This document shows positions 1 to 55,235 of a stretch of DNA of 55,235 nucleotides, piece after piece (positions within the stretch are counted from its first letter, which is position 1; each line of letters opens with the position of its first letter). The notes below the pieces were generated by a model. It was not told where the DNA came from. It searched no databases and saw nothing but the letters and a program-made list of their open reading frames with translations. The stretch spans positions 1 through 55,235 of the forward strand of contig JAUCBJ010006961.1 in NCBI GenBank assembly GCA_032718475.1. Direction: 5' to 3'. Position numbers and translations under genes: made by a program. The stretch comes from Nemertoderma westbladi (lineage: Eukaryota; Animalia; Xenacoelomorpha).

Positions 1-535
1 ATATAATATATTAGAATACCGGTATACTTATAGTATATATAACTATATAAGTATTATTACAGACTAGGTTTATCACAGAATACCGGTACTAGTGTACGAC
101 TAAAAGCAGTACAGCACAAAAATACTTCCAAGCCGTTCTTTCTTTGGCTCAAGACTGAATGTAAACACTGCACATAGGCATTGCGTCATTTCTCGGAAAT
201 TTTCTGTACAAGGAGCCACAAAAACGCTCTCATTGGCTGACTGAACTGAGAGACGCCGTAGAACAAAGGAAATCAACACGTATGAATGTCAGCTGTTAAC
301 CGTAGTCATAGTAACTACTGTTCAAGAGTAGCTATCACCCTTTTGCGTCACGAATTGCCATAGAATCATAAAAATATGCCTTTCACAGTACACATACGGA
401 GGAAATAGGTCTTAGATCCTCTAAAAACACCGATACAGCAATAATACGGTCTCTTACACTTATTAAATCAACTACAGAGTATTTTAAGGTAAAAGATAAT
501 AAAAATAACGGGGCAATTCAGCAAAGGCTTTTACA
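1..535 (-). repeat. Partial LTR related to the LTRs of the 23053-45835 element (diverged relative), running off the window start
   Basis: The reverse complement from 535 begins TGTAAAAGCCTTTGCTGAATT versus TGTAAAAGCTTTTGCGGAATT at 23053. Shared blocks (ACTCTGTAGTTG, GTAGTTACTATGAC, AACAGCTGA, TTTCCTTTGTTCT, CCAATnAGAGCGTTTTT) continue to about 120. Positions 1-87 match 26300-26380 inverted. Confidence 0.8.
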
Positions 536-768
536 AATACCGATTAATTACCGGTACTTTCGTACACTCGTACACACCACTTATAATTATTTGTAATCAG
601 GGCACATTCACCCGCACGCACCCCGACTTGTACTACATACGTCCTCCCTACTTCATGTAGAACCTTTCAGTAGTTACTCGCATATTATATAATAAAGTCT
701 ATGATAAAATATAATATAATAGTGCCTGGTGGTATTGTGTTTTGTGGTACTCTGGTATTTCAGTATTT

Positions 769-1086
769 TCACCAGGTGTCTGCACCAGTGTCTGCACCAC
801 TGTCTGTATCACTGTCTGCACCATTGTCTGTACCAGTGTCTGCACCACTGTCTGCACCAGTGACTGTACCAGTGTCTGTACCACTGTCTGTACCACTGTC
901 CGCACCAGGTGTCTGCACCACTGTCTGCACCACTGTCTGCACCACTGTCTGCACCATTGTCTGCACCAGTGTCTGCATCACTGTCTGCACGCTGCACCAC
1001 TGTCTGCACGCTGCACCACTGTCTGCACCAGTGTCTGCACCACTGATCGCACCAGGTGTCTGCGCCACTGTCTGCACCATTGTCTG
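769..1086. repeat. 12-bp minisatellite (TGTCTGCACCAC)n, about 26 units
   Basis: Directly visible tandem array; it accounts for the repetitive ORFs at 699-1125. Confidence 0.95.
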
Positions 1087-2049
1087 CTTAACGTTTACAC
1101 CCTTAATTTTGGACTGAACAGCTGAACTTCCATTTAAATGGCATTATTTTTTTTAATTGTTTCCAGTTTACTTGGGTAGTTTCAAAATTAGCTTAATTAT
1201 AAAGTAGTCTGGGTCTGGTAGTTTAGGTTAGGCTAAATATTGCCATTTTACTTTGTACGATAGTATCTATTTTTTAATTAATCATAACTTTGATACATAA
1301 TACCAAATATACCTACTACCTCATATAAATAGTATTACAAAGACTACCTGTACTTTTAGTGAGGTTTTCTAAATTTGATGTCACTGTAACCCTCATTATC
1401 ACTCCTAATTATATTTCATATTGATTTCACCATTCACACAGGCAGTTTGACCTTTGACATCCTACCGTACTGGCATGCTATTATATATATGTAATGTAGG
1501 CCTATATAAATCGATTAATTCATTCTGGGTGTGTATCGGTAATCAGTAATATACATATTATGCCTAATATTGGACAATAAAATTGGAATAAAGAATTTCT
1601 GTGTACCGGTAACAAACTGTTTCCTCGCGCCCACACACTACTCGTCGGTAATTCGACAAAACCCCCTAAGTCGATTTTTGTAGTTTTGAGAAAAACGAAA
1701 AAAACTGAATATTTTAAGAAATCTTGAGAAATGCGATCTAATTTTTGACTAAATATAATCTAAAATAGCGTATAATTTGTTTGGGCACATATTTTTAGAG
1801 GTAGATCGCATTTTAGACCATTTAATTTGATATCTGTTGTTTTGCCAGATTGTGAAATAAAATAGTTAGGTTAGAACATACAATTAAGGGGGGTTATCTT
1901 TAGCATGTGGGGTTTTATCAGATACAGTCTGGCCCATTAAATGACTTATTAGTGGGTCTAAGGGTTAATGACTTATTAGTGGGTCTAAGGGTTCAATAAA
2001 GCAAAGCTCTTATATTAGAAACACTGTAATATTACAATTATTTTTATAA

Positions 2050-2560
2050 TTACTACTTCTACTATCAGCATGCTGCATTGCAACTGCATTAATATGTATT
2101 ACATATATATTAATAATGCTGTGCCGGCTTGTCAACAAAATTGCGCTGTCACATCTCCCTACCACCCATGACATTTGCTAGATCATCCGCATCTTCAAGG
2201 CCAGTATTTAGATACGCCTCTAACAGGCGTCCCAAGAAAGGCAAGGGCTGTCCACCATGTTTATTTATTCGCCAAAGCACAATATTATGCACTGGCTGGT
2301 ACTCACGGCGAAAGCAATGTCCTGCAAAGCGGAGGCGGTTCAGGTCAAGTGTCAAGCTAAGGAAGACTAATGGATGTTTCCTCCAATGTTGTATAGAGTC
2401 TGATTGGAGATGTGTTCATTATACTTGACACAATGAACCCGGCACATCATTCTTGTGAAAGTGCCATCCAGAGATTTGGAATCCTCTGCAGTTAGAAGCC
2501 AGCACAGACTACCATATACGAGTACTTGTTCTACTGCTGCTCTAAAGAGAATCGAACCTT
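2050..2560 (-). mobile_element. RTE-clade LINE, 3' fragment
   Basis: Inverted homolog of about 6690-7166. Encodes NRLRFAGHCFR...QPVHNIVLW and ends in the same 3' UTR (TGCAATGCAGCATGC) with a TAG-like tail. Confidence 0.85.
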
Positions 2561-3109
2561 TAGATTCCGTTTTATTCCATGGGACAGCCCAGACTCCCTA
2601 TTTTTATAACTGTTTGCGCTGTCTGGATTGGGGTCATCTTGCCACACCTGCTGTTGGAATCTAATTCATGTTCACCATCTTCCGTTAGCATTGATTGCTC
2701 GTCATTTACCCCACTATTGATTGCCATAGAATCCGGTAGAGTGTCATACTCAAGATTGATGCTATGAGAATCCGTAGGCCTAAGAGATAAAACAATCCCT
2801 TCTCAATTATTATTGTCTCAACACTTTCTACAATTAGCGGCTGAAGTCCTGTGCCCTCATCATCTCTGATATTGTTGTTGTAGGCGTCTAAAACAGATAA
2901 ATCTCGATTCGTCATTGCTTCACCGTGAACATCTTCAGCTACACTCACTAACTGATTGAACATCTCCAGCTAAACTCCATAATCGGCCTGCTGCATTGAA
3001 ACTGGTCATTGAAATGCTGGCCTAAGAAAAATATTTTGCTACCACCATGCAATCCACAATTGACAAGCCCAATGCAAGGGGATTAAGCATTAGCATAATT
3101 AATTTGAGA

Positions 3110-4290
3110 ATTAAGAATGCTATGCCGGCTTATCTACGAAGATCCATCGCCACAACTTCCCTATCCCCCATGACTTTCGCGAGACTATTCGCATCTACCA
3201 AACCAGTGTCCTTTAAGAGGCGTCTCACAAAAGTCATGTGCTGTCCACCATGCTTATTTTCTCCATGGGGCTTCCAAAGCACAAGATTATGCACAGGCTG
3301 GTCCTCACTGCGAAAACAATCTCCTGCAAAGCGGAGTGTTCAAGTGTCAAGCTTGGGGGAACCAATGAGACACCTCCAATGTTATATAGTGTCTGGTTGG
3401 AGATGTGTGCATTGTACTTGACACAATGAACCCGGCGTAGCATTCTTGTGAATGTGCCATCCAGAGATTTGGTGTCCTCAGCAGTTAGAGCTCAGCATGG
3501 ACTCCCATAGAGGAGTACTGGAACTACTGCTGCTCTAAATAATCGGACCTTAAGTTTCCGATTAATTCTTGGTGACTTTCAAATCCTGGAAAGCCTATTC
3601 AAGGCTGCCCATGCCTTTCCCTTACGTATTCGAAGCTCCTCACCTGACTTCCGGATCCATGATCCCAGGTAACAGAAGTCTTCCACTTGCTCAAGCATAC
3701 CATCCTTTGAGCTTATGCTCATCCGGTCAGAGACTTGCTGAGGACTTTCAAAGTTAACTGTCAAAATTTTCTAATGAGCTGAGGAGCTGTTCGGCTTCTT
3801 CTAGTGATTATGAGAGTACTCCTAAGTCATCAGCAAAGTCTAGATCAGTTAGGTACTTGGCAGGATTTCCTCGACTTCTGGAGCCAGTAGGTGGAGTTAC
3901 CATCACCCCATCACCATTATGATGATCTAAGGACATTAGTAGAACATAGTCAACCACAATTATGAACAAGAATGGTGCAAGTGTGTCTCCCATGGAGTAC
4001 TTCCCATAACATTTCGAATGGTTCTGTGTCACCGTCAACAGTAGCAGCAATAGCAAAAATAGTACAAATGTCTTCGAACCATCTTACTAATCTGATTGCT
4101 GCAATAATTCCATCAGGAATCCCATATAATGAAAGTATGCTGAACATACGTGAGCGAGAGACTGAATCAAAGGGCTTGACGATGTCAACAAACAGCCAGA
4201 TGTCTGTCTTTCTTTTTTGACAACTCTTCAATTATCCTTCTAAGTGAAAAAATGGGCTCACATGGTCCCACGACATTTATACGGAACCCA
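3110..4290 (-). mobile_element. RTE-clade LINE fragment (C-terminal half of RT), frameshifted
   Basis: Inverted copy of about 5897-7122 with motifs FVDIVKPFDSV, GDTLAPFLFIIVVD, LDFADD and FCYLGSWI. Confidence 0.9.
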
Positions 4291-4292
4291 AA

Positions 4293-4792
4293 TCATCTCC
4301 AGCTACACTCACAACTGATTGAACATTGGCAGTTACATTCACTACCGGTTGAACATCTCCAGCTATACTCACTACCGGTTGAACATCTCCCGCTACACAC
4401 ACTACCGGTTGAACATATCCAGTTACACTCACTACCAGTTGAACATCTTCAGTTACACTCAGTACAGGTTGAAGATCTTCAGTTACACTCACTACCGGTT
4501 GAACATCTCCAGCTATACTCACTACCGGTTGAACATCTCCAGTTCCTCTCACTACCAGTTGAACATCTTCAGTTACACTCAGTACTGGTTGAACATCGTC
4601 AGCTACACTCACTACCGGTTGAACATCTCTAGCTACTCTCACTACCGGTTGAACATCTTCAGTTACACTCACTACCAGTTAAAAATCTCCAGTTACACTT
4701 AGTACTGGTTAAACATCTTCAGCTGCACTCACTAGTGGTTGAACATCTTCAGTTACACTCACTACTGGTTGAACATCTTCAGCTACACTCAC
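4293..4792. repeat. 30-bp minisatellite (GAACATCTCCAGCTACACTCACTACCGGTT)n, about 17 units
   Basis: Exact 30-bp periodicity; about two more units lie at 2926-2978. Confidence 0.95.
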
Positions 4793-4942
4793 CTAGAGTA
4801 TATCTACAGTTATATAAAGTAACTTGTAAATGGACCAGTAGACTTGTAAATAATCTTGTACTCAAGTACGCAGTCTCATGGAGTGAATAAGCATATTGGA
4901 CAGCCCATGACTTTCTTGAGGCGCACCTCAAAGGACGCTGGC

Positions 4943-7166
4943 GCGTCCTTTGACGGAATCTGCCTTGCCGCGGCATGACTGGTCCTCTCTGTTGCAACAG
5001 CCAAGTGTGAGATCCAGCTTTACACTACAGCTGAGCAACAGGTATGAGGTTATTGCCTCTGAGGCGGCAGATCACTGTGAGGGCTATACTGCCTTCACAG
5101 AAGCAGTTACGTTAGCAGCTGCAGAAACAGTTCCTGTATACCCACGAAACAGGAAAAGGGCCCCCTGGACTGACAACAATATTCAGAAGTGCCGAAATTA
5201 CCTATATAAGGCGCAGAAAGAGTCTCGACTCAAACAGACTACAGCGGCCAAGAATGCAGTTAAGGCTGCATCTAGGTCCCTGAACAGGCAGTACTCTGTT
5301 AATCTACAGGAGCTAATAAACCAACAGGTTGATGCCATCAGTGATGCTGACGACAGCAGGCAATCATCCCAGGCATGGGAATCGATCAACTTGCTTACTG
5401 GTCGGAAAAGCCAACCAACCACCAAGGTTAAGGCTGAATCACCAGCCGATCGCCTCAATGATTGGAAGGCCCACTTTAAAAAGCTCCTCAATAATGACAG
5501 GGTATTGCCTGAAAACTTTATAGAAGTAAAAGTGTCTGAGTCTGTACTCCCAGATATTCCCATTGGCGATATCTCCTTTGCAGAAGTGAAGGCTGCTGCA
5601 AAGAGCATTAAGACCAATCGTGCCAGTGGAGTAGATGGTGTTCCCCCTGAGGTCTTTAAAATACCTCAGTGTTTAAAGCTCATCTATCCCATCATAGTAG
5701 ACATGTACCGAACAACAAGAGTCCCACAAGAAATGAAAACAAATAAGTTGGTGCCAGTTCCCAAGAAGGACAACCTAACACTCTATGGTTCTTTTCGGGG
5801 AATCTCATTGATCTCGATTGCTGCAAAGCTATACAATAGAATTCTATTAAATCGCATCAGGGATCCCATTGAGAGACTGCTCCGTGGAAATCAGAATGGG
5901 TTCCGTAAAGGTCGTGGGACCATGGAGCCCATTTTGGCACTTAGAAGGATAATTGAAGAGTTATCAAACAAGAAAGACAGGTATCTGGTTGTTATCTTTG
6001 TTGACTTCTTCAAGGCCTTTGATTCAGTCTCTCGCTCACGTATGTTCAGCATACTTTCATTATATGGGATTCCTGATGAAATTATTGCAGCAATCAGATC
6101 AGTATGCGATGGTTCGACAACATTTGTGTCTACTGTTGACGGTGACACAGAACCATTTGAAGTGTTATGGGGCGTCCTCCAGGGAGACAAACTTGCACCA
6201 TTCTTGTTCATAATTGTGGTTGACTATGTTCTACGCACGTCCTTAGATCATCATAATGATGATGGGGTAATGATAACTCCACCTACTGGCTCCAGAAGTC
6301 GAGGAAATCCTGCCAAGTACCTAACTGATCTAGACTTTTCTGATGACTTAGGAGTAATCTCAGAATCACTAGAGGGAGCCCAACGGCTCCTCAGCTCATT
6401 AGAACATGCTGCTTCTAGTGTTGGTCTTTTTATTAACTCCAGAAAGACCAAAATTTTGACAGTTAACTTTGAAAGTACTTAGCAAGTCTCTGATCGGATG
6501 AGCATAAGCTCAAAGGATGGTATGCTTGAGCATATGTACGACTTCTGTTACCTGGGATCATGGATCCGGAAGTCAGGTGAGGACCTTCGAATACGTAAGG
6601 GAAAGGCATGGGCAGCCTTGAATACTTGAATAGGCTTTCCAGGATTTGGAAGTCACCGAGAATTAATCGGAAACTTAAGGTCCAATTATTTAGAGCAGCA
6701 GTAGTTCCAGTACTCCTCTATGGGAGTCCATGCTGGGCTCTAACTGCTGAGGACATCAAATCTCTGGATGGCATATTCACAAGAATGCTACGCCGGGTTC
6801 ATTGTGTCAAGTACAATGCACACATCTCCAACCAGACACTATATAACATTGGAGGTGTCTCATTGGTTCCCCCAAGCTTGACACTAGAACAAAATCGCCT
6901 CCGCTTTGCAGGACATTGCTTTCGCCTTGAGGACCAGCCAGTGCATAATCTTGTACTTTGGTAGCCTCATGGAGTGAATAAGGATGGTGGACAGCCCATG
7001 ACTTTCTTGAGACGCATCTTAAAGGACACTGGCCTTGAAGATGCGGATGCTCTAGCAAATGTCATGGGTGATAGGGAGTTGTGGTGGCGCAATTTTGTCG
7101 ACAAGCCGGCACAGCATTCTTAAAAATGCAACTGCAATGCAGCATGCCGATCCTAGTAGTAGTAGT
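4943..7166 (+). mobile_element. 5'-truncated RTE-clade non-LTR retrotransposon
   Basis: RT ORF plus C-terminal RLRFAGHCFR motif, short 3' UTR and (TAG)n tail at about 7153-7166; no endonuclease domain. A 70-nt piece of the family's 3' region (about 4872-4942) is fused in front. Confidence 0.92.
4950..6964 (+). pseudogene. RTE reverse transcriptase (disrupted)
   Basis: Motifs FRGISLISIAAKLYNRILLNRI, QNGFRKGRGT, FVDFFKAFDSV, GVLQGDKLAPFLF and DFSDD (DFADD in the inverted copy). Stop at 6480-6482 and a frameshift near 6620. Confidence 0.9.
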
Positions 7167-7399
7167 TGAATCACCATGACTACGGTGAGACTACACGTAT
7201 TGCAGATGTGGGTAGTACCTATTCAGATGTAAATACGGGTGTCACTTTCGCTCAAGAGATATACCAAAATTACAACCTACGGTAAAACCAGGGAATAATA
7301 TCGGCAGACAAGTAAGGCTACCGAAACCCAATGACTCCGTAGAATTTAAACCACCATTACAGATCGACTCACAGAGTACCGATAAACAAGGTAAGAAGG

Positions 7400-8345
7400 T
7401 GAAGGATGACAAAATACTTGTAGACACGACACGGACGGATCACCAGATAAGAAGGATACACTTTCCGGCGGACCGCCGGAAGTATATATCCAAGTTTCCA
7501 CTAAACACATTTAACTTACCTGATGACGTCGCTAATACTTACGTCGATCGTATAGTCAACCTTAAAGATTCTTGGACGGACACTTGCCGTAAATTGGCAT
7601 GGCTCAAACGTTTAAGACAATATCCAAAGGCAAACGTCGACTTACGATGATTGAGATTGACAGATGTGAAATTGAATTAATTCGACATTACCAATTGCGA
7701 TATTTCACAGGCGAATTTACATCTATCAATCAAGGTCAACCAATCAAGTCGTCACCCACCAATACTGAGTTGGAGTCCGATAATATATAATGGCTTAATT
7801 TGTCATAAATCTCGGCTCCAAAATATAGACTTTAACACGGACTTCAGGTATCCTAATAATACAACAACATCATGAACTACAGCGTCCGATGATACTGGCG
7901 CACATATATGACTTATACCTGCCGGGAGACACCACTGTCTGTCTCATTTACGTACAAGGTTTGTATTAATTAGATCCAGTAAAGCACTGAGTTCAGTGAC
8001 GCGTAATTAATTGTATTACTTGTAAGAAATTACATTCTAGAATAGGAACCCAGGAGATGAGTGAACTACCACAAGCGCGACTACAAGCATTCAGACCACC
8101 TTTCACTGAGACAGGGATTGTTTGCTTTGGTCCTATTGACACAAAACGTGGACATATACAAGTAAAACGTTGGGGATTGATATTCACATGTATGTCCAGT
8201 AGGGCAGTTCATATCGAACGTGTGGTAGATCTTTCCACTAACGCTTTTATACTTATACGACGGTGATTTATCGCCAGACGTGGAGTTGGAAAATGTTTGT
8301 ACTCAGACCAAGGTCAAACTTTGTTGGTCCTCGAAGTGAGATTGC
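7400..8345 (+). pseudogene. Degenerate BEL/Pao pol fragment (integrase region)
   Basis: SWTDTCRKLAWLKR; MSELPQARL...PFTETGIVCFGP...KRWGLIFTCMSSRAVHIE...LSTNAFI; FIARRG...YSDQG. Parallels the integrase at 40500-40780. Confidence 0.88.
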
Positions 8346-8361
8346 CAGAGCTTTCAAGACA

Positions 8362-8447
8362 TTACTACTACAGTACTACTAGGATCGGCATGCTGCATTG
8401 TAGCTGCATTTTTAAGAATGCTGTGCCGGCTTGTCGACAAAATTGCG
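8362..8447 (-). mobile_element. RTE 3' end only (3' UTR and TAG tail)
   Basis: Near-identical reverse complement of 7088-7166. Confidence 0.85.
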
Positions 8448-9264
8448 AATATTGTCGAATACTTTTTAAAAAATTTAAAAAAATAACTTTTGACCAAAAA
8501 TACTGCAGCATATTTAGCACCAAATTTTCAAATATGAAAATCAATAATTAATCTGTCCCTCATTTAATGTTTGTGTCCAAGTTGCTATGGGGTTCCGGAC
8601 GTTTTGGATAACTTGGTCAGCAACAAGCAACTTAATTTGAGTAACCATTAACTTTTAGTTTCCGTTATATGAGGTATCTTTTACAGCAACAAACTTCGCG
8701 TTTACATAGAGCAACTTGATCGGCATCCTGACATGCTCACCAAGTTGCTGATAGAGTTGCTCAAAATGTTGCCAAAATGTTGCCTGTAGAAAAAACAGTC
8801 TTTAATTATTCGTCATGGCGTAGCTAGACTTTGTTCTTACTATAGAGTACCACCCATGCTATATTTTGTACTTAAGTTCCGTTTGCTTGAATCTAAATTT
8901 TATTCTTATAGTTCTGCATTTGGCTACATTTTGTTCAATTTGTATTGATACATGATTCTAACTACAGTCCCGTACTTATTTTATAAGCAATTAATACCAA
9001 AATATCAAAAACTTATGGAGCCCTTTAGAATTTTGAATTCAAAAATTTCCAACATGTGCGCAAATGTGTTAGCTATATTGTATGTGCTTATTTGTTATTA
9101 TTGCGCTTACAGATAATACTAACACCTGCTCATGTGCTAGTTAAAAATGTTAGATACAGTAGCACGTATTAGCTAATATCAAATGCGCACATGTATTACG
9201 TGCGCACTACGCACTAAATTATTAAGGACACACGATACGCCTTGGCTATTATTTTATATACAGG

Positions 9265-9450
9265 TATTTTGCGTGTTTTTTGTAAAAATTCGGACTTATG
9301 GTGTTTTGCCAAATTGAGGATACCTTGTTTTCTAAGCAATACCCCATAACTATCTTATACAGTAGTTACGGGATAATACCAGAAAACGGTATTCCCTCTT
9401 ATTTTGGCAAAACACCATAAGTCAGAATTTTTACAATAAAACCGCAATAT
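9265..9450. repeat. Small foldback/MITE-like palindrome
   Basis: TTGTAAAAATTCGGACTTATGGTGTTTTGCCAAA (9280-9313) pairs with TTTGGCAAAACACCATAAGTCAGAATTTTTACAA (9403-9436). Confidence 0.75.
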
Positions 9451-11767
9451 ATTTATTTCAAGGGAGATTCTAAATCAAATTGAAAGTTTAGTTATATGAA
9501 TTCTATATATATTTAGTTGTCAAAAAACACAATAACAAGTAAACTGAGGCATCTCTAAAAAATAAACAGTTTTTATCGATTATCTCAGAACTACAAAAAT
9601 CGACTTAGGGGGTTCTGCCTTGAAGGTGACGTCTTTTTCCACAAAGGTTTTCATGTAGGCGAGTATAATAGAATGGTAATACTTTCCAGAAGACTTGGTG
9701 ATATGGTATGCTATTTTTCAGTGTATACCAAAAATTGGGTACACACTGTGTAGCATCAAATTTTCAAATATGGAAATCAATAATTATTACCTTAAAGGTA
9801 TTCAAATCGTTAAAAGGGACCAAAAATGTTCATTATTTATATGTTTATACTGATTAGGATTAAATAAAAGACCATTTTTTATATTTTTTAAGAATATAGG
9901 TTTACTTTTATTTACCCTATATGAATTGGGTAAAGAGTTCCATAATCGGGGCCCTTGGAAGGATAGAGATTGTTCCGCAACTCTTAGTCGAATATTTTGA
10001 GGTGAAGTAATCCAGATGCTGAAAAGCGAGTATTATAAGAATGGATTGAAGAAGCTCTATGAAATAGGAAATGTTTCAAAAAGTAGTCGACCGTTTTTTT
10101 TTTAATTTTGTTTTTTTAAGTTAGAATATTGATATGAATCAAGTGAGACATTCATTCTGACCGTTCAATTTTTTCGAACTAAAAGTTGGTTCAAGCCCGG
10201 TCTGGACCTTTTAGGGAACCAAATCAATAAACGAAAGTTAACACATGTTACAATATTATGCAGGTATATATATAATTGGGTCTTTGGAAATACCAACAAT
10301 TCCTGTACGAAAACAGGAAAATTTGATCTGTGAGCTGATTGGTTATTCACGGTTCAATATTCCTGTACGGAACGGCTTGTCTCCAGCCTTTAGTAGTCTT
10401 GTCTAACAACAATCAATTCGTTGTACTACTGTAGGTACTACAGTAATACAGTAGGTACTAATATTTTTATTATGTACTAATTCTTTTATACGAATGGGCC
10501 CATTAATTATAATTTCGGTTCTTGTTGAAATACATTAATAAATTGAATAAAAACTTAAATAGAGTTAAATAGAGTTATATTAAGAATTGTTCAGTACTAA
10601 TCTTGACTACAGTAAGTCCGGTCTATGTGTACTTGTAATGTACTGTACTGGTGTCACCGGCGAAAACGCCACCCAGGTGAGATTTCCCGGGGAGAATTTT
10701 CGTCTAGCGCCATGTGTCACCCTCCCGCGCAGAATGCCCCTCCCCTCCCGCCCAAATTGAAGGTATAAAGTACAGTAACTAACCAAAGCATACCAAAACG
10801 TTTTACCAATAGAGGGAGATAGGCGCTTAGGTTACAGAAACTGTATTTTCAGAACCAAAACAACAAATACAGTATATAATGCCGGGAGGTGGCACACTGA
10901 GTGAAATACGACGCGTTATTATTTAATCAACACTTATTCTGCTTTGTACTGTATCATTGTGGAATTCCCTGCAAGAGGATTTATAGCAAACCAATGACGC
11001 AGACGGTAGCGCGGTACTTACTGTATACAATACGATTTGTTTTTGTATTACTGAATTTATCTTGTTTTTGCAATTTCACATAGGCCCTACACAATTTTTT
11101 ATTCAAAAAACTAACTACTGCAGTGTAAAGTTCAATATATCACCAACCATCACCACTAAAATTAAGAATTATTATATTTTAATATTGCAGTTGTTCAACA
11201 TATTGATAATATTCACCCTGCAATTGAAACATAAATAGTGTGTAAAAGCTTGAGGGAGAATATACTGTATAATAATTAATTATAGATACAATCGATTGTT
11301 CACAAAAGTTAACACCTCTATATGAGTTTGTAACGCCAAAAATTATCCGAAACATTCACACAATAGTACCCTTTCAAGTGGACAATTTGTTTTGTGCAAT
11401 GGACATGGACAATGTTTTTAAAAAACATTTTTAAATACATACCTTCTTACCAGTAAACTACACCAAGTAATTTGTTAAGCGAACCAAAATTAATATTTAA
11501 ACGAATATAATCAAAATCATAAGGGATAATCAAAAAGTCAATGTGTCACAAGGTAAGACACAAGGTATTTGTCGTAATGAGAAAAGTGCACTGCACAGAT
11601 GGAGATGTATTGTAATATACCTGAGTACAGAATGCTTTTTGCTTTTGCTTATCCGGGAACCTGCTGTTGTTGTTTCAACATTCACTATATTCCAATACTT
11701 CACAATGCATGATACGAATTCTGCAGTACCCTTGAAGCCATACCCCGATTAACTGTACCACTCTAAT

Positions 11768-11958
11768 GGCCCGTGGCAACATTTTGTACTTATATTTCGG
11801 CCCGTGTTTATATGTTCTTAAAATATGTTCTTATAGTTCCGCCCGTGGCTACATTTTGTACTTATAGTTCTGCTCATGGCTACATTTTGTTCTTTAGTTC
11901 CGCCCGTGTTTATATTTTGTTCTTATAGTTCTGCCCGTGGCTACATTTTGTACTTATA
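11768..11958. repeat. About 31-bp tandem repeat (TATAGTTCCGCCCGTGGCTACATTTTGTACT), about 6 units
   Basis: Visible array, with degenerate relatives at 8820-8940 and an inverted unit at 20876-20897. Confidence 0.8.
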
Positions 11959-12021
11959 AACAGCTCTGCATATAATTGCATCATGTCCCACATCTGGGCA
12001 CATCAACTCAATAGAGTCCAG

Positions 12022-12030
12022 ATTAGATGG

Positions 12031-12061
<31 letters not shown>
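12022..12061 (-). other. 40-nt fragment of 28S rRNA containing the R2 insertion / I-PpoI site (not an rRNA gene)
   Basis: Reverse complement TATGACTCTCTTAAGGTAGCCAAATGCCTCGCCATCTAAT matches the conserved 28S sequence, as recalled, at 39 of 40 positions; the flanks are not rDNA. Confidence 0.9.
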
Positions 12062-12317
12062 TAAAACCACAAAAAGTGAAAACACTAGCTAGTAAAAAAA
12101 CAGTTAAAAATTAAAAAAAAAGACAAAAATTTGTTACAAAAACTAGCTTGTATAAAAATTGTTCCAGATCAAAAAATATTTGTTAACATAAATTTATTTT
12201 AATCCATAACTGACATAATTTTTAATTTAATAGCTGTGTGTGTGTATAAAACATTCACATAATTTCAGAATTTAGAAATAGAAAGTTACAATAATGTACT
12301 TGATATTAATTATATTA

Positions 12318-13189
12318 CACCATAACCCTTAATACAACAACCATTTTTAGGGGGTCGGAGCCCCCCCCCCCCCCTAATTTTTTTCAAATTTCAATAAAAT
12401 GCTACGAAATTCGGTATGATGATAGATCGACACCTTTTCTTACTGGTGGCCTGGCCGGATTTTTCAATTTCTCAGTTATTTCCATACAACAATCCCTTAA
12501 AAAATGTCTATTTAGCAATGTTTAACCACCTCCGTAGACATTATTTTACGTCTTTGAAATGTAATCTAGATATCATTCGAAGCGCCTTTGTCTGTAGATT
12601 CCGAATCTGAACACCGTTTTAAATTTAACCAATAATTGGTTAAGATATTATCAAAATACTAATGTGTAAATTTAGAGATGTAAATCGCTATAATTCTAAT
12701 GTTTTGTTGTCATTATTCTAGAATATTAATTATTATTTAGCTGAGCTTTTAAAACTCTCCTTGTTTTTTCATTATCCATAATTAATATTCTAGAATTGAG
12801 TAAATAAAACATTAGAATTATAGCGATTTACGTCACAAAAATTTACACCTTAGTATTTTGATAATATCTCTGAAAGTTCTTCGTGAAATTTACAACGGGT
12901 TTCATATTCGGAATCTGCAGATGAAGGCGGTTCTAATCATATCTGGATCTCATTCCAAAGACGAAAAATATACCTGACGGAGGTGGCTAAATATTGCGAA
13001 ATAGACGATTTTTAACGGCTTGTTGTATCGAAATAGCTTATAAATTAAAAAATCCGGCCAGGCCACCAGTAAGAAAAGGTATCGATCTATCATCATACCA
13101 AATTTCGTAGCATTTTATTGAAATTTGAAAAAAATTAGGGGGGTGGCTCCGACCCTCTAAAAATGGTTGTTATATTAAGGGTTATGGTG
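12318..13189. mobile_element. Palindromic non-autonomous DNA transposon (MITE/foldback), TA target duplication
   Basis: TA|CACCATAACCCTTAATA...TATTAAGGGTTATGGTG|TA. The arms are complementary over about 410 bp with a loop of about 45 nt. A TA TSD suggests the Tc1/mariner superfamily. Confidence 0.88.
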
Positions 13190-13297
13190 TAATTATTTGT
13201 AATTAATATAATTCACCATCATGTCTAAAAATCTGCAGAAAAATTGAGACAGGAAAGAAGCTAAGAGCTTCGTAATAACTGACATGTTCTAGAACAT

Positions 13298-13527
13298 TTA
13301 AAACCACAAAAAGTGGAAACACTAGCTAGTATACAAATAGGCCTACAGTTAAAAATCAAAAAATAATAGACATAAATTTGTTCCAAAATCCTGCTTGTAT
13401 AAAAATTATACTAAAACAAAAAATATTTGTTCTAGAACATAAATTTTTATTTTAATCAATAATTGACAGGTTCTATAAAAAGTGAAAGCACTAGCTAGTA
13501 TAAAGGTACAGTTAAAAATCCAAAAAT
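13298..13527 (+). repeat. About 170-bp AT-rich repeat unit (copy of 12062-12215) plus a partial third copy cut by the Ngaro insertion
   Basis: AAAAAGTG(G/A)AA..CACTAGCTAGTA occurs at about 12071, 13308 and 13477. Confidence 0.75.
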
Positions 13528-13620
13528 ATTTATTGGGTGATATTGTAGAATATTGAGCCCAATGTACTTTATGATGCAACGTGAGCATCCGCTCAGGGTA
13601 GAATATAAATTAATAAAGAA

Positions 13621-14600
13621 GCCGCATAATTCTGTGCCACATAATTTATTATACATTCTATTGCGAGCACTATCGCGTGAGTATACGCTTGCCGCACAAG
13701 TAATTTCATATTCTGTGCCGCATAATTAATTAAACATTCTATTGCGAGCACTATTACGTGAGTATACGCTTGCCGCACAAGTAATTTTATATTCTGTGCC
13801 GCATAATTAATTATACATTCTATTGCAAGCACTATTGCGTGAGTATACGCTTGCCGCACAAGTAATATTATATTCTGTGCCACATAATTTATTATACATT
13901 CTATTGCGAGCACTATTGCGTGAGTATACGCTTGCCGCACAAGTAATTTTATATTCTGTGCCGCATAATTAATTATACATTCTATTGCGAGCACTATTGC
14001 GTGAGTATACGCTTGCCGCACAAGTAATATTATATTCTGTGCCACATAATTTATTATACATTCTATTGCGAGCACTATTGCGTGAGTATACGCTTGCCGC
14101 ACAAGTAATTTCATATTCTGTGCCGCATAATTAATTAAACATTCTATTGCGAGCACTATTGCGTGAGTATACGCTTGCCGCACAAGTAATTTTATATTCT
14201 GTGCCGCATAATTAATTATACATTCTATTGCGAGCACTATTGCGTGAGTATACGCTTGCCGCACAAGTAATTTCATATTCTGTGCCGCATAAATAATTAT
14301 ACATTCTATTGCGAGCACTAATGCGTGAGTATACGCTTGCCGCACAATTTTATTTTACATTCTGTGCCGCATAATTAATTAAACATTCTATTGTGAGCAC
14401 TATTGCGTGAGTATACGCTTGCCGCACAAGTAATTTCATATTCTGTGCCGCATAAATAATTATACATTCTATTGCGAGCACTAATGCGTGAGTATACGCT
14501 TGCCGCACAATTTTATTTTACATTCTGTGCCGCATAATTAATTAAACATTCTATTGTGAGCACTATTGCGTGAATATACGCTTACCACACATTTAATTAT
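13621..14600. repeat. 81-bp tandem array, about 12 units, in the Ngaro 5' leader
   Basis: GTATACGCTTGCCGCACAA recurs at 13681, 13762, 13843 and onward to about 14574. Confidence 0.95.
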
Positions 14601-15089
14601 ATGTGCCACGAAATTAATTGTACATTATGTTACAAGCATTACGATGATCGGCGTATATATATGCTTACAACACAATTATTGATTACTAAAAACGAGTAAT
14701 ATGCGTACAATTAATGTTCAATTACACATCATGTTGTTGCATTATTGCATACATTTTTAGTCATGACACATTAAATTATGTAATCATTAAGCTTCTGCAA
14801 ATTTTCCACAAACGTATATTTACATTAATGGTGTCGCAATTAGTACAACAAATATAAATAATGCAATATATTATACATTCTTTCCCTGACATTATACATA
14901 TACATTATGCCCACTTTTGCTGACCAAGGACCAGAACACCCACGAAGGATAGACGATTGATAGCTAAATTCTAATAATGAAAGTCTGTGAAATCTCAGTC
15001 AGCCTGAACTAAAAAATCTGATATCATTCATCCACAGTATAACTACTGTGTACTCCTGCCTGCTGACCCCTGACTCCAGTCTCAACACA

Positions 15090-15263
15090 GCCTTAACACA
15101 GGGGAGCCCAGACTATCCTTCATAAATCATACAGCAATAAAAGTTGTTTATCCTGGTCTGACTGACTTCGCCTGACTGCCTTAACACAGGGGAGCCCAGA
15201 CTATCCTTCATAAATCATACAGCAATAAAAGTTGTTTATCCTGGTCTGACTGACTTCGCCTGG
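15090..15263. repeat. Tandem duplication of about 85 bp in the Ngaro leader
   Basis: GCCTTAACACAGGGGAGCCCAGAC...TGACTTCGCCTG occurs twice, apparently identical. Confidence 0.9.
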
Positions 15264-16061
15264 TAAACATGTTATCCCGTGCAATATCAGGAATAATAAA
15301 TATCTTTAAGGCATTGGGAAGTGAATCAGTTAGTCAATGATACAAGAAGAACTAATACTTCACTAGCGGACAGGTTTAGCGATTTGTTCCCTATATCTAA
15401 TAAATGGAACCAGACAGTTCAGAGGCTAGGCTGATATTATACATTGGTCGTTGACATTCCCACAAATAAATTCGGAAATTATCAGGATGTTGGACCGATA
15501 TTAACTATAAAGTACATGACCGCCACATATTATTATTATATTTGATTCAAATTACTTTATTGCATTAATTAATAATTAATTTAATTAAATAATTAATTAT
15601 TCATTATTGTACTATATAGCTCAATAATATAAACTCAAAATCTTTAACAATAATCGTAGATCAACCAAACACAACATTAACTACAACAATACAATACTAA
15701 TTTACATATTATTATAATAATTACTCAGTCTAATTTGATATAATCAATCGTCTCTCACCACTCACACATAACTAAATGTAACAATTTGCTTTAGAGTCTA
15801 GAGCCTTATACGACAAGTACTGTATAAGATATTATACGATAATATAAGACTAGGCCAAGAACTAGCTCAAGTCTAGCCCTAGTCATGTGTGTGTGCGTGA
15901 GTGTACCTGGCACTACTGGACTATTAAAATTAAAATTAAATTAAAATTAAATTTAAATTAAAATTTATTTCATTATTTTATTTAATCAATAAACATTTAA
16001 GTTAATAAATTTTATGAATACTGAGCTTTTATCATATTGCATATATGACTAGGCGAGGAAT

Positions 16062-17519
16062 ATGCCAGCTAAAAAACGATCTAGATCTGTGGTATTGAGG
16101 ACCACCGAGACACGTACTTATCCCAAACGAACTCGTACCTCAAGTTCGACTACAAATTCCAGAAATGCAATTTCTACTGAAACAGTTCGTGCAGTAGCCG
16201 TTGGCAGTTCAACAATGGAACAAGTGTCTGGAACAATTACAACAATTAGTCCAAGCGCCGGCGTACAAACTTCCCTTAATCAGACAATAGGAACTTCAGT
16301 TCCAAATAATCCACCTGGCAGTTTTGGAATCCCGAGTACCAGTTATCCTTACCCATACACCCCGATATCAACATCTACTCCAGGGTTTCCATACCAACAG
16401 CAACACCCAACGATGTACTATCCCACTGGATATCCGTCATTGCCTTACAACTTTTCTCAAGCTAATCTGATGGGACACAGCGTGCATCCAATGGTAAATC
16501 AACAGCCTCCTATGATGCACCCACCACCAATTCAATATCAACCAATTCTCCACCCTACAACAGCGCCGCCAGAATCAATTCCACAACCATCGAATGAAGC
16601 AACTTCTTTGGCAGGTGAGCCAGTTATTAATGTACAGGAATCATTATCGGGTTCAGGCCACAATAGGATAAATTGTAATTCACATATTATCCCAGTTGAT
16701 GCATTAATACCGTTGGACCTTAAGGAAAAGATATGGACGAATAAATATATAGACTTATCATCATTTCTAAATAATCCCATGGCACCTAAAACAAATAAAC
16801 GAATCCCATTACAGTTGTCAGCCAATAATACAGAACATGGAAATCAGCCTACTCTGATTTTTGATTCCGAGAATATAGTAAATGACATAACAACCTTCGA
16901 ACGATGGCTATTGGCATGGAATTTGTTCTCGGCAATTTATGAACAGAAGTTCCCAGCTGAGACAAAACATCTAAGAAAATACGTAACCATCGTGAAGGAT
17001 GTCAAGGACAATGGTGGGGCATGGCTCCTCTACGACGAACGTTTCCGACAATGTCGTCAGAATGAACCGTCAAGCTATTCGTGGGGTGTAGCTATTCAAG
17101 AAATAAGCCTCATGGCTACCAATAGGAAAGTGGGGGTGCTTGTAGTACCATTTGGTTATTGCCATATTTTCCATAAGGGTGGTAGATGCATTCATTGCGA
17201 TTACAGACATGAGTGTCCTAATTGCGGTTCATCCCATCGTCTAATGAAATGTCCTCACCCTTTGGCTAACGATACCGGTAATTATCTCCAACCCTTTCCA
17301 AGAGCCGGTTTCCACTCAAGAGGCCATCGTAGTACCTTCCCAAGAAGGGGTGGAAACCGGAGATATTACTTGCGTGGCCGAGGCAGCAATCACACAGCTG
17401 GAAGCGGATCCGGGGTCAACCGAGGTGGTAACCGTCGACCTGGGGCTGTGCCCGGAAGTCGTGAATTCGGTAATAACGGATCATCAAGACAGCCACTTAT
17501 ATCTTCCTACGCCAATTAA
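16062..17519 (+). CDS. Ngaro ORF1, gag-like protein with Cys/His finger
   Basis: 485-aa ORF with KIWTNKYIDLSSFL, WLLAWNLF, WLLYDERFR and the finger CHIFHKGGRCIHCDYRHECPNCGSSHRLMKC. Confidence 0.88.
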   Translation: MPAKKRSRSVVLRTTETRTYPKRTRTSSSTTNSRNAISTETVRAVAVGSSTMEQVSGTITTISPSAGVQTSLNQTIGTSVPNNPPGSFGIPSTSYPYPYTPISTSTPGFPYQQQHPTMYYPTGYPSLPYNFSQANLMGHSVHPMVNQQPPMMHPPPIQYQPILHPTTAPPESIPQPSNEATSLAGEPVINVQESLSGSGHNRINCNSHIIPVDALIPLDLKEKIWTNKYIDLSSFLNNPMAPKTNKRIPLQLSANNTEHGNQPTLIFDSENIVNDITTFERWLLAWNLFSAIYEQKFPAETKHLRKYVTIVKDVKDNGGAWLLYDERFRQCRQNEPSSYSWGVAIQEISLMATNRKVGVLVVPFGYCHIFHKGGRCIHCDYRHECPNCGSSHRLMKCPHPLANDTGNYLQPFPRAGFHSRGHRSTFPRRGGNRRYYLRGRGSNHTAGSGSGVNRGGNRRPGAVPGSREFGNNGSSRQPLISSYAN

Positions 17520-19127
17520 ATGGGACAAACTAAGGATATGGCTTGAAGGATATACAAAGGAGTTAATAGATTATCTACGAAATGGTTTTTTGCATGGTTT
17601 TAGATTACATTACCAAGGTCCATTAGTTACAACCATATCTTCCAACTCACTGTCCGCCAAGACTCATGCAATGGTAGTGGATCAGAAACTGACAAAAGAA
17701 ATCGAAGCAGGGCGAATGGCTGGGCCATTCAATGAGCCTCCATTCAAAGTGTATCATATAAACCCTATAGGTGTGCGACCGAAGAAAGATCCAAATCAGT
17801 ATCGAATGATACATGATCTGTCAGCCCCCTACAATGAACTGTCAGTAAATTATAACATACCACGGGACAATGCATCAGTGACTTATTATAAAGTTGAAGA
17901 TGCAATTGCTATTATACGTAAATTAGAACGCGGTTGCTTTATGGCCAAAACGGACATTGCATCAGCATTTCGGTTAATACCAATTTCACCTTTAGATTAT
18001 TATTTAATGTGTTCAGAATGGAAAGGTAAATATTATTATGATAAATGTTTGGAAATGGGGGCCAGTTCCAGCTGCTCAATTTTCGAGAAGTTATCTACAG
18101 CCATGCAATGGATTGGAAAAAATAAATTATTAATTCCAAACTTAGTCCACATTTTGGATGATTTTTTCATGGCTGCCAATGATCGAAACACGTGTTTAGG
18201 ACAACTGCAGGCATTTCAAAAAATGTGCCATGATGTAGGTATTCGTTATCTGCCGAAAAAACTATTGGTCCATTTCAGGTAATTACCTTTTTGGGTATCG
18301 AGCTAGATTCAATGAATCAAGTCGCCAGACTTCCTATTGAGAAGTTACAAAAATCGTTTTCGGTCATTAATAACATTAAATCTAAACGGTGGGTCACAAA
18401 ACGTGATCTGTTGTCAGCGATAGGATTATTAAACTTTGCCTGTCAAGTGATTATTCCGGGCCGAGCCTTTTTACGGAGGCTGATTTATCTGTCTACCACT
18501 GTTACTCGTTTACACCATCGAGTCCGACTAAAGAAGTGGGCGAGAGCCGATCTCAATGCCTGGGAAATGTTCTTGAAACACTATAACGGTTGTACAATGT
18601 TTATTGATGACTTCTGGACATCCAATGATACAATTGAACTCTTTTCAGATGCTGCACAAACTAAGGGTTATGGGGCTATTTTCGGGTCACAATGGTTTTA
18701 TGGTGAATGGCCTGATCGTTGGAAGGAGTGCAGCAATATTTCTCTTCTTGAATTGTACCCAATTATGTTGATGCTCGAGATTTGGGGCCCGCTGCTGATA
18801 GGAAAAAGGGTCATTTTCCGTACAGATAATGAAGGACTGGTATCAATTTTAAATAACAAATCCTCCAAGGACCACTATATTATGATATTGGTGCGCAAAA
18901 TTGTAATAGCATCAATGCATCATAACCTTTTATTCCGAGCCAACCATATACCCGGAAAGCTTAACTCTAAATGCGATCTTCTTTCACGTCTACAGGTAGA
19001 ATCATTTATGGCAATTTCCCCGAACGCCAACAAGGAACCAACGCTAATCCCTCGGGATCTACTGCCCAACGATTACTTCTTCGATACACACAACTCATTG
19101 ACGCGGCGTGGGAGGAGACTACTTTGA
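17350..19127 (+). pseudogene. Ngaro ORF2, reverse transcriptase/RNase H with a single 1-nt frameshift
   Basis: YRMIHDLS, MAKTDIASAFR, HILDDF, FSDAA, LLELYPI, FRTDN, HIPGKLN..CDLLSR. Adding one C near 18244 restores GIPLSAEKTIGPFQVITFLGIELDS. Confidence 0.9.
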
Positions 19128-19960
19128 TTTCATATGCAAACATATGGAGCAAGCTGCGATCGTTTCTATCGCAAACAATGAATACACAACTCACACTGCC
19201 TTTAGATGTAACAATGCTAGGGTGTTTTATTGCATATTTGGACTCGATCAACCTTAGTAGGGCTACAATTTTAAATTATATGTCGGCTATAGCCATGCCT
19301 CATCGATTACTTAATATGACAGACCCTACCAAATCTTTTCTTATTTCTAGAGCTTTGAATGGTTTAGGTAAATCCAATATATCGGTAGATTCGAGACTTC
19401 CTATCACAAAACCAATTTTATCACGAATGTTGCATGTGTGCAGTTCTGTTTATCCTGATCCTTATACTAACTCGTTACTTAGATCTGTATTTATATTAGC
19501 TTTTTATGGTTTTTTACGAGTAGGTGAATTCGCACCAAAAAAAGGTACTGACGAAGTGGTTATAAATAGAACAGATCTACAATACGACGGACCTAGACTT
19601 ATTATTACTATTAGAAAGTACAAACATCAAAAACACCCTTATGTACCAGCTAAATTAGAAATAACAAACAACCCTGAGCATAACCCAATCGGTATTATTC
19701 AGGATTATCTTGAAAAACGTCCAGACAAAGAGGGGCCGTTATTTATATGGCGGTCAGGTGACATTGTTTATAGGAACGAGTTTTTGTCAATGTTAACCAA
19801 AGTCCTTGGTTTTCTAAATTTATCTACAAAGCTTTATAAGTCTCACAGTTTTAGAATCGGCGCTGCCACAGAAGCGGCCCGGGAAGGATTATCTGATATT
19901 CAGATTAGAGAAAAGGGTCGATGGTCCTCTAATGCCTTCTTGAAATATATTCGTCACTAA
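18971..19960 (+). CDS. Ngaro ORF3, tyrosine recombinase
   Basis: GFLRVGEF (R), SHSFRIGAAT (HxxR) and GRWSSNAFLKYIR (catalytic Y); the true start is uncertain. Confidence 0.93.
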   Translation: MRSSFTSTGRIIYGNFPERQQGTNANPSGSTAQRLLLRYTQLIDAAWEETTLISYANIWSKLRSFLSQTMNTQLTLPLDVTMLGCFIAYLDSINLSRATILNYMSAIAMPHRLLNMTDPTKSFLISRALNGLGKSNISVDSRLPITKPILSRMLHVCSSVYPDPYTNSLLRSVFILAFYGFLRVGEFAPKKGTDEVVINRTDLQYDGPRLIITIRKYKHQKHPYVPAKLEITNNPEHNPIGIIQDYLEKRPDKEGPLFIWRSGDIVYRNEFLSMLTKVLGFLNLSTKLYKSHSFRIGAATEAAREGLSDIQIREKGRWSSNAFLKYIRH

Positions 19961-21495
19961 TATAGTTCGTGTAGAAAATTTATTTTCCTTCAATTTGAAT
20001 GGTACGAAACTTAATATTAATAATTAATTATAACATAAAATTTTATTCGAGTTAGATATACTGTATATAGCATGAGTTTATATAACGGTACTGTATTTAC
20101 AAATTTGTATTGATCTTGGTTAATTTTTTTTTTTTTTTTTTATATGCACCAGTTTGAATTTATATGTTTTTGCTTGGGTGGGGTCATAGAAATTTGCCAT
20201 TTCTATGCTGGGTCTATATACCCTCACCCTTTGAAATATATGCCTTCTTTACAAGGCACTTTCACCCGTTAAACAATTGATTCATATTTGCAAAGCGGAG
20301 CTGCGCAAAAAACAGGATAGCACGTCTGTATCATAAATATTTATTGGGTGATATTGTAGAATATTGAGCCCAATGTACTTTATGATGCAACGTGAGCATC
20401 CGCTCAGGGTAGAATATAAATTAATAAAGAAGCCGCAAGGTGGTGTAATGGAAAGCAAGTCTTATCAGCCACTGCTTATACTGATACAGTATAAATCAAA
20501 CAACAAAGGTTATGCAGCAATCTATTCGGCTTTCTTGACAGCCGATAACTTACAACCCTTCGGATGAATTCAGAATATTTTAACCCACCAACCTCCCCTT
20601 TCTTCCTCCATAAAATGTAATAAAGGTTGAGTCTAAATTATTTAATGATGTTTAACGGTTCGGTTATTGATCTCTAAATATTGATGTGCAGTTTATATAT
20701 TTCTATACATGCTATTCATGTGCATGATATATGATTACTATGCATGCATTGGGTCTATATACCCTCACCCTTTGAAATATATGCCTTCTTTACAAGGCAC
20801 TTTCTCCCGTTAAACAATTGTTTCATATTTGCAAAGCGGAGCTGCGCAAAAAACAGGATAGCACGTCTGTATCATAAATGTAGCCACGGGCGGAACTCAC
20901 AACCCTTTTTTGTATACTACAGTAATTTACTTCAGTAATACAGTACATGTCATGTTGTCAATAATAGGCCTACATACTCATCAATTTTATATGGAATGTA
21001 TAATTATATAGATCAAACAAATATTAATTTACTTAAGCAAACGTCTTACTATGTTCAACAAGATTGAAATTAATTATGACCTATATAATAATCACTAAAA
21101 ACTTGTATATCAAGTTCACAATTATTACTATTGGCAGTAATTAATAAGTAGGCTTCAACTGGTATGTTTATTTTGCCTATAGCTACCCAGTTTCCAGTCC
21201 TGGTATAAATAATATTCTAGAAGTCCATGGTTAAAACTGTGTTTTTTTTTTTAAATAAATAAATTTTTGTGAAAAAATCACAAAAAACGATATATTTTCG
21301 TTAAATATTAACCTATTTGAAATTTTTTACTACAACGTCTTACAGAGAGTGGTATAATTACTGTATTAAATTTTCAGAGCAAACGACCAAGCTAATCCTG
21401 AGAAAAATGTAATTTGTAAGGGAAAATACAACCCATACACTGCCCTTAAGGAGTTTGGTTTTCATATTTAACATATACACTGGCGCAGTACTAAC

Positions 21496-22749
21496 CTATA
21501 CCCTGATTTTCATCTCAACGCCATACAGGCTTTCGTTATGCGAGTAGGCAACCCAAGTAGGAGCTCCTCTCCAAATTGATGTCTCGTGAAGCAAAATAGG
21601 ACCAGTGAGGTGACTACAAAAATGAGGGCTTTTTAGGCCCTGTCTGTCGACGTAGCGTTCATTGCGACCATACCACCAGCCGACTGCATTGTTGTCCGGG
21701 TTGTCGGCATTGGCACTTAATCTACTGGTGGTGCATGTCCATCTAGAACCGGTATTATCTCGATCATAGGTAGTAAATTGACGATCAGAACCAGATATTA
21801 CACCCCTTGTAAGATCATCACCTGCTGTTCCATGAAATCCAGCAACATTCATAGTGTAGTTGGTCAGCGCCGAGCCAACACTGAAACTATCATATATAGC
21901 ATACGCATTGGTTGACTGATGATGGTACTTCTGTTTGCCATTTGCATCAGTTTGTTGGTTGAGATAAGGTATCCCACTTCCCCATTCCCCTGGGGGTTCC
22001 GTTAGAGTTTGATTACTAAACAAATACGCAATTGATACTCCTTGATTATAATAAAAAGGCGCAATCGGAACTCCAGAATACCAAAAATCTATTTTGAGTT
22101 GTACACCACCTTTACTGAGTCGAGAAATGGTTTCAAGGCCAAGCCAGAAGTTGCCGGAAGTGTCTCCAAAACCCTTAACATACTCATCCCAACCTTTCTC
22201 CCATATATTAGACGGTGTTTCATCAACATATTCCCCATCTTTCACAACCAAATGCGAACTCATGATTACCAACCAAGGGCCATAATCGTGCAACTCTCCA
22301 CTAACGGCTTGAAGTTTAATATAATCTTCTTCGCTCGAATCTTGCGATGTAGGGGGAATATTCATGAATGAATAATGGTCTTTATTCACTCTAAGCTTGT
22401 CAACATTACAGCGTATTTTACCATTGAGACCATAAAACTTATTCTCGACAATTTCATACCGCAAATCATATTCTTCTACACTTAGTGGTTCACGTTGTTT
22501 TGTGAGATTCTTTAAATTATCGCAGGGGTGTAGAATTTCGTCTAGCATTGTGTTATCTAACCCCCCTGCAACCTGTTTATATCTATCTATTGCCTCCGTA
22601 AGCAATGCTCTTTCTAATTCTTTTACTGCGTTATTTACTCTCGTAGTCGCCAGTTGTCTTCCAATGCAATAATATATATTGCAGAGGAGAAGGAGAAGCT
22701 TCATATTATCCATATTCATGTTTTTATTTGGAAAGTTATATAGTTGCAT
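21496..22749 (-). CDS. Secreted fibrinogen-related domain (FReD) protein
   Basis: Signal-like MKLLLLLCNIYYCIG; FReD motifs GPWLVI, WDEYVKGFG...NFWLGLETISRL, YAIYDSFSV, GTAGDDL, FTTYDRDN, GWWY and VEMKIR. Probable splice acceptor TTTCAG at 22766-22761; the start may be a downstream Met. Confidence 0.9.
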   Translation of the reverse strand: MQLYNFPNKNMNMDNMKLLLLLCNIYYCIGRQLATTRVNNAVKELERALLTEAIDRYKQVAGGLDNTMLDEILHPCDNLKNLTKQREPLSVEEYDLRYEIVENKFYGLNGKIRCNVDKLRVNKDHYSFMNIPPTSQDSSEEDYIKLQAVSGELHDYGPWLVIMSSHLVVKDGEYVDETPSNIWEKGWDEYVKGFGDTSGNFWLGLETISRLSKGGVQLKIDFWYSGVPIAPFYYNQGVSIAYLFSNQTLTEPPGEWGSGIPYLNQQTDANGKQKYHHQSTNAYAIYDSFSVGSALTNYTMNVAGFHGTAGDDLTRGVISGSDRQFTTYDRDNTGSRWTCTTSRLSANADNPDNNAVGWWYGRNERYVDRQGLKSPHFCSHLTGPILLHETSIWRGAPTWVAYSHNESLYGVEMKIRV

Positions 22750-22866
22750 TCAATAAATTCCTGAAATGTATGAGAATACCAAAATATATCAACTGACCAA
22801 AGATTACGTAAAAGTCTGTCGACTTATATCCAGGTGGATAGAAGTGGAGCAGACATTGTCTGACCA

Positions 22867-23035
22867 GGGCCGAGTAACTCAAAAAATCTTGAGATTGACC
22901 TTGAAATCCGCTTCAAGGTCACCTTGAAACTCAAGTTTTACCTTGACTAAGATTTGCTTGAGTTTCAGTCAAGCGGGTAACTCAAAGCAATACTTAGTCA
23001 ATGTGATACTTAAAATTCCAAGGCTCACCTTGATA
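22867..23035 (+). repeat. DNA-transposon-like terminus (TIR plus CCTTGAAA subterminal repeats)
   Basis: 22867-22906 is 39/40 identical to the reverse complement of 53254-53293. Confidence 0.75.
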
Positions 23036-23052
23036 ATTAAAGATGGACGAAG

Positions 23053-24248
23053 TGTAAAAGCTTTTGCGGAATTAGCTGGTTATTTTTCCCGCAAAGTACT
23101 CTGTAGTTGGTTTAATGGACATAAAAAGCCGTTTCCTTACTGTACTGGTGTTTTAGTGGACATAAAAAGCCATTTCTTCTGTATGTGTACTTTAGCGGAC
23201 ATAACTAGCAATTCTATGTCGGAATACGCTAAATCCTCTTGAAACAGTGTAGTTACTATGACGACAGCTAACAGCTGATCTGTACACGTGGAGCTTTTCC
23301 TTTGTTCTCTGTTCTTTCTTTGTTTGGTCAACCAATCAGAGCGTTTTTTGACTCTGTGTTGGAGATTGTATACAGAAACTCGTGCAGTTGAGTCAGTATG
23401 TGTATTTTGTCCACAGCCAGAAGACCGGCTTTGGAATCTCTGTGTTTTCAGGCTTTAGCCCAACCTTAGTAGGCTTAATCACAGAAACGTATATCTGTTA
23501 TCATAACAATTCATACCTTAACAAATCAATCATAACATAACTCACCTAATCATATTGTCAACTACAAACACCGCATTTTTACTGCTATTTACTGTCGGTC
23601 ATTAATTATATCGGTTGATGGAATATTATTATATTTGGATAATATCGATCAATAATCAGAAACCCCAATCTTCTTGATATACTGAAGGTTAGAGAGACCG
23701 GTTACATATAACAATTGCGACTTACATTAAAGTGGTTTTGGAGTGAATCTAATGCTATTTCATAGGCACTACATGAGTCGGTTGTTGTGCTCTTTATATG
23801 TGACTAAAATTAGTGAAGGTCGGCAGATCGGTGTGCAGCATTGTGCAGTAGTGTGTATGATTGTGACTGATAACAAAGCATCTCCTAAAGAATGCGCTAT
23901 ATACGTGAATCCATAGCCATCCCGTTGTGTCTAGTTTAAGTCATAACTCTGTTTACATATTTAGAGTGCCACGTCCTAAAGGAACTGTTAATATTTCCCG
24001 AAAGTGAATAATATTTGTCAGAGATTATATATTACGATCAGTCGAATAATACAGTAGGCCTACACCGCAATCAGGTTAGGCTTCCGAATCCAGTCTCCTG
24101 GGAATATCCAGCGGGTGAATGGTCGCGCATAGACTGGCTTTGGCTAATGTAGTGTATCAAATACTCGTCATAGGCTAAAGTCGATTTACAATCTAGAAGA
24201 CATCCAAATTTGGCAGGTTAAACTGCTAAAGGTCTGAAAGCGCGAACA
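23053..24248 (+). repeat. 5' LTR of outer BEL element (1196 bp)
   Basis: Direct repeat of 44642-45835, with roughly 16 differences counted by eye. Confidence 0.96.
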
Positions 24249-24596
24249 ATAACAGATATTGATTTCAGATTGCAGTGTAGGCAATAAATGCAGTTTAATA
24301 TTGTTCTGGTAAGAACAGTAACAGTTATTGCTTCTGTATTGCAGTAGGCAATAAAGCTGAAGTACCGGTCAACCGGTACCCAGTAGGCCTAACTACCTAA
24401 CTACCCGAACCGGTACTTACAGCAGTACAGGTACAGCAGTATTATTCGATTGTGATATTGTATACTGGTAGGCCTTAATATTTAATCAGGGACGGCCGCC
24501 CTGGTTTTTTATTGAGATTTTACTTGTTTCTGTCAGGTTTTATTTATTTGTAGGTTAATATTGAGCAGAAGACGTGTAAGCCTGCCCAGATTGTAC

Positions 24597-25168
24597 AGAT
24601 AATTTGTAGGCTGGACTGTTGTCTGACTGTTGTTAAGACTGAAGGGATTGCGGTGTGTGTAGAGTGTATGTCCGATAAATTACTAGTTAGGAAAGTAGGG
24701 GCTTCCAGTGCTGTGAGGTAAACCCCCTCGAAAGAATAAGTCGTACTACTCGGTTAGAACGCATACTAACTAACCATTTCGGAGTCTGCATATACTGTAG
24801 TTGTTTAGGCTTGATAGTAGTGTGCCAGCGTTTGGTCTGTATTTTGTATGTGTAGTCTGTACGGGTAGCGTAATATTTCTTATTTAGATAATTTGTAGGC
24901 TGGATTGTTGCCTAGCTGTTGTTAGGTCTGAAGAGATTGCGGTGTATGTGGAGTGTATGTCCGATAAAGTACCAGTTGGGAACGTAGGGGCTTCCAGTGC
25001 TGTGAGGTAAACCCCCTCGAAAGAATAAGTCGTACTACTCGGTTAGAACGCATACTAACTAACCATTTCGGAGTCTGCATATACCGTAGTTTGTTTAGGC
25101 TTGATAGTAGTTTGTCAGCATTTGGTCTGTATTTTATTTGAGTAGTCTGTATGCGTAGCGTAATATTT
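24597..25168. repeat. 290-bp tandem duplication in the BEL 5' leader
   Basis: AGATAATTTGTAGGCTGGA...GTAGCGTAATATTT starts at 24597 and again at 24887. Confidence 0.9.
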
Positions 25169-26504
25169 ATTATTCAGAGTTTATGCAATTATTCGCAACA
25201 TTCATATTCCCAAGTTTATTCCTACAGTAATTGTGCTTGTTATATATACCGTTATAGTTAAACTAACCCCGGTACTACATCAGGGCTGCTTGGCGTAGGT
25301 AAAGACTGGAGATTTTATGCTTTGGTCACTCCGGCAGATACCGTGGTTCTTTTAGCTGTTCAAGTATTTTAACTACTGATTATTTGTTGTATAAGTACTT
25401 GTACCTAATGTAGGGTTTAGTGTACAGTGCTTTCCGAAGGTAATTAGTGTGTAGGCAGTATATTTGTGTTGTAAAGTGGTTAATAGGCACGTTGGTTTTG
25501 GTAGACCGCGGTAATTAACTTCTAGGTAGGAACACTCCGTGATACATAATGTAGTACTTATAGCGATACGGCTATAAGTCGTCAGACGGTGGTATTTTCC
25601 TATCTGGACAACGCAATATATTTACTACTGCTTGTTATTTTCAAATACCGTACCATCCTGTTCGTTGTAATAACCAGATATTCTAACCCTTTGTTAGGCT
25701 GGTTTGTAGACTTCTTGTAAAATTACCCTAAAAATTCGTACGTGTAATTTTTGTGTTTATTTAGAGATTGTAATCTCACCCCAAATTGTATGTAATTTGT
25801 AGTATTAAGTAACTTAGGTAAATTAGAATTATTTGTTTTAGTGTCCAACAAGTAGCACTTCACTGAGAGCGTACAGCTTCTGTGCAGTGACTCCTTCCCA
25901 GAAATAATAACATTTATTTCAAATATCGACAAAACCCATTATAGGGGTATATATATTATAAATCAACTCAAACCGATTTATAAAATAGTAGGCCTGTCAT
26001 ACAACAATTAGGTCTTAATATCAGTTGGACTACTGCTTAAATAACGGCAATCAAGTAAAGTAAAGTAACCAAGTAACCCCTAAAATTCAGAAATTCAATT
26101 ATTCTAAAATAATTGACATACCGGTATTTACGATAGGCTTATTATTTTTATTTCTATAAATTTAGGCTGAAATTATACCGGTATTCTGTAATTAATTCTA
26201 GTCCATAATTATACTTATATATATTATAAGTGTAAGCTGTATACCGGTATTCACAATAGGCTTATTATATATTGCTATATATTTGCGCTGAAATTACATA
26301 CCGGTATTCTGTGACAATACTAGTCTGTAATAATACTTATATATATACTATAAGCATACCGGTATTCTAATATATTATATATATATATCACGTTACACTG
26401 AGTAACAGTATCGGTAATTAATTACTAGGCTAACAGTTGATACTGAATTACTAGACTTGCTTTAACTGTAATGTAGCAGTAGGCATTCAACTGTACAAAC
26501 AAAC

Positions 26505-27949
26505 ATGTTTGACACAAAGCAAAACCTGTCAGACAGTCTCTTAGATACAACCATCTGTGACCCAGATAGGAGTGTGGAATGTGTGAGACCGAAGTTCAAC
26601 TCACCTCCTACTGTAAGAAAGATCATCCCTCCAGTAGTAATATCAGATCCTAGGCTAGTCCAACACCGTAGGTCTATCATAGGCACTCGAGCTCAGGTCA
26701 AGCGGGACCAAGAAGCAGCGGAACAGCAGCAACACTCGAGCCGAAAACTTATTTCTCAGCGGCCCGACAGCTCCAGTAGTGAGGATACTGTAGAGCTGAC
26801 ACCCGAGCACGGAGCAAAGATGGCAGATGCGGTTTATTCGGATCCCCTTCTCATCCTTCCTGCAGCCGTACTCACTAGGGTATTGATTGCGGTGGAGGAA
26901 CACCAGATTGATTGGGCGAGAAGTAAGCGATCGACTAAGGATAGTTATGCGGGATACACAAGGGAAGAACTGAAGTCTATTGTCGAGTCGCAATGGAACT
27001 TCCCCAGACCCGGACTCCCGTTTGACTTATCGGAAGCTGCCTGGGAAGACATACACAGGATGGGAGTGACAAAAGAAACCAGCGATCCAGCTGTGTGGAA
27101 GAGGTCAGCAGCCGGATACGTACAGGGATTCTTCAGCTCTATGGAGCGATTAAAGGAACAACTGTTTCGACAACCCCAAGGACCTCAAGAGCAGGGAGAG
27201 CTGCTTTATCAAGTTAGAGAAAGAATTCTATGAATCAGACTAATCTTATCGGCCTTTGAGGAGGCAGGACACGTCGTTGCAAGTTGCCGTAAAGACTTGG
27301 TTTCAGCGGGTGAGTCTCCAAGTTCAAGGAACTGCCCAGTGGAAATCTCAGCCCTCAACCCATGGAGAATCAACAGATGCTACATTTTCACAAGTGGAAA
27401 GTGAAGCGACGGCGGAGAAACCTTATGAGAGGGACGCTATTGACATCTATCTGTCAGATTATCAACGATTTGTAGGTGACGAAGAGTTGAGGAGACGGCC
27501 ATCTGGACTTAGCCCTAATAGTGAAGGAGCCAAGCTTGTGTTGGACGCAATTGATGCGGATATGATAGCTGCGAACCAAGCTAAATTTGATGAACGCCTC
27601 CGCATCGCTAGAGTCCAAGAAGAACAAGTAAAGAAAAAATGTATAGAAGACAGAAAGACAGCGGCAGTGGCAGCAGCAGTGGCAGAGGCAGAAGCGGAAA
27701 GAAAAGCGGCAGCAGCAGCGGCAGAGGCAGAAGCGGAAAGAAAGGCGGTAGAAGTGGAAAGAAAGGCGGTAGAAGTGGAAAGAAAAGCGGCAGCGGCAGC
27801 GGCAGAGGCAGAAGCGGAAAGAAAAGCGGCAGTGGCAGCGGCAGAAGCAGAACGGAGAGCGTCTGAAGAGATCGCCCAACTAGAATTGGAAAATATTCAA
27901 GAAAATCAAGACTGCATAAATAAACAGTTAACAGCTAGTAATATGCAGA
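26505..27949 (+). pseudogene. Outer BEL gag, N-terminal part (frameshift near 27230; interrupted by nested element)
   Basis: ORFs 26505-27233 and 27256-27954, the latter with an AEAEAERKAAA coiled-coil repeat. Removing 27950-35000 and one TSD joins it in frame to ORF 35005-35748. Confidence 0.75.
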
Positions 27950-28478
27950 TGTGACGGGATCTACGGATCCCGGTTTATCCGTTGGGTTTTCTATCTACGC
28001 GTCCCCGCCGTGTGTGAAAGGTAAAAGAGTTCTGGTGTTCGGTTATATGTATAAGGTATAATATAGTTGATATATATAGTATAGTATGACACGGTTACCG
28101 GTAGATAAGTATGATGGCGGTAGCGGACGGTGATAGAAGTCACCGTTCCACCCTACTGAGCTAACTGAGTAAACTGACTAACTGATTGCATCGACCGGTA
28201 ATATATATTGCACGGTTTGGCCTTGTTACAGTACCTAGTCGATGCTGTCCCCCCATTGGCTAATATCCCTGTTGGCACCCTTTGGAGTGTTTCCCTTCAC
28301 TCCCTGTGTTCTCTCTCGGTTAGGGGTTTGGCCCCTGACCCCTATTGTGTTTCTCCTTCCCACTTTATTGGGGTGACACGGGGTTGATATTGGTAATCAA
28401 CCTCGTGCTCCCAATATTGCTTTACGGTTTAATGGCTCACTTTATGGGGTTTGGTGAGGCGGAATTGATTCGCTAACA
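27950..28478 (-). repeat. 3' LTR of nested element
   Basis: Direct repeat of 34472-35000 (about 5 differences seen); adjacent to the PPT. Confidence 0.96.
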
Positions 28479-28949
28479 CTCCCCCCCATGCTATCTTCCC
28501 GGTGAGAAGATAGCATCAACCTCTAAGTGCGCTTCAATTCCGCTGGAACTCGATCTATTATCGGGTGTGGGGTGGGATTATTTTCTTGGAGTCGGTTTTC
28601 CAGGCCGCTCCCTATGGGTATGATGTCACTACCCTCTGGCGTCTCGTGTCGGGCCGATCGTGCGCTTCTCTCACACAATTTTTGTTTCCCCAACACTCTC
28701 ACCACTCTAACTCCGCTCTCTGACTCAACTCGCTCTTACCCTCTCCCCACACCTGAATCGCACTCTTCTCTCTCGCCAACAGTTCCTTTCACTATCTCCT
28801 CTCTACTCCCTGCCACTCTTTAAGGCCCTGACCTCTAATGCTACCCCTGTGCTATCATACTATCTACCTACTACTCACTTGCTAACTATCTAACTCTCTT
28901 ACTAACTCTAACTATCTCTCTAAGCCTACTAACTTTAACTCTAACTCTT

Positions 28950-29400
28950 CTACTACGTGGCGCTTAGGGTGCCCACAACCCTCTGCTACTACCTCCATCT
29001 ACGTGGCGCTTGCAGTGCCCACAACCACTCTACTACTAACTCTAACTAAAACCATCTATCTACGTGGCGCTTGTGGTGCCCACAACCACTCTACTATCTA
29101 CCCTCTACTACTCTACTACCTGGCACCCTATGTGCCCTCTCTACTACTCTACACTCTGGCACCCTATGTGCCCTCTCTACTACCTCTAACACTCTAACTG
29201 TACTACCTGGCACCCTATGTGCCCTCTCTACTACTCTACTCTATCTACATCTCCACCTCAACTAATACCTCTATCTACGTGGCGCTTGCGGTGCCCACAA
29301 CCACTCTCTGCTACTACTTTCTACGTGGCGCTTCCGGTGCCCACAACCTCTCTACCACCGCTACTTTCTACGTGGCGCTTCCGGTGCCCACGACCCCCCT
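28950..29400. repeat. Interspersed short repeats in the 3' UTR of the nested element
   Basis: Six copies of CTACGTGGCGCTTnnnGTGCCCACAACC and three of CTGGCACCCTATGTGCCCTCTCTACTAC, separated by CTA-rich linkers. Confidence 0.88.
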
Positions 29401-29843
29401 ACTACTACTCGTGGCATGACAATATGCCACACTCCCTTACCCCGCCGCCTTCTAACTTAACTCCCGGTACTACGTACCCTCTACTCCCGTGGTATGTTTA
29501 TACCACACTCCCTATACTCCGCCGCCTTCTAACTTTTCTAACTACTTCTTACTTCTACTAACTATTATTTTAATTATTTAATTATTTATTAATATTTATT
29601 TAAATTAAATAATTAATTTTTGTGGGAAGGGCGTCTCGCCCTCATTCCCACCCCCCTCAGTCCAAAACCTTGGACGACTAAACTCTAAGGTGCCCCTTCT
29701 TCCAGTAGGCACACTCCCACTGCCCTTCTATACGTCCTCTTACTCTTCGCCACACCCTCTTCGCCAATTCCACCTGACCAGGAATTGGTTCTCCCGCTTT
29801 CACCACCCTAAGGTTGGGTCTCTCCACCGTCTTCTTAACTAGC

Positions 29844-32800
29844 TCATCTCCTGGCATCAAAATGCCACCTCTCTCCTTGTTGTCTCCCGCCGGCAGAATG
29901 AATAGAAAGTGAAAGAACAGGCAGAACAGAAGGTACAACAGCAGTCCTACCCCTCTCCATCCTGCCCCCCCTCTCGACCTCCCCCCCCGTCGGCACGCCT
30001 CTCAACCGGACCGGCGTCTCCTCCGGACACTCCCCCGGACACCCCTCCGGACTATTGTCCTCCTGACACTTCACCGGACACTCCTCCGGAGTGTAGTCCC
30101 CCGGACACCCCGCCGTCCGCTCCCCTCCATCCCCACACCGACACCCGCTGGGAAGTCTATTATCCTCCACCCTCTCTCTCATTGTTACTTTCCTGTCTGG
30201 CTCTACTATCTCCTCCGGCTTCTTATCTTCGTCCTCTGTGTCTACGGTGCCTGGTAACATGCACCCATGGTAACATGTCGTTACTGAACGACCGCCCTCT
30301 CCTGATATCTTCACTGGTACTACCCCGAGTAGTACTTTTCTCTTCTTCTCTTCTGTTGTGCTTGTAGCTGCTGTTTCTCTACACTCTCCGGATCAGTGTC
30401 CTTCTACCACACATCGATGACATAGTCCGTTTGCGTCTGTGTAGGCTATACGATCTTGTTTGGGCAACGCTTGCCAGTGCTTACAACTCCTGGTCTTATG
30501 TGTTCCGTCTCGATGTAATTGACATTCGAATCCTGGATTATAGCGTTCCCTGTATAGTCCCTCACGTATCGCGCCTAGGTTTATATGTACCGATTTAGTG
30601 TTTTGGTTGTCTGTATTCGGCCTACTGGGTACATTGGGATTATGTTTATTTATGTTGTTATTTTCTTTCTGTCCCCGCCACGGTGTGGCCCTACTACCAG
30701 CTAACTGTAGACTAGCAGTCCCCTGTGTGGCCGCATGTGGTAGTGACTGTCCCACTCCCGAGAATGGGTCTGTCGGATTATGTTCGGGTTTAGGCCAGTT
30801 GTATTCGATCTTTGGCGCCTTCCCCAAACTATCCTCACTATAGACTGGGTCTGTTATTAGTTCGGCTTCGTAGTTCAAGAAGCTCGACATTTCTTCTAAA
30901 CCCGGTTCCGCACCCTTCTTTTCCCGTGTGGAGAAAGCGATTTTCCTCCACTTCCTTCGTAACCAGATCGGCAGTGCCTGCGCTATTGTGGTGATGTTGT
31001 TAGACGCGTTGAGTTCGTATGGTGCGTCTAGCATCTTTAACACGATTAACGCCTTCTCGACCTTGTTCGCAAAGGTCCTTATGCTAACGGGATTATCCTG
31101 TAGGCCACCCGATGTTATGCCTCTCAGGGTTTGCCAGATGATCTTGGCCGGGTGCCCGTATTCCCTGTCCAATGCCCGCCATGCTGCCGTGAAGCCGCCC
31201 TCGATGCCCTGGTATTGCCTCACGATGTCGTATGCTGGGCCTCCTGTATATACTTGCAGATATTTTAGGCACTCCGCCTGCGTCAAGTTCTTTGTTAGTA
31301 TTTCGTTACTATACATGCGCCGAAACTGTAGATATTCTTCCGGCCTACTCCCATCGAATTTAAACGGTTCCACAGGTGGTAACTCGATCCTAGTTTTTAA
31401 TGCATCGATTAATGTGGCCATTCCCATCGCTTGCGCTTCTAATGGGTTCGATGGATGTTGTATAGTTTCTCCTGTTGGGTACGGTCCGTCCATCCTATTT
31501 GTTTTTGACTTTGCTTGTTGCGTCGGATATATCATTGGGGGTAACGGCCCCCTCCATATTTCCGTGTCGCACGATCTGCTCTCGTCCAAGGGGTTCGATG
31601 TTCTCGCTCCTATTGGGGTATATTGTTGATATTGTGATGGGGGAATGTCACCCTGTCCCCCCCCCCCACCGGTATGTTTAGTACTGGGGTTGATGTTAAT
31701 ATATTGGGGCCCATGCACCTATCCGCAATAATCCCCCCTCCCCTGGGTATATGTAATGTCCTTGTGTATTATAGTCATGCTGCTGTACCGATATAGGCCT
31801 ACCTACCTCTCGCCTACCTACCGGTATGTACTCCGCGACTTCCGGGTTTAATCCCGTCGTTCGCGCTACCCTATCGCCTACTCTATCTCTCCCAGCATGG
31901 CCTATAATAGTATGTGCAGTAAGGCCTACAGTATGTCCTGCAGTCTGCATGTGCCCTTCCGAACCGAAGTTTATTCTTCGCGAATCTCGAATCTCCCCGC
32001 GACTACCGCACTCTCGATCGGCAGCTATATCCCGTCGGGAAGCCTCCCTTCGATCACCTATCCTGCTCTCGTCTTCGTATCGGTACATCCTGTACCCCTC
32101 TCTTGGCGTGCGGTGCGTTTCTCCAGGGCGACGGCAATCTCCCGAAGTTCGACCCCACTGACTCCCTACCTCCATCTCTACTATCGACGGCTCGCTATCC
32201 GTCCTCGCTCTCCTATCGTTCGTGGCGACACTTCTTCTAATATCTTCTCTTCTTCTCTTTTCGACCTCTCGGTTAAACTCTACTAATCTTCTTCTATCTT
32301 CAACCCCTCTATTAAACTCTACTAATCTTCTCTCTTCTGACTGGGCTCGACGTTCCGTCGCCCGCCCTCTCGCGACGTCAACTTGTCTCTCTCTGCTCGA
32401 TCGCACGCCGCTGGGGATACTCGCAATCCCCCTATTACTCTCCATCGCCGGGTGTTGCGGTTTACCTAATTCGGCCCGCGCATTATCCGCCGACGCCTGT
32501 GGGACACTCCCTGCCCCCCCTCTCTCGCTACTAATCCCTCGCGGTGGGGTGCCCGTAGCCCCTCCCCACCCGCTACTTCTAACTTCACTATCTCTTACTA
32601 CACTTCTGCGTCCCTCTTGTCGGACACTCTCTACCCCCTTTCTCTCGCCACTAATCTTCTGTGGTGGGGCGCCCGTAGCCCCCCCCCCCCCACCCGCCAC
32701 TTCTAACTTCACTACCTCTTACTACACTTCTACACCCCTCTTGTGGGGCATTCTCTGCCCCCCTCTCTCGCCGCTAATCTCATGTGGTGGGGCACCCATA

Positions 32801-34336
32801 GCCCCCCCCCCCCCACCCGCCACATCTAACTTCAATATCTCTTACTTCGTCTCTACACCCCTCTCTAGTCGACACACTGTCTCTACTACGGATGGGTCTA
32901 TTCACCCCCGCCTCTCTCTCTACTACTGCGTGGCCCACCAGGCCCACTTCGGGTTGGCTCAACCCCGCTACCTCCTGCCTACCAACTACGTGGCCTACCA
33001 GGCCGCCGTCGGGTTGGCTCAACCCTGCCACCTCCTGCCTACTAACTGCGTGGCCTACCAGGCCCACGTCTGCCGGGTTATGTACGTCCGACACGCTCAT
33101 ATTAATAGCACCATTCCCAATATTATTTGTTAAATCAATTAAATTATTAAAATTTGAAACGGGATTATTTAAATTATTTAAATTATAATTGTTATTATTT
33201 TCAAAATTTAAATTATTATTCGAATTATTTGAATTATTCTGAATATTTGAATTAATATTATTATTTGAATTTAAATTTAAATTACTACTACCAGGTAAAA
33301 CATTTCCTGTAATAAAGGGATTAGGGTTATCTACTACGGTACTATTAATACTAACATTTCCTAGCGTACTACTACTATCCCCCTCGCCCGTACGGCTACT
33401 GTACATACTGTACGTGTACCGCACGCTCTTTTCTCTTGCCTCACGCTCTTCGCGTTCACTCTCTTGCTCCTTCCTTCCCCTCAGTCGCCACCCTAATTCT
33501 TCCATTTTTAATTTATATGACATGCGTTCACTCTCTCGCACCCGTCTTTCTTTTGCGGAGGATGTAGCAGACTTATCGGTTGCGACGGACTTCCGCCGCC
33601 CCTCCGTCCTACTAACTTTCCCCCGCTTTCCGGGGTTATCGCTGACCGACGAGACCGAATCCTCGGAGCTAACCTCGGATTCGCCCTCGTGCGGTCCCGC
33701 CCAACCCACTAACTTAACTTCCCTGGCATCGACTAAGTATGGCCCTATGTACACTACATCAGGCCCCATACCCCTACGTTCCCATAGCCCAAACAGTTCG
33801 AAGGCAACCCCTCTCGCTCTCTTGCCGGCTAGTTCTCCCTGCCCAGAACGCACTAGGTAATCAAGGTATCTGTTCGACTCACCTAGTCGTCTCCTCAACT
33901 TCACCTGGTCTATCTCAGCCCCTCCTCTGGCTTCCTTCAGTTGTTCCCGGGTCGCGGCGTAGGCTCGTCGGAGCCGGACGACCCCGACGTCCTCGTCGTC
34001 GACATCTCCTCTCTCCCTCTGGGTCCGACGTCGTACCGTCGGCTCCACCGTTGCCGTTCCGGTGGGCCGTTCGTCGCCCTCGGCCTGTGGCTGGCCGGCG
34101 ACATCGGCATATCGACCGCCGCCCTGTGTCGACTCGTCTCTCTCCTCTCCCGTCTCACTCTCTCCTCTACTCGACTCGCTCTCTCCTCGTAGACGACCCC
34201 CCACATCTTGGTTCGCCGGGTTGCTCGTTGTCGACGTGTCCGGCGTCGTGGGTCGGTGCCGTCTCGTCGCGGCCTCACGGATCGTTAGATCGTCGTCCGA
34301 GGTCTGCGGCGGTGTCGTCTTTCCTTCTCTACTCAT
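29844..34336 (-). pseudogene. Long BEL-type gag of nested element, broken into several ORFs
   Basis: ORF 30393-31718 has ELPPVEPFKFDG, CLKYLQVYTGGPA, AWRALDREYG and knuckles CQLHRDGTHKTRSC and CHRCVVEGH*SGEC (premature stop). Upstream ORFs 32780-34336 and 31696-32712 are low complexity. Confidence 0.8.
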
Positions 34337-34471
34337 CTTCGTCTTTGGTGGCTGGCACCCACAGTCTGTCAGGGCAGTTGGTTGGATCTAGTTCTATCAC
34401 TGTCAGACTGTTAGGGCAGCTGCTAGGATTCTATCACTGTCAGGGCAGCTGGGTGGATCTAATTCTATCAC

Positions 34472-35000
34472 TGTGACGGGATCTACGGATCCCGGTTTAT
34501 CCATTGGGTTTTCTATCTACGCTTCCCCGCCGTGTGTGAAAGGTAAAAGAGTTCTGGTGTTCGGTTATATGTATAAGGTATAATATAGTTGATATATATA
34601 GTATAGTATGACACGGTTACCAGTAGATAAGTATGATGGCGGTAGCGGACGGTGATAGAAGTCACCGTTCCACCCTACTGAGCTAACTGAGTAAACTGAC
34701 TAACTGATTGCATCGACCGGTAATATATATTGCACGGTTTGGCCTTGTTACAGTACCTAGTCGATGCTGTCCCCCCATTGGCTAATATCCCTGTTGACAC
34801 CCTTTGGAGTGTTTCCCTTCACTCCCTGTGTTCTCTCTCGGTTAGGGGTTTGGCCCCTGACCCCTATTGTGTTTCTCCTTCCCACTTTATTGGGGTGACA
34901 CGAGGTTGATATTGGTAATCAACCTCGTGCTCCCAATATTGCTTTACGGTTTAATGGCTCACTTTATGGGGTTTGGTGAGGCGGAATTGATTCGCTAACA
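34472..35000 (-). repeat. 5' LTR of nested element
   Basis: TG...CA ends; on the minus strand a TATA-like run near 34725 is followed by repeated TCAGT(T) initiator-like motifs. Confidence 0.96.
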
Positions 35001-35004
35001 GCAG

Positions 35005-37097
35005 ATGATGAATCGATCTACTCCCAAAAGACAGGGATATACATCATCTGATGAAGGCGATACCACCGATCCTGAAGGCGGAGGAAATAGATCTCGTCTA
35101 AGCAGACGTAGAAGAATGTCCCACCGTCAGAAATTGCCTGATTTGCCCCCAGCTGTTAGAAGACAACTAACTAACACAGGTTTAGGTAGTACAGAACCCA
35201 CAGACCAAGTAATTAAAATAGAAAGACTCCCTACTATAGTAGATGAGCCTGAAATAATTAGGCCTGTTCTTGAAATCACCCCTTCGGTGATAGAGACACC
35301 TGTGCTCCCAGAACCTACCTCTAAATTCCCTTTGCACAGTACTAAACTTCCTGTGCCCCACAAAACAACCCCTGAGACAGTTCCTGTCCTGGACTCCGAG
35401 CGAAATATCAATGATTTGTCGCCCGTTGTCTCTCGTCTACCCGCTACTACGTTGGCGGCTCCCGCTTCGGCGGTCGAGTGGGTGGAGGAGAGACGGCGGG
35501 GGATGGATCTCCTGCTCGGGCAGATGCAGGAGACTGTTAAGCAGTTCAAGGGCACAGTAAGGGAAAGTAGGTTAGAGTTGCAAGAAGTGCAGCAAAGTAT
35601 CGCGTTAGAATGCGATAAATTAGTAAATACACAAAAGGGTATACCACCACCCCCTGTAACAATGTGTCAACCTGTTAGGTCTGAAGTATTTCATGCGCAA
35701 GGTGTGGAGCCTACATCTATACTGCTATCGAAGTGGAAACTCCTATAGTAAACCCTATTAAGGGTAATTATAAACCTGTTGACAATGATATTCCATATAG
35801 ACTTGATAATAATCCGAGAAATTTATATACCGATAACTCGATATTAAATAACACGATGGCCCAAGAAAGTTTTACGCGTCAAATGGCTAGAACCGAAGCC
35901 CGTCAAGCGGTAAAGGTGGGAGAGATCGTCAAGTTCAATGGAGATGAGATGAAACGGTTACCTTTTAATGAATATTACAAAGATAACATACAGAACTCTG
36001 TGCTATCTAACGGAGAGAAACTTAGATTCCTCATCGAGTGCTTGGAAGGATCTCCCAAGTTAATGGCGTTAAAGTTTATTGGACATCCAGATGGATTAAG
36101 ACAAGTTTGGGATACCCTAAACATCAGGTATGGTAATAGGAATAACATAGCTAGGTATTTGTATGCAAAATTGGTAGCGCCCCGAAAATTCATTAGCAGT
36201 GGGATTATAGAGTTTTCCGATGAAATTCAGGAGATCTGTAGACAATTAGATTGGCTAGGTAAGTCTCATGAATATCAGAGTTCTATGGTTATTGGAGCCG
36301 TGGCCTCTACTTTACCGAAGGGTGGAGTAGGTACACGCTGGGATAAGAAAGTGTTATATATGATGGAACAGCAACGACGAGACCCTACCATGGCTGATCT
36401 CATGTCATTCTTAGATGGAGAAGTGAAATTACAGCTCCTAAGGCAGTCCAGAGAGAAGACACCGGAAAACAAGGTAAGTGAGAAACCCTTTTCTAGGAGA
36501 AAGGTAACACCAGTGTGTTATACCGACGACGGCGAAAGCCAGGCTTCTCAAGGAGAGGACAGCGGGAAAGACACTGAAAGATCTTATTATGTCAACAAAA
36601 CGCCTAAAGACGTAAGTAAATTCAGGTCTCGAACCAATGACAGGAGAGAACAGGTAAGAAAAACCCCTCCTACGTCTCCTAAGAGAATTCAGGTAAGAAA
36701 GCCCGAAGAAAGAACGAGTGTGCACAACGTTACTCAAAATAAGGTAAGTAACATCAAACCGAAATGTGCGCTGTGTGACGGGCCCCACCGTTTGAATGTG
36801 TGTGATGAATTCCTAAAGAAATCATTAACGGATAGACGGGAAGTCATGTGGGATAAGCGGTTGTGTTATAATTGCCTCAGACAAGGACACCAACGGCGAA
36901 CCTGTTACTCCGACGCAAGGTGTGCAAAGTGCGGTGCGAAACATCATATATTGTTGCACACTGAATTCGAGCGAAACAGCCCGAGTCAGGTAAGTGAGTC
37001 CGAACTACATGTCCAATTCAGTGATGTGAATGACACTGACCAAAGTTCTGAGATGGAAGACGATGGAGTTCCGACGAAGACGAATCCTGTTACATGA
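35005..37097 (+). pseudogene. Outer BEL gag, C-terminal part
   Basis: IVKFNGD, KLRFLIECLEG, WDTLNIRYG and three BEL zinc knuckles CALCDGPHRLNVC, CYNCLRQGHQRRTC and CAKCGAKHHILLH; frame change near 35740. Confidence 0.9.
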
Positions 37098-40000
37098 TAA
37101 ATACCGCAGTGTATCGAGCACTTACGTATGAAAAAGACACCGACAGCGAGCTCACCCTAACTACTTCTGACAGACAACCATCTTGGAAAGCACCAACTTC
37201 CAATGTAGGAATCCGAGAATTTCCTGTAGTACAGTTAAGGGTCCACGGACCTACAAGGAGTTATATAGTGAACGCCCTCCTTGACTCCGGTAGTACAGGA
37301 ACATTCATCGACAAAGAACTAGCCGAAGACATATTTGCTGGACAACCCAAGTTCCAAACTAAGTTAAACATGTCAGGAATTATGCAGGTTTGGAAATCTA
37401 CAGTGATAGCTGATTATTATGTAGGTGCGTTGTCCACCCCCCAGGATGAACTAGGAGAACACAGCATAAGGTCAGTAAAAATGGTGGCGATAAAGAACTT
37501 CGCTACCAGCCAAGTGGAACCTTATAACTGGGATGAGGACGATTTCACCCAGCAGCTTGATATACCTAGATTCAACACCGATTACCCTGGAGTGCAAATA
37601 CTCATCGGTCAAAATGCGCATGAGGCGCTCGAGACATTGGAGAAACGGCCTGCTCAACCGCAACCACTACAAGCCTATGCGGGAAGAACTAGAGTGGGTT
37701 GGTACTTTACTGGCCCTTCCCGTAGAACTCTCATGGAAAGATTACCGAAAGATCAGGTATATCAAGTAAGAGAATGGGAAGTTGAGAGCAGTGAGTTAGA
37801 CGATCCAACTGAGGGAACTCCATACTCCTCAGATAACGACGATATCCACCAACTCTTCGACGAGGAGAATACAATTGATCTCCTTACGGAAAACGAGACT
37901 TGGCAAAACCAAGTAAACCTATGTCAGCTCATTCGTCCATCGGAACGAGACGACTATAACGACGAACTGAATGACGTCATTGAACGTTATAATGCCAAAA
38001 CTCGGGATGAACACGCCGTACGATTCTTTACTCAAGAGGCTGTAGAGCCCAATTCCTATGATAAGGCCCTATCGGTAGAAGAAGAAAGAGCCAAGCAGAT
38101 CCAAGAGACAACTACACGTTTTCTTAAAGATCAAGGTAGATATGAAATCGGTCTACCTTTCCGAAAGCGAGAACCAAAGTTCATCAACAATAGACCCTTG
38201 GCGGAGAAAAGAATTGCTCAACTACATCGACGCCTTACGGCAAATTCTTCAGCTAAAGAAATGTATCAAACGCAGTTGAAGAAATTTATTAGCAAGGAAT
38301 ATGCGGAGCGAGTACCGGAAGAAACACCTATAACTGAGAGAACGTATTATTTAACTCACCATTACGTTCCCAAACCCCGGTAAACCCCATGAGGTACGAG
38401 TAGTGTTTGACGGCTCCGCCCTCTACATGGGCCAATCCCTTAATTCCGAATAGTTACCCGGACCCAACTTACTCCAATCCTTGTTGGGAATACTCTTAAG
38501 ATTACGACAATTTTCAGTCGCTTTCGCCTCAGATATAGAAGGCATGTTCTTACAAGTCAAGGCACTGGATAGGGATCGAGATAGCCTACGATTTCTGTGG
38601 TGGCCTGAAGGAGACCTCAACCAGAAACCGGTGGAGTACTGGATGACCATCCAGGCTTTTGGGATAATCTCAAGCCCTTCAAACGCCTGTTCAGTGGTGC
38701 GCACCACTGCGGATAACAACCGGGAAGCCTTCTCTAAAGAGGTGATCGACAACATCAAACGTGATATATACATGGACGACAATCTAAAGTCCCTTCCATC
38801 AGTCGAAGAAGCCATTGATGTCGCTAAAGGAACGGTAGAGTGCTTAAAAAGAGGTGCATTTCGATTAACTAAATTCACCAGCAACTCCCGTGAGTTTCTG
38901 GAGTCGATCCCAGTAGAAGATCGAGGAGCGAAAGACCTAGATTTAATCAAGGATGATCTTCCAGAAACCAAGACACTTGGTTTGAAATGGGACACAGAGA
39001 GAGATATCCTGTTTTTCCAGCTAAAACAGCGAGATAATCCAGTGCGGACTAAACGGATTTGTTTAAGTATCCTGAGCACTTATTTCGATCCATTGGGATT
39101 TATTAGCCCAGTTATATTGATTGCTCGGAGTTTAGTACAACAAATGTGGCTTGAAAACCACTCATGGGACGATCCACTTAAGGGAGAATTATTAAAGAAG
39201 TGGATGAAATGGGAAGATTCTCTACCAGCCATCGAGAACTTTATAATTTCCCGTTCATATTTTGGTCATGTTCTCCCTACGTATTCCTATCAACTCCATG
39301 TGTTTGGAGACGCCAGCGATATGGGAATAGGTATAGTAGCCTACCTAAGAGTGGAAACTCCGGATGGAATCAAAGTCGCCTTGGTTACCTCTAAGGCATT
39401 GATAAACAACAAGTTGAAAGTTCCTCGAGCGGAGTTAAAGGCGGCTCTATACGCTACAGCCATCGGCCGGAATGTAACCGAACAGATCTTCGTTTCCAAC
39501 AGAGTAGCCATTATACTTAGTCGCACGAAGATGGATCAATGGAGACATTGCCCCGGAACGATTAACCCAGCAGACATCGCCTCCAGGGGAGCAACTCCAC
39601 AAGAACTGGTAGATACTCCAGACTGGTTAGGTGGACCCGACTTCCTCTACAAAGAAGAAGAAGAATGGCCTCCTCATCTTACTACGGCAGAGATTAGACA
39701 GGCCAAGGGAGCAGAGAAAGTCAAACCTAAAACTCGGGCGAGTAAATCGAAGTTATTTAAACCTATGGTAGATCTGTCTGTACTACATACTTCCGGAGAC
39801 GACGTTTTGGATCAGAAACCCACAGCCATAAATAAGTCTGTTGTGGAAATCCGTGAGAAGGATTGGAAATCTGGAATACCAGACGTCTCGCAAGGACTCT
39901 CACCTCTCCTGCAGAGAGCGATACATCACTACAGTTCCTGGAATCGGCTCTGTAAGGCCGTTACATATTTAAAACGATGTTTTCATCATCACTACTCCGG

Positions 40001-41567
40001 GACGAAGATCAATAGTGATACCGCTCCACTGACATCGGTGCAGGTCCATGTTGTTAAAGATCTTCCCAAATATAAGATATCCAACAGGTTTCTGAAGGAG
40101 AAGATCAGTTATCAGGAGCATGAAGAAACCAACAAGCAGATGCTGAGACTCCTGCAATGCTATGATGATTCCTATAAGTATTTCCTGTTTTTGAGAAATC
40201 CACAGAGGCGCTTAAGGGATCGTTTCTCTAGCACAATGATAGATGGGTTGATACGTGTTGGAGGAAGATTAACGAATGCTCCATTATCCTTTGACACTAA
40301 GTTTCCCATACTCATTAGAAATCTTGAAATACAAGTCAAGATGATTGTAGATGTTCACAGCAAACTTTATCATGCTGGTAGAGAACGAGTTCTTAGCGAA
40401 ATTCGAACTCGCTATTATTTTTATAAACCCCGTAGAGCTCTGAACCAAGTTCTTAGGAACTGCATACCCTGTAGGAAAGCATTCAGTAGGCCTTTAACAC
40501 AGCGAGAGGCAGAATTACCTAAGGAACGAGTAAGCTTCTATGAACCACCCTTTACTAATACCGGTGTAGATTTATTTGGTCCTATTGAAGTGTATCGTGC
40601 TAGGACTATAGTCAAGAGATGGTGTGTCATCTTTGTTTGTATGACTTGTAGAGCTATCCATCTCGATATGGTGAACGATTTGTCTACCAACATCTTCCTA
40701 TTAAGCTTACGACGACAGATCGCTCGCTTTGGAACTAGTAACACGATGAGATCTGATAAGGGAACGAACTTCATTGGTGCCAACAATGAAATCAAAGCTT
40801 ACGTCAAAGATTGGAACCAAGGACAGGTGGATGATCAGCTTAGGGTAACAGCGTCTAGCTGGACCTTCAACGCCGCCGACGCCCCTTGGTGGGGAGGAAG
40901 TTGGGAGAGATTGATTAGAAGCGTGAAGACCGCATTTCACTTTATAGTGCCGTGCCGCGCGTATCTCACCGACGAACTTTTGCGGAAGTTAATGGAGGAA
41001 ATCGCCGCCTATCTCAACGAGAGACTGCTTATGCCAGTCTCATCGAGTCCCGATTCCCTGGAAGCGCTAACACCCGCGCACTTCCTACTGAAGAAACCTG
41101 TAGCCATGCTCCCACAATCGGAAATCACAGACGGAGACGAATACTGCCGGCAAACTTGGCAACTTATGCAGTTGTTATCCCGTCGTTTCGCTGACCATTT
41201 CGAAAAACATTATCTGCCCACGCTACAACTTCGAACTAAGTGGTTTGCGCAGCAAGAAAACGTCAGCGCTGGAGACATGGTCCTTATTGTGGATTCAGAT
41301 CTTCCATGTAAGCGGTGGCAGACAGGTCGTATCATCGAGACTCACATCTCGGATGACGGTTTGGTGCGATCGGTAGAACTCGTCGTCATGCAACGTAACT
41401 TCAAGAAACCGGGAATTGTCTTTGAGACACAGCAGCTCAATCGCCCAGTTGGTCGTTTATGTTTACTGGAAAGAGACAGAGAACTCTCCGGAAACTATGG
41501 AAGACAAGATACTCTTCCCACGACCACCTCCCTAATCCAACAAACATCTAGGGACTCCCCAGCTTAG
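37094..41567 (+). pseudogene. Outer BEL pol: aspartic protease, RT, RNase H, integrase (disrupted)
   Basis: ALLDSGSTGTFI; YYLTHHYV..RVVFD; SDIEGMFLQV; YMDDNL; LHVFGDAS; PRAELKAA; HAG..CIPC; GVDLFGP; SDKGTNF; WWGGSWERLIRSVK. Frameshift near 38380, stop at 38451, and the WTDS part of RNase H appears deleted. Confidence 0.94.
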
Positions 41568-42117
41568 TAGCGTATGGAGTGGGTGTGTGACCATATTATT
41601 TTATATTCTTATCATTTTATATTTATGTATGTATTATTATGTAATTTTATTATAATCGTTTTCTTTAATTTTATTTAGTAGAATGTTATTTTAGCGATTA
41701 TTTAGTAGATTAGTGCAATATATATTCGCGTTTATTACTTAATTACTTATATATTATATATTTAGTGCGACGGCGAGAAATAATTCTTTTTCTCTTTCCT
41801 TACTGTCCGTATTACATTACAAATACGTAACTACAGTAAGAGGAAATATCCGTACTTATTAAAGTACAATAAAGCTCCTACTATATTCAAGTATTATTGG
41901 TAAAGTAGAGTATTAGGAATGCAAAATTCAGATCCTCGTGCCTCGGCTAAACCAAGCTCTGGGTAGACCTTGGAAACGACTTGCCTCTTCTCACTGACAT
42001 TGCTTCGTGCGATATTGCTCTCATACCGTATATTAAATAATACATATAGTAGCGTGATGTCCCTTTAACAGTAGCGTATAACGCAAAATAAATCTGTTAA
42101 ACCCTTTGACCATCTGT

Positions 42118-42382
42118 AATTCTAGTCGATTAAGATATCGCGGCACCCACCGATATACTTGAAAGACAAAATTCTAGAATCAGTGGTTAACGTCCCCAGA
42201 CATGTTCTGGAATAAACAGGTGCCCATCTTAAATATTAATTATTAATATTTATAAACTCTGTCAAATTTCAGATCCTTTAAAATTCTAGTCAATTAAGAT
42301 ATCGTAGCACTTACCGATACTCTTAAAAGGACAAATTTCCTAGAATCAAGGATCCCAGTCCCCAGACGTGCTCTGGAATAAA
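42118..42382. repeat. Diverged tandem duplication (period about 163 bp) in the BEL 3' region
   Basis: AATTCTAGTC(G/A)ATTAAGATATCG...GTCCCCAGAC...CTGGAATAAA occurs twice. Confidence 0.8.
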
Positions 42383-43201
42383 ATTGTCTCCATTTAATAT
42401 TAAATAATAAAATTTACGGGAATAAATTTAAATTCATATTTTAATGAATTTGATAAATTGTCATTTTTATACAATTTATAACATTCCCAAAATTCCATTA
42501 ATTAATAGATCATGGGAGCGGAGATTCACCCTATTAAGTAAATTAGTGTGCGAGAATCTCCAATATATAGTCAATAGCCGACAAAATTCATAAAATCATG
42601 TATAAAGAGGAATATTGACAATTAAAGAATTACTATTAAATAGCATCCCAGATCTGTATGCATGAGAATTACCCTAATTCTACCGCTAGCTTTCCATAAT
42701 GTCACCATGGCAACAACCACGCTAGAATTAGAAGTGAGTTAAAAGAACAATAAAGGCTTGCCCCATTGAACAACATAAGGAATAAATAGCATACTGCTAG
42801 TATCCCAGGATACCCAATAATAACGTGGCATTCTGGAAGGTACTGACTAACGGTCAAATGGCCCGAATGTGTGCGATTTGTGACAGTTGTGTGGAATTTG
42901 TGCGTTTATAGGTGAATGTTACTACTAAAGTGTGTTTACAGTAGCGAGTCGCAATTGTGAAAGTAGCCCTAACTCTCCAGTAAGAACCTGAAGTATATCT
43001 AAGTCTTTGGGACGGACGGTGGAGTGACTCGTGCTGGTTGTTGTGGTTGTTGTGCAGCTACGACGTTGGCGATAGGCACATCGGCGAAAGTACACCAGCG
43101 CTGAGGATCTTGCGCTGTCCGGGGGCCGAGAGGGGTAGGCAGCGACGCCCGCTAGCCTAAATATAAACTCATTATAATATTGATAAACTCATATAGCAGA
43201 T

Positions 43202-44563
43202 ATGACTGAGTTGATAGAAGATGATCTTGGTATCAGGGAGCGAAATACTCTACCTTTACAGGTGTTTGTTGATAGCTTGATACGCGGCGACGCTGGTCCA
43301 ACTACTACGGAGGATGATGGTCGTTATATCGAACCGCCAATGTCCCAGGAGCAACTTACGCGTGAATTGGACTATAGAAAATTCACCACTCGCTATACGC
43401 CTCATAATGGTACGTATATGGACTTCTTAACTACCGGCCATCCTATAGATTTACACGATACGGACGATGTCGACACCGAAAGGGAAATGGTACTATTTAA
43501 ATATCCTACCCAGCGGAGTCGGAACGATAAACTGAAAATCTAAAGCGAAAATTCTATTCGAAATCGACTCGAAAGAGAAGACGTTAAAGAACCGGATAAA
43601 TGCAGTAACTCCAACGTATATTTGGAATTCTTGAGAGAAACGTTGTAAAACCGAATAAATATCACCCGCGTTTCCCTTACAAGACGTGTGTCTTTGGTAT
43701 TATTGCAATGAATGCCCAAGACCCAACCAACAAACGGAAAGACTTAAACATCCGTGGAGACGTTGCTTTGAACACGGTTTTACTCGCTATATTTATGGGA
43801 GTTTCGAGCGAAACTTGTTCGATGTATCACCTACACTCGCTCGATTCAAACAATCCTTAAATAAACCTATGATCAGAGTTCCGGAATACTCGGTCAGACC
43901 TCCTCATTCCCTAGTTAGACCTCAGACTCTTGATCCTAATAGTATCACGGATCCTCCCGAACTGTCCTCACTGTTCAAAGATCTAGTGTTACCCGAACAG
44001 TTAGTCGGTGGCACTCCGGTTGTGGGCTCCCTATATATTCGCCCATCTTACCTAGTCGGATTGGGACGCGGACATCTAATATCGTCATTCAACCGTATCA
44101 TCGTCCCTGTTTAACCCGATACAACCTGTCACCGAGGCGGAGGAGAGAGTTGTACGAAACGCGTTGGACACTATTCGTCAAAAGAGCGGAAAATGAACCT
44201 ACAATTGTTTAGAGAAACGTAAATTGCAGCAGCAAGTCCAAGCGGTAAACGAATTAACTTTATCTCAGTTCGATCAGGAAATTCAGAATCTCTAAGAAGA
44301 TATCAAACTTGGACGACCCTATTCTCTGCAAGAGTTTTGGACGAACGCATCCAACGATAAGCGGAGGAAAATCAGCTCGAGGAGAAGCATATCAAAATGG
44401 ACGAGACATCGACCATAACCCTAAACCTTCAGATGCAATTGTATTGCACCCTTTACCCAAGGGTTATAGCCCTCCTAGTAAAGTGGCTCGCCCCAAAGAG
44501 AAAAGGACTCTTCTTGCTAGCCTCAAAAAACTGCGTAAACGCCGCCCGCGCAAGAAAAACTAA
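43202..44563 (+). pseudogene. Possible decayed accessory ORF between pol and the 3' LTR, function unknown
   Basis: Collinear ORFs 43202-43543, 43686-44114 and 44309-44563 with coding-like composition, ending in a basic KKLRKRRPRKKN. Confidence 0.5.
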
Positions 44564-44641
44564 CTGTTTAGAGTATTTTTATATTTTAGAAACTGTGATT
44601 TTTTATATTTTATAGAATTAAATCCCATTTTCTGGGAGCGG

Positions 44642-45835
44642 TGTAAAACTTTTGCGGAATTAGCTGGTTATTTTTCCCGCAAAGTACTCTGTAGTTGGTT
44701 TAACGGACATAAAAAGCCGTTTCCTTACTGTACTGGTGTTTTAGTGGACATAAAAAGCCATTTCTTCTGTATGTGTACTTTAGCGGACATAACTAGCAAT
44801 TCTATGTCGCAATACGCTAAATCCTCTTGAAACAGTGTAGTTACTATGACGACAGCTAACAGCTGATCTGTATACGTGGAGCTTTTCCTTTGTTCTCTGT
44901 TCTTTCTTTGTTCGGTCGACCAATCAGAACGTTTTTTGACTCTGTGTTGGAGATTGTATACAGAAACTCGTGCAGTTGAGTCAGTATGTGTATTTTGTCC
45001 ACAGCCAGAAGACCGGCTTTGGAATCTCTGTGTTTTCAGGCTTTAGCCCAACATTAGTAGACTTAATCACAGAAACGTATATCTGTTATCATAACAATTC
45101 ATACCTTAACAAATCAATCATAACATAACTCACCTAATCATATTGTCAACTACAAACACCGCATTTTTACTGCTATTTACTGTCGGTCATTAATTATATC
45201 GGTTGATGGAATATTATTATATTTGGATAATATCGATCAATAATCAGAAACCCCAATCTTCTTGATATACTGAAGGTTAGAGAGACCGGTTACATATAAC
45301 AATTGCGACTTACATTAAAGTGGTTTTGGAGTGAATCTAATGCTATTTCATAGGCACTACATGAGTCGGTTGTTGTGCTCTTTATATGTGACTAAAATTA
45401 GTGAAGGTCGGCAGATCGGTGTGCAGCATTGTGCAGTAGTTGTATGATTGTGACTGATAACAAAGCATCTCCTAAAGAATGCGCTATATACATGAATCCA
45501 TAGCCATCCCGTTGTGTCTAGTTTAAGTCATAACTCTGTTTACATATTTAGAGCACCACGTCCTAAAGGAACTGTTAATATTTCCCGAAAGTGAATAATA
45601 TTTGTCAGAGATTATATATTACGATCAGTCGAATAATACAGTAGGCCTACACCGCAATCAGGTTAGGCTTCCGAATCCAGTCTCCCGGGTATATCCAGCG
45701 GGTGAATGGTCGCGCATAGACTGGCTTCGGCTAATGTAGTGTATCAAATACTCGTCATAGGCTAAAGTCGATTTACAATCTAGAAGACATCCAAATTTGG
45801 CAGGTTAAACTGCTAAAGGTCTGAAAGCGCGAACA
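44642..45835 (+). repeat. 3' LTR of outer BEL element (1194 bp)
   Basis: Direct repeat of 23053-24248, followed by the TSD CGAAG. Confidence 0.96.
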
Positions 45836-46974
45836 CGAAGTATTTTTTTATTTCAGCAGTTGCCTAGGTTTTGCGGTGAAAACCACTGTATAATCCCTGA
45901 AATACACAGTAGGCCTATTCAATACAGTAGGTTCAACACACTGTTATAGCAACACTTTGGCAATGGTAATTTCGATAACACCACGGTACACCTTGTTTAG
46001 AAGGCTGTAGTTAGTTTACTGTCTGCGAGTAGGCCTAGTGTGTGAGGGTGAGCAATGTAGTACTTAAGGGGGGGGGGGGGGGGGGGGGGGGGGGTATTTT
46101 TCGATACCACATTTTTTGAAACCAGCATGTTCATTTTCGGCCACTTTTTGTGTTTTTATTTTCGATTTCTGATCATTGGCAATATTGGAAATATTATGTA
46201 ATAAAGAAAACTAGCCGGAATTTATTTAAACTTATGAAATTACCATATAAATATTCATATAAATAAAAAATTACAAAAAACGGTAGTATTTTTCGTGTGA
46301 AAATATGTCATTCAGAGATAAATACTTTCAAGTTCAAACCTTCCCGACCAAAATTGCCAGTGGGGTCTGGTTGGTTAATAGTAAATGGGATAGTTGGAAG
46401 GAGGCATACCACGACCACTGAGCTAAAATAATATTTACGGGGGTTTTCGGGGTCGCTGATATGATTTCAGATGTCAGTTTTAATATTTGGTGGAATCTAG
46501 TCTGCCCGTCGGTCGGTTGTCTGTCTTACATTTTGACAGACAGATTGCGAGACAGATATTCCACGATAACTCAAAAACTAATTAGTTATTTAGTTAGTAC
46601 CAACCTCCTATCGAAAACAATCTTATCCCAAACAACGCCCAAGCTCATAACCCAAACTACCCCCAACCTCCTAACCCAAACAACGCCCTTCCACCTAAAC
46701 CGAAACAACTAGTAAATATTGTATTTGTTGTGATAAATGGCACAATGTGCATGACTTGAGTATATAATACTACAGACTCAGTCAGTCAGTATCAGTACAC
46801 TCGTCATTAATATATAATTCAAAATGTGTAATTATACATTTAATAATAATTCGTTTTTTAAAAATGACGGAACGGTTTTACAATTATTTACAATTATTGT
46901 TGACCCTGACCCACCCCAAATATTGACAATACGCAATAGGCTTCGCCTACTACACGTGGCTATCCCCACGATTG

Positions 46975-47170
46975 AAACTTTGAAACTAAGTTCGTACCCA
47001 TTGGAACTATATTCGCTTCCATTGGAACTAAATTCGCTTCCATTGGAACTATATTCGCATGTCGCCTCGATTGGAACTAAGTTCGCTTTGTAAAATTTAT
47101 TTTGGAACTAAATTCGTTTCAATTGGAACTAAGTTCGCCTTTGAAAATGTGCGATTGGAACTAAGTTTGT
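46975..47170. repeat. Short degenerate tandem repeats (ATTGGAACTAAnTTCGC), probably subterminal repeats of a DNA element
   Basis: About 8 copies visible. Confidence 0.7.
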
Positions 47171-47911
47171 GCTACCGGGACCTCGCAACACCCACCCCAC
47201 ACCCCCCCCCCCCCCTCCCATAAATATGGCCCTGTCTATAATTACAGAGGTTTCCTCTGGCCCCTTTGCCCGGTATACCCACCCCACACCCGGATGTATT
47301 GCGAATAATTGTGTTGACGATGTAATAGAGAATTAAACATTAGTAAAACATTAGTAAAACATTAAAGTTAAAGATTAGAAACATTAGCGAAATATTCGCG
47401 ACATTAAATTAAATTTATAAAATTGGTTGGTTATATTATATGGTTATATTTTAATGTAAAATAACGTTAATTTTAATAATTTAGCATATAATTTTTTTAT
47501 TCTGAAATTTAAAAATAAATTGAGTCACTGAGTCTGCAACTTAATTCTCACTATCTACTGGAGTTAATTACACACAAACAAATCAAGTTTAGGGAATGTT
47601 ATAACAGCAGGAGACCATCAAACCCGTAGGCAGAGTATAACACGTTCGTGGGGCCTTCGCGCAGCACGAGGCCCAGTTATGAGATACAAATTAAAATTGT
47701 GCGACTGTATCACAAAATCAGGTTATGAGAGATTAACCCACACCGCCAATTAATCAAAGAAAGGGGGACAGCACGTGTTCACCCCCTTTAATCTGCACCC
47801 CCCCCCCCCCCCTCCCCCACCCACCAATACATAACCGCGACATCTACCACCCACGGAAGGGTAGCCCGAACTTATTTCCAAACGCACGTTCAATATGCAA
47901 AGCCAGGTGGT

Positions 47912-48325
47912 TTATAGGAATATAATCAATGCAGTACTCGTCTTCATTATAAGCCTTTTTGCGTTCGACCTGTTTTGTATTAAAATATATTTATTAAACG
48001 CAGGCTGACGCTCTTTATAATAATAATACCTAGGGATGCCAGCTTCCAGACTTTCAATCTTTACTGCCGCGCAAACCCCGCAGAGGAAGTTTTGGTTTGA
48101 GAGATCAAGCCCATCGGCAATTGGTGTTTCAATTTCGGTCCAGGAACTCTGACAATGGGAGCATTCAATCTTAGCTGTGGTCCATTCCCGTGGTTTTGGC
48201 TTACTTTTCTTCGTCCCAATGACAGATTCTTCTGAAGACGTTCGATTCGCTTTCAGTTTATTGTTGGCGTTTGTGTTTTGAAGTTGTATTCGAGTGGACA
48301 GTCGCGCCGGTTTCGAGGTAACCAT
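47912..48325 (-). pseudogene. Probable LINE ORF1 5' fragment with a degenerate PHD-like finger
   Basis: IECSHCQSSW...FLCGVC followed by a short coiled-coil-like stretch, as in ORF1 of CR1/L2-group LINEs. Confidence 0.5.
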
Positions 48326-49103
48326 ACCGACCTGTGATAAGCGTTGGTTATGTTGAGTGCCGGTATTCTTCTTCTCTCACCTCTTCAATGTCAGATGTTG
48401 CAAATACTGATAACACGAATAACGGTATATATTTCAATACTTGTCAATAGTAATATATATAATTTAGATAACTATTTTATATCTGTACTGTTGAGCAAAC
48501 TCTACATAAATTTCAACCTGTGTATCGCCGGTAGTGCTGTTGCTGTGCAAGTGCTGAAGTGCTAGTTGCCACCGGTCACGCGGTCAGCCGGTAGTAGGGT
48601 GGTACCATGGCCTACTACACACAGGCCATGACAAGGACTTTGCTGTGAAATTAGCGTAGGCTGACTGATGAATTATCAAATATTATATTTTCCATGAATG
48701 CAGGGTCCATATTTAAAAGAAGATGACTAGATTTTCGTAAATAATTTAATTGAAACAGTATTTAATAATTAATAAATTAATTATCGCTCGAGTTTCTGCA
48801 GCTTTTATTCGTTTGTGGCTGCCTCTGGCTATGTTTGTGGCAGGAATGTTTGAACGCTAATAAGTCGGTCAATCATGGATGAAATGGAACCAAACTTGGT
48901 ACACATGTAGTCTATAAAAAATTTAGAAATTCTACACACAGACAGACTTCTACAGTTCCCCGGTCTGCTGCTAGGGGGCGAATTAACAGAAACGTAAAAA
49001 TAGCTGTAATTATAGAACCAACGATCAGATTCATCTGAAATTTAGTAGTAGTTACCTAAGAGCATTGCTTAATTAGAAATTCTACAGAGACTTTTACAGT
49101 TCC

Positions 49104-50402
49104 ACTGCGATAAAGCTCCTTAATGAGCAAATATTAAACATTGAAAATATATTAGGATCACTATGCATGCAAATAAACACTAACAAAACAGAACTTATGC
49201 TCTTATCACCTACAAAAAGAACCTCAGAAACAAACAATTATAGTCTCACACTACATAATAAGATTATTGCGCAATCGTCGGAAATTACATACTTAGGAAT
49301 TATAATCAACAATAATCTAACATGGGAAAACCAAATCGATGCCACATCACACAAAATGTCAGCAGCAACATCCGGGTTACGCCAAATTAAGGGTCAGCTT
49401 CCCACATCAACAAAATTAATGCTCTACAAGACATTGGTCATGCCTTACCACAATTACTGCAGTGCACTATTTACACCCTTTCATGACAAACACGGATACA
49501 AAGGAAAATTATATAAAATGGACAAAATACAGAACTATGCCCTGCGATTAGTTTATAACAAAAAGATACGAGACATGACAGGTACTCAACTTAGAAAATT
49601 AGCCAAATTGCCACACTTGAATGCACTACGGGAATACCACGCACTCAAATACCTCTACAAATATGTTACAAATCAAATCGCGCCATTCCAAAACCTAAAA
49701 CTACCATTCCTTTCACAATTACTAAATAATAATAAATTACTAAATGTACGCACAAACACAATCAAGATACCAAAGACAAATAACAAGTATGGTACATACT
49801 CATTCTTTGTCGCCTGCAGTCGCACATGGAATAGATTAAGAAAAGTCGTACGTGATAAAATTCGCAATAACAACTTCATCCCACAATTCAAAAAACATTT
49901 CATGGAACAATACGACAGGTCAGCCATCACCTAGCAACAAAAAAATAACTCAAATATATTATAAAATCACACATTACACATTATTATATTGCGCTCTCCC
50001 TCGTCAGATACGCCTACCATTGTGCTAGTACTTAGCTTTGTCTGTGTTTGTATGGTCTATGTTTGTATGTAGTGTGTACTGTATGTATGAATGGAAATCT
50101 TACCGTAGGCAGGCACATCTGTGTGATGAACACTTACCCTCTCCTGTATGTATTATATCTGTATGTATGTCTAGGCCTGGTTTTAACCATTAACTTTAGT
50201 GTATATATTAAACTTATACTGTATAAATAGCATATTAGTCACATTACATTATACATTTGTTCTAAACATTTGAGCCCGTCGACTTTGGCCTTTTTAATTA
50301 TCAGTTACGGTGTATTTAGTATACTAATAACTGCCTTCAGTCAGCTTGCTGACTGAAGTTTTAAGGCTAATAAAATTGAATTGATTGAAAATTGATTGAA
50401 TT
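49104..50402 (+). mobile_element. 5'-truncated CR1/L2-group (L2/Crack/Daphne-like) LINE
   Basis: ORF 49167-49934 is an RT C-terminus (INTNKTELM, TYLGIIINNNLTW, LYKTLVMPYHNYCS, KIQNYALRLV, TWNRL). The 3' end has hairpin CTTCAGTCAGC-TT-GCTGACTGAAG, AATAAA and an (ATTGA)n tail; possible GTTCC TSD. Confidence 0.88.
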
Positions 50403-50544
50403 GGTTCCTGTCTGCCGCTAGTGGGGAATTGTTAGAGCTCCAGTTCAATGTGCTTAGCACGGTTTAATAAACAATCAATTAATTATTTTATTCAATACAG
50501 TAATTATAACAGTAAAATGCAATGTATTCTATTTTTTAGTGAAC

Positions 50545-50811
50545 TCAAGAGATAGGAGGGGGTGGGACTGGACGCAAATCCCATCTTGGCGAATTAATAT
50601 CCCGCCTCAATATTAATTTCTCAATTTTGGGAAAGGAGCAGGTTACAGTGGCTCGTTATTTTAACCAAAACAATAAAGTAAACACAATAGAACAGGTTAC
50701 AGTTTTATTTTTGAGAGAAATCAGCTGTTGTTATTTGCGTCCAATTTCCCCTGGAGAGGGATGAATTTTTATTGCGTCCAGCCCCCCCCCCCCCCCCCCC
50801 CCCTATCTTGA
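50545..50811. mobile_element. Small MITE-like element
   Basis: Imperfect TIRs TCAAGAGATAGG-(G-rich)-CTGGACGCAA and TTGCGTCCAG-(C)n-CCTATCTTGA. Confidence 0.6.
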
Positions 50812-53049
50812 AATCAAATACCAAAAATATATTTATTATATGAACAATCTATTTGGAAATTGTAAGTTCGGCCTATCTCTTTACCATAAGCTCAGTATCT
50901 TTATCTGGTGTGTTTTTATTATTTTACCAATTATTTAATATGTTTGATAGAATTGAACAACACCGTCCAACACAACCAACTCTCTATCCGCCTCGAGCAT
51001 CGAGAATACGAGAAACTCGATCGAAATACCTGCTTATCCCAGTAGTATCCGTCCGTAGTCACCGGACCGCTGCGGTTTACTCCCGTAGAACAGTAGAATT
51101 CCCGCAGCTTCCGACCCAATTCGACAACGAATTCGCTTCACACTTTCGCGTCACAGAGAACGTAATCCAGTGCGATAACGTCTGCCCAACGTTCAACCAT
51201 TTCCCCCAGCGATCCCAGGATCCGGGCCGCCGCTAAACCCAGATCGCAATCCTCGTCGATTCGTCCAGTCGTCGACGTAAGTCAGTAAGTGGGACTCTTC
51301 CCACCGCACTCCAAGGTGGGTGACCGGAGTGAGGCATGAGGAACTTGGCAGTGGCCCGCATTACGATCTGACCGACCGCCGTATTCCCAGTGTCTGAGTG
51401 TAGTAAATACCCAAATAGAATCGTACTGACAAACAAGCAATTCCGTAGTATTCCCCCGTTAATCACCTCTTGAAGCAACTCGGCTGCTCGGGTCCAGATA
51501 CATCGCAGCATCGGACTGTCGGGAGCGTTTCAGACAGTAATGGAGCGGCATTTGCGAATATTTCCAATGGTTTTATAATAAATAAGGGGATTCAACAGTT
51601 CAATGCTAAAACAAATGGATTATTCCTAACCCCACCCCAATACAGCAATATACCTAACAGTATATAGCTTAGGTACCACAGTCTGACAGTACCATAATCA
51701 GCACAGTCAGCCTACGCTAACTGGCTAATTTCACAGCAAAGTCCTTGTCATGGCCTGTGTGTAGTAGCCATGGGTGGTACCTATGGTGCGCACTACAACG
51801 GCAGTACAGCAATACGGTGTACCGTGCCAATGACTGAATGATTAGCGGTAACTATCTAAACTATTAGGCCTATATTACAGTATTATTATTACCGGTGCCG
51901 GTACTGGGCTAATTACTGAATTAGGCCTAAACTATAATCACCGCAAGGGTTGCATGATATGGCATGTCTGTAGTGTATGGTACCGGTTGACCAGTATTGC
52001 AGTATTGACTGATTGCAGGATTCTCGATTCAGGGATTGAGTACAGCCTGACAGTACCGGTACACATGGTACATGCAGAATTGCAAAATTTGTTAGAAACA
52101 CAGCTGATTTATCCTACAGTAATAATAATTTAACGCATTTTAAATTTGGATAAATAAATTTATTATAACTGCAATAACAGTTACACTGATGCTGCACGAA
52201 GGCCCCACGCAAATTCTACTTGGAAAATTTTCAAACTTTTGCCAAACAACATGTGTACCAAGTTTGGATAGATTTCATCAAGGATTGGCCGAGTTATTAA
52301 CGTTTAAAATAAAATACTGAAAAAAACGCGACAGAACGACAGAACGACAGGTTGATTAATGGTACCACTACGCTAAGGCTCACTCACTTCGTGGCTCGCC
52401 CCACAGAAGCGAGTGGGCCATTAAACACAGACAGCTTGTTGTATGACTGCTACACAGTGCACAGTGGGTGGTTACGCGAGTTTGAGTTGGGTTTGAGTAA
52501 ACCAGACAGGTTTGAGTTAGTAAGAGTGAGGTAAGAGAAAAGGTACCCAGTTTGAGAAACGGTATCTACAGTAGAATGAGATAGGGACTGTACTGAGCAC
52601 ACCATTGGTGTATTAAAGGAGAAATTGTAATACTTAAAGAGTATTTTTATTTATATTTTTATTACTGAACTCTTGTTATGAGTCTCAAAATTAAATTTTT
52701 TCAAAAAAATACTACCACTACTTCCCTTATAAAAAATATCATTAGCACATAATTATTATTTGCGATATAAAAACCATTAGCTAACACATAAGTACTGTCT
52801 GTAGTAATAATACTACAGTAGCTATTACTGTATAACAATAATAATAGCTGATATTGTAGAGTATAAGCTACAGTAGACTACAGAACTCTACAGGTAGAGC
52901 CTACAGTAGGCCCTACCTATCATTCATGTTATATTCATGTTAAAGTGAGTTTTATTTAAAAATTTCGCGGTGGGGTCATATTCAGCAAAAATGTATCTTT
53001 TATGGTACCGGTAGCAGTAGGCTAATGGTAACAGCTAAAACGATGATTT

Positions 53050-53293
53050 GAGATACCGTTACCTTGAAATTTGAAGGTACCTCCGTGGATACCTTGAAAT
53101 TTATCTCGAACCTTGACTTCAACTCAAGTCAAGATTTTTTGTGTTACCGGATTGAAATTTCAAGTTTACCTTGAGGAAAATCTTAAGTCTACCTTAAGGT
53201 TGACCTTGAAATTTTTCAGATAGGAATAATAGTAAAATAGATTCGAGGTTAAGTTTCAAGGTCAATCTCAACATTTTTTGAGTTACTCGGCCC
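53050..53293 (-). repeat. DNA-transposon-like terminus, inverted partner of 22867-23035
   Basis: 40-nt TIR match plus repeated ACCTTGAAAT motifs. Confidence 0.75.
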
Positions 53294-53469
53294 AGAAATT
53301 TGAACTGGTAAAAAAATAAGGAAAATAATTTTCAAAAATGGTAGGAGCTGGCAGTACCTACTGTATCTAGGGTAATACGATTACGCTGGTGTGGTGAGTA
53401 ACCAGTATGCCTACTATCATTAAGCTGGATACACCAAGGGTAACTTCAACAACATTCCTTGGAATGCAC

Positions 53470-53620
53470 CCACCTCAGACAGTACCTGTTCCAAAACTGG
53501 CACTGTTTGCTGCCAACTCGGTGCTAGGGCTTCAATCTATCTCGCCAATGCCATCCTGGAAATGAAAAACATACACTATTGGACTGATTCTGCCATCGTC
53601 CTAGGTCAGACCCGAAAACA
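53470..53620 (+). pseudogene. BEL/Pao RNase H fragment
   Basis: Hand translation gives TVPVPKLALFAA, then after a frameshift LGARASIYLANAILEMKNIHYWTDSAIVLG (PRLEL and WTDS motifs). Confidence 0.7.
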
Positions 53621-53954
53621 ATTATTTCGTTACATATAGTATATAACGTTGTATGTTCTTCTTCCTCTCATAATAAAATATCTATGAAATATCTCTGATC
53701 GCTGTGCCCTGTAACATGTCACAACCAAAATATTCAAGTGTGAAAAGTGTAGGCCTACCACACACCGCCCAAACAACCGCAAACGCATAGCCAACAAATT
53801 TAACAAAGGGTTACATACATGTTGGATTCATGACGAGATGAGTGAAAATTGATCGCGTAATATAAACTAAAAAATTGAGAGTCGGGCTGGCTCTCCTCCA
53901 CTTTCTTACCCAATGGAAATGTTGTTGTTATAATCTAATATTGGGGCGGCTTTC

Positions 53955-54795
53955 TCTCGTTGGGTGAATCTGTTAATTGTTTGGGAGTAATCGATGCACA
54001 TTCGCTTTTTACCGTCGGTTTTGGTGTCGATAACTATCTGTGAACGCCAAGGTGAAATACTTGTTTCAATGATATTCTCAGACAACAGGCGTTCAATTTC
54101 TGATTGAATGTAATCCTGGTCTAGCTGAGAAAATCTTCTGGATTTTGTCGCAATGGGTTTACAGTCTGGAGTAAGGAATGAAAACAATGTAGGCGGGGTA
54201 AGTGTGGAAGGCGAAACACCACAAATATTTAGAGTTGGTTGTTCAGGTTCACCTCCAAACTGTATTTCAACAGCATGATGTTGTTTTAAGAAATCTTTTC
54301 CAAGTATCACAATTATCACATCCTCACATAAGTTTGGAAGAACGAGTAGGCAGACTTTCTTGTAATGCCTGTTTGATAAAGAAATATCTTATATACAACA
54401 GCCACTAATCGAAGACATGGACGAGTCCGCCATCTTTACTGTACCAGTTGAGGGGAAGACGGTTACGTTTTGGCTTCTGAGTAATTTTTCGCCAATATAC
54501 ATACTGTATATACACTTCCAGTATCTATCAAACCATTAAATTGTTTGTCTTTTATTAGAACTGATATCACAGTTTTATCAGGCCTATGACAAATCTGCTT
54601 AGTACCAGTAGTGGCTAGATATCCAAGATTATTAGTACTACTGTAGTAGAGACGGCCGCATCGAACATCGTAGCTGTTGTTGACGACGAGGAAAATTTTG
54701 CGCTCTGACAAACTTTAGCAAAATGGCCTCGTTTTCCACACTTACTACAATAAGTTACCTCGCAAGCTGGACAGTTTATCCGTGAGTGTCGATTG
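53955..54795 (-). pseudogene. Ty3/Gypsy gag-protease-RT fragment (Mag-like double knuckle)
   Basis: HSRINCPA...CSKCGKRGHFAKVC; LIDTGS; ILGKDFL; SPWRSQIV...KKRMCIDYSQTINRFT. Confidence 0.85.
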
Positions 54796-54796
54796 A

Positions 54797-54981
54797 GGGA
54801 CCTAGCATCTTACCTAGCACCTTACCTGCATTCTTGGCCGCTGTAGTCTGTTTGAGTCGGGACTCTTTCTGCGCCTTATAGAGGTTATTTCGGCACTTCT
54901 GAATTTTGTGGTCAGTCCAGGGGGCCTTTTTCCTGTTTCGAGGGTATACAGGAACTGTTTCTGCAGCTGCTAACTTAACTG
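54797..54981 (-). mobile_element. RTE internal fragment
   Basis: Reverse complement of about 5105-5281. Confidence 0.85.
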
Positions 54982-55235
54982 ATTCTGAAATGTAGAGCGC
55001 GCCACTTCACTGATTCTGTGAACCATTCTGTGGACCAGTTACTTACTACCGAGTAGACCTGAGGGGTGAGTTCACAAGGGGGGGGGGGGGGGGGGGGGGG
55101 GGGTGTGTAAGACAGATCTTGCTAAACGGTTTTCAAATTTGGAACCTTGATACTAATCTGCTCTAGATTAAATATAAAAAAATGTAAATGTTTTGTAAAA
55201 AAAAAATTAAAAATTTGAATGCTTGCCCCCCCCCC

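Follow-up and report, generated by a model that had tools for sequence, protein, structure and literature searches.

The retrotransposon Tf1 pairs its first 11 bases with a site that follows the 5' LTR, and its RNA is cleaved by RNase H between bases 11 and 12, according to the available part of PMC7175516. Self-priming has been described for the Tf1/sushi elements (available parts of PMC4600332 and PMC5341516) and predicted for the Tcn1 chromoviruses and the TAR-lineage Copia elements Houba and Osr-1, with the rule that at least 10 nt are complementary to the LTR and begin 0 to 5 nt after it (available part of PMC6317226). The Belpaoviridae are listed by the ICTV as primed by host tRNA at an 18-nt site that is complementary to tRNA-Arg or tRNA-Gly; the same profile calls their replication poorly understood (PMC8742986). 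A tRNA-Tyr site is given for Achilles, an example of the genus Semotivirus (PMC4580426, available part). Primer terms do not occur in the BEL/Pao surveys PMC3118150 and PMC554778, and no self-priming BEL element is named in the accessible portions of PMC6934838, PMC3601003, PMC5443660, PMC7472051, and PMC8220671. None was found in the literature searched, partly available as text and exclusive of Repbase Reports, subscription journals, and supplements, so that a prior mention is possible.

The window analyzed here, a 55,235-nucleotide stretch of Nemertoderma westbladi DNA, contains two nested elements that can be compared with these systems. The outer element resembles Tf1 and Tf2 of Schizosaccharomyces pombe, Tj1, and the Tf1/sushi elements, as far as the available texts describe them, in having no tRNA site and an 11-nt match to its own LTR after the 5' LTR. 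The first five letters of the Tf1 site, as printed in the available part of PMC11042837, are the same as those of the outer site at positions 24249-24253, which may be due to chance or to a shared cleavage preference. The Tf1/sushi elements, however, belong to Ty3/Gypsy, whereas both window elements are BEL/Pao by Pfam. Two further differences from Tf1 are the outer loop of 747 nt and an intron-split partner in most relatives, which is unreported in the available Tf1 texts. For Tcn1 and TAR-lineage Copia, plant Gypsy and Copia lineages in the accessible source, the evidence is of the same type; the outer element would be picked up by their rule of at least 10 nt beginning 0 to 5 nt after the LTR, whereas such a contiguous rule would miss the inner element, with 9 nt, and the spliced relatives. 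The tRNA-primed Belpaoviridae share with the window elements the TG...CA LTRs, a 5-bp duplication, a purine tract, and the order gag followed by protease, RT, RNase H, and integrase, but they carry a tRNA site, and the window elements do not. The comparison supports a mechanism that would work like Tf1 self-priming in elements outside the Tf1 group. With self-priming proven in one Gypsy group and predicted in a single lineage of Copia, its occurrence in BEL/Pao would extend it to all three LTR retrotransposon families.

Two nested BEL/Pao elements

The outer element occupies positions 23053-45835 of the plus strand and is interrupted by the inner one. Its 5' LTR (23053..24248, 1196 nt) and 3' LTR (44642..45835) both have TG...CA ends and differ by 14 mismatches in 1194 aligned bases (98.8% identical). 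A 5-bp target duplication is located at 23048-23052 and 45836-45840, and a polypurine tract (44634..44641) is flush with the 3' LTR. The gag frame (35685..37097) contains DUF1759 and two CCHC knuckles, with more open frames upstream of it, before and after the inner insertion. It is followed by a frame with a protease-like DSG motif (37052..38383), where the reading frame is broken near 38.4 kb, and by pol (38454..41567) with an RT containing YMDD at residue 106, an RNase H with an in-frame deletion, and an integrase that was confirmed by fold matches. The plus-strand Pfam domains are DUF1759, Peptidase_A17, Integrase_H2C2, and DUF5641, all BEL/Pao families, and no Gypsy-type pol that would point to Tf1/sushi descent was found in this element. 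A search with outer pol gave 925 homologues with a top identity of 36%, the named ones being animal proteins with the identical BEL domain set. Judged by its proteins, the outer element is BEL/Pao by descent, with the Belpaoviridae traits of a BEL-type gag and pol and of RT-RNase H ahead of the integrase.

About 29 residues of the RNase H were deleted in frame near 39.5 kb, and the motif missing here was kept in 54 of 55 measured homologues. Considering this deletion together with the frame break near 38.4 kb, the outer copy is judged to be defective. About 3 kb separate the end of outer pol from the 3' LTR (41567-44641), including a 151-residue open frame at 43659-44114 with no Pfam match. 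A direct repeat of about 290 nt is located in the outer leader at 24597-25178. Upstream of the element, the regions 4920-6482, 16053-19960, and 21496-22749 of the window comprise two more RT-bearing regions and a frame for a fibrinogen C-terminal domain, which lies on the minus strand, its end some 300 nt away from the outer 5' LTR.

The inner element (27950-35000, minus strand, about 7 kb) has a 5' LTR of 529 nt at 34472..35000, paired with a 3' LTR at 27950..28478 with 5 mismatches, and a target duplication at 27945-27949 and 35001-35005. Paired LTRs, a target duplication, and a polypurine tract are present in both elements. The inner gag frame (30393..31718, minus strand) also contains DUF1759 and shares 24% identity with its outer counterpart across 171 residues, a divergence by which the inner element is assigned to a different family. 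No pol domain was found by Pfam among the 4 inner frames scanned.

The position after the 5' LTR and its complement in the LTR

Directly after the outer 5' LTR and flush with it, the 11 nt at 24249..24259 (plus strand) occupy the primer-binding position but are not of the tRNA type. The first-pass annotation had read them as the exact reverse complement of 23491-23501, with pairing that halts at the LTR boundary and with no TGG-type site behind the LTR, and all of this was confirmed: the candidate self-primer at 23491..23501 (plus strand) is contiguous, lies 747 nt upstream of the LTR end, and is present in the 3' LTR, too; pairing extends over 11 nt at offset 0 compared to 6 nt at offset -1; and the first TGG follows 58 nt beyond the LTR. 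An 18-nt tRNA-type site as described by the ICTV was found behind neither LTR, the first TGG being at +58 in the outer and at +110 in the inner element. The estimate of 3e-4 given earlier for a chance match was 2- to 6-fold too low when compared to shuffles and anchors. A match of at least 11 nt was reached by 35 of 20,000 dinucleotide shuffles of the LTR (1.75e-3) and by 8 of 13,247 interior anchors (6e-4), and by 1 of 150 anchors when offsets of 0 to 5 were allowed. With a chance of about 1 in 600, the outer match is weak alone, particularly in a wide scan.

The motif scan revealed an initiator-like TCAGT as the putative start site (23393..23397, plus strand) and a CCAAT at 23332 (plus strand) in the outer 5' LTR. 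The best candidate for a poly(A) signal is ATTAAA at 23726..23731 (plus strand), downstream of the candidate primer; AATAAA does not occur in the outer LTR. Rfam gave 0 matches at E values up to 1 in the region 23050-24600. Of 42 matches to the 11-mer in five partial non-host assemblies, 30 were inspected and 0 of these were located in a tRNA gene, which is a weak test. A related contig in sequencing run X1 aligns through 24259 and diverges afterwards, a weak observation from one contig, and two low-depth contigs of the same run depart from the window sequence after 24255. Run X1 was available as contigs only, with a share of 0.10, and 23422-23508 was uncovered, so that the comparison is limited to the side of the site; GT-AG ends were absent from four joints in these contigs. 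A spliced partner for the outer element reached at best 10 nt, built from letters of the same 11-mer, with 2 of 60 controls as good, and was rejected, as was the opposite orientation for the outer or the inner element, which gave only 4 nt of pairing. At 23496-23508, the outer primer's 3' half forms a short palindrome with the bases that directly follow, which could compete with the long-range duplex.

The inner element shares this layout with different letters, a flush complement of 9 nt instead of 11 nt. Its primer-binding position (34463..34471, minus strand) is flush with the LTR and matches the candidate self-primer at 34652..34660 (minus strand), which is 180 nt from the LTR end, with 9 nt perfect and 10 of 11 positions paired. 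A second helix arm at 34669..34675 (minus strand) pairs with 34451-34457 over 7 bp. Including this second helix, the duplex has an energy of -36.7 kcal/mol, which 2 of 500 shuffles reached. A flush 9-nt complement occurred by chance in 34 of 20,000 shuffles and at 10 of 5,936 anchors, and TGG is absent for 110 nt past the LTR. That the perfect core comprises only 9 nt counts against the self-priming reading. The best spliced partner had 5 nt and was dismissed. The inner leader (34392-34471, minus strand) contains the 9-nt site in three copies (34463-34471, 34429-34437, and 34392-34400), 34 and 37 nt apart and each preceded by ACA, with a constant core and varying letters behind it.

Related elements and their own sites

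Relatives were retrieved with the outer pol aligned with 59 homologues as the query, and loci were picked by pol similarity and not by primer site. This gave 76 metagenome loci from the best 80 of 524 confirmed matches in part of the collection, 32 loci in genome bins, and 20 further stretches from those bins, or 128 loci in total. The contigs in bins titled as bacteria are presumably animal host DNA. BEL/Pao elements were present in 10 of 10 searched bins (G001-G010), with 1 to 15 matches each, and these bins had been chosen for holding one. No relatives were found in the viral contigs scanned.

The LTR end was fixed by an LTR pair in 26 of the 128 loci. Behind it, 20 loci had a TGG-like start and 6 did not; “TGG-type” is a label from the site letters and does not name a tRNA species. 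Thirteen of the 20 TGG-type loci were tested, 7 near-identical sisters being dropped, and pairing with the own LTR was at most 6 nt contiguous and at most 7 nt spliced in these 13. Contiguous matches at the LTR end did not exceed 5 nt in 5 of the 7 dropped sisters. All 6 loci without TGG paired over 11 to 15 nt with the own LTR. The partner was contiguous in L079 (11 nt, offset 4), ran across a GT-AG junction with 8 nt after the acceptor and 3 nt before the donor in L085, L165, L088, and L108, and also ran across a GT-AG junction, split into 6 and 9 nt, in L020. Controls reached this in 0 of 60 cases for L088 and in 0 to 3 of 150 for the others. Pairing over 11 nt in five of the six is of the length given for Tf1 in the available part of PMC7175516. 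Among the tested relatives with a pair-defined LTR end, the LTR complement and the TGG site were mutually exclusive. Four long-branch BEL-like elements (L170-L173), whose LTR-like repeats are separated by about 13 kb, were left out, their ends being unclear.

The sisters L085 and L165 share the aligned donor GTGAGT. The three letters before it are CAC in one sister and TAA in the other, and the letters at the matching places of the site are GTG and TTA, respectively. Two of three exon-1 letters differ together with the two matching site letters, which on the alignment are two compensatory changes in one sister pair. The junction search for L085 had named a weaker donor with the identical three letters, and the GTGAGT donor was taken from the sister alignment. 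Internal indels make the LTR introns of the two unequal in length, with both splice sites retained, and AATAAA directly follows the partner in both (L085:1000-1800 and L165:1000-1892).

A blind scan was done with 40 loci lacking a pair-defined LTR end and 200 rounds of shuffled controls. Junction 11-mers were found in 7 of the 40 (L006, L013, L024, L025, L062, L069, and L080), compared to a mean of 0.43 and a maximum of 2 loci in the controls; the remaining 33 had no strict match. With a looser acceptor rule, three more were identified post hoc by eye, L008 with 10 nt, L012 with 13 nt, and L021 with 11 nt, each with 0 of 100 controls. L003 also paired over 11 nt, as did 3 of 100 controls, and its LTRs are degenerate, so it was equivocal and remained uncounted. 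Many of the 29 remaining loci were truncated. Short TGG-like motifs also occur in two loci of the self-type side, L030 and L055, and no LTR-like end precedes them.

Every site was different in the 18 self-type cases, with a mean identity of 0.47; the first letters were GT in 12, AT in 4, and AG in 2, and all sites were located 0 to 4 nt from the LTR end. None of 306 cross pairs among them reached 9 nt; for the 10 cases defined by the scan, the own-pair score with which this compares follows from the way they were selected. Because the sites are so variable, one tRNA cannot match all 18. The loop measures 747 nt in the outer element compared to 44 to 220 nt in the 17 others. The covariation that had been proposed as a check was thereby borne out across families: the site letters differ by family, the own LTR changes alongside, and this is absent from TGG-type BEL elements. 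Beyond the first-pass annotation, the nested inner element shares the feature, and most relatives assemble the partner across an intron.

Trees were calculated with IQ-TREE, that of RT-RNase H with the quick setting, and for the label count only labeled rows were used, with roots at midpoints. The label “self-type” or “tRNA-type” changed once on the integrase tree (28 rows) and once on the RT-RNase H tree (29 rows), and 0 of 500 shuffles were as low. A single change also sufficed on the further IQ-TREE trees, including the careful integrase tree and the two-domain tree with 73 rows. In the careful integrase run, 12 relatives grouped with 99/97, and the outer element joined them at 87/88 on a long branch. 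The two-domain tree with 73 rows supported the clade of relatives with 98 and the outer join with 89; with the 28 labeled rows the outer join reached 97, and one alternative was rejected (p-AU 0.02). Placement of the outer element with a deep tRNA-type group was not rejected (p-AU 0.19), and FastTree with 110 integrase rows disagreed by placing it on the tRNA side. By these trees, the self-type relatives are one well-supported clade, and the outer element is probably, but not certainly, its deep sister, with support for the join of 81 to 97 across trees. L079 was located inside the spliced self-type clade, and the 20 best gag matches of the inner element among the retrieved loci were all on the self-complementary side of the integrase tree.

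Probable priming by the element's own RNA and other explanations

Priming by own RNA in any form, in cis or in trans, is likely, and with somewhat less confidence the analogy to Tf1 suggests that the outer and the inner element use the LTR-complementary stretch at the position of the tRNA site in this way. The earlier suggestion that this lineage may self-prime has gained support from the second element and from the comparative sequence data. RNA of the outer element would start upstream of 23491 and fold back, so that 23491-23501 would pair with 24249-24259. RNase H of the element would cut after 23501, leaving a 3'-OH, and RT would extend from the last LTR base over 24248-23502 into minus strong-stop DNA that would jump to the 3' LTR. 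With the ATTAAA at 23726 as the signal, the RNA would be polyadenylated downstream of the cut, which strand transfer requires. The partner is in one piece in both window elements and in L079; in most relatives, the LTR intron would be spliced out before the fold-back. As the outer copy could not supply the cut and the inner one shows no pol in the scanned frames, both would depend on an intact relative.

Folding of the outer RNA from 23491 or 23452 gave a duplex probability of 0.4-1.0, from 23486 a mixed result of 0.02-0.99, and from 23394 a probability of 0 with 0 of 11 pairs, where forcing the duplex costs 4.4 kcal/mol; these are rough predictions for spans of 800-1000 nt. Folding favors the outer duplex with starts at or after 23452 and not at 23394, and the start-type motifs of the scan lie 40-100 nt upstream of the partner. 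An internal primer is favored because the partner appears to follow an intron in the relatives. The inner cis duplex was predicted in 7 of 9 tested RNA spans. Beyond the core, the outer pairing had no significant extension (144 of 500 shuffles), compared to 2 of 500 for the inner element and 23 of 500 for L079. The loop of 747 nt, the missing duplex from 23394, the unfirm tree position, and the defective RNase H are points against self-priming of the outer element.

A primer of own sequence could alternatively act in trans: a short RNA transcribed separately from the LTR, and spliced in the majority of relatives, would anneal to the genomic RNA and be trimmed. This would account for an LTR intron that is kept through replication despite a spliced partner, would make closure of the 747-nt loop unnecessary, and would agree with the AATAAA right behind the partner in L085 and L165. 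Tf1, however, acts in cis (available part of PMC7175516), and a cis duplex was predicted in those inner spans and for outer RNA starting at 23491, which leaves a trans primer unlikely. In spliced relatives that prime in cis, the intron might survive if the 5' LTR alone were spliced; the other solution is the separate short RNA. The window elements would escape this problem because their partner is unspliced.

It is distinctly improbable that the outer element takes a tRNA half or another host RNA as its primer, or has a decayed site, with the 11-nt match due to chance and only the relatives self-priming. Half-tRNA priming is known in Copia lineages (available part of PMC6317226), the tree position is unsettled by FastTree and the p-AU of 0.19, and the first 6 nt of the outer site recur directly after the partner. 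Against this stand a match probability of 6e-4 to 1.75e-3, the 98.8% identity of the LTRs, by which little decay is expected, the labeled two-domain tree with the outer element joined to the self-type clade at 97 and p-AU 0.02 against one alternative, and, as a weak point from one contig, the run X1 contig that aligned up to 24259 and was different thereafter. A conserved RNA structure that serves packaging, dimer formation, or control of translation, with priming by something else, is very unlikely as well, for although the inner element (2 of 500 shuffles) and L079 (23 of 500) have longer pairing past the core that looks structural, 18 of 18 pairings sit 0 to 4 nt from the LTR end, where priming must happen, and pairing and TGG site exclude each other with no other primer site apparent.

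Returning to self-priming, a scenario that we put forward tentatively, at rather less than an even chance, is that a clade of BEL/Pao elements in marine animals abandoned tRNA priming, so that self-priming would have arisen a third time in LTR retroelements, and uses an internal primer, which in most members would be joined by the host spliceosome from two LTR exons. The outer element would be an early-branching form from before the intron, with the primer in one piece, and L079 within the spliced clade would have lost the intron again. The window contributes two unspliced forms, each with a cut point predicted to the base, one of which may have branched early, and the analysis adds a test with loci that were retrieved independently. 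If self-priming is true, these elements would be independent of the tRNA supply and probably of silencing by tRNA fragments at the primer site, and annotation tools seeking tRNA sites would miss them. A spliced primer would tie replication to host RNA processing, with survival of the LTR intron through copying as the puzzle.

A U5 stem-loop reportedly adjoins the self-priming site of Tf1-type elements. A hairpin of 7-8 bp is present in the last 55 nt of both window LTRs (z -1.5 and -1.2), and as a marker it did not discriminate, self-type ends being no stronger than tRNA-type ends. A search of solved structures by sequence with the RNase H alignment gave no useful match; the Peptidase_A17 region of the relative L136 has a predicted fold like RNase H1 (pLDDT 84.8, best E value of the fold search 1.5e-6). 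The base after the partner is a C in 13 of the 18 self-type elements, as part of a triplet C-purine-pyrimidine in 10 of the 18, and this may be a preferred cut site.

Follow-up and report, generated by a model that had tools for sequence, protein, structure and literature searches.

Organisation of the locus

The window, by which we mean the whole 55,235-nucleotide stretch of Nemertoderma westbladi DNA analysed here (contig JAUCBJ010006961.1), carries two nested LTR retrotransposons (Table 1). The outer is a BEL element on the plus strand, spanning 23053-45835 and bounded by 1196-bp LTRs; the best matches of its pol frame are in fish, corals, echinoderms and molluscs, at 36-42% identity. Inserted into its gag region, on the minus strand (35000-27950), is an inner element with 529-bp LTRs and a 5-bp target duplication. 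The two inner LTRs are 99.1% identical, and none of their five differences falls within the predicted helix described below.

The inner element is a gag-only member of the BEL/Pao superfamily, with the LTRs, TG...CA ends, target duplication, polypurine tract and DUF1759 gag of that group. The hallmark pol arrangement, PR-RT-RH-IN, is present in the outer element but missing from the inner, in which neither tblastn nor hmmsearch found RT, RNase H or integrase. Since it lacks pol, we regard it as a non-autonomous derivative that needs a helper. Its gag region (34387-29844) is split over several frames. Its gag identity with the outer element is 24%, so that the two elements represent different families, and with the gags of the BEL loci surveyed below it is 23-27%.

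Elsewhere in the window, matches to RT, RNase H and, weakly, tyrosine recombinase lie in overlapping frames at 16053-19960, a layout that we take to be that of a DIRS-like element. A minus-strand frame with a Fibrinogen C-terminal domain (21496-22749) stands just to the left of the outer element. At 4920-6482 and 7771-8326 there are another RT frame and a BEL integrase fragment (48% to the outer pol), inverted duplicated blocks occur between 2110 and 8447, and tandem arrays with units of 81 bp and 30 bp occupy 13548-14677 and 4234-4863. No tRNA genes were found in the window.

Table 1. Features of the two nested elements; positions are those of the window.
Feature	Position	Strand	Remarks
Outer BEL element, 5' LTR	23053..24248	+	3' LTR 44642-45835; duplication CGAAG
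Outer 11-nt segment complementary to post-LTR site	23491..23501	+	
Outer primer-binding site position	24249..24259	+	Offset 0, no TGG; degenerate second copy of LTR end and site ~24311-24345
Outer pol frame	38454..41567	+	RT-RNase H-integrase; Peptidase_A17, Integrase_H2C2, DUF5641; query for relatives
Target-site duplication GCAGA, inner element	27945..27949 (left); 35001-35005 (right)	+ (left)	
Inner element, 3' LTR	27950..28478	-	Pair of 34472..35000
Polypurine tract adjoining inner 3' LTR	28479..28487	-	
Inner BEL gag part (DUF1759)	30393..31718	-	Pfam PF03564, E 2.4e-10
Leader repeats, three of ~34-37 nt	34366..34474	-	Each begins with ACA + 9-mer; copies at 34471, 34437, 34400
Extended helix, 3' arm (predicted)	34434..34462	-	In leader
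Inner primer-binding site position	34463..34471	-	GTGATAGAA; offset 0, no TGG
Inner element, 5' LTR	34472..35000	-	529 bp, TG...CA
U5 hairpin, 7 bp, U5-IR-like	34477..34494	-	Five bases before LTR end; pair probability 0.98; P 0.01
Competing local hairpin (predicted)	34644..34674	-	Core 34668-34649; -17.8 kcal/mol alone
Predicted self-primer segment	34652..34660	-	9 nt complementary to post-LTR site; role putative
Extended helix, 5' arm (predicted)	34662..34694	-	Partner 34462-34434; pair probability 0.90-0.99 in core (34687-34669)
Predicted promoter	34677..34729	-	TATA-like motif at 34729; four TCAGT initiator-like motifs

Complementarity between the LTR and the sequence that follows it

Neither element has a primer-binding site for the 3' end of a tRNA; a sequence-only reading of this DNA had reported no TGG site for the inner element, and no TGG occurs at offsets 0-5 after the 5' LTR in either element. 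Instead, the inner 5' LTR (35000-34472) ends TCACA and runs directly into GTGATAGAA at 34471-34463, the reverse complement of which lies within the same LTR at 34660-34652. The match is flush with the LTR edge, the next pair being a C-A mismatch. This arrangement too had been pointed out in the sequence-only reading, with a chance probability of about 2e-3, and base shuffling at offset 0 agrees (P 0.0016); dinucleotide shuffles with offsets 0-5 allowed give P 0.011. At nine perfect pairs, the inner match is the second-shortest among the 15 families compared below, which counts against self-priming.

The outer element does share this geometry, as had been claimed: a segment of its LTR matches the 11 nt that follow the LTR at offset 0 (P 0.0012). 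In folds of the whole region this duplex is thinly populated (0.007-0.29), which counts against its use.

Both elements also repeat the LTR end and primer site within the leader (34474-34366 and 24242-24345), the inner as three units and the outer as one degenerate copy ~70 nt further on. In the inner leader, the 9-mer GTGATAGAA recurs twice, after ACA both times (34437 and 34400). An exact 7-mer leader repeat of the site was not seen in the outside families. We speculate that such repeats are possibly by-products of strand transfer with an unremoved self-primer.

Predicted fold of the inner leader

Four TCAGT initiator-like motifs, noted in the sequence-only reading, begin 21, 30, 39 and 47 nt upstream of the LTR segment. 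With the initiator consensus and TATA spacing that we assume, transcription would presumably start near 34697; the promoter-like motifs and the extended helix together point to an RNA start lying 19-45 nt upstream of it. Folds of an RNA that begins at the TCAGT motifs put the nine pairs at the tip of an interrupted, bulged helix of ~33 bp (34694-34652 with 34434-34471), in which pairing is predicted to continue for ~24 bp beyond them. This second, extended helix has a GC-rich core and is unusual by comparison with shuffles or other LTR windows (P 0.007-0.011). The LTR-adjacent copy of the site is the preferred partner (0.72) for RNA starts at 34705, 34697 and 34688, while pairing with the second and third leader copies is predicted to be 7.7 and 14 kcal/mol worse. 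With the start set at the segment itself, the fold favours either pairing with the third leader copy or none at all; this counts against the model in that form, and the helix thus needs an upstream start.

The small 7-bp hairpin described around the LTR segment is indeed there, at 34668-34649. In the predicted ensemble only the helix tip toggles, between the primer-site helix (0.72) and the local hairpin (0.26), which lie 1.2 kcal/mol apart. The hairpin switch suggested from the sequence is therefore a prediction that holds for the inner element. As a general trait it was rejected: of 14 families (L081 left out), the inner element alone beats shuffles (Fisher P 0.75). Similarly, the U5-IR-like stem-loop just before the LTR end of the inner element (P 0.01) has a counterpart in 1 of the 12 outside families tested. 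Tf1-type elements are reportedly dependent on such a U5-IR stem-loop.

These results bear on whether the inner match is a chance occurrence or the relic of a local duplication-inversion, which we consider highly improbable. Such an origin would suit a match of 9 nt whose P is 0.011 once offsets are allowed, in a repetitive leader and a defective element. Against it stand the adjoining second helix, which is independent of the first (P 0.007), the near-identical LTRs and intact target duplication, which denote recent copying in an element with no TGG site, and the family-wide occurrence of the pattern.

Related BEL families

Searches with the outer pol as query yielded 95 loci, 79 of them from metagenome contigs and 16 from genome bins, and 15 regions were added from two bins; no relatives were found in viral contigs. 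Animal BEL/Pao elements (loci L080-L095) occur in several prokaryotic genome bins (handles G001-G005), with 45 matches in G002 alone, which indicates host DNA in those bins. Long-range direct repeats were present in 43 of the first 95 loci. Sixteen families were kept by hand, these being the ones in which the 5' LTR end could be fixed through a paired LTR or a sister contig; for L045 the end was fixed from a sister contig after its match was known. Left out were L127, with incomplete LTR ends, L083 and L093, as second members of counted families, and the L092/L130 LTR pair, which belongs to a separate element. This last, an LTR element on the opposite strand (L130, 10302-15021), is followed by a sequence that resembles what we take to be a Copia half-tRNA-Met site.

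A tRNA-type site is present in three of the 16 outside families (L044, L129 and L131), which have TGG at the primer position and a self-match of at most 4 nt. The site is lacking in the other 13, of which nine have a match to their own LTR across a predicted GT-AG intron and four have a contiguous match of 8-12 nt. A test of contiguous matches, applied to the 13 families defined first (a tRNA-type family among them), puts five at P <=0.05 (Fisher P 1e-6), compared with 0/13 in a 3'-flank control (P 0.99) and 2/13 in a same-sense control (P 0.054). An energy-based test is weaker (P 0.02 for 15 nt and 0.11 for 50 nt), which counts against the pattern, and the second helix, the U5 hairpin and the inner helix are not significant across the outside families (Fisher P 0.16, 0.27 and 0.54).

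A held-out set was drawn from 72 loci, of which 47 could be tested. A blind contiguous scan of these gave matches in 13 of the 47, against 8 and 5 in the controls. No tRNA-type motif from a short list was found in them.

In all, the distance between the end of the helix and the LTR edge is 0-5 nt, and 11 of 15 families have a helix of 10-12 bp. We read it as a self-primer since it lies near the LTR edge, takes the place of a tRNA site, varies on both sides from family to family and has this characteristic length. Priming by the element's own RNA in some form, in place of a host tRNA, is likely on this comparative evidence. The shared tRNA-independent mechanism proposed in the sequence-only reading from the two window elements thus gains good comparative support, given the 13 of 16 families that lack a tRNA-type site, and is still to be read as an interpretation. 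Its appeal to natural covariation was thin while it involved two elements; the covariation is supplied by the wider set of families. By a count made by eye, 16 of 22 families have a predicted primer with AC-3' at its end, and the other six have one that ends in T (position 34652 and loci L002-L138), which may reflect a cleavage preference.

It is improbable, in our estimation, that the helix is instead a structural or regulatory stem (serving packaging, translation or a dimer switch) and that priming falls to a host RNA that escaped recognition, for example a tRNA cut internally. Long-range stems do form in retroviral leaders, and the predicted two-state fold of the inner element would suit a switch. 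Half-tRNA priming, moreover, requires no TGG, according to the available part of one source (PMC6317226). Yet ~20 families have differing post-LTR sequences, each matched by its own LTR only, which a set of tRNAs would not track, and the stem is always at the primer position and is absent from the families with a TGG site.

Matches across predicted splice junctions

Many families have a perfect match of just 6-8 nt that starts directly after a pyrimidine tract and AG. Excision of a GT...AG interval lengthens the match to 11-15 nt in seven outside families, with predicted introns of 76-366 nt. All seven have consensus donors and pyrimidine-rich acceptors, where the search had required GT and AG alone (naive P 1e-11). 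In L138 and the L081/L083 family the match is 11 nt, three bases of which come from the first exon. In 7 of 13 outside families the matched segment opens with YYAG, which was considered as an initiator marking a Tf1-like 5' end; this reading was dropped because the match begins after an AG behind a pyrimidine tract and continues beyond a donor.

The specificity of these matches was assessed by pairing every LTR with every post-LTR segment among 15 families, comprising the 13 outside families without a tRNA-type site and both window elements. Junction matches of at least 11 nt occur in 9 of 15 own pairings and in 2 of 210 cross-family pairings, and both of the latter are between the related families L073 and L019. 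In the held-out set, 7 of 47 loci have such a match, against 0/47 in each of two controls, and all seven matches lie 0-4 nt after ACA, a feature absent from the search criteria. The tree places three of these seven loci as sisters to training families, so that independence is incomplete. Where both LTR copies are complete (L002, L007 and L138), the predicted intron is kept in both.

Neither window element clearly belongs to this type. The inner match is contiguous; neither a match across a GT-AG junction nor a pyrimidine-rich acceptor was found in the inner element. For the outer element the junction search gave only a weak 10-nt match with a non-consensus donor. Upstream of the primer segment, at 23396-23453, its LTR does contain a GTATGT resembling a donor and, at a distance of ~58 nt, an acceptor rich in pyrimidines; the match does not span them.

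In an RT tree (LG+G4, 25 rows), from which the inner element is absent as it has no pol, the contiguous-type families L038, L045, L087 and L088 are scattered among those of the junction type; the contiguous type requires five changes for five rows, at least three of them forced by starred branches. Three contiguous-type families have short LTRs (177, 180 and 320 bp). The scatter and the short LTRs fit repeated loss of the intron, with the direction of change not established by the tree. RT trees also fail to separate the outer element from a tRNA-type element, which counts against self-priming.

A model for self-priming

We propose, with moderate confidence, that the nine bases after the LTR bind a primer cut from the 5' end of the element's own RNA. 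In the inner element, transcription would begin at a TCAGT motif close to 34697. The first ~46 nt of the RNA would pair with the ~38 nt that follow the LTR, giving a bulged helix that closes with its final nine pairs at the LTR edge. On the pattern of Tf1, RNase H, supplied by the RT of a helper element, could then cut just 3' of 34652. This would free a primer of ~46 nt, whose 3'-OH, at the 3' end of the segment 34652..34660, would prime minus-strand DNA synthesis into U5. The sequence upstream of the cut would be restored through the copy of R at the 3' end of the RNA. In most relatives the helix would require splicing of the predicted GT-AG intron in the LTR; in the inner element and four outside families it is available in one piece, perhaps after intron loss.

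Alternatively, the primer could come from the 3' copy of R in the RNA, or a short transcript of the LTR alone could supply it in trans, with trimming or cutting to the helix end in either case. We consider this unlikely, while recognising what it would account for. An identical segment is present in the inner 3' LTR (28138-28130); AATAAA or ATTAAA occurs 1-50 nt after the segment in L081, L006, L038, L040, L138, L045 and L023; an acceptor with a poly(A) signal behind it is in keeping with terminal-exon splicing; and the intron would be inheritable from an unspliced 5' copy. The signal, however, does not follow the segment in the inner element, and the first in the outer element is 225 nt away. 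In addition Tf1, which in the available parts of the literature is the sole biochemically established self-primer, uses its 5' end.

We lean, by a little, towards a broader view: that a large branch of BEL/Pao dropped tRNA priming and has its primer built by the spliceosome. The LTR intron would be removed at one end of the RNA to create ~11 pairing bases and left unspliced at the other so as to pass the intron on. The window elements would be intron-less forms, to which the inner adds an on/off hairpin.

A primer assembled by splicing would couple reverse transcription to RNA processing and so offer host cells a control point; it also raises the question of what preserves an intron in a repeat whose copying passes through an RNA stage. 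Self-primed elements might, further, escape silencing by tRNA fragments. Self-priming would also account for the failure of tRNA-based annotation to find a primer site in such elements.

Comparison with known systems

The Belpaoviridae (Semotivirus), as defined by the ICTV, have LTRs of 0.2-1.2 kb, a polypurine tract and a DUF1759 gag, as is the case here, and share with the outer element PR-RT-RH-IN with Peptidase_A17 (PMC8742986). Their description includes priming by a host tRNA and a binding site of 18 nt for tRNA-Arg or tRNA-Gly, a site absent from both window elements; the same source calls their replication poorly understood (PMC8742986). A word look-up for PBS, tRNA and priming in BEL/Pao surveys (PMC554778, PMC6238403, PMC3118150) found nothing, and BEL/Pao self-priming is unreported in the available parts of PMC6238403 (clade names), PMC8220671, PMC3601003 and PMC5443660. 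No paper was found on self-priming or a spliced primer in BEL/Pao in a search whose coverage excluded most subscription journals, Repbase Reports and supplements, where an earlier remark is possible.

Published accounts of self-priming cover Tf1/Sushi, Tcn1 and, within Copia, the TAR lineage (PMC6317226, PMC4600332, PMC5341516, each available in part). In Tf1 the RNA's initial 11 bases pair with the binding site and cleavage by RNase H falls between bases 11 and 12, as reported in the accessible part of PMC7175516. The window elements resemble Tf1/Tf2 of Schizosaccharomyces pombe, Tj1, Tf1/Sushi and Tcn1 in having a post-LTR site complementary to their own LTR and no tRNA site, with pairing to their own R over ~11 bp, and the inner element is predicted to form a U5 stem-loop beside the site, as in Tf1/Tj1 (PMC7175516, PMC4600332, in the parts available). 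Tf1, however, belongs to Ty3/gypsy, and the domains of the window elements are those of BEL/Pao, not of a Ty3/gypsy chromovirus pol; they would work like Tf1 without belonging to Tf1/Sushi. In TAR/Houba/Osr-1, of the plant Ty1/copia group, self-priming was likewise predicted from complementarity between LTR and PBS, and these differ in being Copia elements of plants with no splice junction mentioned in the part of the paper available (PMC6317226).

If the model is correct, BEL/Pao would be the third self-priming superfamily, after Gypsy (Tf1/Sushi, Tcn1) and Copia (TAR). What is new here is a variant of known self-priming in a superfamily held to be tRNA-primed. Where Tf1 uses bases 1-11, as far as the accessible text goes, the inner element is predicted to have its primer segment ~38 nt from the start of the RNA and a long bulged helix upstream of that segment, a departure from Tf1 that counts against the model. 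Its binding site also recurs in tandem within the leader, unlike in the Tf1-type systems. Most surprising is the form predicted for most of the BEL relatives, in which the primer spans a splice junction, an arrangement not described for Tf1 in the same accessible text.
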